64,000 bases of DNA from Candidatus Omnitrophota bacterium (GTDB lineage Bacteria; Omnitrophota; Gorgyraeia; Gygaellales; Profunditerraquicolaceae). Both the position numbers and the translations under genes were made by a program. The stretch spans positions 256,166-320,165 of the forward strand of contig JAKLGJ010000004.1 in assembly GCA_022710715.1 (NCBI GenBank), written 5' to 3'. Below the pieces are notes generated by a model, which was not told where the DNA came from, made no database searches, and was given only the letters and a program-made list of their open reading frames with translations. Shown one piece after another: positions 1 through 64,000 of the stretch (position 1 is the stretch's first letter; each line of letters starts with the position of its first letter).

Positions 1-306
1 GATTACGCCCAGTCTTCGCTGGGGGATATCACTTTCGTGGAGTTGCCGAAAGTCGGACAGGACGTCGCGCAGTTCAAATTCTGCGCTACCGTGGAGTCGG
101 TGAAAGCCGCTTCCGATGTCTTCGCTCCCTTGACCGGCACAATCACCAAAGTTAATCCGGATCTGCCCGCGCATCCGGAGTTCATCAATCAGTCCCCCTA
201 TGAAAAAGCCTGGTTTGCCGTGATCGAAATCGCCGACCCGGCGCAAAAGAACAACTTGATGACCGCCGCCGTCTACAGCGAATATGTGAAAGGCCTGTCC
301 GCATGA
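1..306 (+). CDS. gcvH: glycine cleavage system H protein (5' partial at window edge)
   Basis: Translation contains the lipoyl-lysine motif VESVKAAS and a typical GcvH C-terminus; the reading frame is open to base 1. Confidence 0.85.
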   Translation, partial: DYAQSSLGDITFVELPKVGQDVAQFKFCATVESVKAASDVFAPLTGTITKVNPDLPAHPEFINQSPYEKAWFAVIEIADPAQKNNLMTAAVYSEYVKGLSA

Positions 307-1640
307 ATTTCGTTCCACATACCGAAAACGACCGCGCCGAAATGCTCAAAGTCATCGGCGTAAAGAGCGTTGATGAGCTCTTCCGGGACATCCGGCCGGA
401 ACTGCGGGCCCGTTCCTTCAATCTGCCCGAGGGAAAATCCGAGTTCGAGGTCATCCAGCATTTAAAAAAACTCTCCCAGAAGAACGCCACCGGCCTGGTT
501 AATTTTGTCGGCGCAGGTTTTTATGATCATTATATCCCGGCCGCCGTCGACGCTTTATCCGGCCGTTCGGAATTCTACACCGCGTACACGCCGTACCAGC
601 CCGAATGTTCCCAGGGGTGGCTGCAGTCGATCTATGAGTATCAGAGCGCGATCTGCGCTTTGACCGGCATGGACGTCGCCAACGCGTCTCTGTATGACGG
701 CGGGACCGCGCTCTACGAAGCGGCGATGATGGCGGTGCGTTTGACCGGCAAAAAGAAGATCATCGTGGACAGCGGGGTCAACCTGATCTATCGCACCATG
801 CTTTATTCGTACACGTTCAATCTCGCGGTGGAGTTCGTGGAGACTCCGGTCGTGCACGGCCAGAGCGCCCGCGACGATATTTTCAAGCAACTCGACGATA
901 CTACCGCTGCGGTGGTGCTGCAGAACCCGAATTTCTTCGGCGCAATCGACGATCATTCCGATATCGCGGCTAAAGCGCACGGCTGCAAAGCGCTGGTCAT
1001 CGAAGCGGTGTATCCGGTTTCCCTGGGAATGCTCAAGAGTCCCCGGGAGATGGATGTGGATATCGCTGTCGGTGAGGGGCAGAGCCTGGGGATCCCTCTT
1101 TCTTTCGGCGGTCCGTATCTGGGCTTCATGGCGGTGAAAAAAGAGCTGGTCCGGCAAATGCCCGGCCGCGTCGTGGGGGCCACCGTGGATAAAGACGGCA
1201 AGCGGGGGTTCGTGCTCACGCTGCAGACCAGGGAGCAGCATATCCGCCGCCACAAAGCCACGTCGAATATCTGCTCCAATGAGGCGTTATGCGCTTTGCG
1301 CGCGGTGATCTATTTGTCTCTTCTGGGCAAACAGGGATTGGCGGAGCTGGCCAGGGTCATTTACGACAAGACGGAATTCGCCAAGTCGGTCTTCGCGAAG
1401 ATCCCCGGGGCGCAGGTTAAGCGCAGCTCGCCGACGTTCAATGAATTCACCGTCCAGCTGCCGAAAAACGCGGATGAAGTTGTTTGCTCGATGATCGAGA
1501 AAGGATTCGCCTGCGGGTTCCCGCTGGGCAGATTTTACAAAGGAATGGACAATTTCCTGCTGGTGGCGGTGACCGAGAAACGCACCAAGGAAGAGATCGT
1601 CAAGCTTGCCGACAGCCTGGAGGCGATGCTATGCGCTTGA
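303..1640 (+). CDS. gcvPA: glycine dehydrogenase (decarboxylating) subunit 1
   Basis: 445 aa; N-terminus MNFVPHTENDRAEML typical of GcvPA; 4-nt overlap with gcvH indicates an operon. Confidence 0.9.
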   Translation: MNFVPHTENDRAEMLKVIGVKSVDELFRDIRPELRARSFNLPEGKSEFEVIQHLKKLSQKNATGLVNFVGAGFYDHYIPAAVDALSGRSEFYTAYTPYQPECSQGWLQSIYEYQSAICALTGMDVANASLYDGGTALYEAAMMAVRLTGKKKIIVDSGVNLIYRTMLYSYTFNLAVEFVETPVVHGQSARDDIFKQLDDTTAAVVLQNPNFFGAIDDHSDIAAKAHGCKALVIEAVYPVSLGMLKSPREMDVDIAVGEGQSLGIPLSFGGPYLGFMAVKKELVRQMPGRVVGATVDKDGKRGFVLTLQTREQHIRRHKATSNICSNEALCALRAVIYLSLLGKQGLAELARVIYDKTEFAKSVFAKIPGAQVKRSSPTFNEFTVQLPKNADEVVCSMIEKGFACGFPLGRFYKGMDNFLLVAVTEKRTKEEIVKLADSLEAMLCA

Positions 1641-3085
1641 TCTTCGAAAACAGCGTTGCGGGCCGTTGCGGGTTCAAGGTCGCTCCTGCCGGAGTGGCCC
1701 CTGCGCACTTGCCGGAGAAAAAATACGTGCGCGCCCGGCCGCCCGAACTTCCCGAAGTTTCGGAAGTGGATGTGGTACGTCATTTCACCAATCTTTCCCG
1801 TCTTAATTTTTCCGTTGATACGAATTTTTACCCGCTGGGTTCCTGCACCATGAAATACAATCCGAAATTCGCGGAGAAGATCGCCGCGATGGAAGGTTTT
1901 ACCGACGCGCATCCGCTTCTGCCGCAGCTTTCCGGCGGCGGCATTCTGGCCCAGGGTTCGCTGGAAGTGCTCTATCAGATGGATAAGCTGCTCTCCGAGA
2001 TTACCGGCATGGCGGCTTTTACCATGCAGCCGTTGGCCGGCGCGCACGGAGAATTGACCGGGGTCATGCTCATCGCGGCCTATCATAAACATAACGGCGC
2101 CCGGCGCAAATACGTCATCGTTCCGGATTCGTCGCACGGCACCAATCCGGCCAGCGCGGCCATTGCCGGCTATGAAGTCATTGTTATTCCCACCGACAAG
2201 AACGGTTATATGGATATGCAGGAGTATAAGAGTAAACTGACAGAAGAAGTCGCCGCGGTCATGCTTACCTGTCCGGATACGCTGGGGATTTTCAATCCAA
2301 AGATCAAAGAGATCGCCGACCTGGCGCATGGCGTGGGCGCATTGATGTATTACGACGGCGCCAATCTCAACGCCATCATGGGCAAATGCCGCCCCGGAGA
2401 CCTGGGGTTCGACGTGGTGCATGTCAATCTGCATAAAACATTCGGCACCCCGCATGGCGGCGGCGGTCCGGGCGCCGGTCCCGTAGGCGTGTGCGAAAAA
2501 CTGCTGGATTTCCTGCCCATCTCCCGCGTGGTCCGTCGGCAGGACGGCACGTATATGCTGGATTACACTAAACGCAAAACTATCGGCTATATCGCGCCTT
2601 TTTACGGCAATTTCGGCGTGATCCTCAAGGCGTACGCGTATATTCTGTTCCTGGGCAAATCCGGTTTGATCGAGGCCAGCGAAACGGCAGTGCTCAACGC
2701 CAACTATTGCCGGGCTTCCCTCAAAGACCGGTATGAATCGGCGTATGACAAACCGTGCATGCATGAATGTGTTTTTTCCGCCTCCCGGCAGACCGAGCAC
2801 GGCGTGCACGCTCTGGATATCGCCAAGTTCCTCATCGACCGGGGCATACATCCGCCGACCATCTATTTCCCGCTCATCGTCAAAGAAGCGCTGATGATCG
2901 AACCCACCGAAACCGAATCCAGGGAAACTCTGGATGCCTTTATCCGGATCATGATCGAGATTGCCCGGCTGGCGCAGACCGATCCCGAGCGGATTAAAGA
3001 AGCGCCGCTGACCACGCCGGTGAAACGTCTTGATGAAACCAAAGCAGCCCGGGAGCTGGATCTCTGCTGGAAATCTAAAAGTTAA
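1631..3085 (+). CDS. gcvPB: glycine dehydrogenase subunit 2 (PLP-dependent)
   Basis: Start MRLIFENS overlaps the gcvPA stop; conserved PLP-lysine region VVHVNLHKTFGTPHGGGGPG; the upstream extension to 1484 in the ORF track is probably not translated. Confidence 0.9.
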   Translation: MRLIFENSVAGRCGFKVAPAGVAPAHLPEKKYVRARPPELPEVSEVDVVRHFTNLSRLNFSVDTNFYPLGSCTMKYNPKFAEKIAAMEGFTDAHPLLPQLSGGGILAQGSLEVLYQMDKLLSEITGMAAFTMQPLAGAHGELTGVMLIAAYHKHNGARRKYVIVPDSSHGTNPASAAIAGYEVIVIPTDKNGYMDMQEYKSKLTEEVAAVMLTCPDTLGIFNPKIKEIADLAHGVGALMYYDGANLNAIMGKCRPGDLGFDVVHVNLHKTFGTPHGGGGPGAGPVGVCEKLLDFLPISRVVRRQDGTYMLDYTKRKTIGYIAPFYGNFGVILKAYAYILFLGKSGLIEASETAVLNANYCRASLKDRYESAYDKPCMHECVFSASRQTEHGVHALDIAKFLIDRGIHPPTIYFPLIVKEALMIEPTETESRETLDAFIRIMIEIARLAQTDPERIKEAPLTTPVKRLDETKAARELDLCWKSKS

Positions 3086-3091
3086 TCCTTT

Positions 3092-3898
3092 ATGGTACCT
3101 TCCTGGAGATTTATCGAAAGTCCGGCGCAGGACGCCTGCACCAACATGGCGACAGATGAGGCGTTGTTCAGCTCTTTCTGCCGGCATTTCTGTCCGCCGA
3201 CCTTGCGTTTATACGCGTGGAGCAGTCCGGCGTTTTCTTTCGGGTATTTCCAGGATCCCGCGGAAGAGCTTGACCTGGATCTGTGCCGGGCAGAGCATAT
3301 CGATTGTGTGCGGCGGATGACCGGGGGAGGAGTGATTTTTCATCACCAGGAGCTTACCTACAGCCTGGTGTGCATGAAGCAGGACCTGGGTGTGGGCAGA
3401 TCCGTGGTGGAATCGTTCAAACGCAGCTGTCAGTTCCTGCTCGACACCTATAGGAAGCTGGGATTGGAAGCGCGCTTTGCAGTGGAGAATCCCGACCTGC
3501 ACGATTTCAAGCATCCTTCAACCTTCTGTTTCGCCTCGCAGGAAAAATACGATATCCTGGTCTACGACCGCAAGATCGGCGGCAATGCCCAGAAACGCAG
3601 GGGAGAGGTCATCTTTCAGCACGGCAGCATCCCGTTCACTCTTTCTTTACCGCTGGCAAACCGCTTTTTAAGGACCAAGCTTGCCCCGGATCTTGCCAAA
3701 CAGACCTGCGGTTTACTGGAGGTATTACCCACAGAGGTGAGCAGGACGGAGTTCAGCTCTATGCTGGTGGATTCCTTTCAGGAAGCGTTAGGCGTCAAAT
3801 TAGAGGACGGGATCTTGAGTCCCGAAGAGAACAGCTTATGCCGGAAGCTCAAAGAAGAAAAGTCCATATCCAGTCCGCTCGAAAGCCAGCCTGGCTGA
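3092..3898 (+). CDS. lipoate-protein ligase / octanoyltransferase (LplA/LipM catalytic-domain family)
   Basis: 268 aa; BPL_LplA_LipB-like motifs (RRMTGGGVIFHHQELTYSL, KIGGNAQKRR); sits between gcvP and lipA. Confidence 0.75.
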   Translation: MVPSWRFIESPAQDACTNMATDEALFSSFCRHFCPPTLRLYAWSSPAFSFGYFQDPAEELDLDLCRAEHIDCVRRMTGGGVIFHHQELTYSLVCMKQDLGVGRSVVESFKRSCQFLLDTYRKLGLEARFAVENPDLHDFKHPSTFCFASQEKYDILVYDRKIGGNAQKRRGEVIFQHGSIPFTLSLPLANRFLRTKLAPDLAKQTCGLLEVLPTEVSRTEFSSMLVDSFQEALGVKLEDGILSPEENSLCRKLKEEKSISSPLESQPG

Positions 3899-4728
3899 AT
3901 AAGAAGATTAGTTTGAGCGATTGTCAGCCGGTCAAGGAACTGCTGCGAGATTTCGGCCTGCAGACGGTCTGTCAACAAGCTGCCTGTCCGAACATCGGCG
4001 AATGTTTTCGCCACCGTCAGGCGACATTTTTGATCCTGGGCACCATCTGTACCCGGAACTGCCGCTTTTGCGCGGTGCGCCCGGGTACGCCGGGGCCGGT
4101 TGACCCGCAGGAGCCTGATCGCGTCGCCGGAGCCGTGCAGCGGCTGGGTTTGCGCCACGTGGTAGTGACCAGCGTTACCCGCGACGATCTCGCCGACGGC
4201 GGCGCCGGGATGTTTGCCGGGACAATCGATTGCATCCGGCAGCGCAATCCCGCGACCACCATCGAAGTTCTCATTCCGGATTTTCAACTCGATCGCGAAG
4301 CCCTGCGCCGGGTGACCGCGGCTCGACCGGATATTATTGCCCATAATCTGGAAACAGTGCCGCGGCTTTATCCGCTGGTACGGTCGCAGGCGGATTACCG
4401 GCGTTCTCTGGAGGTATTAGCCCTGCTGAAAACGCTGGCGCCGGCAATCGCCGTTAAATCCGGACTTATGCTGGGGCTGGGAGAGACGCAAGAAGAGGTG
4501 CTTACGGTTTTTCAGGACCTGGCACGTATCGGATGCGATTTCTTGAGCGTCGGCCAGTATCTTGCCCCCGGCAAAGAGCATTTTCCGGTCCAGGAGTATA
4601 TACTGCCGGAGCAATTTGAGTGGTATGGCCGGAAAGCATTGCAGGCGGGCCTGCGCCGCGTAGCCAGCGGCCCCTACGTGCGCAGTTCATATCTGGCGCA
4701 CCGATATCTTGAAGCCGAAGCCGTCTAA
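3838..4728 (+). CDS. lipA: lipoyl synthase
   Basis: N-terminal CPNIGEC cluster plus radical-SAM motif CTRNCRFCAV; KPAWLNKK N-terminus typical of LipA. Confidence 0.9.
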   Translation: MPEAQRRKVHIQSARKPAWLNKKISLSDCQPVKELLRDFGLQTVCQQAACPNIGECFRHRQATFLILGTICTRNCRFCAVRPGTPGPVDPQEPDRVAGAVQRLGLRHVVVTSVTRDDLADGGAGMFAGTIDCIRQRNPATTIEVLIPDFQLDREALRRVTAARPDIIAHNLETVPRLYPLVRSQADYRRSLEVLALLKTLAPAIAVKSGLMLGLGETQEEVLTVFQDLARIGCDFLSVGQYLAPGKEHFPVQEYILPEQFEWYGRKALQAGLRRVASGPYVRSSYLAHRYLEAEAV

Positions 4729-4768
4729 AAAATCTTGACTTTTTATCTGCCTGCTGTAGAGTAATGCA

Positions 4769-5515
4769 ATGAAAAAGATCCTTTTAGGTATACTGTTACT
4801 AGCCGCAGCGCTGACGTTGAGCTCCTGCGTCACCGCGCCGATCCAGCCTATACCGCCGCAACCCGTACCCAGCCGGCCGGTAGTCAGGGGCGATATCTGC
4901 CATGTGGTGGCTCCGGGAGAGACTATCTGGCGCATCAGCAAGATGTACGATGTCCCCATGGAGTCTATCGTCCGGGCGAATAACCTCAAGGACGCTACCC
5001 AGCTGGAAAAGGGCCAGCGCCTGGCGGTTCCCAATGCCGCGCCGATCGTGCCGGTAGTCACGTTGTATCCTTCCGCTAAATGGAAATACATCATCATTCA
5101 CCACAGCGCCACCGATGAAGGGAATTCCTACGCGTTTGACAATTCTCATCGCAGCAAAGGGTGGAACAGCGTCGGGTATCATTTCGTGATCGATAACGGA
5201 ACGCAGTCGAAACAGGACGGTCAGATCGAGGCCGGTCCCCGCTGGATCAAACAGCAGGACGGTTCGCACTGCCGGGCCGGGAATATGAACACAAAAGCCA
5301 TCGGTATCTGCCTGGTGGGCAATTTCAACAAGTCGCATGTTTCCTCAAAGCAGATGGATTCGTTGATCTATGTGGTCAACCGTTTGCGGCATTACTACAA
5401 AATTCCCGCGGACAGAATTATGGGGCATGGTCAGGTCGCGGGAGCGACGACCGCCTGTCCGGGCAAACTATTCCCCTGGTCGGAATTCAAATCCCGCGTC
5501 CGGCAAGGAAGCTGA
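4769..5515 (+). CDS. N-acetylmuramoyl-L-alanine amidase (amidase_2/PGRP) with LysM domain; lipoprotein signal
   Basis: Signal/lipobox LTLSSC; LysM-like GDICHVVAPGETIWRISKMYDV; amidase_2 core IIIHHSATDEG...GYHFVID...CPG. Confidence 0.8.
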   Translation: MKKILLGILLLAAALTLSSCVTAPIQPIPPQPVPSRPVVRGDICHVVAPGETIWRISKMYDVPMESIVRANNLKDATQLEKGQRLAVPNAAPIVPVVTLYPSAKWKYIIIHHSATDEGNSYAFDNSHRSKGWNSVGYHFVIDNGTQSKQDGQIEAGPRWIKQQDGSHCRAGNMNTKAIGICLVGNFNKSHVSSKQMDSLIYVVNRLRHYYKIPADRIMGHGQVAGATTACPGKLFPWSEFKSRVRQGS

Positions 5516-5520
5516 TTCCT

Positions 5521-6366
5521 ATGCGCGATACATTCAAAGGTGCGTTTTTACTACTTTTCTTCGTGGTGGTTATCGGCTCCTGGATGATGTTTCTCTCCCG
5601 GAAACCTCCTGCGAAGGTACCCGGACGGAAAAAACCCGCAGTTACCCGTCCGGCGCCGCGCGTCAGGAAACTGCCGCCGCAGCAGGCGCAGGGTACCATC
5701 GCCATCGTTCTGGATGACTGGGGCAACAATCTTAAAAATCTCGGCGTGGTGGAGCGGATCAAATATCCGTTGACCATCTCTGTGCTGCCTAATCTGCCTT
5801 ATTCGCGACAGGTCGCCGAACAGTTGCACGCGCGGGGGTTTGAGATCATGCTGCATCTGCCGATGCAGCCGCAGGGCAAGGTGGGAGTGGAGGAAGATAC
5901 GATCACCACCTCCATGGATAAACAGACTATTCAGGATATCGTGCAGAAAGATCTTGAGCAGGTGCCTTTTGCCCAGGGCTCGAACAATCACATGGGTTCC
6001 AAGGCCACTTCCGACTGGAATACCATGCGCGTGGTGCTCAAGACCCTGGGTAAGCACCGGTTCTATTTCGTGGACAGCTTTTCTTCCCCTGATTCCGTGG
6101 CTGCCGACGCGGCCGCGGAAAGCGGAGTGCGTTTTATCCGGCGGGACATCTTCATCGACAATAAGAATGACAAGGATTACATCCGTCAGCAACTGTTCAA
6201 ACTTAAGAAGAGGGCGCAGGAGAACGGCTATGCGCTGGGTATCGGCCATGATCGTACCCTGACTTTGGAAGTGCTGGCGGAAGTTTTGCCGGCATTGGAG
6301 CAGGAAGGATTCAGATTTGTTCCGGTATCGACGTTGATCGATGAGTCCGGCGGAAGATACGATTAA
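5521..6366 (+). CDS. divergent polysaccharide deacetylase (YibQ family), membrane anchored
   Basis: N-terminal TM; motifs IAIVLDDWGNN, ISVLPNLPYS, MLHLPMQP characteristic of YibQ-type proteins. Confidence 0.75.
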   Translation: MRDTFKGAFLLLFFVVVIGSWMMFLSRKPPAKVPGRKKPAVTRPAPRVRKLPPQQAQGTIAIVLDDWGNNLKNLGVVERIKYPLTISVLPNLPYSRQVAEQLHARGFEIMLHLPMQPQGKVGVEEDTITTSMDKQTIQDIVQKDLEQVPFAQGSNNHMGSKATSDWNTMRVVLKTLGKHRFYFVDSFSSPDSVAADAAAESGVRFIRRDIFIDNKNDKDYIRQQLFKLKKRAQENGYALGIGHDRTLTLEVLAEVLPALEQEGFRFVPVSTLIDESGGRYD

Positions 6367-7127
6367 AGATCCAGGGTGATGCCGATCGGACAATGGTCCG
6401 ATCCGTAGACGCCGGTTTCGATGAACGCGCCGGATACGTTGGCGCGCAGGTTTTCGCTGACAAAGAAATAGTCGATTCTCCAGCCCACATTCCTGGCGCG
6501 AGCGCCGGTCTTTAAGTCCCACCAGGTATATCTGCCGGGATGCGGGTCAAAAATACGCAACGTATCCACGAACCCCGCGGCGAGAAATTTATCCATCCAG
6601 GCTCTTTCTTCAGGCAGGAATCCGGAAACGCGCTCGTTTTCTCTGGGCCGGGCCAGATCGATCTCTTTGTGCGCGGTGTTGACGTCGCCGCAGATAACCA
6701 GCTTCCTGCCTTTTTTCTTCAGCGCGGCCAGATGGGCAAGGAACGTCTGGTAAAAGTCCATTTTGAAGCGCAACCGTTCCGGGGAAGCTTTGCCGTTGGG
6801 GAAATAGACATTGAAAAGGATGAAGTCGCCGAAATCCGCCTGGATCAACCGGCCTTCCCGGTCAAAGCGCTCGATCCCCAGATCCAGCGCAACGGATCGC
6901 GGCTTGAGTTTGGTCCAGAGCGCCACTCCGCTATAGCCTTTTTGTTCAGGCCGGCTCAAGAAAACATCGTAGCCCGGGATCTGAAGCGCTTCCCGGGGGA
7001 GTTGTTCGGCGGCAGCTTTGGTTTCCTGAATGCAGACAATATCGTTGTTCTCTGATTTGAACCAGTCCAGGAAACCCTTTTTGAGCGCCGCGCGCAAGCC
7101 GTTGACGTTCCAGGATACGATTTTCAT
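6363..7127 (-). CDS. xth: exodeoxyribonuclease III
   Basis: MKIVSWNVNGLRA N-terminus, ExoIII/EEP fold motifs (GDVNTAH, SDHCPI). Confidence 0.9.
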   Translation of the reverse strand: MKIVSWNVNGLRAALKKGFLDWFKSENNDIVCIQETKAAAEQLPREALQIPGYDVFLSRPEQKGYSGVALWTKLKPRSVALDLGIERFDREGRLIQADFGDFILFNVYFPNGKASPERLRFKMDFYQTFLAHLAALKKKGRKLVICGDVNTAHKEIDLARPRENERVSGFLPEERAWMDKFLAAGFVDTLRIFDPHPGRYTWWDLKTGARARNVGWRIDYFFVSENLRANVSGAFIETGVYGSDHCPIGITLDL

Positions 7128-7320
7128 GGGGAGTCCTTCCTTTTGTCTTTAAGTATATCCGGCTTAAGGCATTCAGGCAACGGTTTTTGTGCCGCGGGCC
7201 TGTGGGGTGCCCGGGGCAAGCTAATTAAGTTGCTTTTTGGGCTGAATTCTGGTATAACTATACTTTCAGGAAGTACCCCTTGCGCAGATCGGAATTGCGC
7301 AAGGGTGCCTCTGTAGGCAA

Positions 7321-7409
7321 GGAGGGGTACCGAAGTGGTCATAACGGGCCGCTCTCGAAAAGCGGTTGGGCGCAAGCTCACAAGAGTTCGAATCTCTTCC
7401 CCTCCGCCA
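7321..7409 (+). tRNA. tRNA-Ser (anticodon CGA), long variable arm, CCA encoded
   Basis: Acceptor GGAGGGG/CCCCTCC, anticodon stem CCGCT/AGCGG with loop CTCGAAA, long extra arm, T-arm AGAG-TTCGAAT-CTCT, 3' CCA; 89 nt. Confidence 0.8.
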
Positions 7410-7448
7410 GATACGTATCCTGTAACAGGGTTTATATAGAGGTGCGGC

Positions 7449-7892
7449 GTGGCGATGGAACCAGTGAAAATCCGGCCGGGTATACGGCTTCTGATCTTTT
7501 TCTATGCCTTTATCATCCTGCAGAATCTTCTAGGCATCAGGAATTACGGTCAGATCAACACGCTCATTCTGGCGGTGATGCTGGGGACGCTTTTGTATAT
7601 GATTATCGGATTTATCCAGCGCAAACCGATTTCCCGGTGGATCGCCATCGGGTTTCACGCAGTCTATCAGGCTTTGATGATCGTCTCGGTCAAGGTCATG
7701 TACAACGACGAATTCATCAAATCTTTGCTTAAAGATGTAACCGACCAGTCGCTGGTTCTGTCGAAAAACATCGTTCTGGTTGTTTTTATCCTGGTTTCCT
7801 TGTGCAATATAGCCGCGATCGTGTATCTGGCGCGCAATCAGGATTATTTCGTGGATACGCACAAAGACGAGGGCGATTCTGCTCCGGATTAG
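7449..7892 (+). CDS. hypothetical multi-pass membrane protein
   Basis: 147 aa with about 4 hydrophobic helices; no recognisable family. Confidence 0.45.
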   Translation: MAMEPVKIRPGIRLLIFFYAFIILQNLLGIRNYGQINTLILAVMLGTLLYMIIGFIQRKPISRWIAIGFHAVYQALMIVSVKVMYNDEFIKSLLKDVTDQSLVLSKNIVLVVFILVSLCNIAAIVYLARNQDYFVDTHKDEGDSAPD

Positions 7893-7917
7893 CCCGGTTT
7901 TGTGGTAGAATAAGCGT

Positions 7918-8706
7918 ATGAAAACCCTGGCACAAATAGCCGGTCGTCTGGGCGCTATAAAAAGAAATAGGTTTTATGGTAATCCTGGCACTGCAGAAAG
8001 CCGCAGAAAAGGCGGGATCGTTTCTTATTCGAGATTCAAGTCATTGGCTGAATGTTCCAGCAATGCAGGTTTTAAGCTTGAAAAGAAGATAGCTGTTCCT
8101 TCCCATGATCCGTTATTGGCAGAATTCCTGGGCATTGTAATCGGCGATGGGTCGATTAGCGATTATCAAGTAAGGATTTATTTTAACGCTAAAACCGACG
8201 CTGTTTATGCAGGTTTTGTTAAAGATCTGGTCTTGCAGCTATTTCAGATTGGTGCTACTTTGGCAAAACGGCCTAAAAATACTTTAGAGCTGATTATATC
8301 GAGCCGGGCATTGGTAAAATTTCTATCTTCTGCCGGTCTTCAAAAAGGCAATAAAGTCAAGAATCAAATTGCTGTCCCTGCGTGGATTCAGGAAGATAGT
8401 GCATGTTCTCATGCATGCTTACGGGGACTAATGGATACGGATGGGGGCGTTTACTTCCATACCCATATAACGAAAGGTATCAAATATCGACATATGGGGT
8501 TATGTTTTACTAGCCGTTCCAGACCGCTTCTCGATGCTGTTGAACAAGTATTGCTGCAAATAGGAATACCGGCAAGGAATGATGAGCGGGAAAGAGTCGA
8601 AGTTTACAGCAAAGATTCCATTGAGAAATACATGAATTTGATCGGCAGCCATAATTTGAATCATTTAAAAAGATTCCGGTTGCATAAGAATACTATAGTA
8701 GCTTAA
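7918..8706 (+). CDS. free-standing double-motif LAGLIDADG homing endonuclease
   Basis: Two LAGLIDADG motifs: LGIVIGDGSI and LRGLMDTDGGVY; 262 aa, typical single-chain size. Confidence 0.8.
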   Translation: MKTLAQIAGRLGAIKRNRFYGNPGTAESRRKGGIVSYSRFKSLAECSSNAGFKLEKKIAVPSHDPLLAEFLGIVIGDGSISDYQVRIYFNAKTDAVYAGFVKDLVLQLFQIGATLAKRPKNTLELIISSRALVKFLSSAGLQKGNKVKNQIAVPAWIQEDSACSHACLRGLMDTDGGVYFHTHITKGIKYRHMGLCFTSRSRPLLDAVEQVLLQIGIPARNDERERVEVYSKDSIEKYMNLIGSHNLNHLKRFRLHKNTIVA

Positions 8707-10432
8707 ATTTATAGATTTGGAGAGGTGCGAGAGCGGTTGAATCGGCATGTCTGGAGAACATGTGACTCGCAAGGGTCCCAGGGTTCGAATCCCTGCCTCT
8801 CCGCCATTGTTGACGCTCAGGCGAACCCTGTTCGGTGCTGGTAACAGCAACGGGCAGGGTTTCCTGTTTTTTAGGGTCAATTTGGCAGGTTAGTTCCTCG
8901 AACGGTTCCCCGATGTACATCCGCATTATCACATGGTCATCATGGACGTCTATGGCCTTAATAAGAGCCTTTAGCAGGGTTATTTGGGCTTCTGCCGGGG
9001 CTTTGTCCAGATGCGCCATGGCAAACCGCAGGTTTGAGTATAAGTATTCGCTGGAGTGGATCGACATGTCAGCGGCTCTGCGGCGTGCCAAAGCCTTCGA
9101 TAATTGATCTTCCAATACCGTGACTTCTTTCTCGTAGGCGTCCATTTTCTCGGAGTAGGTAACGCCTTTTGAAATCACTTTGTCTATGGCAAGGTTTAAG
9201 AGTTTAGACGCCGCTTTTTTGGCTTTATCGAGTTTCTTTTGGAGGGTTTTAATTTCTTTTTCGTAGATGTCCAGTTTGGTTGCATTGTCCTTGATTGCGT
9301 TACCCATCGCCTTCACGATTATTTCCTGATCCTTGGATGCTCGCCTAAAGAAGGCAATCACCGCTTCATCAAACGCCGTAGCGGATATCCGCTTGGTGTC
9401 ACACCCGAGTCTTTGTCTCGCCCGGCTGCATTCATAATAATAAAAGATGTTTCCATTATGGCTGTGAGCTATGGCGCAGACGAAGCTACTTCCGCATTTC
9501 CCGCATCGCAGTAATCCTTTCAAACGCTGGTTATAATCCTTGGCTATTTTTTTAAACCTATGGCCGGGGAGGTTTGCCGAAATAACCCGGTTAGCTTTTC
9601 CCCAGAGTTCTTCATCAACGATCGCAAGATGTTTGCCTTTGTTGAGTTCCCCCGAATACGAAATTATGCCTTTGTAAAACGGGTTCTTTATGATCTTAGC
9701 GACCGTTTGTTTTCGCCACAGCAGTTTCTTTGCGGTAGGCACTTCATTTTGTATGAGGGTTTGACCGATTTCGCTTAGGGTTTTATTATCGGAGGCTAAC
9801 TCAAAAATGCGCCGTATGTGCGGAGCTATCGTTTCGTCGATTTCATTTTTATGGGGTTGTCTGCCGTTTGGAAGCGGCTCGCCGTCTTTGACTTGTTTGT
9901 AGCCAAACGGTGGTCTACCGGCAACCCATTTGCCTTGTCTCGCTCGGGCGATCGCTGAGGCTTTGACACGCTCACCGGTTAGCTCACGCTCAAAAGCGGA
10001 GAGCAGACCTATGATGCCGATAACGACTCGCCCGATCGCTGTTGAGCTGTCGAGATTCTCACGCACGGATAAGAAGTCAACTTCTTGCGCCTTGAAAATA
10101 TCAATCATGCTGTAAAGATCACGAGGGTTGCGGGTGAGACGGTCAAGGCGGAAGAAAATAATACCGTCAAAAGATTTGGTTTTTTGGATATCTTTCAAGA
10201 TCGCCTGTATGCCCGGGCGGTTGAGATCCTTCCCGGAATAGCCATCGTCGTTAATCACGCCATTATCGCCAAAACTCGATAGCTCGTAGCCGAAGGCATC
10301 CATCATGTTCTTGCAGTGATGCGCTTGGGCGTCCAGCGTGGTGTAGTCGCCTTGCGCCTGATCATCGGTTGAGCATCGTGTGTAAATAACGAATCGTTTT
10401 CTTTTCTTATCTTGAACTATTGGTGCGATCAT
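8693..10432 (-). CDS. large serine recombinase (prophage integrase); 3' end reads antisense through tRNA-Ser(GGA)
   Basis: N-terminus FVIYTRCSTDDQ (resolvase catalytic Ser), then a recombinase domain and a C-terminal Cys zinc-ribbon (CGKCGS...C); 579 aa. Confidence 0.85.
   Translation of the reverse strand: MIAPIVQDKKRKRFVIYTRCSTDDQAQGDYTTLDAQAHHCKNMMDAFGYELSSFGDNGVINDDGYSGKDLNRPGIQAILKDIQKTKSFDGIIFFRLDRLTRNPRDLYSMIDIFKAQEVDFLSVRENLDSSTAIGRVVIGIIGLLSAFERELTGERVKASAIARARQGKWVAGRPPFGYKQVKDGEPLPNGRQPHKNEIDETIAPHIRRIFELASDNKTLSEIGQTLIQNEVPTAKKLLWRKQTVAKIIKNPFYKGIISYSGELNKGKHLAIVDEELWGKANRVISANLPGHRFKKIAKDYNQRLKGLLRCGKCGSSFVCAIAHSHNGNIFYYYECSRARQRLGCDTKRISATAFDEAVIAFFRRASKDQEIIVKAMGNAIKDNATKLDIYEKEIKTLQKKLDKAKKAASKLLNLAIDKVISKGVTYSEKMDAYEKEVTVLEDQLSKALARRRAADMSIHSSEYLYSNLRFAMAHLDKAPAEAQITLLKALIKAIDVHDDHVIMRMYIGEPFEELTCQIDPKKQETLPVAVTSTEQGSPERQQWRRGRDSNPGTLASHMFSRHADSTALAPLQIYKFKLL
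8719..8806 (+). tRNA. tRNA-Ser (anticodon GGA), long variable arm, CCA encoded
   Basis: Acceptor GGAGAGG/CCTCTCC, anticodon stem CATGT/ACATG with loop CTGGAGA, T-arm CAGGG-TTCGAAT-CCCTG, 3' CCA; about 88 nt. Confidence 0.8.
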
Positions 10433-10564
10433 TGTTCTCCTTTCCTATCTGCTTTACAACACCCCTATAACAACCCCTCGGACAAGTCAAGCTATATCAA
10501 GCCCGTTAGCCGACAAGAGGTCTCACTTGTATATTCCGGTTTTTTTGGTTTTTTGTCGGAATTT

Positions 10565-10607
10565 TTCCGACACTTTTCAGCGATTTCCGGAATGTACGCC
10601 TTAGAGG
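10565..10607 (+). promoter_or_regulatory. conserved about 43-nt phage early regulatory motif, copy 1 (TTCCGACACTTTT..TTTCCGGAATGTACGCCTTRGAGG)
   Basis: Near-identical copy at 11530-11572; both end in a GGAGG Shine-Dalgarno about 10 nt upstream of an ATG. Confidence 0.5.
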
Positions 10608-10616
10608 TGATACCAA

Positions 10617-10841
10617 ATGGGCAAACCGTTAGTTAGTCAGTTTCAGAAACGCTTTGGCGACCGCATCACGGCCGTTTATGCCGACAAGCCCCGCACTGTG
10701 GTTGATCAACAGGTGCAGGGGGAAACCTTGGCAAAAGCTGTTACGCAGGTGATTGCCGGAATCCTTAAGCGAGAACCCACGCAGGAGGAGTTGCTCGGGC
10801 TTGTTGATATATCCGAGTCGCACTCTCGTCGGAAATCCTAA
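10617..10841 (+). CDS. hypothetical phage early protein
   Basis: 74-aa ORF directly downstream of regulatory motif copy 1. Confidence 0.4.
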   Translation: MGKPLVSQFQKRFGDRITAVYADKPRTVVDQQVQGETLAKAVTQVIAGILKREPTQEELLGLVDISESHSRRKS

Positions 10842-10940
10842 ATCACGGAGCCCTCCGTGATTTTGTGAGGGGGTTAAAAGAGCTATCCTTTAGTTGGGCT
10901 TATTTGAGACACCGCAAAAAAAAGAAAGCGGAGGTGTCTC

Positions 10941-11522
10941 ATGATGAGTCCAAGGTACGAAGGTCTGTTTCAAGATTGGGAAATCGGAGTAGCGAAAAAC
11001 GTAATTGAGAGATTCAGGAAGCAGTGGAAATGTTTGGAGCTGGAAGGATTTGACGATCTTCTTCAGGAGTGCTTATCTCACTGGCATTTCTCAAAAGATG
11101 ATTACAATCCCGCCGCCGGTGCGAATATCCGGACGTTCATGTCCAGAGTCGTGGCGCATAAACTCCAGCGTCTTATCGAAAAGCACACAGCGGGGAAACG
11201 TAAAGCCGGAATCAACAACGTCTCATTAAACGAGCCGATCTCAGATGAGGAGGGCTCGCCTACCTATTTAGACCAGCTTTCAGAAGATGAAAGTCACGTC
11301 TCAAATCTGCATATCACCGCCTTACTAAAAATTGATATCTCACGGACTGTTGAAAAGTTGACCCCGCAACAGCGGGAGCTGTGCCGCCTTTTGGGCGAGG
11401 AGGGCTTGAGTATCTCAGAAGCCAGCGAGTTGCTTAAGACGCCCCGGAGCACTTTGTACGAGGACATCAAGCGTATCAAAGCCATATTCCAGCAGGAAAA
11501 CCTTCAGGAGTATCTCGATTGA
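10941..11522 (+). CDS. phage-encoded sigma-70 family (ECF-like) factor
   Basis: Region-2-like segment DDLLQECLSHWHF...IRTFMSRVVAHKLQRLI and region-4 HTH LTPQQRELCRLLGEEGLSISEASELLKTPRSTLYEDIKR. Confidence 0.6.
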   Translation: MMSPRYEGLFQDWEIGVAKNVIERFRKQWKCLELEGFDDLLQECLSHWHFSKDDYNPAAGANIRTFMSRVVAHKLQRLIEKHTAGKRKAGINNVSLNEPISDEEGSPTYLDQLSEDESHVSNLHITALLKIDISRTVEKLTPQQRELCRLLGEEGLSISEASELLKTPRSTLYEDIKRIKAIFQQENLQEYLD

Positions 11523-11529
11523 AAAAAGT

Positions 11530-11572
11530 TCCGACACTTTTTGAAGTTTTCCGGAATGTACGCCTTGGAGGA
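11530..11572 (+). promoter_or_regulatory. conserved phage early regulatory motif, copy 2
   Basis: See copy 1; the same nucleotide block produces the shared SGMYALE peptide in two six-frame ORFs. Confidence 0.5.
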
Positions 11573-11580
11573 AAAAAAGA

Positions 11581-11870
11581 TGCAGGTTTGCAGGTTCAAA
11601 TTTAATAAAAACGTAAGCCGTGAGCAGATTGAGGAAAAGATCGCCTTTGCGGTCGTGGCCGCTGAATGCACGTTTGGGCAGGCGAAGGTCAGGCTCAATG
11701 CGGCTTACCTTGCGGCGGACAACAAGGTTGTCATTGATGTCTCAAGTCCGGTTGGTGAGCACATAGCGGAGGTTTTTACTGGGCTTCTTATCAAGGATTA
11801 CGGCGAGCAGTCATTCACGGTGGAGAGGGTGCGCAATGAAGGTAGTTCGGGGACTAAAGGAAATCTATAA
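11581..11870 (+). CDS. hypothetical phage protein
   Basis: ATG about 9 nt after the GGAGG of motif copy 2 (MQVCRFKFNKN...); coordinate about +/-2. Confidence 0.4.
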
Positions 11871-11879
11871 ACGCTTGAG

Positions 11880-13361
11880 TTGGTACAACCGCATGAGATT
11901 GCGGGAAGCCAATTGCAAGGAATTAAGGAGAAGGCAGTGAGTCTTTACAGGCACCAAAAAGAAGCTGTCGAGTTTGCGGTACGCAATCGTGGGTGCTGTG
12001 CGTTTTTTCATGATCCCGGTTTGGGCAAGACACTCACGGGGCTTGAGGTGTTCCGCTATTACAGAAGCAAGATCCCGGGGCTTCGATTGTTGGTTGTCTG
12101 TCCGCTTTCCTTGGTCAACTCGGCGTGGGGCGAGGACATTAAGAGGTTTACCAATTTCACCTATGCGCCATTTAAGGAAATTAAGGGCGAGGTGCCGGAT
12201 ATCGTGGTTATCAATTACGAGTGCCTTATCTCGAAAAAGAATTTGCCGCTTGTGGAGTCGCTTATTTGGAAGCACCGCTTCATGTGCATACTCGATGAAA
12301 GTTCTCGTCTTAAAAATAACAAGAGCATCACCACAAAAACGCTTCTCGATCTGTCAGGGAATTTTAATTATCGGTTGGTCGCATCAGGAACGCCCATGCC
12401 GAATAGCGAGCTTGAGTTATGGGGGCAGATGAATTTCGTCCAGCCGGAGTTGCTTCATAAATCGTTCTACGCATTTCGCAATACCTATTTTCATTTGGAG
12501 CGCAACGGCATCATGCGGCAGGGAAGCCGGTACATGAGTAAGGACGAGATCCGAGAAATCTTCAGTCAAGGATGGAAGTACGCAATCACCGATGAGAACA
12601 GGGAATGGTTGATGAGCGAGATTAAGCCGTTCGCGCACTGGGTAAAAAAAGAGGAAGCGTTGGATCTTCCCGAGAAGATTGATGAGACCCGGGAGGTCAC
12701 GCTCTCGGCGCAGGAGCGCAAGGCTTATAAGGAAATGGAAGATTTGCTCATTACCGAGATTGACGGCGTTGAGGTAACGGCGCAAATCGCTCTCACTAAA
12801 CTCATGAAATTACGTCAGGTGACAGCCGGGTTTTTGTATTCGGCGACAGGGGCGGCGCTTCAGATCGGCAGTTCCTCAAAACTTAAAGAGCTTGAGGAGG
12901 TGTTGGAGGAGTTAGGCAGTCAGCCGGTGATTATCTGGGTGCAGTTTCACCACGAGGTAAACGCTATCCATAAACTCATCAGCGATAAGTACGGAGCGGA
13001 TCAGGTCACGACGCTTTATTCGGAAACGCCGGATCGGGACGAATCAATCAACAAATTCAAAAATAACGAGGTGCGGTATTTGATCGCTCATCCTCGGTCA
13101 GCGGCGCACGGGCTTACGTTCGTGAATTGCTCGGCGATGGTGTTTTTCAGCCTCGATTATTCGTATGAGGCGCACGCTCAGGCGAGGGATCGCATTCACA
13201 GGATCGGGCAGAACAAGAGTTGTCTATACGTGTATTTAGTCGCAAATAATTCGATTGACGGGGAGCTTTTGAAAGTTTTACAACGCAAACAGTCATTGCA
13301 GGACGTGGTCTATGGAATCGTCAGAAACAAGGCTAAAGGAAAAAGTCCTCGCAATGCTTAG
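11880..13361 (+). CDS. SNF2-family DEAD/DEAH helicase
   Basis: Walker A GLGKT, DEXH box ILDESSRLKN, helicase C-terminal motifs; TTG start per the ORF track. Confidence 0.85.
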   Translation: MVQPHEIAGSQLQGIKEKAVSLYRHQKEAVEFAVRNRGCCAFFHDPGLGKTLTGLEVFRYYRSKIPGLRLLVVCPLSLVNSAWGEDIKRFTNFTYAPFKEIKGEVPDIVVINYECLISKKNLPLVESLIWKHRFMCILDESSRLKNNKSITTKTLLDLSGNFNYRLVASGTPMPNSELELWGQMNFVQPELLHKSFYAFRNTYFHLERNGIMRQGSRYMSKDEIREIFSQGWKYAITDENREWLMSEIKPFAHWVKKEEALDLPEKIDETREVTLSAQERKAYKEMEDLLITEIDGVEVTAQIALTKLMKLRQVTAGFLYSATGAALQIGSSSKLKELEEVLEELGSQPVIIWVQFHHEVNAIHKLISDKYGADQVTTLYSETPDRDESINKFKNNEVRYLIAHPRSAAHGLTFVNCSAMVFFSLDYSYEAHAQARDRIHRIGQNKSCLYVYLVANNSIDGELLKVLQRKQSLQDVVYGIVRNKAKGKSPRNA

Positions 13362-13611
13362 GAGGGAATTTGGCGATGCGTGGGTTTACAAAACGTCGGA
13401 TAGATGGAAGGCGGGAATCCCGGACGTGCTTATCTGCAGGAAAGGACGCTTTTTTGCGGCCGAGCTTAAAGCCGGGAATAACAAGGCTACGAGAATACAG
13501 CTTTACGTTCTTGAGCAGATTAAACGTGCCGGTGGGCGTGTGGCTGTGTGTCGTAGTGTGGATCAGGTCAGGAATCTACTTACTAACGAAGGAGGTGATT
13601 TAAATGGTTAA
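13312..13611 (+). CDS. VRR-NUC domain nuclease
   Basis: PD-(D/E)xK-like core GIPDVLICRKGRFFAAELKAGNN typical of VRR-NUC; commonly paired with an SNF2 helicase in phages. Confidence 0.7.
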   Translation: MESSETRLKEKVLAMLRREFGDAWVYKTSDRWKAGIPDVLICRKGRFFAAELKAGNNKATRIQLYVLEQIKRAGGRVAVCRSVDQVRNLLTNEGGDLNG

Positions 13612-13782
13612 GGTAGGAGAGAAACTTCTCATCGCTGTCAAGGTCATCAGTATCACTGAGACCGAAAGCGGCGTCTTTTACAAGGTCGCTCCGCTGGATA
13701 AAGAGCGGCATTACGACACGATGAATATTTATGACAAGGATATTCAGTCGTGTATGGGGCAGGAAGTCAAGGGAGGTAAATA

Positions 13783-14187
13783 ATGCCAGAGAAAGACACA
13801 GAACGAGAGTTGCTGTCTCGGTTCAAATGCGCACGAGAACGCCGGGAAGAAATAAAGACGGCGTTGGATCAGGCGCAGGAGGAATACGAGAAAGCGGAAT
13901 CACGGCTCATCGAGTTTATGGAAGCGAATGGCGCCATATCCACAGCGAAATATGAAGGCATCGGGTATGCGCAGATTCAGAAACCAAGACTCTATGCGAG
14001 CTGTCGGCAGGAGAACATGGACAGGCTTTTTGATTTCCTTAAAGACCAACAGCGTGAGGATCTTATCAAGACAACTGTCATGCCGCAGACCCTTTCGAGC
14101 TTCACGAAAGAATGCATAGAAGCTGGAATCGAGCTTCCGGAGTTTATCAATTATTACTTAAAACCAACAGTCAGGCTTTACGCCTGA
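13783..14187 (+). CDS. hypothetical phage protein (coiled-coil N-terminus)
   Basis: 134-aa ORF in the replication module. Confidence 0.35.
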   Translation: MPEKDTERELLSRFKCARERREEIKTALDQAQEEYEKAESRLIEFMEANGAISTAKYEGIGYAQIQKPRLYASCRQENMDRLFDFLKDQQREDLIKTTVMPQTLSSFTKECIEAGIELPEFINYYLKPTVRLYA

Positions 14188-14206
14188 AAAACTAAGGAGG
14201 CATGAC

Positions 14207-14926
14207 ATGAGTCAGGAAATCGTAAAAGCGCAGGGCGGTGCTCTAATGCAAGCGGACAAGGAACAGAGAGGTTTTGAATCCGGCGTTGATCAGCAGGACT
14301 TGATCATCCCGAGAGCGAAGCTCATTCAGGCGTTATCGCCTGAGATGCAGGAAGGGTTGCCCGGCATAAAGGTCGGGGCGATCATTAATTCGCTCACGAA
14401 AGAGGCGTTACCGGAGGAGTTTATCCCGATATTCTCCTTCAAGAATTACATTCGTTTTAACCCAAGAAGCAAGGACGATCCGAATTTCGATTCGGACTTC
14501 GAGCCGGGAGCGATTATCTGGCGTTCAGCGGACCCGAATGATCCGCAGGTTCAGGCGCAGACGAAGTTCGGGCCTAACGGCGAGAAACCGGTGGCGATAA
14601 CGTTCCTTAATTTCTTCTCGTACTTCCCGGGCGTGCCGATGCCGGTGATCGTAAGTTTCGCAAAGACGAGTTATCGCACCGGAAAACAGCTTTTATCGCT
14701 GGGCAAGTTCCGAGGCGGGGATATGTTTTCCCGCAAGTATCGTTTGACCTCGCAGATGGAGACAAACGATATCGGGACGTACGCCGTTTTGAGGGTGGCG
14801 CCTGTGGGCGACGCCGCACCGGAGGAGTTCGCCGTGTGCGAGAGGTTGTGGAAGGACTTCGCCGCAAAAGCGAAGGATATACAGGTTCACGTTGAGGATA
14901 CCACGGAGGAAGAAAGACCATATTAA
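14207..14926 (+). CDS. hypothetical phage protein
   Basis: 239 aa, good SD (AAGGAGG); no family recognised. Confidence 0.4.
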   Translation: MSQEIVKAQGGALMQADKEQRGFESGVDQQDLIIPRAKLIQALSPEMQEGLPGIKVGAIINSLTKEALPEEFIPIFSFKNYIRFNPRSKDDPNFDSDFEPGAIIWRSADPNDPQVQAQTKFGPNGEKPVAITFLNFFSYFPGVPMPVIVSFAKTSYRTGKQLLSLGKFRGGDMFSRKYRLTSQMETNDIGTYAVLRVAPVGDAAPEEFAVCERLWKDFAAKAKDIQVHVEDTTEEERPY

Positions 14927-14982
14927 ATACATAAGGGGTGGGGACGTTTTGTCCTCACCCCTGTTTTTATAGGAGTGTGTTT

Positions 14983-17184
14983 ATGAAAATACCGGAACAG
15001 TTACGTGATAACCGGTATGGTTTCCTCAAACTCCGTGGTCAGACAAAGATACCGCTCGAGACAGGATGGCAGAAGAAACCGTACCGATTTATTGATATAG
15101 AGGCGTGGGTTAATACCGGCAACAATTACGGCGTGATGGGCGGCGAGGGTGAGCTTATCGTTCTTGACGCTGATCAGAAAAGGATCAGCGAGATCGCTGA
15201 GTCGGACTTGCCGAAAACATTCACGGTTAAAACACCGAAATGCGGGCATCATTATTATTTTTTGTGCCAAGAGATCACACGCAAGATTGTCCTTAATAAA
15301 GACAAAGAACATTTCGGCGAGATTATCTCGAGTGGCGCTCAGGTGGTCGGGTGCGGTTCGATTCATCCGGACACAAAGACTGCGTATGAGCTTTTTCGTG
15401 ATATGGGGATAACTCGCATCAGCCGGGAGGAAATCTTCTCGCCGTTCGCTGAGTTTTTGCTTGATGACAAGCAGTTGTTTGACGGCATTAAGCCGGAAGA
15501 TTTGGATATCATGACCGTTCTGCAGAAGAACGGCGTTGAGCTTAAAAAAATATCAGGGCAGTACGCTTGCACGCATCCGGTTCATGGTTCAAAGACCGGG
15601 ATGAATCTTGTTGTTCATCCGCAGAAGAACGTCTGGAAATGTTTCCGCTGTAATTCAGGCGGAGGCACGCTTCTTCTGATCGCCGTGCTTGAGGGGATTA
15701 TTGAATGCCAAGAAGCGAAGCCGGGAGTTTTGCGTGGTGAGTTGTTTAAGAGAACCGTTAAGGCCGCAGAGGAGAAGTATGGTTTTAAGGTTAAACGTGA
15801 GGAGACGTCAAGTTTTCCGAACGGGTTATGGAACGATGAGTGGAACGCAAAGCGGCTTGTGGAGCGACACTCCGGGCTTATCAGGAATTGCGATAATCTC
15901 GGCGGATGGCATGTCTGGGATGGCAAGGCGTGGAAGCTCGATGAGATTCACGTTATCACGGCTCTTTCCCGGGATACGGTAAAGACTTTTCATGATTACC
16001 TTCAGCAGATGGATGAGGACGAGCAGAAGTATTTTATCAAGCATATGCGCATCTCAGGTAATGAGGCGAGGCTTAGAGCGATGTCGAATGTGGCTCGAAG
16101 CTGGCCGGGGATGTCGGTTCGGTCTGATGATTTCGATGCGGATCCGTATTTATTGAATTGCCAGAACGGCGTGCTTGATTTAAAGGCGGGGAAGATTATC
16201 CCGCACAGCCCGGACTTTCTTCTCACGAAAATATGCAACACATATTTTGACTCGAAGGCGCAATGCCCGGAGTGGTTGAAGTTTCTTGATACTATTTTTA
16301 AGGGTGATAAAGAGTTAATCGATTTTATTCAGAAGGCTGTCGGTTATGGACTTACCGGCGATGTGTCGCAACAGGTGTTTTTTATCCTGCATGGTGATGG
16401 TGCGAATGGTAAGTCAACTTTCGTTGAGACGTTCTATAAGATTCTTGGCAGTTACGCCGCAATAACGCCTACCTCGACATTGATAGCGAAGCGGGGAAAT
16501 GAAATTCCCAACGATGTCGCACGGCTTAAAGGCGCACGCTTCATTATTTCATCAGAGCTTGAGCGTTCAAAGACGCTTGATGAGGCGTTGGTCAAACGCT
16601 TCACGAGCGAGGAGCCGATCTCGGCTCGGTTTTTAAGGCAGGAGTTTTTCGAGTTTAAACCCACCGGCAAGATTTATCTCTCAACAAATTATAAGCCCAC
16701 GATTAAGGGAACGGATGACGGCATCTGGCGGCGCATCCGGCTTATTCCGTTTGAGCATAAATTTGAAGGCGAGAACAAGATTGAGAAGTTCGCTGAGAAG
16801 TTTTTGTATCCGGAATTGCCCGGCATATTGCGCTGGGCTGTTGAGGGTTTTCTAAAGATGCAGAAGGAGGGCATGAAGCCGCCGCAGATCGTGCAGTGCG
16901 CAACGCAGGACTATAAATCCGATGAGGACGCCATCGGCGCTTTCTTGGATGAGTGCTGTGAGTTTGGCGAGATGGAGACGGTCGCTGTTTCCGAGCTTTA
17001 CGATTCGTTTAAGGAAAACTCGGACGCTTTCATGCGCAAGAAAGACTTCAGCGATTACATGGAGAAGCACGGGTATCAGAAGGACAGAGGCACGGTTGGT
17101 CGGCTTAAAGGCAGGTATTACTGGCGAGGGCTTAAACTTCGGGAGTTGCCGAAGGGGGAGGATTCAGATGAGCGGCCATATTAG
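14983..17184 (+). CDS. DNA primase-helicase: Prim-Pol N-terminus, CHC2 zinc finger, D5_N, P4/SF3 helicase
   Basis: Prim-Pol-like N-terminus (RYGFLKL...GWQKKPY); zinc finger CTHPVHGSKTG...WKCFRCNSGG; Walker A GDGANGKST in the C-terminal SF3 helicase; likely start MKIPEQL at 14983. Confidence 0.85.
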   Translation: MKIPEQLRDNRYGFLKLRGQTKIPLETGWQKKPYRFIDIEAWVNTGNNYGVMGGEGELIVLDADQKRISEIAESDLPKTFTVKTPKCGHHYYFLCQEITRKIVLNKDKEHFGEIISSGAQVVGCGSIHPDTKTAYELFRDMGITRISREEIFSPFAEFLLDDKQLFDGIKPEDLDIMTVLQKNGVELKKISGQYACTHPVHGSKTGMNLVVHPQKNVWKCFRCNSGGGTLLLIAVLEGIIECQEAKPGVLRGELFKRTVKAAEEKYGFKVKREETSSFPNGLWNDEWNAKRLVERHSGLIRNCDNLGGWHVWDGKAWKLDEIHVITALSRDTVKTFHDYLQQMDEDEQKYFIKHMRISGNEARLRAMSNVARSWPGMSVRSDDFDADPYLLNCQNGVLDLKAGKIIPHSPDFLLTKICNTYFDSKAQCPEWLKFLDTIFKGDKELIDFIQKAVGYGLTGDVSQQVFFILHGDGANGKSTFVETFYKILGSYAAITPTSTLIAKRGNEIPNDVARLKGARFIISSELERSKTLDEALVKRFTSEEPISARFLRQEFFEFKPTGKIYLSTNYKPTIKGTDDGIWRRIRLIPFEHKFEGENKIEKFAEKFLYPELPGILRWAVEGFLKMQKEGMKPPQIVQCATQDYKSDEDAIGAFLDECCEFGEMETVAVSELYDSFKENSDAFMRKKDFSDYMEKHGYQKDRGTVGRLKGRYYWRGLKLRELPKGEDSDERPY

Positions 17185-17227
17185 GGTTAAAAAGTCCACC
17201 GCTATAAATCGTTTATTATCAACGAGT

Positions 17228-17390
17228 TCTGGCGAGTGGTGGAGATAGTGGAGTTTTTTACCTATAACTCATGTATGAGAAAAGTTTTGTTTTTATATAT
17301 ATGTACAGGAGAAATGGAAAATCTCTCCACTTTCTCCACCGCATTTGCGTAAGTCGTTGATTTGTAAGGAGTAAACTGCGGTGGAGTTTT
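17228..17390. repeat. iteron-like GTGGAG repeats in inverted orientation plus AT-rich tract; candidate phage replication origin
   Basis: GGTGGAGATAGTGGAG (about 17236-17253) and its near reverse complement CTCCACTTTCTCCACC (about 17325-17340), a third GTGGAG at about 17380, AT-rich TTTTTATATATATGTAC between them. Confidence 0.45.
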
Positions 17391-17417
17391 TTAGAGGGTT
17401 AGCCCTTTGGAGGTGCA

Positions 17418-17735
17418 ATGGATAAGCACGAGCAGTTTAAACGGCTCTATAAGAAATTCTTGGATGGCTCACGCTGGCTCAACAAGAAGATGCAGGAAGG
17501 CACAGCGACAGAGAAGGACAAGGAAGAATTTAACCTGCAGGTAGTCGAGCCTATGGACGCTATGTGGGCAACGTTCACTGATGAGGAGAAGGCGGGCTGG
17601 GAGCAGGTTAAGTACGCAGTTGATCTGTTTGAGGGAACGATTGTTCTCGAGGATGAGGTGAAGTCAAGCAAACAAGATGAGGCACGAAGCAGGAGGAAGA
17701 AGAAGCGATGGAGAAGATATTCCCAATCATATTAA
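17418..17735 (+). CDS. hypothetical phage protein
   Basis: 105 aa with a Lys/Arg-rich C-terminus. Confidence 0.35.
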   Translation: MDKHEQFKRLYKKFLDGSRWLNKKMQEGTATEKDKEEFNLQVVEPMDAMWATFTDEEKAGWEQVKYAVDLFEGTIVLEDEVKSSKQDEARSRRKKKRWRRYSQSY

Positions 17736-17948
17736 TCGTCTTAGATTTCGCCGCAGGTGTGGTGTACGCATGCGGTGGTGATGTACGGCACGCAATCTAC
17801 TGGGCGGCCGCAGGAGTATTGACGATATGCGTGACGTTTTAACGCAAGTATTTTTACGGGTCCTTCCGGGGGCGGCTTGGGCGAGGGTCGGGCGAGGCGC
17901 ATTTTGTGAGTGATTTAAAATTTTAAAAATGCGTGTCAGTGTCAGTAA

Positions 17949-17992
17949 GGTCAAAACAATGCGGCCAAAACGGTCACAAAGGGCTCAAAAAG
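17949..17992. repeat. four tandem degenerate 9-11-nt repeats (GGYCAMAAC), candidate ParB-binding (parS-like) array
   Basis: GGTCAAAAC, GGCCAAAAC, GGTCACAAA, GGCTCAAAAAG in tandem, about 55 nt upstream of the ParB-N fusion gene. Confidence 0.4.
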
Positions 17993-18045
17993 GCGTGTTT
18001 TGTGGGTAGATTCGTTAATTAACGAGCAAAAAGGAGGAATTTCGA

Positions 18046-19337
18046 TGGCGAATATTAATGTTAATCCGGACATTTGCGATGTCAGTGTGTCAGAGCTGAA
18101 ACCGGCTCCGTATAACCCGAGAGAGATTTCGGACGAGGCGTTGGCGGGGCTTCGGCAGTCGCTTGAGCGATTCGGGATGGTGGATTTGTTGGTAGTCAAT
18201 AAACGCAACATGAGAATCATCTCGGGGCATCAGCGTTACAAGATTTTGCAGGAGGCGGGCGTTGAGAAAGTAACCGTCATCATGGTTGATGTGGACGAGA
18301 TCGCCGAAATGGCGATGAACGTCACGCTTAATTCTCAGGAGATCGCTGGGCAGTGGACAGCGGCGTTGATTCCGCTTCTTGAGAAATTGCGCACCGAGAA
18401 TGGTGACGCATATATCGCTTTACGTTTACAGGAACTCAGGGATCAGGTGCGGGAGTTTGAGCAAGAGAATATTGGCAAGACTTTACCGGATGATTTACCT
18501 GAACCGCCGAAGGATTTAATCACCAAGCCCGGTGATTTATGGATTCTTGGTGATCACCGTTTGTTGTGTGGTGACAGCACCAAAGAAGAAGATGTCGCAC
18601 GGTTGATGGACGGAGAGCAGGCGGACTTGCTTGCGACAGACCCGCCGTACTGCGTTGATTATACCGGCAAGAATAGACCCAACGGTGGCAGGGATTGGTC
18701 GAACGTTTATCACGAGATCGATATCCCGGATGCATCGGCTTTCATGAGAAGTTTTTACTCGGTCGCTCTGAAATTTATCAAACCGCATACGGCGTTGTAT
18801 CTCTGGCACGCATCGAAGCGCAGAAGTGAGATCGAGTGTGTATGTCAGGAACTAAATATTCTCATTCACCAGCAAATAATATGGGTTAAGCCGTGCGTGA
18901 TTTTGACCTATTCGTTTTATTCATGGCGGCATGAGCCATGCCTTTTGATGTGGGTTAAAGGGCAGAAGCCGCCTTATCGGCCGAAGGACAAATCTATCGG
19001 AAGCGTCTGGTCGATTGACTTCGTGCGCTCAGGCGATCCGACTACGCCAGAGTATCACACCGATGTTTGGGAGCTTGATTGGGAAGGAAAGAAGCGGGGA
19101 AGCTCGATCGCAGAACATCCTACGGTTAAACCGACCGAGGTGTTCGCCATACCAATACGGGTACATACGCAGGTGGGGAATATTTGTTTTGAGCCTTTTT
19201 GCGGATCGGGTTCACAGATAATCGCCGCAGAGAGATTAAATCGCCGGTGCTTCGCCATGGAACTTGAACCGTTCTTCGTGGATGTGGCTGTTAAACGCTG
19301 GGAAGAATTTACCGGAAAGAAAGCGGTGAGAGCTTAA
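18046..19337 (+). CDS. ParB-like nuclease N-terminal domain fused to an N6-adenine/N4-cytosine DNA methyltransferase
   Basis: ParB-N segment (YNPREISDEALAGLRQSLERFGMVDLLVV); methyltransferase motif IV DPPY (LLATDPPYCVDY) and an AdoMet motif (FEPFCGSGS); start MANINVN at 18046. Confidence 0.85.
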
Positions 19338-20008
19338 TGGAAGAAGTAAAGCCGAAACAGAACTTGGCGGATATCGCCCGGAAGAAACGTTACCTGCACT
19401 TAATTGAAAAATTGCACAGCGGCACGCCGTTAACCAAGATCGAGATCAGAGAGCTTGAGGAATTTGAGAAAGAACCGGAGGCACCGACCGTTGTTAAGAG
19501 CGCAGAGGAAGTAGCGCAGTTCATGGACGTGTCGGAGCGCACGGTTTACCGCTGGCGTAATGAAGGCATGCCGGTAACCAAGGACGGGTACTACGATCTT
19601 GAGCGGATCAGGGTTTGGTTTGAGGAAAGAGAAAAGACCGGTGATGGCGAAGGCAAAGCGTATTGGGAAGAAAAGATCAGGAAGTACAAAGCGACGCTTC
19701 TTGAGATTGAGTTGAAGAAAGCTCAAGGCGAGCTTATCTCGAGCGAGGAAGTCGAGCGTGGGCGCATTTCAAGGATCATTGGGGTAAAGCGTGCATTCTT
19801 GGCGTTGCCGACACGGCTCGCTCCGGCTCTATCTATGCAGGAGCCGAGAGAAATTGAGGTAATTCTTTATGAAGCGATTTCGGAAATTATCGATGAATTC
19901 GCGGGAGTTGTGAATGAGAACAGCGAAACAGGACAGGAGAATTTGGACACAGGCGGAGCGGCAGGCGTGGAAGCGCCCGGCAAAGATAACGGTCAGCCAG
20001 TGGGCTGA
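19337..20008 (+). CDS. terminase small subunit (putative)
   Basis: Sits immediately upstream of and overlapping the large terminase; HTH-like region; charged C-terminus. Confidence 0.5.
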   Translation: MEEVKPKQNLADIARKKRYLHLIEKLHSGTPLTKIEIRELEEFEKEPEAPTVVKSAEEVAQFMDVSERTVYRWRNEGMPVTKDGYYDLERIRVWFEEREKTGDGEGKAYWEEKIRKYKATLLEIELKKAQGELISSEEVERGRISRIIGVKRAFLALPTRLAPALSMQEPREIEVILYEAISEIIDEFAGVVNENSETGQENLDTGGAAGVEAPGKDNGQPVG

Positions 20009-21785
20009 TCAGTATCGATATCTTAATCCGGTAACGTCAGCCGAGCCGGGCAGGTGGAAGACCATACGCACGCCGTATCTTCAAGGCGTTATGGATGCTT
20101 TCACGGATCCGTATGTCGAGGAGATTACGGTCATGGCGGCTTCGCAGGTCGGCAAGACTGAGGGCATGTTTAACATGCTGGGATACCTGATTGATCAAGA
20201 CCCGGGCCCCACATTGGTGGTGTTGCCGAGGGAAAACGACGCAAAGAGCGTTTCCTATAATCGTGTGCTTCCCATGATTCACGGTTCTCCGGTTCTTCGC
20301 AACCGCATGCCGGTTAATGCTGACGATATGACGAAACTCGAATATCGTTTTGACCGGATGATTCTTTTCTTCGCTGGATCGAATAGTCCTGCTGATCTTG
20401 CCTCACGCCCGATTCGTTATTTGTTTTTAGACGAGATAGATAAATACCCGAGATTCTCGGGACGTGAAGCGGATCCGATTAAGCTGGCGACCGAGCGGCA
20501 GAAAACATTCTGGAATAAAAAGACGGTTAAAGTATCAACACCGACTACTCGTGACGGTTATATTTTTCGTGAGTTTGAGAGATCTGATCAACGCAGGTTT
20601 TTCGTTCCGTGCCCGCATTGCGGCGGGTATCAGATACTCGTGTTTGGTCAAATCAAATGGCCGGAGCATGAACGGTCAGCGGAGAAGATCAGGAATGAGC
20701 GTCTTGCGTGGTATGAGTGTGAGCACTGTAAAAAGCGCATCGATGATTATCAGAAACAACAGATGCTTTCTCATGGGAAATGGGTGCCGAAGGACTGCGA
20801 GATTAATGAACAAGGCGAGATATGGGGAGAGAAGATCAAGAGCAAGCACAGAGGATTTTGGATCAACTCGCTTTATTCGCCGTGGCTTAATTGGAGCGAT
20901 ATCGCCACTGAGTTTTTGAAATCAAAAGATTTTATTGAGCTGTTGATGAACTTCGTGAACTCGTGGTTGGCGGAGGTTTGGGAGGAGAAGATTGAGGAGA
21001 CTACGGTTGATAGAGTCAGGGCGCACGCATGCGAGTATACCGAGGGAATTGTTCCGGATGAAGCGGTTGTCTTAACGGCGGGCATTGATGTTCAGAAAGA
21101 TCATTTTTATTACGTCATACGTGGATGGGGTTATGAGGAGCAGTCTTGGCTTGTGCGGAGCGGTTCTTTGGAATACTGGGACGACTTAGTTGAGGTTCTG
21201 TTTAAGACGGAATACAGGAAATTTTCGGGAGAAGAAACGCTTCCGGTTTATATGACGTGTGTTGATTCCGGCTTCAGGACTGATGAGGTATATCACTTCT
21301 GCAGGAAATGGCATGATCGAGCGAAGGCGATCAAGGGGCAGGAGGAATTAACGGACGGCAGGTTTTATCGTGCGTCCAAGATCGATATCAATTCACGCAC
21401 GGGAAGCATTATCAAAAATGGTCTTGTGTTATGGAATCTTAATGTCACGCAGTACAAGGATAAAATCAGCCGCCTCGTGGCGAGCAAGGATCCGGCGAAA
21501 TGGCATTTGTTTAAGAATCCGTCAGATGAGTATCTTGCGCAGTTCACCGCAGAACATAAAGTTTTGATAAGAAACAGAAACACCGGCAAGGCGAAAGAAG
21601 TCTGGCAGAAGAAACGCTCCTCGATTGCGAATCATTATCTTGATGCGGAAGTCTACGCCATTGCGGCGGCGGATATAATCCGTGCGCTTAATCTGCGCAG
21701 AGATGAACGTACGGTTCATAAAGATATACGGCAGGAACACAGTCGTTCCAGCTGGATCCGCACAAGAGAAGGGTCGTGGATTTAA
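19914..21785 (+). CDS. terminase large subunit, GpA (lambda) family
   Basis: 623 aa; Walker A VMAASQVGKTEG; N-terminal ITVSQWADQYRYLNP region typical of GpA terminases. Confidence 0.85.
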   Translation: MRTAKQDRRIWTQAERQAWKRPAKITVSQWADQYRYLNPVTSAEPGRWKTIRTPYLQGVMDAFTDPYVEEITVMAASQVGKTEGMFNMLGYLIDQDPGPTLVVLPRENDAKSVSYNRVLPMIHGSPVLRNRMPVNADDMTKLEYRFDRMILFFAGSNSPADLASRPIRYLFLDEIDKYPRFSGREADPIKLATERQKTFWNKKTVKVSTPTTRDGYIFREFERSDQRRFFVPCPHCGGYQILVFGQIKWPEHERSAEKIRNERLAWYECEHCKKRIDDYQKQQMLSHGKWVPKDCEINEQGEIWGEKIKSKHRGFWINSLYSPWLNWSDIATEFLKSKDFIELLMNFVNSWLAEVWEEKIEETTVDRVRAHACEYTEGIVPDEAVVLTAGIDVQKDHFYYVIRGWGYEEQSWLVRSGSLEYWDDLVEVLFKTEYRKFSGEETLPVYMTCVDSGFRTDEVYHFCRKWHDRAKAIKGQEELTDGRFYRASKIDINSRTGSIIKNGLVLWNLNVTQYKDKISRLVASKDPAKWHLFKNPSDEYLAQFTAEHKVLIRNRNTGKAKEVWQKKRSSIANHYLDAEVYAIAAADIIRALNLRRDERTVHKDIRQEHSRSSWIRTREGSWI

Positions 21786-22027
21786 TGGGCGGCAGATGGC
21801 TGAACAGGCACGAGAATTGGCTTCATAAAAAAACTGCCGAACGACGCCCGGTTGGACGGCCAGTTAATGACAGCGAGGCTTATGGGGTGAGATATATTCC
21901 TTTGAAGTGCCCAAAATGCCGGAGCAAAGACGTTAGATGTTATTCGAGCACGCCGCCTATCAGGTATCATGTTTGCCGGGACTGCGGCTATAATTTCAAA
22001 TCCGTTGAGGCAAATGAAGAAAAATAA
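21776..22027 (+). CDS. Ogr/Delta-like zinc-finger protein (putative late transcription activator)
   Basis: CPKCRSKDVRCYSS...IRYHVCRDCGYNF matches the Ogr/Delta pattern C-P-x-C...R...S...RY-x-x-C-x-x-C-G-x-x-F. Confidence 0.5.
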   Translation: MDLMGGRWLNRHENWLHKKTAERRPVGRPVNDSEAYGVRYIPLKCPKCRSKDVRCYSSTPPIRYHVCRDCGYNFKSVEANEEK

Positions 22028-22145
22028 TTATTACTATTTTGTAGTAACGACCCAGTTGAAAAAGATTTGAAGTGAGATAAACTTAAAGTAGAAGATTAAA
22101 GCGGGACAGCTGATCACTGCCGCCGCACCCAATAAGTTATAAAAA

Positions 22146-22187
22146 CCCGATTCCTTAGCTAAGGGGGAGTCGGGTTTTTTTATTGGG
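22146..22187 (+). terminator. rho-independent terminator
   Basis: AACCCGATTCC-loop-GGAGTCGGG stem (one G-U wobble) followed by TTTTTTT. Confidence 0.6.
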
Positions 22188-22201
22188 CAGATAGGAGATT
22201 T

Positions 22202-22423
22202 ATGAGCGCACCGACAAAACAGGAAATGCTTGATAACGTTGAGGCGGCGATTAACGCCAGAATGACCGGCGGGGCGGTGCAGTCATATTCTATCGGTGGG
22301 CGCAATTTGCAATACATAACATTGACGGAACTTATAAAACTGCGGGACAGTTTACGGCAGGAAATCGTCGCTGGGGGTTCCGGTTCCCGCACGTCATACG
22401 CAAGGTTTGATAATCCAGTATGA
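22202..22423 (+). CDS. head-to-tail joining protein, gpW-like
   Basis: 73 aa, sits between terminase and portal as in lambda; helical pattern LIKLRDSLRQEI resembles gpW. Confidence 0.55.
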   Translation: MSAPTKQEMLDNVEAAINARMTGGAVQSYSIGGRNLQYITLTELIKLRDSLRQEIVAGGSGSRTSYARFDNPV

Positions 22424-23997
22424 GCATAAAAGAAAAAGTGGCAAACAGTTTAGATGGTTTTATCGACTTCTTCTCGCCCAAGGCGGGTTTAAAGAGGCGG
22501 ATGTTTCGTGAGGCGATTAAGTTATCCGATAAGTTCGGGTCTTATCGTGGAGCGGAAAAGAACAGGTTGCGTTCCTCGTGGCTTCCGGGCGGTGGATCAG
22601 CGGATCAGGACATTATTCCTGATCTGCCCGATTTGAGAGAGCGCAGTCGTGATTTAAACCGCAACGACGCACACGCTTCCGGGATCACGAGCACTATGAC
22701 AACGAATGTTGTCGGCACTGGGATCCGGCCGCAGAGCAGGGTTGATAAAGAGGCGCTAGGGATCGCTGACAGCAAAGCGGATAAATTTCAAAAGATAGCT
22801 GAGCGTACGTGGAAATTATGGCTTCCATACGCCGACGCTGGCACCCGTATGGATTTTTACGAGATTCAGCAATTGGTTGACAGACAGATCCTTGAGAATG
22901 GTGAGGCGATAGTTATCCCGGTCATGCTTAAAGATAAAAACCGTCCGTTCTCGCTTGCGTTACAGGTTATAGAGTCAGATCGTTTGGCGACACCACCTGA
23001 CAGGCGTGGGGATAAAACCGTTAGGGCGGGAGTTAAGATTGGCGAAAACGGAGAGCCGGTTTCTTATTTTATTCAAAAGACGCATCCCGGTGATTACCGG
23101 TTCGCAAAAGCGGAGGATCGGGAGTTCATTGAGATTCCCGCTCGTAATGAATACGGCAGACCGAACGTGTTCCATTTATATCCAATTCAGCGTTCTGGGC
23201 AGACTCGTGGAATTCCGTTTTTCTCGCCGGTGCTTACGTATTTCAAAGATTTGGCGGAGTACGCCGAAGCTGAACTTGTCGCCGCACGGATTGCGGCGTG
23301 TTTTTCGATATTTATCACTTCGGAAGCGTCGATGGATCTTAACACCGGATATGACCGCAACTTTCAAGGGCAATTTTTAGAGTCATTAGAGCCGGGAATG
23401 ATAAGGCATCTTCTTCCGGGTGAGTCAATAACTTCGTTTAACCCGCAACGTCCGTCGGCGACTTTTGAGCCGTTTGTGGAAAAAATGCTCAGGGCGATTT
23501 CAGCGGCTTTGGGTTTGCCGTATGAACTCGTCGCTAAGGATTTCTCAAAGACGAATTACTCAAGCGCACGGGCGGCGCTTCTTGAGGCACGCAGGTATTT
23601 TAAGGTGAGGCAAGAGTGGCTCGCACGCAAGCTCTGCCAGCCGGTTTGGGAGATGGTTTTGGAGGAGGCGTATTTAAGGGGCGAGCTGGGGTCGATTTCG
23701 TTTTATGAGAATAAGCAGTATTGGGTCAACGCATCGTGGATTACTCCGGGCTGGGAGTGGGTTGATCCGTTGAAAGAAGCCCAAGCGGCGGAGGTTGGTA
23801 TCCGAAACGGGATCGTCACCTATTCGGACTTGTATTCGGCGCAAGGGAAAGACTGGGAGGAATGTTTTGAACAAAGAAAAAGAGAACAAGAAAAAATCAA
23901 AGAGCTCGGGCTTGAAATCAATCCAAAGGCGGATTCAGGTAATGGTAAGAGCGCAGATGCAAACAGCGCAGACGCTGGTCGTGGAAGTGAGGAATAA
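22420..23997 (+). CDS. portal protein, lambda (gpB) family
   Basis: 525 aa (lambda gpB is 533); position after gpW; acidic/Gly-rich C-terminal tail. Confidence 0.75.
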   Translation: MSIKEKVANSLDGFIDFFSPKAGLKRRMFREAIKLSDKFGSYRGAEKNRLRSSWLPGGGSADQDIIPDLPDLRERSRDLNRNDAHASGITSTMTTNVVGTGIRPQSRVDKEALGIADSKADKFQKIAERTWKLWLPYADAGTRMDFYEIQQLVDRQILENGEAIVIPVMLKDKNRPFSLALQVIESDRLATPPDRRGDKTVRAGVKIGENGEPVSYFIQKTHPGDYRFAKAEDREFIEIPARNEYGRPNVFHLYPIQRSGQTRGIPFFSPVLTYFKDLAEYAEAELVAARIAACFSIFITSEASMDLNTGYDRNFQGQFLESLEPGMIRHLLPGESITSFNPQRPSATFEPFVEKMLRAISAALGLPYELVAKDFSKTNYSSARAALLEARRYFKVRQEWLARKLCQPVWEMVLEEAYLRGELGSISFYENKQYWVNASWITPGWEWVDPLKEAQAAEVGIRNGIVTYSDLYSAQGKDWEECFEQRKREQEKIKELGLEINPKADSGNGKSADANSADAGRGSEE

Positions 23998-25065
23998 ATG
24001 AAAAAAGATTTATTTAGAGCGGATATCGCTCGTTCCGGCAACGTCACAATTAGCCGTGAGGAGGCAGTTATCAATGGCTTCGCCGTTGTAACCAAGGGAG
24101 TGACTAAAGACAGCCGGGGTGAGTTTGACGATATCGCTCTTGATTCGGTTGTTGAATTTGGAAACAAGGCGAAGATGGGAGTTAAGTCAAGGTTTGGTCA
24201 TCCCAACATGAGCAGTACGGCGTTAGGCACTTTTCTAGGAAGGGTGCGAAATTTCAGACGTGATGGCGATATCGTCAGAGCCGATCTGCATATTGATGAG
24301 ACGGCGTTTAACACGCCGGATGGGAACCTCGCCGGGTATGTGCTTAATCTTGCGGAAAGCGACCCGGAGATGTTCGGATCATCAATGGTGATCAATTGGG
24401 ATGAGGAAAAACGAGAAGGCTTGGACGCTAATGGCAAAGAATTCCCGCCATATATTCGTGTCACGAATCTTTTCTCGGTTGACGTGGTGGATGATCCGGC
24501 GGCGAACAATGGATTGTTTGGCATGCCGTTTTTTTCCGAAAGCGTTCGTCCGTCAGTGGAGATGACAGCCTTCTTGGATAAATTCCTTAACAATCCTGAT
24601 GCGGTGGAAAAGACCATCGGGTTTTTGAATAGATATCGTTTGAACAAAGAAACTGAACATAAATGCAAAAGGGAGGTAACGGCAATGGATGAGTTAACGG
24701 TAGAGAAGTTGAAGGATCAGAGGAAGGATATTTTTGAAGCGGTTCACAAGCAGGGTTTTGACGCTGGTGTTCAGGACGAGCGTGGCAGAGCGGTTTCGAT
24801 CCTGAAAAAAGCGGAAACGTTTCAAGGCATGAGTGCGCTCGCTCGTGAGTCTGTTGAACAGGGTATTACGCTTGATCAATCGATCGTGAAATTCCAACAG
24901 AAGCGGTTGGATGATATCGAAAAAGCGTCAGCGCCGATTGTCGGGCCTGATGGCGAGGAATTGCCAAAGAAGAAAGCGACTCATTTGGAGCGGGCTCAGC
25001 AGTACAAGAAAGAGAATTCTTGCAGTATTACGGACGCTCTCAAGGCGACGGCGGACAAAAGATAA
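23998..25065 (+). CDS. prohead protease fused to scaffolding domain (putative)
   Basis: Position between portal and decoration/capsid; C-terminal coiled-coil charged region typical of scaffold; family assignment by synteny. Confidence 0.5.
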   Translation: MKKDLFRADIARSGNVTISREEAVINGFAVVTKGVTKDSRGEFDDIALDSVVEFGNKAKMGVKSRFGHPNMSSTALGTFLGRVRNFRRDGDIVRADLHIDETAFNTPDGNLAGYVLNLAESDPEMFGSSMVINWDEEKREGLDANGKEFPPYIRVTNLFSVDVVDDPAANNGLFGMPFFSESVRPSVEMTAFLDKFLNNPDAVEKTIGFLNRYRLNKETEHKCKREVTAMDELTVEKLKDQRKDIFEAVHKQGFDAGVQDERGRAVSILKKAETFQGMSALARESVEQGITLDQSIVKFQQKRLDDIEKASAPIVGPDGEELPKKKATHLERAQQYKKENSCSITDALKATADKR

Positions 25066-25090
25066 TAACCATTAAGGAGGAGGTAGAAAA

Positions 25091-25444
25091 ATGTCTCAAT
25101 TCAATATCGGAACAAAGGCGTTTACGGCGGGAGAAGCGATGGAAGCCTACCGTCGGGTTAAGTTAAGCACGGGTAGCGGAACTCAAGTTGAGTATGCGGA
25201 TGCGGGAGATGCCTTTATCGGGTTTACTGCGGCGGCCGTCAATTTGGGGGAAATGGTTTCGGTGATATTAAAAACCACCGGCATGACTTTTAAAGTAACG
25301 GCCAGCGGTGTGATTGCGGTCGGCGGTAATTTTTACGGCGCTCTGGACGGCAAAGTGAGCGCAACGGTAAACGGTCCTATACAAGGCCGAGTGCTGGAAG
25401 CGGCGGCGGCAGACGGTGAAATCGTGGAAGCGATTTTATTCTAA
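25091..25444 (+). CDS. head decoration / DUF2190-type capsid accessory protein
   Basis: 117 aa Gly/Ala-rich beta-type protein immediately upstream of the major capsid gene. Confidence 0.5.
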   Translation: MSQFNIGTKAFTAGEAMEAYRRVKLSTGSGTQVEYADAGDAFIGFTAAAVNLGEMVSVILKTTGMTFKVTASGVIAVGGNFYGALDGKVSATVNGPIQGRVLEAAAADGEIVEAILF

Positions 25445-25474
25445 TTTAACGCATTTAAGAAAGAGGAGGAAACC

Positions 25475-26437
25475 ATGGGAGTTGATTATTTAGCGACAAG
25501 AGCGGTGCCCCGTTTAGAGCTGGGCGAGGCGGCGATGGAATATATTCAACAGCAGGATGAGTTTATTGGGACGCAGGTCTTGCCGATTTTTCCTACAAAG
25601 AAAAAGGCGGCTATCTTTCCTGCGATCACAAGGGAAAGTATCACTCGTGAGGCGGACACTAAGCGTGCGCCACGGGGCAACTATAACCGTGACGGTTTTC
25701 AGGCGAAAGACAGGCAGTATAACTGTGAGGAATACGGACTTGAAGGGCCTCTTGACGACAGCGAAAGAAGTCTGTATGCGACCGACTTCGACGCAGAGCT
25801 TACTTCGGTGCAGATTATTACTCGCCGGGTACTGCAAGCTCAGGAAAGGCGTATCGCCGCAACAGTGTTTAATCTGACCACTTTCACCGGCGTTTCGCTT
25901 TACAGCGACAATTCGTCTCAGCCTTGGGATAACGCATCGTCCGCAGATATTCCTGCGCAGGTGCGTGCCGCACGAGAAAAAGTGAGAGCGAATTGCGGGA
26001 TTGAACCCAATGCGCTTATTTGTAGTAAAGCGAATATTGATCGTCTGTTGGCGAGCAACAGCATCAAGGACGCAATTAAATATGTGGCACGTCTAACCGA
26101 GGCGGAATTGATTAACGCTTTGGCGGATATCCTCGGCGTTCAGAAGATACTTGTTGGCAAAGGCATTTACAATGCCGCCAAGGAAGGGAAGTCTTTTGTC
26201 AGCGCTGATATCTGGAGCGACGATTACGCCATGGTTGCGGTGATCGGCGATTCTAAACGGCTCGCTGATCCGAGCGTGGGAAGGACGTTTCTTTGGACGT
26301 CAGACAGTCCGGAAAACGCCACGGTTGAGCAGTACCGTGATGATGCGGCAAGAAGTGATATCTTCCGTGTGCGTCAGCATGTGGACGAGTTGATCATCGA
26401 TCCGTACTTCGCTCATCTTATGAAAGTAGACGCTTAA
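25475..26437 (+). CDS. major capsid protein, gpE family
   Basis: 320 aa; lambda-like order and size; strong SD AAGAGGAGGAAACC. Confidence 0.75.
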   Translation: MGVDYLATRAVPRLELGEAAMEYIQQQDEFIGTQVLPIFPTKKKAAIFPAITRESITREADTKRAPRGNYNRDGFQAKDRQYNCEEYGLEGPLDDSERSLYATDFDAELTSVQIITRRVLQAQERRIAATVFNLTTFTGVSLYSDNSSQPWDNASSADIPAQVRAAREKVRANCGIEPNALICSKANIDRLLASNSIKDAIKYVARLTEAELINALADILGVQKILVGKGIYNAAKEGKSFVSADIWSDDYAMVAVIGDSKRLADPSVGRTFLWTSDSPENATVEQYRDDAARSDIFRVRQHVDELIIDPYFAHLMKVDA

Positions 26438-26490
26438 CAATTGAGGTTCGCCCGGGAGCTTAACCGCTTCCGGGTCCTCTTTAAGGGCAG

Positions 26491-26841
26491 GTGTCTATGA
26501 GTTTAAAAGAACAAATGCCGAAGGACGCTGTGAGCTGTTTTTTAAACAGCGGCGAGTTCGCTGAGGAAATTACCTACATCACAGGTGCGGGCGCTTCCAA
26601 GATTATTAAAGCCGTTGTTGTGCGTTATGAGCTTGCGCCAGCGGAAGAAAATATTAACCGTTCGTTAAAAAAACAGGCGGAAGTTTATATCGCAAACGAT
26701 GAAACAAGCGGCGTGACAACCGTAAATAAAAAAGATGACCGCATAACGCTTAAAGACACGGAAGGGTTTGAACGTGAGGCGAGGATTAACGATGTCGTAA
26801 ACCATGATGACGGCATGTGGTATTTGATGGTGGGGTGGTAG
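26491..26841 (+). CDS. head completion / connector protein (putative)
   Basis: 116 aa; synteny only. Confidence 0.35.
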   Translation: MSMSLKEQMPKDAVSCFLNSGEFAEEITYITGAGASKIIKAVVVRYELAPAEENINRSLKKQAEVYIANDETSGVTTVNKKDDRITLKDTEGFEREARINDVVNHDDGMWYLMVGW

Positions 26842-27452
26842 GTATGGTGCAGTTAATCACAGAAATTGACAGTCGTGCGTTAGAAAGAGCGATTAAAATC
26901 GCTCCCCGAGTTCTTAAATTTGAACTTGCGGACGGTATGGATCGCATCGGCAAAGGGTTTTTAAAGCGGTTTAGACAGCAACAGCTTCAGGGGCCTCCGG
27001 GCGTGCGGGGTGCGTCAGGGCATGGATTATTTGGCACGTTCAAACGTGTGTTTTTTGTAACACCTGATATTGAGGGAATGGGTTTTGAGATTTTTACCGA
27101 GTCAAAGATCGCCAAGCTACATGAGACAGGAGGCACGGTAAAAGACCCGGGCGGCAAGCGGCTGGCCGTGCCTTTATCGGCACGCAGTGAGATGTTTACG
27201 CCCGCTGGAAAACTTAGAGCCAGATATAAACACCCGAAAGAATTAAAAAATATCAGAGCGATGCGGTGGAAGGGCGAGACGTTTCTCGCACGGGTGACGA
27301 AACGTGCGCAGAAGATATTACCACTTTATGTCTTGAAACGGCAGGTAAGGATAAAGCCCCGCCTTGGTTTTTATAGAACATGGGACGGGCTGGTGAATTA
27401 CCGCATTGATATTTTGAATAAGTCGATCGACAACGCATTGAGGAAGATTTAA
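26817..27452 (+). CDS. head-tail joining / tail completion protein (putative)
   Basis: 211 aa; synteny only. Confidence 0.35.
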   Translation: MVFDGGVVGMVQLITEIDSRALERAIKIAPRVLKFELADGMDRIGKGFLKRFRQQQLQGPPGVRGASGHGLFGTFKRVFFVTPDIEGMGFEIFTESKIAKLHETGGTVKDPGGKRLAVPLSARSEMFTPAGKLRARYKHPKELKNIRAMRWKGETFLARVTKRAQKILPLYVLKRQVRIKPRLGFYRTWDGLVNYRIDILNKSIDNALRKI

Positions 27453-27919
27453 TGGAAACGGTCAGAGAGCGCATACTCCAAAACATAAAGACAGCGGTTG
27501 AGGCGGTGACAATCGCCAACGGATATAACTTTGATTTCACTCCGCAGACAGTTCAGCGTTGGTCAATGCACGGCAACCGCATGGTGGATATGCCGATGGC
27601 GGTTATCAGTCCGGGCGATGAGGACGAGTCAAGCTCGCCGAATCCGTTTGAGGAATGCGTGTTGACGGTTTATCTGGACGTATTTTTTATTAACGATGAA
27701 AACGATACGGTGCCGACCGACACGTATTTGAATAGATTACAGGGCGATATCAAAAAAGCGGTTTTGCTGGATTCGACTCGTGGCGGAGAAGCGATAGATA
27801 CCGATGTTTTAGGGACGACTCCGTTTGAGACGACCGAGGCGCAACCGTACGCCGGGATCATTATGGAGTTAAGGATTCGATATCGCCATTTACGGTCTGA
27901 TCCTACGGCGAAGAATTAA
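27452..27919 (+). CDS. tail completion protein (putative)
   Basis: 155 aa; synteny only. Confidence 0.35.
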   Translation: METVRERILQNIKTAVEAVTIANGYNFDFTPQTVQRWSMHGNRMVDMPMAVISPGDEDESSSPNPFEECVLTVYLDVFFINDENDTVPTDTYLNRLQGDIKKAVLLDSTRGGEAIDTDVLGTTPFETTEAQPYAGIIMELRIRYRHLRSDPTAKN

Positions 27920-27934
27920 CAAGGAGGAATTGCG

Positions 27935-29086
27935 ATGTCAATGCTTATAAGAAAACGCCAGCTTGCGGCGAAGATTGAGGCTGTTGAGGGTACTGCGGAA
28001 ACCCTCTTGGCGGCGGACGCAGGCATTCTGGTCAACTTCTCGCCCAAGGCGAGTTACGATCCGCAGATGTACCAGCGGGACCCGGTGCGGGCATCGCTCA
28101 CGAAGATGGGCAAGCTCGCCGGTAAACGATCGGCGGGGATTGATTTCAGTATTGAGCTTAAAGGCTCGGGTTTAGTAACCGTTGAGCCGGAATGGTTGCG
28201 GCTGATTAAATCCTGCGGGTTCGCTTCAAACGCATTAAAGAAGATATCAATCGGGGCGATTACTTCAGGGCCTTATCTTCACGGCGAAACTATAACCGGA
28301 GAAACCTCAGGGGCGACCGGCAGGGTGGTTATAAAGACGGCTAACGGAACGACCACGCTTTACTTTGTCGCTTTAAGCGGAACGTTTGAGACAGGTGAGG
28401 TTATAACCGGCGGGACGTCAGGGGCTACCGCCACGGCATCAGTGGATCCGGTGAGCGCTGGGTTTGAGATTAAGCCGATCAGCGGTTCAGTGGTCTCGTT
28501 GACCATGGGTTTGTTTGAGGACGGTATCAGAAAAGTCCTTAAAGGATGCCGGGGTACGGTAAAGTTTAATTTCAAGATCGGCGAACCGGCGACGCTGGAT
28601 TTTAGTTTCAAAGGAGTAGAGGCGGGAGTGACGGACGTACCGATGTTTACGGGTGTTAGCTTTGACAATACCGTGCCGCCGGTGCTTTTAAACGCCGTTA
28701 TGGCTTGTGACGGCGTGTCGCTTAATATCGGCGAGATGGAGATCAATGTTTCTAATACGCTCGCCTCAAAAGACAAAATTGATGACGCTAAGGGAATACT
28801 TTCTTTCATGATTACCGGCCGTGATATGCAGGGGTCGTTTAATCCCGAGATGGTTCCGGTGGCGACGCATGACTTCTTCTCAAAGTGGTTCAGTAACACG
28901 CCGATGGTGATTGATTTGGCGTACGGCGAAACAGAAGGCAATAAATTCAGGTTTTACGCACCGGGGATTATTTATAACAAAATCGATGATGGCGACCGTG
29001 ATGGGCTTCAGTTGGCGCAGACATCATTTGATTTGACCGGTTCGATGGAACCCGGGGACGATGAGTTAGCGATATTACTTTTATAA
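27935..29086 (+). CDS. major tail tube protein (putative, with internal Gly/Thr repeats)
   Basis: 383 aa directly upstream of the G/GT chaperones and tape measure; repeats GETITGETSGATGRV / GEVITGGTSGATATA. Confidence 0.5.
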   Translation: MSMLIRKRQLAAKIEAVEGTAETLLAADAGILVNFSPKASYDPQMYQRDPVRASLTKMGKLAGKRSAGIDFSIELKGSGLVTVEPEWLRLIKSCGFASNALKKISIGAITSGPYLHGETITGETSGATGRVVIKTANGTTTLYFVALSGTFETGEVITGGTSGATATASVDPVSAGFEIKPISGSVVSLTMGLFEDGIRKVLKGCRGTVKFNFKIGEPATLDFSFKGVEAGVTDVPMFTGVSFDNTVPPVLLNAVMACDGVSLNIGEMEINVSNTLASKDKIDDAKGILSFMITGRDMQGSFNPEMVPVATHDFFSKWFSNTPMVIDLAYGETEGNKFRFYAPGIIYNKIDDGDRDGLQLAQTSFDLTGSMEPGDDELAILLL

Positions 29087-29101
29087 AACAGGAGGTATCC
29101 C

Positions 29102-29527
29102 ATGTTAACAGGCATTGATATTAACGCTACACGAGAGCATGTGTCAAAACTCGATCCGGATAAAAACAGCCCGACGGTATTTCATATCGGGTTGTTGGAT
29201 CCGTCATTGAGGGCGGAGGTCGATGACGAAAGCAGTACCTATGAGATGAGCTCAACGAATCCCAACGATAAAGCCAAGGTGCGGCTTAACTGGAATAAGA
29301 GGCAGATTACGGCGATTAAGTTTGGACTTAAAGGCATGGACAATTTTATGGATCCGCAGACCAATAAGCCGGTGGAGCTTAAATTCGACACAATTCATTA
29401 CGCAGGCAAGATGAGGAATGTTGTGCCGGATAGGATTATCGCCATGTTTCCGAACGAATTGCGGCAGGAGCTTGCGGAAGTGATTCTGAACGAATCCAAA
29501 CTTACGGAGGGCGAACAAAAAAACTGA
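29102..29527 (+). CDS. tail assembly chaperone G
   Basis: 141 aa upstream of the tape measure; ends at an A7 slippery tract. Confidence 0.6.
   Translation: MLTGIDINATREHVSKLDPDKNSPTVFHIGLLDPSLRAEVDDESSTYEMSSTNPNDKAKVRLNWNKRQITAIKFGLKGMDNFMDPQTNKPVELKFDTIHYAGKMRNVVPDRIIAMFPNELRQELAEVILNESKLTEGEQKN
29518..29524 (+). promoter_or_regulatory. programmed -1 ribosomal frameshift site (A AAA AAC) generating the G-T fusion
   Basis: Heptamer AAAAAAC 1 nt before the G stop (TGA 29525-29527); the downstream ORF 29530-29853 is in the -1 frame and lacks its own SD or ATG. Confidence 0.6.
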
Positions 29528-29529
29528 TC

Positions 29530-29853
29530 GTGGCGGTTCATCTGGGCGACCTCACCATGAACTGCCGCAGTTGTTTAAGCGGGAGAAAGATTCAATGCGA
29601 GTATGAAATGCCCGGGCAGGAAGTCTGGGAATTATACGGCGAGCAGTATAGAGGGTGCCCTTTCAAAATCGTCACGAGACAGTCGGCGAATTTTTTAAGG
29701 GCATTTCAGTTTTATAAGCAGGGGTATCTTCCCAACGGCGGGAATTGGATTGATCAGTCGGCGAAGATGCTGGATGCGTTTGAGGTCATAGAGAAAGAAT
29801 TACAAGCGATAGACTTGGAACGAGAAAAAAGAAGGAACCAATTTAAGCGATGA
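29530..29853 (+). CDS. tail assembly chaperone T portion (expressed as G-T fusion via -1 frameshift)
   Basis: -1 frame relative to G, contiguous open frame across the slip site; CxxC ... C motifs. Confidence 0.55.
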   Translation: MAVHLGDLTMNCRSCLSGRKIQCEYEMPGQEVWELYGEQYRGCPFKIVTRQSANFLRAFQFYKQGYLPNGGNWIDQSAKMLDAFEVIEKELQAIDLEREKRRNQFKR

Positions 29854-31625
29854 CGAATAAAGAGCTGTCAATCATATTGCGTCTGCGTGACGAGGCGACG
29901 AAACGCCTTGAGGGCGTGCGTGGCAGTCTGCAGAGATTCGCTAATTCATGGAAGCAGAATTGGCTCGCCATAACCGCCGCTATCACGGCGAGTATTTTGG
30001 CGCTTCGCCAAGCGTGGGATCTTATGGAAATGGGGGCGAAAGCTCAGCAGATCGATGAGAGTTTCAAACGCATGGCCGAGAGTGTCGGCATCAATTCCCG
30101 GGAAATGAAAAAGGCTTTGATGGAAGCGTCGCAGGAAACGGTTAATTTCTCAAACGTGGCGGATAAGGTTTCCGCTCTCATGGCGCAGGGTTTGAATATG
30201 GATCAGGTCACGGCGCTCATGCGGCAGGCTCGGGTGGAAGCACGGATATTCGGGACGACTACGGAAGAAGCTTTCCAGAGCATGTCAAGCGCAGTCACTG
30301 GCGGGCTGGTTACGACTTTGCGCAGGTCATATGGTCTGCAGTTGTCGCTTAAAGACGCTGTGGAGTCTTACGCTCGTGCAACGGGAAAGACAACCGAGCA
30401 AGTCGAGAAGTACCACATGGCGCAGGCGATCGCCAATCACATCTTGGAGAGAAGCAAATCGCATCTTGCGGCGGTCAACCTTGAGATGATGACCAGCTAC
30501 GAAAAAGTGCAGGTGCTTAAATCCAAATGGAATGATTTCATGGAATCAGCCGGACAGATGTTATGGCAGGTACTGGGTTTTCTGCAGGGGTTCGCCAATC
30601 ATTTGGTCGCCGGTATTTTTACGATTCTTGAATACGGATCCGGTGCGGTGAAGGCGTTCATTCAGGGGATTATCAATGCTCTCAATGGGCTTTTAAGTTT
30701 TGGGACAGATTTTTTTCAGTCGCTCATGGTGCCGCTGATTAAGTTTTACGATCTTTTAGGAAAACTTCCCGGCAGTGTCGGCGAGACATACCGTCAGGCG
30801 GCGGCTGAGGTTGAGCGGTTCTCACAGTCATTAGATACAAAAACGATTCAGTTTAATGTCGATGGCCTTACTCAGGGTCTTGAGGAAGCTCGGCAGGCGT
30901 TTAATCTTGCGGCTGAGGAAAGCGCACGAGAAGCCATGACGCAGTACGACCTTGTGTTCGCCAAGGTTAAAGATACGGGAGATAAGACTGGGGAGATATT
31001 GAAAAACGTGGCGAAAGAGGTCGGCAAGAGCGCAGAGGAAGCGGGCAGGCAGTTTAACGTGATGGAGGAGTTCGCTAAGCAGTCAGCGCATAACATGCAG
31101 AACGCTTTTTCGCAGTTTTTCTTCAAGGCGTTTACCGGCGAGCTTCGCAGTGTCAAAGAAGTGTTCGCAGATTTTGGCAGGGCGGTTTTACAGATGATCT
31201 CAAACATCTTGGCGAAGCTGTTACTCATGAAGATATTTACAGCGATGGCCGGAGCTGGCGGCACGATATTCGGCGTGCCTGTGGCGAGCTTGTTTCATCA
31301 GGGCGGTTCGATTGAGAAGCGCAACCGGGCGTTTATCCGTGCGCATTCGGGGCTCGCTCCCGATGAGGTGCCGATTATAGCGCAGACCGGTGAGGGCGTT
31401 CTTTCACGCAGGGGCATGCAAGGGGTGGGCGGATCGGATAATCTTCGGGCGCTCAATAACGGCGAGTCTATTCGGGGTGAGGGGATAACGATTAACGTCA
31501 ATCAGGTTATTCAGGCGTGGGACGCTCAGGATGTGTGGCGTAACCGCAAGATGTTATCCAACGCTATCGCTGACGACATTTATAACAACGGCAAGATTCG
31601 GTCGATTATCAGGAGTTACGCATGA
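29850..31625 (+). CDS. tail tape measure protein
   Basis: 591 aa, highly alpha-helical, Ala/Gln-rich; position between G/GT and gpM. Confidence 0.8.
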   Translation: MTNKELSIILRLRDEATKRLEGVRGSLQRFANSWKQNWLAITAAITASILALRQAWDLMEMGAKAQQIDESFKRMAESVGINSREMKKALMEASQETVNFSNVADKVSALMAQGLNMDQVTALMRQARVEARIFGTTTEEAFQSMSSAVTGGLVTTLRRSYGLQLSLKDAVESYARATGKTTEQVEKYHMAQAIANHILERSKSHLAAVNLEMMTSYEKVQVLKSKWNDFMESAGQMLWQVLGFLQGFANHLVAGIFTILEYGSGAVKAFIQGIINALNGLLSFGTDFFQSLMVPLIKFYDLLGKLPGSVGETYRQAAAEVERFSQSLDTKTIQFNVDGLTQGLEEARQAFNLAAEESAREAMTQYDLVFAKVKDTGDKTGEILKNVAKEVGKSAEEAGRQFNVMEEFAKQSAHNMQNAFSQFFFKAFTGELRSVKEVFADFGRAVLQMISNILAKLLLMKIFTAMAGAGGTIFGVPVASLFHQGGSIEKRNRAFIRAHSGLAPDEVPIIAQTGEGVLSRRGMQGVGGSDNLRALNNGESIRGEGITINVNQVIQAWDAQDVWRNRKMLSNAIADDIYNNGKIRSIIRSYA

Positions 31626-31960
31626 GCGATTTTTCGTATTCCCCGGATTTTGTTTTTGAGGAAACGTTGGAATATAAAACGCTTATCTCGGAGTTTGAGA
31701 ACGGAGCGGAACAGCGCAGGCGCAAATGGGCGGCACCTTTGCATAAGTGGCGTTTAAGATTCAATAACCGGGTAAAAGCCGACATGCAAATGGTGCGGGA
31801 TTTCTTCAAAAGTAAATACGGGGCGTTCATGGCGTTTACATGGACGAACCCGAATGATTCGGTTGAGTATTCGGTGCGCTTTGTTGAGGACAGTTTTAAA
31901 TTCACCATGAAAGCGCACGAGGTTTATGACTTTGAGTTTGATGTGATAGAGGTGAAGTAA
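31622..31960 (+). CDS. minor tail protein, gpM-like
   Basis: 112 aa (lambda gpM is 109); synteny. Confidence 0.55.
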   Translation: MSDFSYSPDFVFEETLEYKTLISEFENGAEQRRRKWAAPLHKWRLRFNNRVKADMQMVRDFFKSKYGAFMAFTWTNPNDSVEYSVRFVEDSFKFTMKAHEVYDFEFDVIEVK

Positions 31961-32571
31961 TGCCTAGAGACGTTGATATTACATTTAAGCAGGAAAAAGC
32001 GAAGCAGGAAAACGCTCCGTTATTTCTTTACACGCTTGAGGCGTATGACGGAGTCAATGACCTGCATCTGGCCGGATTCGATCAGGATATTACCTATGAC
32101 GGCGTTCTTTACTCGAAGTTTCCGATAACGCACGAGTTTGTATCCGAGAACAATCAGGGGCAGATTGATCAGGTGAAGGTGCGGCTGGGCAACGTGTCGA
32201 GGCTTATTGAGCTTTACCTTGAGCAGTATGACTTTCGGGGCAAGAAAGTTGTTATCCGCATGGTCTGGGCTGATCAGTTGGCGGATTCGGACGCTCATAT
32301 GGACGACGTATTTTATATCGACAACTACTCAGCTGATCAGAAGAACGTGGAGTTTACTTTAACCGGCAAGTTTGACGTGCTGGGCGTGGATTTACCCGCA
32401 CGCAGGTACGCACGTAACTATTGCGCTTGGAAGTTTAAGTCAGCGGAGTGCGGGTATGTGGGAGGAGAGACCGCATGCAACAAAACGAAACAGCGGTGCA
32501 AGCAATTGGAGAATTACCTGCGGTACGGGGCGTTTCCGTCAGTGCCGTCAAGGCGGATGTACGTAATGTAG
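31960..32571 (+). CDS. minor tail protein L, gpL-like (C-terminal Cys cluster)
   Basis: 203 aa; C-terminal C..C..C..C (YCAWKFKSAECGYVGGETACNKTKQRC) as in lambda gpL. Confidence 0.65.
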   Translation: MPRDVDITFKQEKAKQENAPLFLYTLEAYDGVNDLHLAGFDQDITYDGVLYSKFPITHEFVSENNQGQIDQVKVRLGNVSRLIELYLEQYDFRGKKVVIRMVWADQLADSDAHMDDVFYIDNYSADQKNVEFTLTGKFDVLGVDLPARRYARNYCAWKFKSAECGYVGGETACNKTKQRCKQLENYLRYGAFPSVPSRRMYVM

Positions 32572-32579
32572 AGAAGCGC

Positions 32580-32966
32580 ATGATCGAGAAGTATCTCGGC
32601 ATTCCGTACCGGCACAGAGGCAGAACAATGGACGGTCTTGATTGCTGGGGGTTTCTTAAGCTGGCGTATGCGGATTTGGGAGTTTGTCTTTTTGATATCG
32701 AGGACTTGGAATACGGCAAGGTTTGGGGACTGAAAGGCAAAGATTATTTCAAGGATAATTGCGCCCATGATTGGGTTAAGGTTGCCGATCCGCAGGTGCT
32801 GGACGGTATCTTGTTTTTGAATTCAAGGGGTGTAGCGAATCATGCGGGAATCGTTTTAGGCAATAGGCGGTTTATTCATTGTTGCCGTCAGGGTGTCGTG
32901 GTATCCCGGCTTGATGATGCCTCGTGGGTTAAAAAAGTAGAAGGATTTTACAGGTTAAAAGCATGA
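32580..32966 (+). CDS. tail assembly NlpC/P60 peptidase, gpK-like
   Basis: Catalytic Cys in GLDCWGFLKLAY and His in NHAGIVL; likely start MIEKYLG at about 32580; the ORF-track extension to 32448 overlaps gpL. Confidence 0.7.
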   Translation: MIEKYLGIPYRHRGRTMDGLDCWGFLKLAYADLGVCLFDIEDLEYGKVWGLKGKDYFKDNCAHDWVKVADPQVLDGILFLNSRGVANHAGIVLGNRRFIHCCRQGVVVSRLDDASWVKKVEGFYRLKA

Positions 32967-35900
32967 TCATAATTCGTAACATAGCCAATCCGTTTAAGAC
33001 CGAGGACGCAGAAGTCCGGACGATTAAGTATTCCCGGAGCAAGTGCGTACGGGATTATCTTGAAGTGGCGGGTTTTGATTATCAAGACAAGCGGGTGATT
33101 GTTACTGGCAAACGCATTGATGATTTGTCCGTGCGGCTTGATGATGGCGACGAGATTACCGTTATTCCGGAGGTAAAGGCTCCGATTATCGCTGTCGTGT
33201 CGTGGATTATTTCCGCTGTCTGGGCGGTGGCCGTGGCGCATCCGTTCTTGTTTGCGTTCTTTGTGCTGTCGATGGGGTATTCCATTTATCAGTACATGAA
33301 CCAGCCGAGGATGCCGGATTTTAATTTGGGGTCGGCGAACGGTCTGGACGAAGGATCGCCAACATACGGCTGGGACGGCATTCGGACTATTCAAGAGGTC
33401 GGTGTTCCAGTCGCCGTGGTTTACGGAAGGCACCGGGTCGGCGGCAATATCATCAATCAGTTTTTGTGGGAGGACGGGGATAAGCATTATCTTAATGTTT
33501 TGCTCGCCCTTTGTGAGGGAGAGATTGAGTCAGCAGAGGATATCGAGTTAAACGATAATCCGATAGCTAACTTTGACGGAGTTTCGGTTATTAAGCGGTT
33601 TGGCACGAATTACCAGAGCATGATCGAAAACTTTGAGGATCTGCACAATATTTACTCGATCGGCGCAAATCTCACGCAAAACAATCCTTCTATCTACACC
33701 ATGATTGATTCTGATGTCGAGGCGTTTGAGATTCATCTGCGGCTCAACAACGGATTGTATCAGCAGAGTTCAAGTTCGGGAGATATTCAGAGTTGGAGCG
33801 TGACTTACCGGGTTGAGTATAAACTCCATACCGACAGTGTTTATATCGATCTGGGAGAGACGACAATTTCAGGGCAGTCACGCACGAGCGTGCGCAGGGT
33901 GTTCAGAAAAGACGGGCTCGCACCCGGGCAATACGACATTCGTGTCACCCGCACCAGCGAGGACGGTTCGCTTCAGCCGTTAAAGCAGGGCGACCTCACG
34001 TTGTTTCAAATCGACGAGATTAAAACGGATGATTTGTGTTATCCCAACACCGCTTTGCTTGGGTTCAAGTTGTTGGCGACTGACCAATTGAGTGGATCCA
34101 TGCCGAACATAACGGCGATCGTGGAGGGCAAAAAGGTTTCTATCCCGGATGTGCGTAACGCAGGCAATTCGGTTGACTGGGAAGATTATTACTGGGACGG
34201 AAGTAATTACCGGCTTTTTTCCGATGACACAATTCTTTCGTGGGACGGCTCAACTTATGTCTTGAAGTATTCGGCGAATCCGGTGTGGTGCCTGCGTGAT
34301 TTGGTCACGAATAAAAGATACGGCTTGGGCGAATTTATTTTAACCGACAATTTAGATAACGCTTCGCTTCTTGAGATGTCGCAGTATTGCGAGGAGCGGG
34401 TTCCTGATGGAGAGGGCGGGTATGAGAAGCGGTTTCGGATGGATGTGGTAATTGACAGCAACAATAAAGCGCTCGATGTTTTGATTCAGCTGTGCGCCAC
34501 GTTTAATGCCATGCCGGTGTATAGCGCCGGGGGGTTGACGTTTAAGATTGATAAGCCCACTATGCCCACTCAATTATTCGGCATGGGCAATATCGTCAAA
34601 GACTCATTCGCACAGAGCTGGAAAACCATGAAAGAAGTGCCGAACGTGATCGAGATTCAGTTTACCGATAAAGAGAAAAACTATCGGCAGGAGACAATCG
34701 CTTACATCGATGAAAAATCGCTGGCTTTAGGCGAGCCGATGCGTAAGAGCCAGCTTCGCTTATTTACCACCGGTGCGAGTTACGCCATACGAGCGGCACG
34801 CTACGCATTGAAAGTCGCACGCTACATTAACCGCTCAATTGTGTTTAGGGCGGGGATTGACGCTGTGGCGTGTCAGGCGGGGGATATTATTTCGATATCA
34901 CACGACGTTCCTCAGTGGGGTTTCTCAGGTAGAGTGCAGGCGGAAAGTTCAGCCACGCTTATTAAGTTAGACCGCTCGATGGTTATTGAGGACGGCAAGT
35001 CTTATAAGATTCAGGTTCGGTTTATTGATGACATTATTGAGGAACGGTTTATCACCTCGCCAGTGGGGACGCATACAGAGATTATGTGCGAGGCGTTCTC
35101 GGCTGATCCGCAGGCATTTGATGTTTACGCTATTGGCGAGACCAATAAGGTAAAGAAAGATTTTCGGGTGGTGTCGGTTCAGCGGGAAGGCAAACACGAG
35201 GTGCAGATATCGGCGCTTGAGTATAACGAGGCGGTGTATGACGATTCCGACATTATCTTGCCGCAGAATAATTACTCATCGTTATCAAGTGAAATTCCAG
35301 CGGTCAATAACTTGAGTTTGACGGAATCGCTGGTTAAGAAAACAGACGGTACGATTGAGAACGCAATTGATGTGTGGTTTGACCGTCCGGCGTATGTGGA
35401 TCATTACGTCAAGTCCTACGCCAAGGCGAAGATTTACATAAGCGATGATAACGGGCAGAGCTGGCGAGCAAGAGGCGAGACTACCGGCACGCAGTTTCGC
35501 ATCATCGGTGATATTGTTGACGGTCATACCTACAAGGTCAAGGTTACGTCGGTTGATTCCATGAATGAGGAGAGTTCGCTGGCCATGGCTCCGGAGAGTG
35601 AAATCACGGTTGTGGGTAAGTCAGCGCCGCCATCGGATGTCTCGTCGTTTTTGGTTAACCGAAACAGGGATTTGCTTTATTTCGGCTGGACACCGATTAC
35701 GGATGTGGATGCGTGGGGGTATGAGATCAGGCGTGGTCTTAATTGGGACAGCGGCGAGTTTATCACGCTTCAGCAGGGCTCGCATTATCTGACTAAGGAA
35801 GTCAAGCAGGGTGTTGGGCAGAGTTATTGGATTAAAGCGATAGACACGTCAGGCAATTATTCCATGAACGCAAAAGAGTCGGTTGTGACGATTACCGAGA

Positions 35901-36583
35901 TTCCGTTCAGGAATATGGTCGCCGAGTATCAAGAACAACCTTTGTGGGAAGGCGCAAAAGTTAACGTTGAAAAGAATGCCGATTCGATTGTGATTACGGA
36001 CGGCGTTATGTCGGGGACGTATACCACGCCGGTCAGGGATTTCGGGTATGTGGCGAGCGTTTATATCGGCATAGACGTTGTTGTCGCCACTTCATTGGGT
36101 CGCAGGTTTAACAGCGACGGAGTAACGAAATTTAACGACAGCCTAACGTACCGGTTTACCGGACAGGAAACTTTGAGGGCGACGAGGTTTCGGATACGGA
36201 CATCGGAAGATAACGTTACATGGCGGGATTGGGAAACCTATCAGCCCGGGGATTATTACTGTCGGTACTTTCAGATCGAGTTGACGCTATCTCGGGAGAA
36301 CTTGGGCGATGAGATCACTTGCTCAACGTTTCAGTATTTCGGCGATTTGCCGGACGTTGATGACAGCGGCAATGACACGGTTGTTTCAGCTGTTGATGGC
36401 AAGGAAGTGTTTTTCGTTAAAACGTATCATGAGGAGCCGAGCGTCCACATAGAGATAAGAAGCGGTAACGGGATTTACTCGAAGTTCGTGGATAAAAGTA
36501 CAACAGGTTTCAAGGTTAAGTTATACGACGCACAAGGCGTGGCGCAGGCAGGCTTGTTTGATTGGCACAGCCACGGGATTTAG
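32963..36583 (+). CDS. host specificity / central tail fibre protein J
   Basis: 1206 aa; follows gpK as in lambda; fibronectin-III-like segments. Confidence 0.85.
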   Translation: MIIIRNIANPFKTEDAEVRTIKYSRSKCVRDYLEVAGFDYQDKRVIVTGKRIDDLSVRLDDGDEITVIPEVKAPIIAVVSWIISAVWAVAVAHPFLFAFFVLSMGYSIYQYMNQPRMPDFNLGSANGLDEGSPTYGWDGIRTIQEVGVPVAVVYGRHRVGGNIINQFLWEDGDKHYLNVLLALCEGEIESAEDIELNDNPIANFDGVSVIKRFGTNYQSMIENFEDLHNIYSIGANLTQNNPSIYTMIDSDVEAFEIHLRLNNGLYQQSSSSGDIQSWSVTYRVEYKLHTDSVYIDLGETTISGQSRTSVRRVFRKDGLAPGQYDIRVTRTSEDGSLQPLKQGDLTLFQIDEIKTDDLCYPNTALLGFKLLATDQLSGSMPNITAIVEGKKVSIPDVRNAGNSVDWEDYYWDGSNYRLFSDDTILSWDGSTYVLKYSANPVWCLRDLVTNKRYGLGEFILTDNLDNASLLEMSQYCEERVPDGEGGYEKRFRMDVVIDSNNKALDVLIQLCATFNAMPVYSAGGLTFKIDKPTMPTQLFGMGNIVKDSFAQSWKTMKEVPNVIEIQFTDKEKNYRQETIAYIDEKSLALGEPMRKSQLRLFTTGASYAIRAARYALKVARYINRSIVFRAGIDAVACQAGDIISISHDVPQWGFSGRVQAESSATLIKLDRSMVIEDGKSYKIQVRFIDDIIEERFITSPVGTHTEIMCEAFSADPQAFDVYAIGETNKVKKDFRVVSVQREGKHEVQISALEYNEAVYDDSDIILPQNNYSSLSSEIPAVNNLSLTESLVKKTDGTIENAIDVWFDRPAYVDHYVKSYAKAKIYISDDNGQSWRARGETTGTQFRIIGDIVDGHTYKVKVTSVDSMNEESSLAMAPESEITVVGKSAPPSDVSSFLVNRNRDLLYFGWTPITDVDAWGYEIRRGLNWDSGEFITLQQGSHYLTKEVKQGVGQSYWIKAIDTSGNYSMNAKESVVTITEIPFRNMVAEYQEQPLWEGAKVNVEKNADSIVITDGVMSGTYTTPVRDFGYVASVYIGIDVVVATSLGRRFNSDGVTKFNDSLTYRFTGQETLRATRFRIRTSEDNVTWRDWETYQPGDYYCRYFQIELTLSRENLGDEITCSTFQYFGDLPDVDDSGNDTVVSAVDGKEVFFVKTYHEEPSVHIEIRSGNGIYSKFVDKSTTGFKVKLYDAQGVAQAGLFDWHSHGI

Positions 36584-36594
36584 GAGGAGATTAA

Positions 36595-36813
36595 ATGGCG
36601 AAGAAGTTGATTCCATGCAAAGTGGTTATTGAGTTTGAGAATGGGGAGTTTTTTAACGGTGTCATTTTATATAAAGTTAACGATGGCGGCGAGATCAGCC
36701 GGTTCAAGAGTATCGGGATTAAGGATGTGGATTTTAGTAAACCAACCTTGAACGGGTTGTTGAAAAAATTCATCAAGCACGCCAGCCAGTCGGAAGGAGC
36801 CCAAGATGGATAA
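36595..36813 (+). CDS. hypothetical phage protein
   Basis: 72 aa. Confidence 0.3.
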   Translation: MAKKLIPCKVVIEFENGEFFNGVILYKVNDGGEISRFKSIGIKDVDFSKPTLNGLLKKFIKHASQSEGAQDG

Positions 36814-37081
36814 ATTGATTTGTTGCAAATGCAAGAAGGAGATCGCCGATGATATGGCGTATGTGTCGGTCAGGGGAGATATTATCCTGCGTATGCCAAA
36901 AAGAAAACCTATTGTTTTTACCTGTTCTGAACAGGCGATGAATTACGCACAGCAGATGGCCGTGCATGATGTTTGCTGGATTCAAATGCTACGAGAGCAA
37001 GGGGTTGAGCTTTACGATCTCAATGAGGTCGCTGAGTCGTATCAAAAGAGGGAGGTAGGCGATGGCTTGGGACAAGACTAA
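36806..37081 (+). CDS. hypothetical phage protein with CxxC pair
   Basis: 91 aa; CCKCKK...C. Confidence 0.3.
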   Translation: MDKLICCKCKKEIADDMAYVSVRGDIILRMPKRKPIVFTCSEQAMNYAQQMAVHDVCWIQMLREQGVELYDLNEVAESYQKREVGDGLGQD

Positions 37082-37553
37082 ACCAGAAAACGACATGCTT
37101 TTGATTAACTTCCCGCCAGCCTGCAGGGCTAATTGGGAGGCGCTGGAATTGTTAACGGATCCATTGTTGCAAATAACTAATGAGAAGGTTGCCCCGGGAG
37201 CGGGTATTGAGGACACGAAACTTGCGCAGATAACCTCGCTCAATAAGGTGCATGGTTCGGCGATTACGGGTTTGGCGAGTGTTCCTTCAGCGGCAGGGGT
37301 TTTACCAACAGAAAATTCGCCCAACAAGTTGAAGGCGGATGTCAGCGATACTACGCCGGAGTATTTGGACGGTCTGATTGATACGGCGGTGTTTCAGGTT
37401 TCAGCGAGCGATCAGTTGCAGATAAAAGATGGCGGAGTGTCGACAGTGAAACTTGAGAACGGCGCCGCCTCACCCGGGAATAACAAGTATTACGGAACGA
37501 ACGCATCAGGCACAAAAGGATTTTTTGATAAGACGGCGGTTTACGCCTCGTAA
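37062..37553 (+). CDS. tail fibre protein (putative)
   Basis: 163 aa Gly/Ala/Thr-rich, downstream of gpJ where side-fibre genes sit. Confidence 0.45.
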   Translation: MAWDKTKPENDMLLINFPPACRANWEALELLTDPLLQITNEKVAPGAGIEDTKLAQITSLNKVHGSAITGLASVPSAAGVLPTENSPNKLKADVSDTTPEYLDGLIDTAVFQVSASDQLQIKDGGVSTVKLENGAASPGNNKYYGTNASGTKGFFDKTAVYAS

Positions 37554-37561
37554 GGAGAACT

Positions 37562-38287
37562 ATGGCTCATTTAATGCCGCCAAAACAATGCTCATCGAAC
37601 ATGCCAGCGTGGACGGATCCGGCGCTTTCGGATTTATCAACGAAAGTCCGAAAGGTTCATATTGACGAGTTGCGGTCATTCTTGAACTCTGAGTTTGTGC
37701 GGCGTGGTTTTTCGCAGTCGTCCTATACGGACCCGGCTATCACGGCGTTGGTTACGGAGATCAGGAAGGTTCACGTGGATGAGCTAAGGACAGAACTTGC
37801 GGCGTGCAAGTCCGGCAGGGGGACGTCTGGATATTGTCCGCAGGACAGTTCCGGTTGTATGGACTTCACAGATCCTACGATTACGGCGCTCTCAACAGAG
37901 GTGCGAGGCATTCACTTTCGGCAGATGATGCAGAAGGTGCAAGCATTAATGATGGGGTGCATTTGTGAGACCGAGCAATGCCAGTATTGCGCAGATTGCG
38001 GATATCACTATACGTCGTGCTCATATGCTGGTGTGGCTTGCGATGACCATAAATATTCGGAATGCCAGTATTCAATAAATCATTATTGGAACTGCGCCAG
38101 TATAAATTTGCCGTCTAGCGCAGAGCATCCTTACAAATCAGCGAACCCGCCGGTGGCGTGGGATGGATATGTGCCGTGGGATTGGTGCGTGTATACGCCG
38201 CCGGGCTCAAATTGGGGATCGTGCGAGTATGCGGGCGGGCATAATCATTCGGCGTGGAATTGTAAATGTAACCCTTATTCGTGGTGA
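37562..38287 (+). CDS. repeat-containing Cys/Trp/Tyr/His-rich protein; candidate substrate of the downstream radical-SAM maturases
   Basis: Three about 33-aa repeats ([WYF]TDPxx[ST]xLxTx[VI]RxxHxxELR) at aa 17-130; the C-terminal about 110 aa holds about 16 Cys plus many Tyr/Trp/His (CICETEQCQYCADCGYHYTSCSY...WNCKCNPYSW). Confidence 0.6.
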   Translation: MAHLMPPKQCSSNMPAWTDPALSDLSTKVRKVHIDELRSFLNSEFVRRGFSQSSYTDPAITALVTEIRKVHVDELRTELAACKSGRGTSGYCPQDSSGCMDFTDPTITALSTEVRGIHFRQMMQKVQALMMGCICETEQCQYCADCGYHYTSCSYAGVACDDHKYSECQYSINHYWNCASINLPSSAEHPYKSANPPVAWDGYVPWDWCVYTPPGSNWGSCEYAGGHNHSAWNCKCNPYSW

Positions 38288-38688
38288 TAACTATGCTTGA
38301 AGATCAAGAAAAAGCGGACAACGCTTCATTCAAGGCGGCTCTTTTGGAAAACGAGAACGCAGTGGACGAGCTTATTCATTTCAGTAAGAGCAACCTTGAT
38401 GGTTTAACCGTCCAGTGCTTCACGCATAAACGGTTTATGAGCGTTCAGGCTTTCGTGGATGTTTTGTGTCAGGTGTACCAAGAGCTTGGCGTTCAAGGTG
38501 AGAATGGCAATATCTCAAACTTTGTATTATTTGTTGCCGGAAAGCATAGGGATAACATTTACGCCTCACACGTGGGTGATCTTACCGATCAACATCGGCA
38601 GGTGTTTTCAGAAAGACTCGGGATGGATATTGTTGAGATCGAGGCGGGTCTTAGCAAATTGATTTGGAGGATTGATGGCGGTATTTGA
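38281..38688 (+). CDS. hypothetical protein (possible maturase partner/chaperone)
   Basis: 135 aa, overlaps the neighbouring genes at both ends. Confidence 0.35.
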   Translation: MVITMLEDQEKADNASFKAALLENENAVDELIHFSKSNLDGLTVQCFTHKRFMSVQAFVDVLCQVYQELGVQGENGNISNFVLFVAGKHRDNIYASHVGDLTDQHRQVFSERLGMDIVEIEAGLSKLIWRIDGGI

Positions 38689-39892
38689 ACTTAAGAACAG
38701 CAAGGCGGTTGGTGACCTGCCGTTACAGTGCAGGGATGTTATCAAACGGTATAAAGATGAGGGGATGTTTGATATCGACTCGATAACGGACGGCAAGCAG
38801 GAATACACCACGGTCTATTTTCTTATGACGCAGGATTGCAATCTGCGGTGCGCATATTGTTATCAGCCCAAAGAGTTCAGGCAAAAGGGTACCGGTATCA
38901 CGCAGGATGTTATTGATTCAACGATGGACTGGGTTTCCCGGACGTTCGATGAGCGCAAGATTAAGTTCAGTATCTTTGGCGGTGAGCCGTTCTTGAATTT
39001 CCCGATGGTTCAATATCTTTGCGATACCTATTGCATGTATCGTTACGTTGTCACCACGAATGGTCTTGTGCTTTTGGAGAATCAGGCTGTCAGGGCATGG
39101 GTGTTGAGGCATAAGTATCATTTGAATTTAAGCGTCAGTATATCGGCGTTACGCAGTGTTCTCGGTGATGATTATTTGGATAAAGCTCAGGCGGTGCTTG
39201 ATTTGGTTAAAGCAAACGGCGGGGATGTGCATTATGTTGTTGATGACCCGGAACGTCCGGGAATTTATGAGGAGATTATTCGGTTATATGAATACGGCGT
39301 GCCGATCGTGCGAGTATCATCTGCCCGGCATTGGGATATGGTTAGGGATAAGAATGAGCAGTTCAAGGATTTATTCCGGCGCATAGCGGATTACGTTTAT
39401 TTCGGCGGCCAGCCAAAGTTTGGCAGGAGCCAGTGGGATATAGCGTTAAAGAATAACATTTACCGCAAGATGAAAGGCATGCCGCTCAAGGACGTGCCGC
39501 CGACATTCTGCGGGTGCGGATATCTTTATCTTGCTGTTAACAACAAAGGCGAGATTTATCCCTGCGACTTTTTCGCCAATTATCCGGAGTTCAAGATTGG
39601 CGATGTGCGAAGCGGGTTTAATGATACGGCGTTCTTTTTCAAGAAGATGGGCGAGTGGATTGATGAGCTTTACGAGCATTGCCGTGAGTGCGAGGTTTGT
39701 TTTGACGGTGATATCAGGTGTTGTCCAAGAGCGATGTGTTTGGCAGAGAATTACACCGTCACCGGCAATCCGTTAAAGCCAGCGCCGAATCATTGCTGGG
39801 CGAATCGGATTGAGACAGCGACGTATGAGTATATCGCAAGGAAAGCGATCGAGACCGGCGTTGATAGGTTTTACTACAAGGGGCGGGCATGA
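38672..39892 (+). CDS. radical SAM / SPASM-domain maturase 1
   Basis: CX3CX2C (CNLRCAYC) plus C-terminal auxiliary Cys clusters (CGCGY..PCDFF, CRECEVCFDGDIRCCPRAMC). Confidence 0.85.
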   Translation: MMAVFELKNSKAVGDLPLQCRDVIKRYKDEGMFDIDSITDGKQEYTTVYFLMTQDCNLRCAYCYQPKEFRQKGTGITQDVIDSTMDWVSRTFDERKIKFSIFGGEPFLNFPMVQYLCDTYCMYRYVVTTNGLVLLENQAVRAWVLRHKYHLNLSVSISALRSVLGDDYLDKAQAVLDLVKANGGDVHYVVDDPERPGIYEEIIRLYEYGVPIVRVSSARHWDMVRDKNEQFKDLFRRIADYVYFGGQPKFGRSQWDIALKNNIYRKMKGMPLKDVPPTFCGCGYLYLAVNNKGEIYPCDFFANYPEFKIGDVRSGFNDTAFFFKKMGEWIDELYEHCRECEVCFDGDIRCCPRAMCLAENYTVTGNPLKPAPNHCWANRIETATYEYIARKAIETGVDRFYYKGRA

Positions 39893-40974
39893 AGATTCCG
39901 GTTTATAAATCGGTGTACCTGTATTTGACGCATGCTTGCAACGCCAATTGCTCGTTTTGCTATCGCAGGGGATTGTTTGAGCGCAACAAGATGTCAACGC
40001 TTGGGCCTGTGAAGATGTCAAAACAGACAGCAGATGATATTCTCGATTTCTGTTTTTCGGTGCTCGAGCTGGCGCCTAAGTTCACTATTTATTTTTGGGG
40101 TGGTGAGCCTACTGTTAATTTTGAGGTTATCCAGCATGTGATGGAGAGGTATCCGCAGATGCTCTTTCATATGAACACCAACGGAGCGTTGGTCAATGAG
40201 CGTATGTATGAGTTTTTCTCAAAGCACCGCAATATCGGGATCACGTGGTCGTTTGGCAACTGTTATGAGAAATACGGCGGGCCTCAGGCTAAGGCGCAGG
40301 TGGAAGGGTGGATGCTGAAGCTGGTCAGAGAGAACCCGAATCACAACGTGAACTTCATGGTTGTGGAATATGGGAAGCTCAAAGATGACTTTGATTTTAT
40401 CGCTAAGAACATCACTCGCAATATCACGATTGACCTCGCCACAAGGCATGATCACAGCCAAGAGGATTTGGAGAGGTTCGCCGATCAGTATTTCGAGTTG
40501 CTCATTGAGCATGAGCGAGATGCTGAAATGTTTCAAACTTTAAACCCTGCGCTTCATAGCAACGCTTATGTGCGGGAGTTCGGATTAAAAGCTCAGGTCA
40601 GGGAGTTTCACTTCTGCAGGACGGGGCTTGAGCGGCTTTTTATTGATACCGAGGGCGGTATTTGGCAATGCGACAACATGTATATCTGCAGGCATAACCG
40701 GCTAGGGTCGGTTTATGACGGGATTGATTATTCAAAGTTAGATTACGTTTGGGAGATAGATGCAGATCGGGAGCAGTTTCTTGGTAGGTTCTGTGAGAAG
40801 TGTGAGCTGTATAAGCGGTGCCCTCGGAATAAATGTTTGGGGCTTAATCTTGAGCATATGGGCGATATGTTTAACCCGGAGCCGGGTTATTGCGCCATGA
40901 ACAAGGTTTTGGCGAAGGTCATTGATAAATATATCCAATTGGAAAAGGAAAAGAAGGAGGCGGTTAATGTCTAA
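39889..40974 (+). CDS. radical SAM / SPASM-twitch maturase 2
   Basis: CNANCSFC; C-terminal CRTG..WQCDNMYIC..CEKCELYKRCPRNKC. Confidence 0.85.
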   Translation: MKIPVYKSVYLYLTHACNANCSFCYRRGLFERNKMSTLGPVKMSKQTADDILDFCFSVLELAPKFTIYFWGGEPTVNFEVIQHVMERYPQMLFHMNTNGALVNERMYEFFSKHRNIGITWSFGNCYEKYGGPQAKAQVEGWMLKLVRENPNHNVNFMVVEYGKLKDDFDFIAKNITRNITIDLATRHDHSQEDLERFADQYFELLIEHERDAEMFQTLNPALHSNAYVREFGLKAQVREFHFCRTGLERLFIDTEGGIWQCDNMYICRHNRLGSVYDGIDYSKLDYVWEIDADREQFLGRFCEKCELYKRCPRNKCLGLNLEHMGDMFNPEPGYCAMNKVLAKVIDKYIQLEKEKKEAVNV

Positions 40975-42148
40975 TGAGGAAGTGGTCGGCGGTAAGACCA
41001 AAGATGAAATTAAAAGCATAGATTTGTTTGTTACCGAGCAGTGCAATATGAACTGCGATTATTGTTTTCACCCAAAGGCCGAGGCGGTGCTTTCGGTTGA
41101 GCAGGGTAGAAAGATACTTGATCGGATGAAAGAATTAAGCCCGGGGGCGTTGCAGGTCACGTTCTTTGGCGGTGAGCCGCTACTTTATCCGCAGGCTGTG
41201 ATTGAGCTTGCTCAATACGCCCGGGAGTTGTGGCCGCCGGATAAAGAGGGACGACATACATCCACGTTTTCCATTTCTACTAACGGCATGTTTTTCGATG
41301 AGGGCGTGTTCAAGAAGCTCACAGAGTTGGGAATGGCTATTCAGGTCAGCTGTGACGGTGATGAGATCACGCATACCGAATATCGGCATGGCGACTATAA
41401 GCGGACTATTGAAAACATAAGAAAGATTTTAGCGATAAAGCCGGACATGAGTGTGCGCATGACGTTTACGCCCAAGACGGTCGGGAGGCTGGCGATCAAC
41501 GTGCAGTATCTGCACGAGCTTGGGATTACGAAGATCATGCACCACGCTGTCATAGAGGAGGATTGGACGGATGAAGCGGTAGATCAATACCGTTATCAGC
41601 TGGCGCAGGTTTACCATTACAGGCGGTATTGCAAACGTCAAGGGTTGCCGCTTGAGATAGCGTTTATCGATAAGCCGCTTAAAATCGTGAATGACGAGAC
41701 GCCGCCGGAGAAGGAATATTGTCAAGCGGGTAAAACGTATTTGGCGATACTGGATAACGGTGACGTTTATCCCTGCCATCGAGCGGCCAGCGCAAGGATA
41801 TTCAAGCTCGGCAATATCTTTCAAGAGCGGCCGTTTATCCGGGGCATCTTTCTTAATATCGATAAGGAATACACCGGGTGTTGGAAGAATTGCCCGCACG
41901 CTCGCACATGCCATAGTTGCGTGATCACGCACTATAAGGTTAATCAGGAACTCACGGTCCCGGTCACCAAGTATTGCAGGATATGCGCAGTCGAGAGTGA
42001 GCAGGCGTTAGGATTCTTGCCGGTTGAGCTTGCGGACAGGCGTGAGCGTATGCTGTATAAGGTCGGGCAGGTTTTGGTGGATGTCGCTAAGCAGAACGAG
42101 GAAATATTGGAAGCGTTGAAAAAGGAAAAGACTTATGCAGAACGGTAA
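40967..42148 (+). CDS. radical SAM / SPASM-domain maturase 3
   Basis: CNMNCDYC; C-terminal CQAG..YPCHRAA..CWKNCPHARTCHSC..CRIC; start MSNEEVV after SD AAGGAGG, 8-nt overlap with maturase 2. Confidence 0.85.
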   Translation: MSNEEVVGGKTKDEIKSIDLFVTEQCNMNCDYCFHPKAEAVLSVEQGRKILDRMKELSPGALQVTFFGGEPLLYPQAVIELAQYARELWPPDKEGRHTSTFSISTNGMFFDEGVFKKLTELGMAIQVSCDGDEITHTEYRHGDYKRTIENIRKILAIKPDMSVRMTFTPKTVGRLAINVQYLHELGITKIMHHAVIEEDWTDEAVDQYRYQLAQVYHYRRYCKRQGLPLEIAFIDKPLKIVNDETPPEKEYCQAGKTYLAILDNGDVYPCHRAASARIFKLGNIFQERPFIRGIFLNIDKEYTGCWKNCPHARTCHSCVITHYKVNQELTVPVTKYCRICAVESEQALGFLPVELADRRERMLYKVGQVLVDVAKQNEEILEALKKEKTYAER

Positions 42149-42401
42149 CTGGACAAAATATATCACGCCGGTGTTGGTCACGATCGCCTTGTTTATGCTC
42201 GGGTCTATCATGGCACAGGTGAGCCGGGTTGATGAGAAGTTGTTTCATCATTTGGCGAACGACGAGATTCATATGCCACGGAGCCTTTATGTGTCGAAGG
42301 CGGAGTTTGATATTCAGAGCCGGTTTATCGAGAAAGAAAACGACCGGATTATTAAGGCGATAGACGAACTTAAGAACGATCTCAAGGCGTGGAAAAAGTG
42401 A
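42135..42401 (+). CDS. small single-TM protein (holin-like?)
   Basis: 88 aa, one TM helix, charged C-terminus. Confidence 0.35.
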   Translation: MQNGNWTKYITPVLVTIALFMLGSIMAQVSRVDEKLFHHLANDEIHMPRSLYVSKAEFDIQSRFIEKENDRIIKAIDELKNDLKAWKK

Positions 42402-42402
42402 G

Positions 42403-42738
42403 GTGTATATGGCTGATGGTGAGAAATTTAGTTTGTTGAAGTTCTTGGGAAGTTTCGCTCAGGTATTGCCGTGGGTGAAGACTTTGCGGTATGCGGCGGG
42501 CATAGCATTGGTTGGTTTTGTTGGGCTCACGATATATCGTGCCTTTTTCATGCCAACTCAAACTACCAAACAGGAGACGCATATCATCGCTCAGTCCGGC
42601 GCTCAGGTGACGGTGGATCAGAAAAAGCAGGAGAAGTCGGGAATCGAGGTTAGTCCTTTCGTGGAAGGCTACGGATTCGCTGAATCTGATAACCGCAAGG
42701 GCGTGGGTGGTAAGGCTGGCGTGCGGGTAGAATTTTAG
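42403..42738 (+). CDS. small membrane-anchored protein
   Basis: 111 aa, one TM segment. Confidence 0.35.
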   Translation: MYMADGEKFSLLKFLGSFAQVLPWVKTLRYAAGIALVGFVGLTIYRAFFMPTQTTKQETHIIAQSGAQVTVDQKKQEKSGIEVSPFVEGYGFAESDNRKGVGGKAGVRVEF

Positions 42739-42801
42739 AAGAAATGCCTTGCCAACTATTAAACGTTATGGCCTTATACCCCTCGAAAGGAGGGGATTTT
42801 T

Positions 42802-43068
42802 ATGGTTCGTGAAAACATGACGGCGAAAAAGAGCCGGTATATCAGCGTGCGCAATGGTGGCGAGGAGATGTATGTCGAGAATATCCCGGTGTCCGGCCGG
42901 ATGCGTGATCACCTGCTAGCCACAAAGTTGCGTCTGCAGGAAATCCAAAGGGTTATGCCTTTAGGCAAATGGACGATTACGATTGAACAGCAGTGGAAGG
43001 AAAGCGGCGTTACGCATTTTCAGATGCTTGATGTCGTAAGCGGTAAATTACAGGAGTCGGTACTCTAA
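42802..43068 (+). CDS. hypothetical protein
   Basis: 88 aa, SD GGAGGGG. Confidence 0.3.
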   Translation: MVRENMTAKKSRYISVRNGGEEMYVENIPVSGRMRDHLLATKLRLQEIQRVMPLGKWTITIEQQWKESGVTHFQMLDVVSGKLQESVL

Positions 43069-43087
43069 ACAAAAGGAGGGATTCATA

Positions 43088-43381
43088 ATGGGTAAAAAAG
43101 CTAAAAAACAAAAGGTCGCAGAAAATAAAAAAAAGGTTTCAGCTGAAAGTTTAGCATCTCCAAAAGAAGGGATTGTTATGCACGCAGGGGCTTCTCGTAA
43201 CGAGCTTATGATGACGGCCAAGGAGCGTGGGGTTAAAAACTTTCGGGTGCTAAATAAGCAGGAGTTGAGCGAAGTGTTAAAGAATATCGGGGATCAGAAG
43301 GCTGTGGATGCCATTGTGGCTGGTGCTGTCGCCAGATGGAAGGCTGGCTGGGGAAAGAAAAAGGTAAGCCATGAAAGTTAA
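43088..43381 (+). CDS. Lys-rich protein with Rho-N-like domain
   Basis: ELMMTAKERGVKNFRVLNKQELSEVLKNIG resembles the Rho termination factor N-terminal helical domain; KK-rich N-terminus. Confidence 0.45.
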   Translation: MGKKAKKQKVAENKKKVSAESLASPKEGIVMHAGASRNELMMTAKERGVKNFRVLNKQELSEVLKNIGDQKAVDAIVAGAVARWKAGWGKKKVSHES

Positions 43382-43680
43382 AGCGGAACTCGATTTAAAG
43401 GTCGAGATGGGTGGCGTGTCGCATGACGGCACTGGGTGTCAGGGGTATTTGCCAAAAGGCACACGGTACGAAGAGATCGTCCGGGTGTTCGGTCAACCTC
43501 AACTTGGCAAATCGCTTGATGGTAAGATCAAGGCGGAGTAGGTGGGTAGGATCAACGGCTTGGTTTTTACGATTTATGATTACAAGTCATCGCTGGTGTC
43601 GGAGCGGAATATTGACTGGCACATCGGCGGAAAGATGAAGTTTGTTGCGGAGCTGGTTAATTTGTTTTTTAAGAATGCAT
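43371..43680 (+). pseudogene. 103-codon reading frame interrupted by a single in-frame TAG (codon 57)
   Basis: MKVKAELDLKVEMGG...DGKIKAE-TAG-VGRINGLVFTIYDYKS...; continuous frame apart from the TAG at about 43539-43541. Confidence 0.35.
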
Positions 43681-43742
43681 TAGCTAATGAATTTTTTGTT
43701 TATTAATGAGTAATTTCTGGTAAAATATATAAATTAGAAGAG

Positions 43743-45362
43743 GTGTATATAATGAAGACATTGGCTTCGGATAACTTATTCTCAACATCAATAGAGGTTG
43801 AGTATACAAGAAATACAAGCGTTGAATATCGACGTTCCAAAGGACAATTTTTTACGCCTTTTGATATTGCAGAATTTATGGCTGAGTGGATCGTTGAAGA
43901 CAGGCTTGGTCAGAAACTTCGAATACTGGATCCTGCCTGTGGTTTCGGAGTCTTTGAAAGGGCAATCGCCAAAGTATATAAAGGAGATACCAGCAATTTA
44001 TTATTTGATTTATGGGAGATAGACGAAAAGATACTATGCGAATTGCGAATGATTGTTTCTGATTTAGACGTCAAGGCAGATTTTTATCATGAAGATTTTT
44101 TGTCAAATGGTGAGTGGGATAAATATTATGATGGAATTATAGCCAACCCCCCTTATTACAAACATCACTATATTGATAATAAACAGAAAATTTTTGAAAG
44201 GGTATGTGTAAAATCAAATTATATTTTTAGCATTCAGACAAATATTTACTGTTGGTTTTTAATTAAATCATTACAGCTTTTGAAAGAAGGGGGAAGGTTA
44301 GCTTTTATTGTTCCTAGCGAGTTCTTGAATTCAAATTATGGGGAAAAAATAAAATCTTATTTGATTCAGTCAGGATTGATATGCCATTTGATCAATGTTC
44401 ATTTCAAGGAGAATGTTTTTGAAGACGCATTAACCACTTCTGTTATAATTCTTGCAGAAAGAAATGTTCAAATACATAAGACAATAAATTTTTATACTGT
44501 ACACGACGCCGCTTATCTAACAAACCTTTCTTCATTTTTAAAAGAGCAAAAGCATAAAGCATTTGTTACAAAGAATCTTGACCCAAAAATCAAATGGCGA
44601 AATTATTTTAATGGGTATAAAGATCATTTTGAAAACAGCGATAAGGTTGTACCGTTTGTTACGTTTGGGCGTTTTTCTCGAGGCATAGCTACTGGTTCAA
44701 ATAATTATTTTACTTTATCTAAGTTAGAGGTTGAGAAGCATAGGATTCCTTCAGAGTGTCTGTTGTCATGTATAACAAAATCATCTTTTGCCAAAAGTCG
44801 GCGTTTCGGCATTGAGGATTTCCAATCATTGGTTATTGAGGGGAAGAAGGTTTTTCTTTTTGATGGGAATCGAGCAAAAACCGAATCCGTAGCGGCATAT
44901 CTCAAGTTAGGTGTAAACGAAGGAGTTGATCAGAAATTCTTAACAAAATGTCGTGATCCTTGGTATAGTCTAGAAAAAAGAGAATGTTCGAAAATATGGG
45001 TTTCTGTTTTTGGACGTAATGGATTAAAGTTTATATGGAATGAAAGTGATTGTCTTAATTTGACGTGTTTCCATGCGTTTTCGACAACACAGATCGGTGA
45101 AGAATATTTGGGGATAATCTATCTTTATTTAAATACATCTATCGCACATTATTTTCTTGAGAAGGAAAAAAGGGAATATGGGAATGGTTTGGAAAAATAT
45201 GAGCCCAATGATATCAATAAAACCATGATCCCTGATTTTAGAAAATTAGATAAGACGCAGAAGGCTAAGTTACAAGATTTGTTTCAAAAACTTATTTTAG
45301 GTAAGGACGAAAAGAAAGTTGTGGATGAAGCAGATAGAATTATTCGTGGGCTGATCGAATAG
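43743..45362 (+). CDS. N6-adenine DNA methyltransferase, Eco57I-like gamma class
   Basis: FFTPFDIAEFM, motif I ILDPACGFG, motif IV NPPY (GIIANPPYY); 539 aa. Confidence 0.85.
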   Translation: MYIMKTLASDNLFSTSIEVEYTRNTSVEYRRSKGQFFTPFDIAEFMAEWIVEDRLGQKLRILDPACGFGVFERAIAKVYKGDTSNLLFDLWEIDEKILCELRMIVSDLDVKADFYHEDFLSNGEWDKYYDGIIANPPYYKHHYIDNKQKIFERVCVKSNYIFSIQTNIYCWFLIKSLQLLKEGGRLAFIVPSEFLNSNYGEKIKSYLIQSGLICHLINVHFKENVFEDALTTSVIILAERNVQIHKTINFYTVHDAAYLTNLSSFLKEQKHKAFVTKNLDPKIKWRNYFNGYKDHFENSDKVVPFVTFGRFSRGIATGSNNYFTLSKLEVEKHRIPSECLLSCITKSSFAKSRRFGIEDFQSLVIEGKKVFLFDGNRAKTESVAAYLKLGVNEGVDQKFLTKCRDPWYSLEKRECSKIWVSVFGRNGLKFIWNESDCLNLTCFHAFSTTQIGEEYLGIIYLYLNTSIAHYFLEKEKREYGNGLEKYEPNDINKTMIPDFRKLDKTQKAKLQDLFQKLILGKDEKKVVDEADRIIRGLIE

Positions 45363-46242
45363 CCTCAAGAAAATTTGGTTTTATTTCAGCGTGTCCACCT
45401 TTAAAGCGCACATAGTGCAATAATCTCCCACCCTCTAGTTCTTTAGTTTTACCTTCCAAATCGGGCAGTGTAATCTTTTCAGATATTTGTATTCCTTGAT
45501 TTAAGTAAATATGAATCGTTTCTTTAAACTGATTCTTGGGATTTTTTTCTATAGCGAACGCCGGAAGACCATTAAAAACCCCGTAGATTTTTTTATTTTT
45601 AATTCCTTTTATTGTAATATCTGAGCTTCCTAGTATTTCAAGAATTTTAGTAAAGGGTATTAAATAAATTGTATCGAAAAAAACTTGTACATAATAATGG
45701 GGAACACCATATGTTTTGATCCATTTCAATACAACGAGCAAGTCCTCGACCTTTGGAGTAAAGCTTAAGAACGGACGGTCATCTTTTGGGGAAAACTTTT
45801 TAGTTAAATAGGCACTCGAACGAATTTCCATGCCAGCCAAAGATTCCGGAACAATTATTTTTAGGTCATCTAATGATAATTGGCTGATATCTTTTCCCCA
45901 CTGAGATTTGTATAATTGAGGCGTGTATAGTAGAAGGTCGGGGCGTTTTCCGATGGTGTCTAGTTCGTTTTGATAGGATAAATAAAACGTTTTAAAGCCG
46001 GGATCACCTGCAATAATTTTATCCGATTTTCCATATTTAATTGGGATAAACTTTTCTGGAAAAGTTTTTTCAATGCTGGAAAATAGTAAATTTTCAGCCC
46101 AATCGCCCTGCTCGCTATGGGTTAGAAAATCAGAAAATGCTTGAGTAGGGGCAGTTCCCTTTTTTCTGTTGATATTAAGGTTAATAATATCAGTTGAAAT
46201 CTTTTCGCTTAATTCCTTTATTGATTCTTGGTAGCCATTCAT
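45340..46242 (-). CDS. candidate restriction endonuclease (convergent partner of the methyltransferase)
   Basis: 300 aa, low-GC codon usage, tail-to-tail overlap with the methyltransferase gene; no family recognised. Confidence 0.4.
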   Translation of the reverse strand: MNGYQESIKELSEKISTDIINLNINRKKGTAPTQAFSDFLTHSEQGDWAENLLFSSIEKTFPEKFIPIKYGKSDKIIAGDPGFKTFYLSYQNELDTIGKRPDLLLYTPQLYKSQWGKDISQLSLDDLKIIVPESLAGMEIRSSAYLTKKFSPKDDRPFLSFTPKVEDLLVVLKWIKTYGVPHYYVQVFFDTIYLIPFTKILEILGSSDITIKGIKNKKIYGVFNGLPAFAIEKNPKNQFKETIHIYLNQGIQISEKITLPDLEGKTKELEGGRLLHYVRFKGGHAEIKPNFLEAIRSAHE

Positions 46243-46244
46243 AA

Positions 46245-46880
46245 TTATTTTTTATCTTGCTTCTTTTTTTGGGCAACTAAAATCTCGTCTTGTAATTCCT
46301 TAATAAAATCGGCATTAGAACGCTTGGTTGCGGATTCGATATCCTTGTATTTGGATGACTGCAAATTGCCGTTATTGCTAGGATTGACGTAAATGTCCGG
46401 TAACCATGTTATGGGCATCACATAGCAATTTATTAATTCAATAGTCATATCTTCATTGAAGCTAATAAGGAAAGTCGCTATATAAAGTTTTTCTTCAGGT
46501 TTGCTTTTAAAGAACTCAAGAAGTCCTACCGCTTTTGAGATGTCATCTTTGCTGACCTTTACATCATTAACGGCAGATTTTATGTTTATGTATGCACAAT
46601 CATTATTTTCTTTAAGTGTGAGGCTAAGATCGTAAACGCTTACTTCAGAGTCAGAGGGGGTTACTTTTGTAAAACCATATTGATCTGCTTTTTCTTCAAG
46701 ATTTTGGCATATGATTTCTTCAAGTAATCTCCATACCGTTCTTCCTTTTTTCGCTTTTCTCCAGCCGTATGGGAAATGCTTACGTGTACCGATTTGTATT
46801 TTTCCTAAATCGTCGATTAGTTTCTTAAAGGTCGTTTCTAATATTTTCCGAGATTGTTCGGTTTTAAGTATTTCATTCAT
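46245..46880 (-). CDS. hypothetical protein (possible second restriction subunit)
   Basis: 211 aa, co-directional with and 3 nt from the previous gene. Confidence 0.35.
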   Translation of the reverse strand: MNEILKTEQSRKILETTFKKLIDDLGKIQIGTRKHFPYGWRKAKKGRTVWRLLEEIICQNLEEKADQYGFTKVTPSDSEVSVYDLSLTLKENNDCAYINIKSAVNDVKVSKDDISKAVGLLEFFKSKPEEKLYIATFLISFNEDMTIELINCYVMPITWLPDIYVNPSNNGNLQSSKYKDIESATKRSNADFIKELQDEILVAQKKKQDKK

Positions 46881-47025
46881 AATGTATTAAAATACCATAA
46901 ATTTCTCTGTTAGTCCATAAATTTGCTTGACTTTAAGCCGTTTTCCTTATATAAATATATAAGTATATCTGTGTCTATTCCGTCCCGAGTTGGAAGGGAT
47001 AAATCCCGGACGTTAAAAAAGAAAA

Positions 47026-47069
47026 ACCTTCGACTGGTGGCATTATGTTCACCTGTTGAAGGTTTTTTT
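47026..47069 (+). terminator. hairpin plus T-run (candidate terminator)
   Basis: AACCTTC...GAAGGTT with inner GGTG/CACC pairing, followed by TTTTTTT. Confidence 0.4.
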
Positions 47070-47096
47070 ATTTATAGGTAAAAATGGAGGTGTGGC

Positions 47097-47327
47097 ATGG
47101 GAAAGAATCAGCATGTAGTAAAGACGGACGAAGGATGGGGTGTACGTGGTGAGGGGAACTCTCGATTGACCTCAGAGCATCGCACGAAGAACGCCGCCGA
47201 GAACGCCGGAAGGCAAATTGCGAAGCATCAGCAGTCAGAGCTTGTGATTCATGGGCGTGATGGGAAGATTCAGGATAAGGACAGCTTTGGCAAGGATCCG
47301 TGTCCGCCTAAAGATAGAAAACATTAA
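47097..47327 (+). CDS. DUF2188-family small protein
   Basis: VVKTDEGWGVRGEGNSR...SELVIHGRDGKIQDKDSFGKDPCPPKD matches the DUF2188 pattern. Confidence 0.6.
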   Translation: MGKNQHVVKTDEGWGVRGEGNSRLTSEHRTKNAAENAGRQIAKHQQSELVIHGRDGKIQDKDSFGKDPCPPKDRKH

Positions 47328-47360
47328 TTTCGACCAGTGGATGATTTATTTGATGAATTC

Positions 47361-47513
47361 ATGGAATACGATTTTACCATGGGTGCTGATATGGTGAAAT
47401 GTCCGCATTGCGGGGCTGGTGTGCCTTGCAGTTTATTTTTTGATGATGAGGTCGAATGCCCCAAATGCGGAAAGAAGTTTCGTAAGGAAGAAGGCGAAGA
47501 TGGCAAAGCATAG
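47361..47513 (+). CDS. small zinc-ribbon protein (50 aa; not in the ORF track)
   Basis: MEYDFTMGADMVKCPHCGAGVPC...ECPKCGKKF; its stop overlaps the ATG of the next gene. Confidence 0.4.
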   Translation: MEYDFTMGADMVKCPHCGAGVPCSLFFDDEVECPKCGKKFRKEEGEDGKA

Positions 47514-48606
47514 GTCGTTTAAGCTGGAGAAATTCGTTACGGGGGTCAACAACGACCTACTCAATGCATATTTCACTCGAAAAAATGTTACGGTGCCGGA
47601 CGGCTTTGTCTTTGATCGGAATAATATTCACGATTTTCTGGATGGTATCAGCGATGATGGTAAGCGGTCTTATATCGAGGAGGAGTTGCAGTGCATCAAC
47701 GATATCGCTGACCGGGCAAGAGGTTATCTTGAGCAGGCAAAGCGTCAATATAATATAACGGTTCAGGACGATGAGCCGTCAGAAACAACCGCTATGCGGG
47801 TTTTTCTTCATAGTGAGGAAGCGTTCTCGCTCGCCTTCGATTTTTATTTGTACGTCGTTTACTCCGAAAAATTAAGCCACCATAAATTCGATCATAACAA
47901 CTGTAACGTTGCCGAGGATCGTATAGCGTTGTTAAAGAGCGCCATTGAACAGCATTTTAAAGATAGCGGCAAAAGCGAACACTGTGATGTCAGGTACCGG
48001 ACGCATAACGGCAAGCACATTGTTTTGATCGCTCATGGCGATTTCATGAAAACGCATCTTATATTTAAGGATGGGAAAGTTGATATCGACTCATTTCGCC
48101 CAGCCAGAGAGGATATGCTTGTTTTTGACACGAGGAATTGCGTGCTCAGTGTGAACGCTGGCGGCTGGAGTGAAGCTGATAAAAAACGGTATATCGAAAT
48201 ATTTGGGAACGCTATCCTTGGCATTGATCAGGTGCCGGAAGCGACGTTTAATAATACCTTGGTAATTCTCGAACCTATTAAGAACGGCACTTTTAGCTAT
48301 ACCGGCAATGATGATGTTGAGTCTGTCGATTTAACAGAGGTTAAGGTTAAATGCAGAGGTACAAAGGTCATAAAGGTTACGATTAACTGTGGCGATGTGC
48401 GACAGGCGTTTTCGGACTTAGGGATGTCTATGCAAGACGCCGAATATGTTTCAGCGAAATTACGGTTTTGCATTAAGCGTAGCGGGAAGAAGCCCAAATC
48501 AATAACGGTTGAAATCAAGCCGCCGGAGAACACAAAATTACCCGAGAAGGCGGAAAAAGAAATTATTGAAAAATATTTGCGGGACAATGGAGTACTTTTG
48601 ACGTGA
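47500..48606 (+). CDS. hypothetical protein (operon gene 2)
   Basis: Likely start MAKHRSF at 47500, about 368 aa; no family recognised. Confidence 0.5.
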   Translation: MAKHRSFKLEKFVTGVNNDLLNAYFTRKNVTVPDGFVFDRNNIHDFLDGISDDGKRSYIEEELQCINDIADRARGYLEQAKRQYNITVQDDEPSETTAMRVFLHSEEAFSLAFDFYLYVVYSEKLSHHKFDHNNCNVAEDRIALLKSAIEQHFKDSGKSEHCDVRYRTHNGKHIVLIAHGDFMKTHLIFKDGKVDIDSFRPAREDMLVFDTRNCVLSVNAGGWSEADKKRYIEIFGNAILGIDQVPEATFNNTLVILEPIKNGTFSYTGNDDVESVDLTEVKVKCRGTKVIKVTINCGDVRQAFSDLGMSMQDAEYVSAKLRFCIKRSGKKPKSITVEIKPPENTKLPEKAEKEIIEKYLRDNGVLLT

Positions 48607-49697
48607 TGATGAACTTCATATTAAAAAATATTGAGGCTTTTCCCACAGCGTCGTTCAGCGAGAGCGAGCTGGTGCGTGTTTCAAAGACTGATTTCAACTT
48701 TCTGACCAAGCAGAAATGTTTAGACCGAATGAAGTATGACTATATGAAAGAGCCTTATTATTCGTCTGCTTTGGGGGATAATGGGAACGAGCGACGGATC
48801 AAGAAGGTTGGAAGTCGATTCTGCGCATACTCAGTGGAGTCAGCGGATAGTGCGCCTATTGAGGTAACAGAAGCGGATCTGCGGCGATATCAACTTTCTT
48901 TCCCGGCTTTGTTTGCGAAAATCAGGCAGGTTAACAAGATTGAGGGAAAGTTTCAAGAAATCCCGGAAGGGTATTTTTACATAGGGTATAAGCTATACGA
49001 CAGTTTCCGGGTTGGGTTTGTTTTTGTGCCGAAGATTGGGGACGGCAAGCTGATCAAATTCGTCGGGTTAAAGGACATTTGCAAAGATGATAAGGTTCTA
49101 GTTGTTTTCACTCCATTTACGAAGATAGAGGATATTTTATTAAGCTGGGGTTTGAGCAAGTGCAAGATAGTTACGGTTCCTCTTGCGACGGCGCTTGATT
49201 TCAAAACATTCAAATTGTCGATAGATGATCTTACTAAAGAATTTATGCCTGAGGGCGGGGCTACGGCTTTGACTAAAAAGCAGGCAAAAGACTACAAGGA
49301 CTTTGACTACAAGTGTTATGATAAAATTCATATTCCGGGAACGGCTCCAATGAAGCGGAGTAATGACCTTGAGGTGAATGGGCATAAAATCAAAATGCCG
49401 GACGGGGCGTTCAAATTGTTTATTGAACTGGGTGTTGAGCTCAAGAAAGGCAAGGGCGGGTGGCTTAAAAAGGTTGTGGAAGCCGGAAAGTATCAGATTT
49501 TTGACCGGGTTCGATCGCCGCTTCAGGGCAGTTTACTGGGCAAGGATGCCAAGAAGTTTATTGAGAATAATGCATCAAAGGATTACCGTATTTCAACGCA
49601 CCCTGATTTTATAACATTCGATAAAAAGAATCTATTGAAGCACGCCAGCGCATCGGTTCAGGCGTTGGCTAAAGGACTTCCAAGGGGGAAGCGATGA
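48603..49697 (+). CDS. hypothetical protein (operon gene 3)
   Basis: 364 aa, 4-nt overlaps with both neighbours. Confidence 0.5.
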   Translation: MMMNFILKNIEAFPTASFSESELVRVSKTDFNFLTKQKCLDRMKYDYMKEPYYSSALGDNGNERRIKKVGSRFCAYSVESADSAPIEVTEADLRRYQLSFPALFAKIRQVNKIEGKFQEIPEGYFYIGYKLYDSFRVGFVFVPKIGDGKLIKFVGLKDICKDDKVLVVFTPFTKIEDILLSWGLSKCKIVTVPLATALDFKTFKLSIDDLTKEFMPEGGATALTKKQAKDYKDFDYKCYDKIHIPGTAPMKRSNDLEVNGHKIKMPDGAFKLFIELGVELKKGKGGWLKKVVEAGKYQIFDRVRSPLQGSLLGKDAKKFIENNASKDYRISTHPDFITFDKKNLLKHASASVQALAKGLPRGKR

Positions 49698-50533
49698 GCA
49701 AGGCAGTCATTAGTCGATATTTATCTCCTACTACATACGAAGCCGTGCGGAATGATTTTGTTTTCTTGATTGATAAGATTAAAGAGTCGGGTTTTGAATA
49801 CGGACTGCAGATTCGAGATGATTATTTGAATCTATATTATAAAGGTAACAGCATAGGGAAAATATCCTATAAAACTGGTCAAAAAGTTTATGAGGTAAAA
49901 ATACACCGCAAGTTTGTGGATGATTCAATTATTAAGCGTTTTTCGCCGTCGGTTGTTAAGGACTACGCTGTTTTCGTCATTCCCAGCAAGCAACTGCATC
50001 CGCTTTTTAGTTCAAAAAACTTATTGTCTATGGGGCAGAGGGTGAAGGCTGTCCAATTCCAAGAAGAAATTGTCTTTGAGCAAATGCTTTTGACTGACAA
50101 CGCTAACAGGGACGATTTAATCATTATAGATAGGCAAGTTGTTGATCGGGATCATGACACTAAAATGGATCTTCTGGCGCTTAAGCAAAAAGAGCCGGGC
50201 AAGTATCAGTTTTGTGTCATTGAGGTCAAACTTGGCAACAATCAGGAGTTGAAAGAGGACGTTTTTCAACAGCTCAAAGGATACGGTGAACGCATTACAA
50301 GAAATTTCCCTCAGTATAAAAAAAGTTACGAATTGAACTTCGCTCAAAAGCAGGGGCTTGGACTTTTGCCGGGCAGTTTGAAAATTGAAATTGTAGAAGG
50401 TGTGTTCGGCATAGTAGTGGTAGGAGGATATTCCGGTCTTGCCGAGAAAAGCATTTCTGAGCTTAAGGCAAAGCATCCCGATATAAGGGTGTTGCATATA
50501 AAAAATGAAATCAGGTTTGATAATTTGATATGA
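49694..50533 (+). CDS. PD-(D/E)xK (RecB-like) nuclease-fold protein
   Basis: D...D-x13-ExK arrangement (DTKMDLLAL...VIEVKLG) followed by QQLKGY (QxxxY-like). Confidence 0.5.
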   Translation: MSKAVISRYLSPTTYEAVRNDFVFLIDKIKESGFEYGLQIRDDYLNLYYKGNSIGKISYKTGQKVYEVKIHRKFVDDSIIKRFSPSVVKDYAVFVIPSKQLHPLFSSKNLLSMGQRVKAVQFQEEIVFEQMLLTDNANRDDLIIIDRQVVDRDHDTKMDLLALKQKEPGKYQFCVIEVKLGNNQELKEDVFQQLKGYGERITRNFPQYKKSYELNFAQKQGLGLLPGSLKIEIVEGVFGIVVVGGYSGLAEKSISELKAKHPDIRVLHIKNEIRFDNLI

Positions 50534-51822
50534 AGCTAATTATTCATAGAGGTACAGCTGAAATTGGTGGGACCTGTGTAGAGGTCTTTACGGAGAAAAG
50601 CCGGATCGTGATCGATTTCGGACTGCCGCTTGTTAATGCCAAAAAAGAACCATTTGATTCAAAGGTTTTGATAGGTAAATCTCCGGAAGAGTTGAGGGGA
50701 TTAAAAATCCTTCCTAGCGTGAGCGGCCTCTATAAAGATGAGGAGAGGTCGGTTGACGCCATTCTCATATCGCATTCTCACATGGATCACTACGGATTGC
50801 TTCGCTATGTGCACCCCGGCATACCTATATATATGAGCGAGGGTGCCAAGACGTTGGTTGAGGTGTCGGATATATTTACGCCTCACAAAACCGGCAAAAT
50901 AAATACCAAAATCATAGATAAACGAAAGAAGTTAACCATTGGGGATTTTGAAATCTTCCCTTATCTGGTAGATCACTCCGCTTTTGATGCTCTTGCTTTT
51001 ATGATTAAAGCCGATGGGAAGAAGATTTTTTACTCGGGAGATTTCAGGGGGCATGGGAGAAAAAGCGAGCTTTATAGGCGCATGGTGTCTAAGCCGCCGA
51101 AAGATATCGATTGTTTGCTTTTAGAAGGCTCGATGATCGGTCGGGGAGAGCAATTATTCAAAGATGAGCAGGCGGTGCAAGCTCGTATGGAAAAAGTCTT
51201 AAAGGCGACCCCCAATATAAAGTTTTTATTTGCCTCATCTCAGAACATTGACCGAATCGTTTCGGCGTATAAGGCTTGTCTTAAAACAAACCATGTATTC
51301 GTGATTGATATTTACACTGCGTATATTCTTGATTGTCTGAGGAAGGTATCAAAAAATATCCCGCAGTTTAATTGGAGGAATATTAGGGTTAAGTTTATGA
51401 AAAGCCATGCGGATTCATTGGCGCAGAACGCTTCAGTTAAACTTCTTTATGCTTATAACTCCCGTAAGATTGAGATTGATGAGATTAATGCGATCAAGGA
51501 TAAGGTCTTGATGCTTGCACGGGATAATTCTATTTTCCCAATACTGGTGAAGAATATTAAGGGCATAGAGGGAGCGAAGATTATCTATTCAATGTGGGAA
51601 GGATATTTGACGGATAAATTTAAGGATTTTGTCGCTCAGAAAGGGTTGGATATTGAAACCGTTCATACGAGCGGTCATGCCACCATACAGGATTTAAAGG
51701 TTTTTGCCGAAGCGTTAAATCCGGGCAAGTTGATTCCGATTCACACTTTTGAGTCTGGGCAATACCCGAAACTTTTTAGGAACGTACAAATATTACAGGA
51801 TCGGGAAGTATTTAACGTTTAA
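50530..51822 (+). CDS. metallo-beta-lactamase / beta-CASP family nuclease
   Basis: MBL motif ILISHSHMDHYG, additional D/H motifs, C-terminal beta-CASP-like HTSGHA; 430 aa. Confidence 0.8.
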   Translation: MKLIIHRGTAEIGGTCVEVFTEKSRIVIDFGLPLVNAKKEPFDSKVLIGKSPEELRGLKILPSVSGLYKDEERSVDAILISHSHMDHYGLLRYVHPGIPIYMSEGAKTLVEVSDIFTPHKTGKINTKIIDKRKKLTIGDFEIFPYLVDHSAFDALAFMIKADGKKIFYSGDFRGHGRKSELYRRMVSKPPKDIDCLLLEGSMIGRGEQLFKDEQAVQARMEKVLKATPNIKFLFASSQNIDRIVSAYKACLKTNHVFVIDIYTAYILDCLRKVSKNIPQFNWRNIRVKFMKSHADSLAQNASVKLLYAYNSRKIEIDEINAIKDKVLMLARDNSIFPILVKNIKGIEGAKIIYSMWEGYLTDKFKDFVAQKGLDIETVHTSGHATIQDLKVFAEALNPGKLIPIHTFESGQYPKLFRNVQILQDREVFNV

Positions 51823-51846
51823 GGGTAGGGTCAAGGGGAGAAAAAT

Positions 51847-53103
51847 ATGAGAGACCCGCATCAGAATATTTTCTTTTATTACCGTGGGCCCTCTAAGAAC
51901 AGGGAACTGTCATTGTATGATTTTCAGGTAGAGGATAACACGACAAAGAGCTTGATCAATGTCTTTGAATTTTGTTGCCAAGCTGGGTTCGAGGATCTAT
52001 TGAATGGTTTTTTGAAGGCGGTCAATGCCCCTAAGCGACCGGTTGCTTCCTTTAGATTACAGAAAGGGTTAGATGACAGCAGGACAGATGCCTTGATTGA
52101 TCTTGCAGATTACAATATTCATATTGAATCAAAGGTTAGGGCAAGGTTGGATATTGGTCAGATTGAGCGCCACTTAACGTCTATCGATCCGCAAGACATA
52201 TTGGTTGTTATAACGAATCATCGGCAGGATAAAGAAGAATTGAGCAGGGTTAGAGACAGGCGGCTCAGGTATTTAGATTGGGCTGAAGTACATAGAATAT
52301 GCCTGAGGGCTGGTGAGATGATCCGTAACGATAAGCGCATGGTTGCGATCCTGCATTTAATTGAGCAGTTTATTGATTACATGGAGGTTGTGGTTATGAC
52401 CGAATTTAATGGATTCAAGAACTCGGATTTTGATTTTTGGGTGGACCCGAACCCATATTATGTGCCAATTCTTCGGAAGAAGCTGGAGGCTTTGGCAACC
52501 ATTATTAAGGAAAAACTTCCACGGGATATCGGGGATGAATATTCCTTTATTAAACCCGGCAACATATCACGAAGCGGTAAAGATGAGCGGTTTGCGTGGG
52601 TAGCGATCAAAAGACCTAAGGATGGTAAGGATATATTTAATCAGTGCAATTTCACGATTGAGGTATCAAAAAGCTGTCTTGATATAAATACGGTTATTCG
52701 TAATGGCCGCACTTATCAGCCAAAGACAGCGATCGGTGTCTTTTTTAATAAAGTTTCAAATAATCCAGAGAAATTTTTGCAGGTCATCAGGGGTGTTAAA
52801 AAAGAAGCGAGGATCGTCATTTCTAAAAGGTTGCCCAAGACGGGTAAGCGTATTATGCCGGGCAATGAGAAATGGGTGAAATTTTTTGATATGAAGCTGT
52901 GTGACATAACCAGCAAGCAAGATGTTCTTTATTTATGCGAGGTATTAAAGAAGGCAGATAAAGAACCCGGGGCGCCCGGAATACACTTCAGGCGTTCAAT
53001 TGATAGGGGCTCAAAAGTGCTTACTGAGCCGGAAGCGTTGGAAACTGAAATCATAAGCACCATTACTGAGTTTAAGCCGATATTGGTCTACTTGGGGGGA
53101 TAG
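51847..53103 (+). CDS. protein with N-terminal RecB-like PD-(D/E)xK nuclease domain
   Basis: E (ENTTKSLINVFE) ... D (DALIDLAD) ... IHIESK (ExK) ... QIERHL; 418 aa. Confidence 0.45.
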   Translation: MRDPHQNIFFYYRGPSKNRELSLYDFQVEDNTTKSLINVFEFCCQAGFEDLLNGFLKAVNAPKRPVASFRLQKGLDDSRTDALIDLADYNIHIESKVRARLDIGQIERHLTSIDPQDILVVITNHRQDKEELSRVRDRRLRYLDWAEVHRICLRAGEMIRNDKRMVAILHLIEQFIDYMEVVVMTEFNGFKNSDFDFWVDPNPYYVPILRKKLEALATIIKEKLPRDIGDEYSFIKPGNISRSGKDERFAWVAIKRPKDGKDIFNQCNFTIEVSKSCLDINTVIRNGRTYQPKTAIGVFFNKVSNNPEKFLQVIRGVKKEARIVISKRLPKTGKRIMPGNEKWVKFFDMKLCDITSKQDVLYLCEVLKKADKEPGAPGIHFRRSIDRGSKVLTEPEALETEIISTITEFKPILVYLGG

Positions 53104-53140
53104 TCGAGGAAAGGGTTGGGATCGTGGATTTAGGGGGTCA

Positions 53141-53330
53141 AAACGGGCATTTTGCTGGATTTTTGCCGGTGTTGTGATAAAATACCTTTATTGTACGGCA
53201 GGGTAGTGTCGAGTGGATCCCCTAAGGATATCAGCGCTCCCATACTACGTTTACGGTAGAGTTTTATAAGTAGGCTTATTTCAAGGGGTTGTAGGGTTCG
53301 CCTACCGTCCACGACTACCCGTTTTGATAC
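53141..53330 (+). ncRNA. candidate structured non-coding RNA closed by a 10-bp long-range stem
   Basis: TCAAAACGGG (about 53141) pairs with CCCGTTTTGA (about 53320); internal complementary pairs GGGTAGT/ACTACCC, ACGGTAG/CTACCGT, GTAGG-GTTCG-CCTAC hairpin; no protein ORF. Confidence 0.3.
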
Positions 53331-53353
53331 CAAATCGAAACAATATAAAGACA

Positions 53354-53392
53354 ATAGCTGGTTTCCTTGAATGGAGGCCAGCTATTCTTTTT
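53354..53392 (+). terminator. rho-independent terminator
   Basis: ATAGCTGG-loop-CCAGCTAT followed by TCTTTTT. Confidence 0.6.
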
Positions 53393-53404
53393 ATATAATA
53401 AACT

Positions 53405-53450
53405 ATTTACACTACATTTAAATTTTTATGATATAATGTAGTGTAAAAGG
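53405..53450. promoter_or_regulatory. perfect 12-bp inverted repeat operator flanking a -10-like element
   Basis: TTTACACTACAT-N20(TATGATATAAT)-ATGTAGTGTAAA immediately upstream of 53459; a half-site ATGTAGTGTA recurs at about 54448. Confidence 0.55.
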
Positions 53451-53458
53451 AGAATAAG

Positions 53459-53764
53459 ATGAGAATCCTTCAGGGGATATTGTCAGAGAGCAAGGAATAT
53501 TATCAAGACTTAAAGAAGAAAATAGCGAAGAAATTGTTGGTTCTCCCTAGGGGGAGTATTAAAGAAAGGGTGATCGCAGGGAAGAAGTACTATTATTTGC
53601 AGTATCGCAAAGCGGAAAAAATAGTGCAGAAGTATTTAGGCCGGCAAAAACCCGAGGTTCTCACAAAGCAGATAAAGGAACGCGGAATCTTAAAAGAGGA
53701 ACTCAAAAAGGTGAATGAAGCTTTGAAAATCATCATAAGATCCGAAGGCAGAAAACATGTTTGA
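53459..53764 (+). CDS. small basic protein, putative antitoxin/regulator of the downstream nucleotidyltransferase
   Basis: 101 aa, 8-nt overlap with the downstream gene. Confidence 0.4.
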   Translation: MRILQGILSESKEYYQDLKKKIAKKLLVLPRGSIKERVIAGKKYYYLQYRKAEKIVQKYLGRQKPEVLTKQIKERGILKEELKKVNEALKIIIRSEGRKHV

Positions 53765-54443
53765 ATCCATTAAAAGGATTTTAACAGTTTTTGCCGACAA
53801 TGAGCTGTTTGAGGAGGGAGTTGAACTTATAGGCAGTTGGTGTTTTAGTCTATACCAACAACACCTCGGCGCAAAAGAATTCCCTTTGATGACGCAAGAT
53901 ATCGATTTTCTGATCCCCAGCCCTTTTCATGGCAAAGAGCATTTGGGTTTCATTAAACAGTTGGAAGATTTAGGTTTTCAGCCTGATTTCAAGAGAGATG
54001 GATCTCTTTTTCTTTGGAATTCTGAGTTAAAAATAGAGTTTATAACCACCGAGAAGGGTGCGGGAACCGATAAGGCAATTAAGATCAAGAAATTAGGCAT
54101 AGATGCTATACCCCTAAGGCATGTTGGTTTTTTATTGGAGGATCCCATTACTATTATTGATAAAGGCATCAAGATAACTGTTCCGGCGCCGGAGCGTTTT
54201 TGTCTTCAAAAGCTTATCATTGCCCCAAGAAGAAGAAAAATAGAAAAGAGATTAAAGGATATACAGCAAGCTGTCTGTACTTCTGTAATTGTTGATTCGA
54301 AGGAAATAAGGGATTTATTCCGATCTTTACCTGCGAAATGGCGTCGAGATGTGTTGAGGATGCTTGAGGTGGCTAAGACAGAATTGCCGTTGTTGAGAGA
54401 AGATGTAGAAAAACTGGTTCTTACACTACAACATGATAAATAA
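53757..54443 (+). CDS. pol-beta superfamily nucleotidyltransferase, AbiEii/DUF1814-like
   Basis: hG[GS]...DhD motif: LIGSWCFSLYQQ...TQDIDFLI resembles GGTAL...SxDLDF of AbiEii-type toxins. Confidence 0.55.
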   Translation: MFESIKRILTVFADNELFEEGVELIGSWCFSLYQQHLGAKEFPLMTQDIDFLIPSPFHGKEHLGFIKQLEDLGFQPDFKRDGSLFLWNSELKIEFITTEKGAGTDKAIKIKKLGIDAIPLRHVGFLLEDPITIIDKGIKITVPAPERFCLQKLIIAPRRRKIEKRLKDIQQAVCTSVIVDSKEIRDLFRSLPAKWRRDVLRMLEVAKTELPLLREDVEKLVLTLQHDK

Positions 54444-54476
54444 TAAATAATGTAGTGTAGACCGTGAAGTGTTGAA

Positions 54477-54977
54477 TCATTTTAGATAATTGCGATATTT
54501 GAGCGCGTTTCTAACAGTTTTTCGATTCACTTTTATAATTCTGGCTATTGTTTTCAAAGGCGTACCCAAAAAGTGCAATTCTTCTATTTTTGGGGCTAAT
54601 TTTTGATGTAATGGGGTTGCGGTAGGTTCTAAAATGATGGTAACTTGGACTTCGGAAGCGGTTCGAATTGGTAGCAGACGCGTCCGTTTTATTGGGGAAT
54701 CGAGTTCCGCTGAGTAAGGGGCGGAGTCGTCTCTACAATATGGATAAAGAAGTGAGCGTAGGTATAGGGCAGAGAAGATCAAAAGGCGTGTTCTTCTTTG
54801 CCTTGCTGGAATTCGTGGGAACAACACAATTCCTGCGGATGTACTCTGTGGATTTTGACAGTCCCGTCGCGCAATCCTTCCCCCATTTTCGGACCATACT
54901 GTGGATCTATGTATTGTTAATCTCGGTTGTATCGCCTGTTTGTGGAATAGGATTGTTGCTGTTGAAGGAGTGGGCAA
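54477..54977 (-). pseudogene. degenerate transposase remnant (HTH only)
   Basis: C-terminal GTPLKTIARIIKVNRKTVRNALK resembles a transposase HTH; the rest is low-complexity Arg/Pro-rich. Confidence 0.3.
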
Positions 54978-55180
54978 GAAAATTAGTCATTATCAAATAT
55001 AGTTTCTGTCTTGTTTGTGTTTGGTTGTTTTTCATTCTTTTGTCTTTCTTTACACATTACCCATTCGTCAGAATAATTCAGGTTTTTGGGTGGGCGTTAG
55101 CGCTCGGAACAATCTTCATGTCGATCCCTCCGTTTTTCTTCACGCGTCCAGAAGTAAGAAAGCAGTTCCAATTATTCTAG
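54743..55180 (+). CDS. hypothetical small membrane protein
   Basis: About 4 hydrophobic segments; overlaps the transposase-remnant frame on the other strand; weak. Confidence 0.25.
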   Translation, partial: DKEVSVGIGQRRSKGVFFFALLEFVGTTQFLRMYSVDFDSPVAQSFPHFRTILWIYVLLISVVSPVCGIGLLLLKEWARKLVIIKYSFCLVCVWLFFILLSFFTHYPFVRIIQVFGWALALGTIFMSIPPFFFTRPEVRKQFQLF

Positions 55181-55433
55181 TGCCCAAAACGTGCCCATTT
55201 TAGTGAAAAACATCGGGTAACAAAGGGAACAATCGGGAAACATCCAGACTCCCTGTTTCTCCGTTTTTGATTTTTGTACCGAGAAGAAGCATAACAACAA
55301 GTATCAAGCCATTTCAAGATATGACAATATCTCTGAAGTGGCTTTTTTATTCTTTCTGCCGAAAACGATTGACATGGGGGGCGGGTGTGATAAACTTATT
55401 ATGAACATATGTTCATAACGAAAGAGGATGATT

Positions 55434-55739
55434 ATGCGTCCCAAGAAGACCCGATGGGTCAAATGCGTCCCCGGCGAAAGGTGTTTCAAACCCATGTGCA
55501 AGCCTTTAAGCAAGGTTAAAGTCGTATGCCTGTCGCTTGATGAATTCGAAGCGGTGCGGCTTGCCTGTCTTGAAGGATTGAAACAAATAGACGCCGCAAA
55601 GCTGATGAAGGTCTCGCGGCCGACTTTTTCCCGGATTTTGACCTCTGCCCAGCAAAAGGTGGCTGATGGACTGGTCAATATCAAGGCAATCCGTATTGAA
55701 GGCGGGTGTTGCCAGATCAGGAGGGGGATCAAAAAATGA
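55434..55739 (+). CDS. DUF134 (UPF0251) family predicted DNA-binding protein
   Basis: PKKTRWVKCVPGERCFKPMCKP ... sigma-r4-like HTH (EFEAVRLACLEGLKQIDAAKLMKVSRPTFSRIL). Confidence 0.7.
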   Translation: MRPKKTRWVKCVPGERCFKPMCKPLSKVKVVCLSLDEFEAVRLACLEGLKQIDAAKLMKVSRPTFSRILTSAQQKVADGLVNIKAIRIEGGCCQIRRGIKK

Positions 55740-56908
55740 AAGCATGGAAGAAGTTCCTGTATAGTACCGTTATCTTTCTGGGTTGTTTCTATCTGCCGGT
55801 AGAGAATATGCGTTTTAACAATGCGGTTTTTGAAGCGCTTGCTTTGGTTAAATGGTACGCGCGTGAGCATGTGTTATTGTGTCTGGTGCCGGCATTCTTT
55901 ATTGCCGGGGCGATCTCGGTATTCGTCAGCCAGGCGTCAGTGTTAAAATATTTCGGCGCTAAAGCCAATAAATTTCTCTCTTACAGCGTGGCTGCGGTTT
56001 CCGGCACCATATTGGCGGTGTGTTCTTGTACGGTGTTGCCGCTTTTCGGGGGCATTTATAAAAGAGGGGCGGGACTCGGGCCTGCCAGCGCTTTCCTTTA
56101 TTCCGGGCCGGCCATCAATGTTCTTGCGATCATTCTTACTGCGCGGATCTTAGGCTGGCAGCTGGGCCTGGCCAGAGCTATCGGCGCCGTGGTTTTCAGC
56201 GTGGTGATCGGTTTATTGATGCATCTGATCTTTTATAAGGAAGAGTGCAGCCGTCAGGCATGCGGTGATTTTAACGCGGGTCAAGCGAAAGAACCGCGTT
56301 CATTGGGGCAGACGGTTTTGTATTTTGCTTCTCTGGTCGCTATCCTGGTATTCGCGAACTGGGGGAAACCGCTGGAAGGCGATCAGGGTATCTGGGCGCT
56401 TATTTATCAGTATAAATGGTGGATCACCGGCGTGTCTTCAGTCAGCCTCGCGGTCATGCTGGGCAGATGGTTCAAAAAAGAGGAATTAAAAGACTGGACG
56501 CAATCCACCTGGGGATTTGCTCTGCAGATCCTGCCGCTTCTGCTTGGAGGAGTGCTGGTCTCCGGGTTCCTCCTGGGCAGAGTAGGTCATGAGGGCGTCA
56601 TTCCGTCGCGTTTTGTGGTCGCGTTAGTCGGCGGCAATTCCGTGTGGGCTAATTTCTTTTCCGCGATTGTCGCGACGTTCATGTATTTTGCCACGCTTAC
56701 CGAAGTGCCGATCCTGCAGGGGTTGATGAATGCCGGCATGGGCAAAGGACCGGCATTGGCGTTGTTGCTGGCAGGGCCTGCGTTGAGCCTGCCGAGCATG
56801 CTGGTGTTGCGCAGCATTTTGGGGACGAGAAAGACCGTTGTATACGTCGTCCTCGTGGTGATGATGGCTACGTTTTCGGGAATGCTTTTTGGTTTTATCG
56901 CAAAGTAG
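55733..56908 (+). CDS. DUF318/ArsP-like permease (putative organoarsenical efflux)
   Basis: Multi-TM; conserved CSC in [12 protein letters not shown] as in the ArsP (TPFCSC) family; likely start MKAWKKF. Confidence 0.65.
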
Positions 56909-56916
56909 GAGGAGAT

Positions 56917-57747
56917 ATGGAAGGAAAAGACATCAAGAAAATGGTCAAAGAAGGGTATGCTAAAGTCGCCAGGCAGAATGTTTCCTGCTGCTCTGCCGGT
57001 TGTTCGTGCGCGGGCGCACCGCAGGCGAAAGATATCAGTAAAATCGTCGGATACAGCGAGTCTGAAATGAACGCCGTTCCCGAGGGTGCCAATCTTGGTC
57101 TGGGTTGCGGCAATCCCGTCGCTATCGCCTCGCTCAAAGAGGGGGAGGTCGTATTGGATCTGGGCAGCGGCGCGGGATTCGACGCTTTCCTCGCCTCGCC
57201 GAAAGTCGGGAAAACAGGGAAGGTTATCGGCGTTGATATGACCGAAGAAATGATCGAGAAAGCCAGGCGGAACGCCCGGAAAAGCGATTATGCCAACGTG
57301 GAATTCAGATTGGGCGAGATCGAGCGACTGCCGGTGGATAGCGCGTCGGTGGATGCGATCATTTCAAATTGCGTGATCAATCTTTCTCCGGATAAAGAGA
57401 GCGTTTTTAAAGAAGCGTACCGGGTGCTGAAGCCCGGAGGCAGATTGATGGTCTCGGATCTGGTTTTGACCGGAAAACTGCCGGCGCTGATCAAGGATTC
57501 TGTTGAGGCTTATGTGGGATGCCTGGCCGGCGCGGCAATGAAAGAAGAGTACCTCGGGTTTATAGAAAAAGCCGGCTTCAAAGATATAAAAGTCGTCAGC
57601 CAGACGCATTACCCGATAGAAGCTATGGCAAATGACGCAACGGCGCAGGCAGTCATGGGTGATGCGAAGATCAGTAAGCAGGATATGAAAGCGCTGGAGA
57701 AAGCCGTGGTCAGCGTGAAGGTTCTGGCATTCAAGCCCGAACGCTGA
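56917..57747 (+). CDS. arsM: arsenite S-adenosylmethionine methyltransferase
   Basis: N-terminal Cys pairs ([11 protein letters not shown]), AdoMet motif [11 protein letters not shown], further Cys (CVINLS, GCLAG) typical of ArsM. Confidence 0.85.
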
Positions 57748-57761
57748 TCCTCAAGAATATC

Positions 57762-58448
57762 ATGGAAAAGAAGATAAGAAAAATCAAAGTGTCTGAAAAG
57801 TATCCTCCTGAAGAGGGCTGTTATCTGCGAGGCAACGATTTCTCTCCTGTCGCGGTAGCGGTGATCTTAAAATGGAGAAGGGACGAGGTCCCCGAATCGA
57901 TCGAACAGCTTGTAAGAGTCGGATTGGAAAGCGGCGCCGCATTGTCGGGAACACTGCAGACCGAGAATGTGGGGTTGGAAAAAGTGATCTGCAATATCAT
58001 AGCGAACCCGAATATCAGATATCTGGTCGTGTGCGGACCTGAATCCCCGGGGCATCTGGTGGGAGAAAGTATCAACGCATTATATAAGAACGGGATAGAC
58101 GCGCATAAAAGAATAATCGGGACAGGCGCCCCGGCGCCATTCCTGTTCAATATCCCATCGGAATGGATAGACAGATTGAGAAAACAGACCCGGCTCATTG
58201 ATCTCACCAATGAGGGATCTCCTGACGTCATACGGGAAGCCGTGTGGTCATGTTATCAGGAGGAGCCGGTCAAATTCAAAGAGTATGAGCTTTTCGACAC
58301 CGGGGCTTTTGAGGAAGAACCCATATGCGGAAAAATTACATGGAGGGTTACAAACCCGGCGTATGCGCCTAAGGACGAGAAAGAACAAGCAGCGCTTGAA
58401 AAGATGCAGGCTCTGATAAAGAAACTCAAGCAGAGAGGTAAAAAATGA
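57762..58448 (+). CDS. MtrA-like protein (homologue of tetrahydromethanopterin S-methyltransferase corrinoid subunit A, soluble form)
   Basis: SPVAVAVIL...TENVGLEKVICNIIANPNIRYLVVCGPESPGHLVGESINALYKNGID closely matches the conserved MtrA core; no C-terminal TM helix. Confidence 0.7.
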   Translation: MEKKIRKIKVSEKYPPEEGCYLRGNDFSPVAVAVILKWRRDEVPESIEQLVRVGLESGAALSGTLQTENVGLEKVICNIIANPNIRYLVVCGPESPGHLVGESINALYKNGIDAHKRIIGTGAPAPFLFNIPSEWIDRLRKQTRLIDLTNEGSPDVIREAVWSCYQEEPVKFKEYELFDTGAFEEEPICGKITWRVTNPAYAPKDEKEQAALEKMQALIKKLKQRGKK

Positions 58449-58693
58449 AGATAGAGATTTTAGGAGCCGGTTGTCCCAAATGCCATAGCACCGAGGCTAA
58501 TGTGCGCAAGGCGCTTGCGGAGTTGAATAAAACCGCTGAAGTGGTCGAGGTGACCGATATCATGGCTATCATTGATAAAGGCGTGATCCAGACGCCGGGT
58601 TTGATCATCAACGGGAAGATCATTATGCAAGGGAAGATCCCTACCGTTGAACAGATAAAACAGTTTATTCAGAAGGAGGAAGGCAATGGGTAA
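58445..58693 (+). CDS. thioredoxin-fold redox-active disulfide protein 2
   Basis: 82 aa, MKIEILGAGCPKCHS with CPKC active site; family commonly paired with CcdA-like proteins. Confidence 0.75.
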   Translation: MKIEILGAGCPKCHSTEANVRKALAELNKTAEVVEVTDIMAIIDKGVIQTPGLIINGKIIMQGKIPTVEQIKQFIQKEEGNG

Positions 58694-58949
58694 TTATGGG
58701 GAGTGGAAAGGCGTGCCGCGGGAAAATATACCCTGGTATCCCAGGGTTGATCTGGATAAATGCGTTGGGTGCAGGGAATGTTTTAAATTCTGCCGGCACA
58801 AGGTATATACGTGGGATAAGGATAACAATAAGACAAAAGTGGCCGAGCCGTTTCATTGTGTCGTAGGCTGCAGCAACTGCGCGGGGGTTTGCAAGGAAGG
58901 CGCGATCTCGTTCCCGCCTTTGACCATGCTTAAGGATTTTGCAAAATAA
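58686..58949 (+). CDS. 2x[4Fe-4S] ferredoxin
   Basis: CVGCRECFKFC and CVVGCSNCAGVC motifs. Confidence 0.8.
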   Translation: MGNYGEWKGVPRENIPWYPRVDLDKCVGCRECFKFCRHKVYTWDKDNNKTKVAEPFHCVVGCSNCAGVCKEGAISFPPLTMLKDFAK

Positions 58950-58961
58950 TCAGGGGGAAAA

Positions 58962-59372
58962 ATGAAGAAACCGATTGTTTTAGTGCTTGTTTTGATCCTC
59001 ATGACGGCTGCCGTCAGCCCGGCGGCGCCTCAAAACAAGGTCGTTGCCTATTATTTCCACGGGAACGCCCGCTGCTATACCTGCCGCACTATGGAACAGT
59101 ACTCGAAGGAAGCGCTCGAGACGAACTTCAAGGATGCGTTAGCCGCCGGGAAGCTGGAATTCAAAGCGGTGAATGTGGAAGAGCGGGAGAATGAACATTT
59201 CGCTCAAAAGTATCAGCTGTACACAAAATCCCTGGTGTTATCCCTGGTTAAAGACGGGAAAGAGATCAGATCGAAAAATCTCGCCGGGATCTGGGACCAT
59301 GTCCGGAACAAACGGAGATTCTTCGATTATGTAACTGAAGAAGTATCCGATTTCCTGAAGGAAATACAATGA
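58962..59372 (+). CDS. secreted CxxC thioredoxin-like protein (ArsF-like small ars-operon protein)
   Basis: Signal peptide, CYTC motif; position between the ferredoxin and the CcdA-like gene. Confidence 0.5.
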   Translation: MKKPIVLVLVLILMTAAVSPAAPQNKVVAYYFHGNARCYTCRTMEQYSKEALETNFKDALAAGKLEFKAVNVEERENEHFAQKYQLYTKSLVLSLVKDGKEIRSKNLAGIWDHVRNKRRFFDYVTEEVSDFLKEIQ

Positions 59373-60058
59373 CCGATATTGTGATCGGCCTGGGATCAGC
59401 TTTATGGCTGGGCATTATGACGTCTATCAGCCCGTGTCCGCTGGCTACCAACGTGGCAGCGATATCCTTTCTGGCTAAAAAGGTGATCCATCCCCGGTCA
59501 GTGTTGCTTTCCGGCATCGCTTATACTGCCGGCAGGATGGTATCCTATGCCGCGCTGGGGGTTATCCTGATCAATTCGATCTTAAGTATCCCTCAAGTAG
59601 CGCAGTTCCTGCAGAAATATATGCCGCAGGCTCTCGGCCCTCTTTTGATCGTTACCGGATTGGTCCTGTTGGAAATAATCAAACTGAACCTGCCGGGCGT
59701 GTTCCTTTCCCGGCAACATCGCAGCAGGCTGGTCGAGGCCGGAGTACCGGGGGCTTTTCTTTTAGGCGTTATTTTTGCGCTCGCCTTTTGCCCGCTTTCC
59801 GCGGCGTTATTCTTCGGGAGCCTTATCCCGCTGGCAATTCATTACAAAAGCGGGATTATTTTTCCGTCCATTTACGGTGTTGGTACGGGGTTGCCGGTTC
59901 TCGTATTTGCCATAGCGATCGCCCTGGGGGTGACGTCATTAAGCCGGTGGTTCAATAAAATTACGCGTATAGAATATTATGCCCGGAAAATTACCGGAGT
60001 CACATTTATCATTGTGGGGTTGTATTATGCGGGGGTTTATATTCTGAAGCTGTTTTAA
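59369..60058 (+). CDS. CcdA/DsbD-family transmembrane thiol-disulfide transfer protein
   Basis: Two Cys-Pro motifs in TM helices (ISPCPLAT; AFCPLSAALFFG), about 6 TM. Confidence 0.7.
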   Translation: MTDIVIGLGSALWLGIMTSISPCPLATNVAAISFLAKKVIHPRSVLLSGIAYTAGRMVSYAALGVILINSILSIPQVAQFLQKYMPQALGPLLIVTGLVLLEIIKLNLPGVFLSRQHRSRLVEAGVPGAFLLGVIFALAFCPLSAALFFGSLIPLAIHYKSGIIFPSIYGVGTGLPVLVFAIAIALGVTSLSRWFNKITRIEYYARKITGVTFIIVGLYYAGVYILKLF

Positions 60059-60070
60059 AAAGGGGGGAAG

Positions 60071-61111
60071 GTGGAACAACTTGCGAAGAAGCTGTCGTTT
60101 TTAGACAGATTCCTGACTTTATGGATATTTCTGGCTATGGCTGCGGGAGTTTTATCCGGATATTTTTTCCCCGGAGTAGTCGGCTTCTGGCATCGGTTCC
60201 AGGCGGGAACAACCAATATTCCCATTGCCGTCGGATTGATCCTGATGATGTACCCGCCTCTGGCCAAAGTGAAATACGAAGAACTGGGGGATGTATTCCG
60301 TGATTATAAGATCCTCGGTCTTTCTCTGGCGCAGAACTGGATCGTGGGCCCCATAGTGATGTTCGTTCTGGCCGTGTTGTTCTTAAGGGGGTACCCGGAT
60401 TACATGGTCGGTCTGATCATGATCGGGCTTGCCCGGTGTATAGCGATGGTTATTGTATGGAATGAGCTGGCTCAAGGCGATACTGAATATTGCGCGGGGT
60501 TGGTGGCGTTTAACTCCATCTTCCAGGTTTTGTTTTATTCCGTATACGCATGGGTTTTCATCACTGTTATCCCGACCTGGTTCGGGCTTCGCGGGGTCGC
60601 GGTCAATATAACCATAGGTCAGATCGCGCAAAGCGTGTTCATTTATCTGGGGGTTCCTTTTATTGCCGGCATTGTCAGCCGGTTTTCGCTGATCCGGCTC
60701 AAGGGCAAAGAGTGGTATGAAAAGAAGTTCATCCCGAAGATCAGCCCTGTTACCCTGATCGCGCTCCTGTTCACCATTGTGGTCATGTTCTCTTTGAAGG
60801 GCGGATACATCGTGCGGATCCCGCTCGATGTGGTGAGAATCGCCATCCCGCTTTTGATCTACTTTGTGGCTATGTTCCTGATTTCTTTTTATATGGGGTA
60901 TAAATTCAAAGCCGGCTACGCCAAAACCGCGACTTTGTCGTTCACCGCTGCCAGCAATAACTTTGAGCTCGCTATCGCGGTAGCGGTCGCCGTATTCGGA
61001 ATCAATTCCGGCGCGGCTTTTGCCGCGGTGATCGGACCTCTGGTTGAAGTTCCGGTGCTGATAAGCCTGGTGAACGTGGCGGCGTTTTTCAAAAAGAAGT
61101 TTCAATATTGA
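60071..61111 (+). CDS. acr3: arsenite efflux transporter, ACR3 family
   Basis: [21 protein letters not shown]...[24 protein letters not shown] is the canonical ACR3 N-terminus; 346 aa, 10 TM. Confidence 0.9.
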
Positions 61112-61184
61112 CATCCCGAACCCGATCCGGTAACATATTATCAATCAGGAAGTTAGGGAAATGCGCCAATGATAAGGAGAAAAG

Positions 61185-62150
61185 ATGAAAAAGAAAATCC
61201 GCTTTCTGGCAGTGACGGCAGGTGTAGTTATTCTCATCCTGGGTTTCGCTTGCGCTGAACCGGTCAAGGATGGTTACGGCAAAGCGCAGTTGCCGGACAG
61301 CTCCGTCTATGAGGGGAATTTCAAGAACGGCCTTTTCGACGGCAAGGGAACGATGGTGTGGCGGAACGGAGATAGATATGAAGGCGATTTCAAAAACGGC
61401 TTATTCAACGGTAAGGGGATTTCCGTAAGACGCAACGGGGATGCGTATGAAGGCGAATTCAAGGACGGATTGATGGAAGGAAAGGGCATTTATAGCCGGG
61501 TCAATGGGGACAGATACGAAGGAGAAATGAAAGAGGGATACTTTTCCGGAAAAGGGACGCTTAAATTGGGTGACCGGGGCAGTTATGAGGGAGAGTTTAA
61601 AGACGGGGAGATCACCGGCAGAGGGAAAATGACGTATGCTGACGGCACGATCGTCGAAGGAATGTTCAAAAGGGGAATGGCCGAAGGAATGGTAACGATC
61701 CACAACCCGGAATATACCTATGAAGGTGAGTTCAGAAAGAATGTATTCAACGGAAAAGGAAAAGCGACGTATGCCAACGGCACTACCGTGGAGGGGAATT
61801 TTATCAATGGGCGTCTGGAAGGGGCCGGGCGTTACAAGCAGGGGAACGGGGATGCCTATGAAGGCGAGTTCAAAAATGGCCTTTTCGACGGCAAAGGAGT
61901 TTTGAGCTATAGCAACGGGGATAAATATGAAGGCAGGTTCGAAAACAATTACTTTAATGGCCGGGGAAAATATACCACCCGTGAAGGGTTTATATATGAA
62001 GGCAGCTTCAAGGACTCAAAATATGACGGGGAAGGAACGTTGACCTGCCCTGCCGATTGTAAGGATTGTCCGCAGAAGGTGACAAGAGGCATCTGGAAAA
62101 AAGGAAAGCTTTTTGTCGACTTTGATAAGACCCCGCGCGCGAAAAAATAG
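61185..62150 (+). CDS. MORN-repeat lipoprotein
   Basis: Lipobox LGFAC; at least 12 tandem YEGEFKNGxxxGKG MORN repeats. Confidence 0.8.
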   Translation: MKKKIRFLAVTAGVVILILGFACAEPVKDGYGKAQLPDSSVYEGNFKNGLFDGKGTMVWRNGDRYEGDFKNGLFNGKGISVRRNGDAYEGEFKDGLMEGKGIYSRVNGDRYEGEMKEGYFSGKGTLKLGDRGSYEGEFKDGEITGRGKMTYADGTIVEGMFKRGMAEGMVTIHNPEYTYEGEFRKNVFNGKGKATYANGTTVEGNFINGRLEGAGRYKQGNGDAYEGEFKNGLFDGKGVLSYSNGDKYEGRFENNYFNGRGKYTTREGFIYEGSFKDSKYDGEGTLTCPADCKDCPQKVTRGIWKKGKLFVDFDKTPRAKK

Positions 62151-62243
62151 GCTTCCTGCCAATCCGATTTTCTCTTCAACCTCCCCTTTTTTCTTTTAAA
62201 GAGTCGGGAGCGGAGGTATAATGAATAAAAGATTGGAGTACGT

Positions 62244-63878
62244 ATGAAGCACGATGAGGAATTTTATCGCACGTTGTTCGAGGTCACCGGCACCGGTTTT
62301 GTGGCGCTGGACGGTGAAGGCAAAGTGATCGAGGCGAATGAGGAATATGTGCGCCTTACCGGTCACGCGGATCTTTCAAAGATAATCGGCCGGTCGGTGC
62401 TGGAATGGACTGTTGAACGCGATAAAGAATATAATCTTAACGCTCTCAAGCAGTGCCGCGAGCAGGGCAAGGTCAATAATCTCGAGATAGAATATGCCTG
62501 TCCCGATGGCCGGATCGTTTCCGTGGAAGTCAATGCCACGCTTTTTCATCAAGAAGGCGCCGCGCCTCTGATCCTGGGGCTGTGCCGCGATGCAACCGAA
62601 AGTCGAAAAAAGGATACCGCACTGAAGGAAGAGACTGCCCGGAGGCGCATTTTATTCGAACAATCGCCTGACGGGATACTGATTATCGATCCGCCTACGG
62701 CGCGGTTCTTGGAATTCAATACCGCCGCGCATCAACAACTGGGATATTCGCGCGAAGAATTTGAGCGGTTGAGCATAGCCGATGTCGAGGTGATAGAGAC
62801 TTTCGAAGAAACCCGTCAGCACATCGCAAAGGTGATCAAAGAGGGAAAAGCCGATTTTGACACGCTGCAACGCACTAAAACAGGGGAACGTCGCAATGTC
62901 CACGTGACCGCCCAGATTATGGAGATCATGGGGAAACCTGCGTATGTGTGCACCTGGCGGGATATTACCGCCCGCAAGCAGACAGAAGCCGCTTTACTGG
63001 TATCTGAAGAAAGATTTCGGAATGTCGTGGAGTCGTCGCCGACGGCAATGTATTTCTATCGCCTGGAAGCCGACGGCCGCCTGATTTTGACCGGCGCGAA
63101 TGAGTCGGCCGATCGTATCATCGGCATCAAGCATCAACCCCTCATCGGCAAAACCATAGAAGAAGCATTTCCCAATCTTATGCCTACCGAAGTTCCCGCG
63201 ATGTATCGCAAAGTAGCTAAAGGTGAGACAGGGCCGCAATCGTTCGAGATACCCTATCAGGATGAACGGTTCCGGGGGTATTATCAGGTGCATGTATTCC
63301 GCACCGGCACGCAAACGATAGCGGTCGATTTCACGGATATTTCCGACAGAAGAAGGGTGGAAGAAGCGTTGCGCGAGAAAACGGCCTTGCTGGAGTCGCA
63401 GATGGAGGCGGATCTCGACGCATTGATCGTGGTAGATGCCCATCAGCAGCGTATCCTGGCTAACCAGCGTTTCTTCGCTCTATTCAAAGTTCCCGATCAT
63501 ATCGCCCAGGATAAGGATGACAACGCCCTGTTGCAGTATGTGGTGGAGAAAACCAAATACCCCAGGCAGTTCCTGGAAAAAGTACAGTATTTGTACGCCC
63601 ATCCCGACCAGACCAGCCGGGACGAGATCGAATTCAAGGATGGGATGATCCTGGATCGATATTCCTCGCCGGTCGTGGACAAGAGCGGGAAATATTGCGG
63701 CCGTATCTGGAGTTTTCGCGATATTACCGAGAACAAGAAAACCGAAGCCAGGTTGAGAGAGAAGCTGCAGGAACTGGAAACGTTCAACCGGTTTGCCGTG
63801 GACCGGGAACTGAAAATGATCGAGCTTAAAGAGCAGATCGTGAAACTGGAGGAAAAACTTCAAGCCAGGGCGTTATGA
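62244..63878 (+). CDS. multi-PAS domain sensor protein without recognisable output domain
   Basis: At least three PAS-like modules; C-terminal coiled coil; no HisKA/HATPase or GGDEF motifs. Confidence 0.7.
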   Translation: MKHDEEFYRTLFEVTGTGFVALDGEGKVIEANEEYVRLTGHADLSKIIGRSVLEWTVERDKEYNLNALKQCREQGKVNNLEIEYACPDGRIVSVEVNATLFHQEGAAPLILGLCRDATESRKKDTALKEETARRRILFEQSPDGILIIDPPTARFLEFNTAAHQQLGYSREEFERLSIADVEVIETFEETRQHIAKVIKEGKADFDTLQRTKTGERRNVHVTAQIMEIMGKPAYVCTWRDITARKQTEAALLVSEERFRNVVESSPTAMYFYRLEADGRLILTGANESADRIIGIKHQPLIGKTIEEAFPNLMPTEVPAMYRKVAKGETGPQSFEIPYQDERFRGYYQVHVFRTGTQTIAVDFTDISDRRRVEEALREKTALLESQMEADLDALIVVDAHQQRILANQRFFALFKVPDHIAQDKDDNALLQYVVEKTKYPRQFLEKVQYLYAHPDQTSRDEIEFKDGMILDRYSSPVVDKSGKYCGRIWSFRDITENKKTEARLREKLQELETFNRFAVDRELKMIELKEQIVKLEEKLQARAL

Positions 63879-64000
63879 AGAAAACGATCATAAAACCGGC
63901 GTGCTTCGGTCCGGTGGCAGTGATCTGGTCGCAAAACCACGATTTGCCGCATATCATCCGCGTGTTGCTTTCCCGCCCCGGGTTTTCCGCCGAGGAACAG
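63875..64000 (+). CDS. ORF continuing beyond the window (3' partial), unknown
   Basis: ATG overlapping the upstream stop (ATGA); 42 codons visible. Confidence 0.3.
   Translation, partial: MKKTIIKPACFGPVAVIWSQNHDLPHIIRVLLSRPGFSAEEQ

Follow-up and report, generated by a model that had tools for sequence, protein, structure and literature searches.

An MtrA-family protein with a predicted cobamide-binding site encoded in ars operons of many bacterial phyla

The ars operon and its MtrA-like gene

The window, i.e. the whole 64-kb stretch of DNA that was analysed, contains a nine-gene operon in the order DUF134, ArsP-type permease, ArsM, MtrA-like, ArsE, ferredoxin, ArsF, ArsG and Acr3, with all nine genes located on the + strand and partly overlapping (Table 1). 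The first-pass annotation had described the MtrA-like gene as flanked by arsM and by thioredoxin-like, ferredoxin, CcdA-like and ACR3 genes. Our analysis agrees with these neighbours and makes three additions: an ArsF-family gene lies between the ferredoxin and "CcdA-like" genes, the latter is ArsG, and genes for an ArsP_1-family permease and a DUF134 protein are located upstream of arsM. The ArsP_1 family is that of the methylarsenite efflux pump ArsP. The DUF134 gene stands where ArsR usually sits, and the DUF134-permease pair recurs in an Omnitrophota locus (L004). The promoter-like site found ahead of the DUF134 gene is a possible promoter of the operon.

The MtrA-like reading frame, which fills exactly the interval listed in Table 1, starts with an ATG 14 nt past the arsM stop codon. 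Its TGA overlaps the ATG of arsE (ATGA at 58445-58448), and the end of arsE in turn overlaps the ferredoxin gene by 8 nt. No mtr genes were found in this operon, the neighbours being ars genes, and no cobalamin riboswitch or other Rfam family was detected in the 64-kb window at gathering thresholds. The operon adjoins a prophage and a low-GC restriction-modification island.

Table 1. Genes and putative promoter of the operon, with positions in the window and the matches on which each assignment rests.
Feature	Position	Strand	Evidence
Promoter-like site, TTGACA-16-TAAACT with TG	55369..55396	+	~30 nt upstream of DUF134 gene; consensus scan only, 10/12 matches
DUF134 HTH protein, putative regulator, head of operon	55428..55739	+	PF02001, 74 bits
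ArsP_1-family permease	55706..56908	+	PF03773, 257 bits
ArsM, SAM-dependent arsenite methyltransferase	56917..57747	+	NF008823, 363 bits (cut-off 263)
MtrA-like protein, 228 aa, predicted soluble and corrinoid-binding	57762..58448	+	Pfam, NCBIfam, PDB and Foldseek matches
ArsE-type thioredoxin-like protein, CxxC	58445..58693	+	TIGR00412, 92 bits (cut-off 62)
Ferredoxin, 87 aa, two 4Fe-4S cluster motifs	58686..58949	+	Fer4 families
ArsF-family protein, N-terminal signal-like peptide and CxxC	58962..59372	+	NF040494, 114 bits (cut-off 60)
ArsG-family membrane protein, CcdA/DsbD-like	59369..60058	+	NF040495, 281 bits (cut-off 200); PF13386
Acr3 arsenite efflux transporter	60071..61111	+	TIGR00832, 463 bits (cut-off 283)

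The 228-aa product is a member of the MtrA family with a predicted Rossmann-like fold of the MtrA type. Pfam model PF04208 matched residues 9-174 with 134.1 bits (cut-off 25) and the NCBIfam subfamily NF002126 matched with 175 bits (cut-off 161); only MtrA models were obtained in the Pfam and NCBIfam profile searches. Sequence matches in the PDB were 5LAA (E 6.6e-38) and 8Q3V (E 3.2e-34). An AF2 model of moderate confidence (pLDDT 72), with low values in the cofactor loops, was compared with known structures by Foldseek. The best match was 5LAA, an MtrA homologue with cobalamin (target-normalised TM 0.83), the top matches being 5LAA and 5L8X with E ~1e-12 and target TM of 0.80-0.84. Consistent with these results, the motifs by which the first-pass annotation had named the gene an MtrA homologue align as well. 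That annotation had also noted the lack of a C-terminal membrane anchor, which is evident from the Kyte-Doolittle 19-residue mean: it reaches a maximum of 1.12 (−0.18 for the last 60 aa) compared to 2.3-2.8 obtained at the C-terminus of canonical MtrA representatives.

Three marks distinguish the clade, namely a 13-residue insertion (38-50), Cys77 and a soluble C-terminal extension (178-228), which is conserved and ends in a predicted amphipathic helix (206-227). The protein is not a genuine subunit A of the Mtr complex, as it fails the true-MtrA equivalog TIGR01111 (122 bits versus a cut-off of 249), carries no C-terminal anchor and is not encoded in an mtr operon.

Linkage to ars genes among the relatives

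Gene contexts of the relatives were evaluated for the best 80 of 282 loci in GTDB species genomes, scoring ars genes within 5 kb. Since a simple gene caller missed the MtrA-like gene in 14 loci, which are probably GC-rich, the context counts rest on tblastn. At least one core ars gene was present on the same strand within 5 kb in 65 of the best 80 loci, and at least two were present in 58. The ars-linked loci among these 80 fall into at least 16 phylum-level groups, as named in record titles, and mostly belong to lineages known from anoxic habitats. Except for L042, all of the related loci among the best 80 are labelled as MAGs in the titles of their records. Across phyla the MtrA-like relatives show 56-75% identity.

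Within the best 80 loci, the density of ars genes was 7.5 per 10 kb in the first kilobase around the MtrA-like gene versus 0.3 at a distance of 9-10 kb, a decay of ~20-fold over 10 kb, and 111 of the 112 ars genes within 1 kb were located on the same strand as the MtrA-like gene. The clade is strongly enriched near ars genes, as the first-pass reading had presupposed, and the linkage is conserved rather than due to chance.

The immediate neighbours vary between ArsP, ArsE, Acr3, ArsM, ArsC and ArsR, and no ars partner is obligate. Among the best 80 loci, the ArsP-type permease is present within 5 kb in 29 and is the commonest immediate upstream neighbour (10 loci, with a gap of often ~4 nt), Acr3 is the commonest neighbour downstream, and ArsE directly adjoins the gene in 16. 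ArsR was found within 5 kb in half of the set (40/80), its place being taken by DUF134 in the window operon, and ArsC co-occurs in 21 of the 80, directly adjacent in 11. Minimal operons of the type ArsR-MtrA-like-Acr3 were also found, and the MtrA-like gene often occupies what may be called the "ArsC slot". Independent contexts labelled by Pfam read ArsR-ArsP_1-MtrA-(CMD)-ArsM-Acr3-Trx. A ferredoxin gene was located nearby in only ~8 of the best 80 loci.

ArsM was present within 5 kb in only 21 of the best 80 loci. The linkage is therefore to ars operons in general, and arsM as the specific partner of the MtrA-like gene was rejected as a general rule. A methyltransferase partner of the MtrH, MtaA/B or AcsE type was not detected among the recurrent neighbour families of the best 80 loci, nor were MtrH, MtaA/B, URO-D or Pterin_bind found in the window operon or the Pfam-labelled ars contexts. 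The first-pass interpretation is supported in part: its argument from arsM adjacency to arsenic methylation or demethylation is weaker than it was put, also in view of the minimal operons and of the methyltransferase partner missing from these contexts.

A subclade of seven members (Arg/Gln20, Gly91) from Methanosarcinales, Desulfobacterota and Nitrospirota never showed ars linkage among the best 80 loci. The plasmid collection yielded only a distant 458-aa "DUF4346" protein (~40% identity) on Planococcus plasmids without ars context. Taken as a whole, the MtrA-like gene appears to be a stand-alone accessory gene of ars operons, carried for the most part by lineages that are represented by MAGs and typically live in anoxic habitats.

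The cobalamin site and known corrinoid systems

In 5LAA the cobalamin is contacted by Tyr18, Thr53, Glu54, Asn55, Gly57, Val61, Asn64 and His84 (PMC4915002). These positions align to Y21, T67, E68, N69, G71, V75, N78 and H98 of the MtrA-like protein, so that all cobalamin-contacting side chains are retained, including the axial H98 and its Glu partner E68. Across 81 sequences, T67, E68, H98 and, apart from a single Asp, N78 show little or no variation. Either Tyr or Phe occupies position 21, and either Asn or Ser position 69. The corrinoid-binding residues, on which the first-pass reading depended, are conserved by both comparisons, and the protein is predicted to be a soluble cobamide-binding protein of the His-on type.

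Only C77 and C164 are invariant among the cysteines of the 81 sequences; C20 (common) and C91 vary, and C164 is also present in true MtrA. In the alignment to 5LAA, Cys20 and the clade-specific Cys77 flank residues of the nucleotide-tail pocket, away from the upper corrin face. As they do not map to that face, the protein has no obvious As(III)-binding thiol site, and such a site built of the clade cysteines is unsupported.

With MtrA (PF04208; 8Q3V, 5L8X), the corrinoid subunit of the methanogen methyl-H4MPT:coenzyme M methyltransferase (Mtr), the protein shares its Rossmann-like fold and an unusual cobalamin site. Conserved at this site are the axial His, the Glu hydrogen-bonded to it and the Thr, Asn and Tyr residues that contact the nucleotide tail. 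Unlike MtrA, however, the protein is bacterial, lies inside ars operons rather than beside mtrB-H, has no C-terminal transmembrane helix and fails TIGR01111; it carries the 38-50 insertion, Cys77 in place of Ala and the soluble extension of ~50 residues. The cytoplasmic MtrA homologues of methanogens, such as 5LAA from Methanothermus fervidus, are likewise soluble, single-domain proteins and bind cobalamin, as predicted for the MtrA-like protein. These paralogues comprise 170-180 aa, are 60-97% identical to true MtrA (PMC4915002) and do not possess the insertion and the extension. Bacterial MtrA homologues with a mostly conserved His84 were noted in 2016 (PMC4915002); that paper gives neither function nor genomic context for them and does not mention ars linkage.

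Several members of the clade were found in redox or corrinoid contexts. P0135 is a 2x[4Fe-4S] ferredoxin fused to an MtrA-like domain. The activase RACo is encoded divergently adjacent to the homologue in L040, the only such case among the best 80 of 282 loci. P0109, a 64%-identical homologue, is encoded in a CODH/ACS-CFeSP-RACo cluster, where acsB and acsC flank it, and both AcsE and RACo are present in this single acs context. As a general setting, acs or the Wood-Ljungdahl pathway was rejected, since this context was seen for P0109 only and is absent from the best 80 of 282 genome loci. The fusion, the activase in L040 and the acs context support a redox-active corrinoid chemistry. The first-pass annotation had further proposed that ferredoxin and thioredoxin keep the cobalt reduced; this part received indirect support, from the P0135 fusion, RACo beside a homologue and the translational coupling in the window.

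Reductive reactivation of a corrinoid protein that cycles between Co(I) and CH3-Co(III) is a feature of the three-component corrinoid methyltransferase systems and of CFeSP with RACo/RamA, to which the clade members in RACo and acs contexts show some likeness. These systems differ in having another corrinoid fold, MT1/MT2 were not seen among the recurrent neighbours of the MtrA-like gene, and an activase occurs in 1 of the best 80 loci. The operon is not a multi-component corrinoid methyltransferase system consisting of MT1, corrinoid protein, MT2 and activase.

HgcA and HgcB, a corrinoid protein and a 2[4Fe-4S] ferredoxin, methylate Hg(II), and HgcB is the best NCBIfam match, a weak one, of the window ferredoxin (34.8 bits versus a cut-off of 99). 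HgcA shows no homology to the MtrA-like protein, possessing a CFeSP-type domain, a Cys-on cap helix and a membrane domain, and unlike HgcB the ferredoxin is not a constant neighbour (~8 of the best 80 loci). The resemblance to a metal(loid) methylation module of the HgcAB type is one of analogy, not of membership. Formation or cleavage of the As-CH3 bond is known for two enzymes of ars operons, ArsM and ArsI, which are likewise stand-alone accessory genes shuffling among ars operons; their folds and cofactors, SAM for ArsM and Fe(II)/O2 for ArsI, are unrelated.

Possible functions in arsenic detoxification

The toxicity and mobility of arsenic in anoxic soils, sediments and rice paddies are controlled by methylation and demethylation, for which, to our knowledge, the SAM-dependent ArsM and the oxygen-requiring lyase ArsI are the only known enzymes. 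ArsI cannot work without O2, an anaerobic counterpart is not known, and the mechanism by which DMAs is demethylated "remains unclear" (PMC10579292). One paper, which refers to Thomas 2011 and Wuerfel 2012, describes the arsenic methylation that depends on methylcobalamin as a side reaction involving the cofactors of methanogens. A full-text search, with most subscription journals outside its reach, found no literature linking the MtrA family to ars operons; the MtrA named in its matches was the cytochrome of Shewanella or the regulator of actinobacteria, and other matches were coincidental. The ars linkage of the clade across many phyla suggests that arsenic detoxification includes a B12-dependent step that has yet to be described.

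Judging from the retained cofactor residues and the gene contexts, we tentatively favour Co(I)/methyl-Co(III) chemistry on arsenic, by an MtrA-family cobamide protein recruited to ars operons, as the most likely function. The bound cobamide would cycle between Co(I) and methyl-Co(III), thereby exchanging a methyl group with arsenic, and low-potential electrons from the co-encoded ferredoxin, thiol-redox proteins or housekeeping donors would return adventitious Co(II) to Co(I). That the clade represents a widespread ars gene for a cobamide-dependent, O2-independent enzyme making or breaking the arsenic-methyl bond in anaerobes is plausible, if doubtful.

Regarding the direction, we lean slightly towards O2-independent demethylation, rather unlikely as it is when taken by itself, because of the "ArsC slot" position in minimal operons and of Acr3 as the commonest downstream neighbour. 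Here Co(I) would take the methyl group from methylated arsenic, probably pentavalent or thiolated, to yield As(III) for Acr3. Methylation of thiol-bound As(III) by methyl-Co(III), with export of the methylated product by ArsP, is ranked second and appears unlikely; it is retained as the direction with chemical precedent.

Several observations count against methyl chemistry. Known corrinoid proteins operate between two methyltransferases, and no such partner was present among the recurrent neighbours of the best 80 loci or in the Pfam-labelled contexts. Where ArsM is encoded as well, SAM-dependent methylation of As(III) is already provided for, and a cobamide route would seem superfluous. If Co(I) were to attack a methyl group carried by As(III), the leaving group would be poor; demethylation would also require a methyl sink, and none is encoded nearby. 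The scarcity of ferredoxin and RACo in the best 80 loci, the subclade without ars linkage, the lack of an obvious As(III)-binding thiol site and the low model confidence in the cofactor loops also speak against the favoured chemistry.

The missing methyltransferase partner would fit a cobamide-dependent reductase without methyl transfer, in which ferredoxin-reduced Co(I) serves as two-electron reductant or nucleophile on arsenic. Pentavalent inorganic or organo-arsenicals might be converted to trivalent forms for Acr3, ArsP or ArsG, or As(III) to volatile arsine. This logic is that of reductive dehalogenase and QueG, and the P0135 fusion resembles the layout of an Fe-S and cobamide reductase. 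The "ArsC slot" position is also in its favour, together with the finding that 28 of 40 Acr3 loci within the best 80 have no ArsC within 5 kb (hand count from the per-locus lists). Hydride generation by cob(I)alamin is, as cited elsewhere, the topic of Wuerfel 2012. Nevertheless, we regard a reductase as quite improbable: the MtrA family is known for methyl transfer and for no other chemistry, no enzyme of such a kind is known, and it would be redundant with the ArsC found in a quarter of the loci and with cheap thiol-based arsenate reductases that exist already.

The context of P0109 between acsB and acsC, which is one of corrinoid and not of arsenic metabolism, would instead argue for corrinoid housekeeping under arsenic stress, the cobamide being buffered, protected or delivered and arsenic not being transformed. 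Cobamide might be kept from As(III) to avoid accidental formation of toxic methylarsenite, or cobamide enzymes might be resupplied; such a protection or supply role would explain co-regulation with ars genes. The variable neighbours without an obligate ars partner and the absence of an As-binding thiol cluster are in line with this. Its probability is low, as the acs context was seen once versus ars contexts in 65 of the best 80 loci, and the cobamide chaperones that are known come from different protein families. Furthermore, the high conservation across phyla and the carriage inside ars operons suggest a direct selective benefit against arsenic.

By analogy to MtrA, which is a subunit of a membrane complex in Mtr, the soluble corrinoid domain might dock to the ArsP-type permease via its C-terminal amphipathic helix and couple cobamide chemistry to organoarsenical export. 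The close spacing behind the permease gene and the conserved extension with its predicted helix would agree with such a partnership, which is nonetheless very unlikely: an ArsP-type permease is missing within 5 kb in 51 of the best 80 loci, ArsP_1 is not homologous to MtrC/D/E, and the basis is analogy alone. Extremely improbable is a degenerate or hitch-hiking gene that no longer binds the cofactor, or whose role lies outside arsenic metabolism, and that rides on mobile ars islands; the adjoining prophage and restriction-modification island and the origin of the relatives from MAGs (all but L042 of the best 80) would be compatible with it, but it is inadequate in view of the synteny in at least 16 phylum-level groups despite varied gene orders. 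In addition, the cofactor residues vary little or not at all, and the sequence is under strong purifying selection.

If the favoured methyl chemistry is true, the cobamide enzyme would be the so far missing counterpart of ArsI or ArsM in anaerobes. Two older findings, the methylation of arsenic by means of methylcobalamin and the anoxic demethylation seen in sediments and paddy soils, would then have an enzymatic basis. The conserved, predicted cobamide protein in ars operons of many bacterial phyla offers a definite candidate, open to cloning, for an arsenic reaction that depends on B12, and would make arsenic detoxification in anoxic communities dependent on the cobamides available there. 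Should it serve cofactor housekeeping instead, this too would be an ars accessory function of a new kind. The link to ars genes parallels the unexplained arsenic link of HgcA, the mercury-methylating corrinoid protein. Finally, the finding would correct the misleading automatic label "tetrahydromethanopterin S-methyltransferase subunit A" in bacterial genome records.

Identity and predicted cofactor site of the MtrA-like protein

The MtrA-like reading frame starts with ATG and encodes 228 amino acids that match Pfam MtrA (PF04208) with 134 bits over residues 9-174. The protein passed the NCBIfam subfamily model NF002126 (175 bits, cut-off 161) and failed the equivalog model of true MtrA, TIGR01111 (122 bits, cut-off 249). 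The top match among solved structures was 5LAA (E 6.6e-38), a crystal structure with cobalamin of the cytoplasmic MtrA homologue from Methanothermus fervidus, followed by 8Q3V, MtrA of the Methanothermobacter Mtr complex (E 3.2e-34). An AlphaFold2 model of moderate quality (mean pLDDT 72, pTM 0.70; low confidence in loops 17-25, 60-69 and 192-201) likewise ranked 5LAA and 5L8X first in a PDB structure search, with a target-normalised TM of 0.80-0.84. No hydrophobic segment was detected, as the 19-residue Kyte-Doolittle mean reached at most 1.12, and -0.18 over the last 60 residues, compared to C-terminal means of 2.3-2.8 in canonical MtrA representatives. Family, structure and hydropathy results thus confirm the first-pass annotation, which had described an MtrA homologue without the C-terminal membrane anchor; the protein belongs to the MtrA family without being subunit A of an Mtr complex. 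An identical protein is recorded for a Candidatus Omnitrophota MAG, and the public record names it 'tetrahydromethanopterin S-methyltransferase subunit A'.

In 5LAA, His84 serves as lower axial ligand and forms a hydrogen bond with Glu54. Contacts to the nucleotide tail come from Thr53, Gly57 and Asn64, a propionamide is bound by Asn55, dimethylbenzimidazole is sandwiched between Tyr18 and Val61, and Asp17, Lys52 and Ile111 contribute via backbone amides (PMC4915002). HMMER alignment placed H98, E68, N69, T67, G71 and N78 of the MtrA-like protein at His84, Glu54, Asn55, Thr53, Gly57 and Asn64, and Y21, V75, C20, Q66 and A125 at Tyr18, Val61, Asp17, Lys52 and Ile111, respectively. The clade of close relatives (81 sequences) has Tyr or Phe at position 21 and Asn or Ser at position 69. 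T67, E68 and H98 do not vary in these sequences, and N78 is replaced only once, by Asp; the corrinoid-binding residues, the possible loss of which had been raised in the first pass, are therefore kept. The MtrA-like protein has a cobamide-type binding site as predicted from this alignment.

Compared to true MtrA, the clade carries a 13-residue insertion at 38-50 overlapping the N-terminal part of an extra modelled helix (45-56), Cys77 in place of Ala, and a soluble conserved C-terminal extension with a terminal helix (206-227). Position 20 is Cys in 56 of the 81 sequences and otherwise Arg, His or Gln; Cys at position 91 is not constant. By alignment, Cys20 and Cys77 adjoin residues lining the nucleotide-tail pocket and not the reactive upper face, and therefore no evidence was seen for an arsenic-binding thiol site.

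Place of the gene in ars operons

Every gene from 55428 to 61111 of the window is encoded on the + strand. The MtrA-like gene starts 14 nt behind the end of arsM and its stop overlaps the start of arsE (ATGA), while arsE and the ferredoxin gene overlap by 8 nt; these last three genes are probably translated as one unit.

Genes of the ars operon in the window, in order of transcription
Gene product	Position	Strand	Remarks
DUF134 HTH protein	55428-55739	+	head of operon, usual place of ArsR; N-terminal Cys-containing motif
ArsP_1-family permease		+	2nd gene; 257 bits
ArsM		+	3rd gene; 363 bits
MtrA-like protein	57762-58448	+	4th gene
ArsE-type thioredoxin		+	5th gene; 92 bits
Small ferredoxin		+	6th gene; two 4Fe-4S cluster motifs
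ArsF		+	7th gene; 114 bits; signal-like N-terminus, CxxC motif
ArsG		+	8th gene; 281 bits; CcdA/DsbD-like
Acr3	end 61111	+	last gene; 463 bits

The DUF134 protein is a candidate for a new type of arsenic-responsive regulator; the DUF134-permease pair is also present in another Omnitrophota locus (L004). Within 58445-60058, the cytoplasmic thioredoxin-like ArsE, ArsF with its signal-like peptide and CxxC, and the CcdA/DsbD-like ArsG look like a trans-membrane thiol-reducing relay, which differs from the published naming of ArsEFG as 'nitroreductase plus efflux permease'.

Each GTDB species was represented by one genome in a scan with an alignment of 19 homologues as query, which yielded 282 loci; the best 80 of these, 56-79% identical to the window protein, were used for all context counts. 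The loci were queried with the ars proteins of the window plus ArsR, ArsC and ArsD from neighbour clusters, families being called by tblastn at thresholds of our own choice. All related loci carry the label MAG in the titles of their records, with L042 the sole exception. At least one core ars family was found on the same strand within 5 kb in 65 of the 80 loci, and at least two in 58 (Acr3 and ArsR in 40 each, ArsE in 35, ArsP-type permease in 29, ArsC and ArsM in 21 each, ArsF in 16 and ArsG in 12). Within 1 kb of the MtrA-like gene, ars genes reached a density of 7.5 per 10 kb, against 0.3 per 10 kb at a distance of 9-10 kb, and 111 out of 112 ars genes lying closer than 1 kb shared its strand. 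The enrichment near ars genes on which the first-pass proposal depended is thus present, and three independent contigs, Pfam-labelled beforehand, bear this out (e.g., ArsR-ArsP_1-MtrA-CMD-ArsM-Acr3-Trx-DGC-Trx-DsbD). Ars-linked loci derive from Omnitrophota, Planctomycetota, Acidobacteriota, Chloroflexota, Bacillota, Sumerlaeota, Aerophobetes, Armatimonadota, Nitrospirota, Actinomycetota, Verrucomicrobiota, Lentisphaerae, Zipacnadia, Fraserbacteria, Bipolaricaulota and unclassified bacteria. The MtrA-like gene holds a conserved place in ars operons. Fifteen loci were scored as lacking ars genes; seven of them form a subclade with Arg/Gln20 and Gly91 from Methanosarcinales, Desulfobacterota and Nitrospirota, in which no ars linkage was found among the 80 loci, and several others are short contigs.

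Immediate neighbours were ArsE (16 loci), Acr3 (14), ArsM (13), ArsP-type permease and ArsC (11 each) and ArsR (7), with no fixed partner among them in these 80 loci; the pattern is that of the stand-alone accessory enzymes known from ars operons. The first-pass argument from adjacency to arsM is not general, because only 21 of the 80 loci have ArsM at a distance of 5 kb or less and minimal ArsR-MtrA-like-Acr3 arrangements exist (e.g., L013). Acr3 without ArsM, ArsP-type permease or ArsC was observed in eight loci. MtrH, MtaA/B or AcsE-type methyltransferases were found neither in the window operon and the Pfam-labelled ars contexts nor among the families that recur as neighbours in the 80 loci.

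Four Planctomycetota ars loci carrying the MtrA-like gene encode, three to six genes downstream of it, a protein of 470-480 aa with an N-terminal hydrophobic segment, a thioredoxin domain and a MerB domain (alkylmercury lyase, PF03243, 66 bits; L080:11423-12844 (+), L005:13871-15334 (+)). This protein may act as a carbon-metal(loid) lyase that needs no O2. Five loci carry an FMN_red/iron-sulfur-flavoprotein-like gene immediately upstream of the MtrA-like gene; the one checked (L005:9068-9784 (+), Sedimentisphaerales, Planctomycetota) has a Tat-like signal and a compact Cys motif.

Corrinoid contexts and proposed role

Methyl exchange between cobamide and arsenic is the role we tentatively propose for the MtrA-like protein, because the only known chemistry of the family is Co(I)/methyl-Co(III) cycling with methyl transfer to a soft nucleophile (PMC4915002) and because methylcobalamin-dependent arsenic methylation occurs as a side reaction in methanogens, according to reviews. 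As to direction, we lean slightly towards demethylation, in which methylated arsenic would be converted to As(III) for Acr3, since the gene stands in the 'ArsC slot', the neighbour downstream of it is most often Acr3, the organoarsenical pump ArsP recurs in many loci, and demethylation is known to take place under anoxia but has no known enzyme (PMC10579292). Arsenic methylation by cobamide ranks second: there is a chemical precedent for it, but it would duplicate the activity of ArsM and pose a danger wherever the operon has no ArsP.

That the corrinoid is redox-active finds support in three observations. The family representative P0135 is a fusion of a 2x[4Fe-4S] ferredoxin and the MtrA-like domain. 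In L040, a Chloroflexia MAG, a RACo-type reductive activator of corrinoid proteins with linker, middle and ASKHA domains (PF17650, PF17651, PF14574; 8283-9656 (-)) is divergently adjacent to the MtrA-like gene (9995-10729 (+)). The homologue P0109 (L082:8001-8702), 64% identical, is flanked by acsB and acsC within a CODH/ACS-CFeSP-RACo-CooC-AcsE cluster, a second, rare context of the clade that was absent from the 80 genome loci. Reductive chemistry of Co(I) without methyl transfer is an unlikely role, as is cobamide housekeeping or protection during arsenic stress, a reading favoured by the acs context of P0109. By analogy with Mtr, the protein might instead serve as docking subunit of an ArsP-type permease, which we regard as improbable; that it is a hitch-hiker or degenerate is most improbable and runs against its conservation.

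L040 was counted without ars genes; ArsR, ArsE, a TauE-type exporter and a DGC-OsmC protein lie close to its MtrA-like gene, on the opposite strand. In a more distant clade (38-46% identity; P0158, P0165, P0166, P0170, P0180) the MtrA domain is fused to a thymidylate-synthase-like domain, and in P0126, P0128 and P0129 to a Cys-rich C-terminal domain of ~190 aa without Pfam match, P0128 having an additional weak N-terminal TusA match. A 458-aa 'DUF4346 domain-containing' protein on a Planococcus kocurii plasmid (NZ_CP013660.2, 464-1840), with no ars context at that locus, contains a region ~40% identical to the window protein, and Bacillota-plasmid DUF4346 proteins are therefore relatives of the MtrA fold.

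Bacterial MtrA homologues with mostly conserved His84 have been noted, function and context not being given (PMC4915002), and recent reviews of arsenic methylation and demethylation (PMC10579292 among them) go no further than ArsM, ArsI and the MtaA/methylcobalamin side reaction. A full-text literature search, with most subscription journals outside its scope, found no description of the MtrA-like/ars linkage. The nearest conceptual parallel is HgcAB, which is not homologous. A known cofactor-binding family, MtrA, is thus found in a new and conserved functional setting.

Surroundings of the operon

Downstream of acr3 the window encodes a secreted MORN-repeat protein (61185-62150) and a multi-PAS sensor protein (62244-63878), for which no link to the ars operon was established in the window. 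A prophage-like region (~8800-43000) starts beside tRNA-Ser (8719-8806) and has strong GC skew; it encodes an SNF2 helicase, primase-polymerase/D5, ParB-methylase, terminase gpA, lambda-type portal and tail protein J, all on the + strand. Between prophage and ars operon lies a low-GC island (~43700-54500, 33-43% GC) with an Eco57I-type N6 DNA methylase and several ORFs without family match, which places the ars operon at the border of a region that is mobile or variable.
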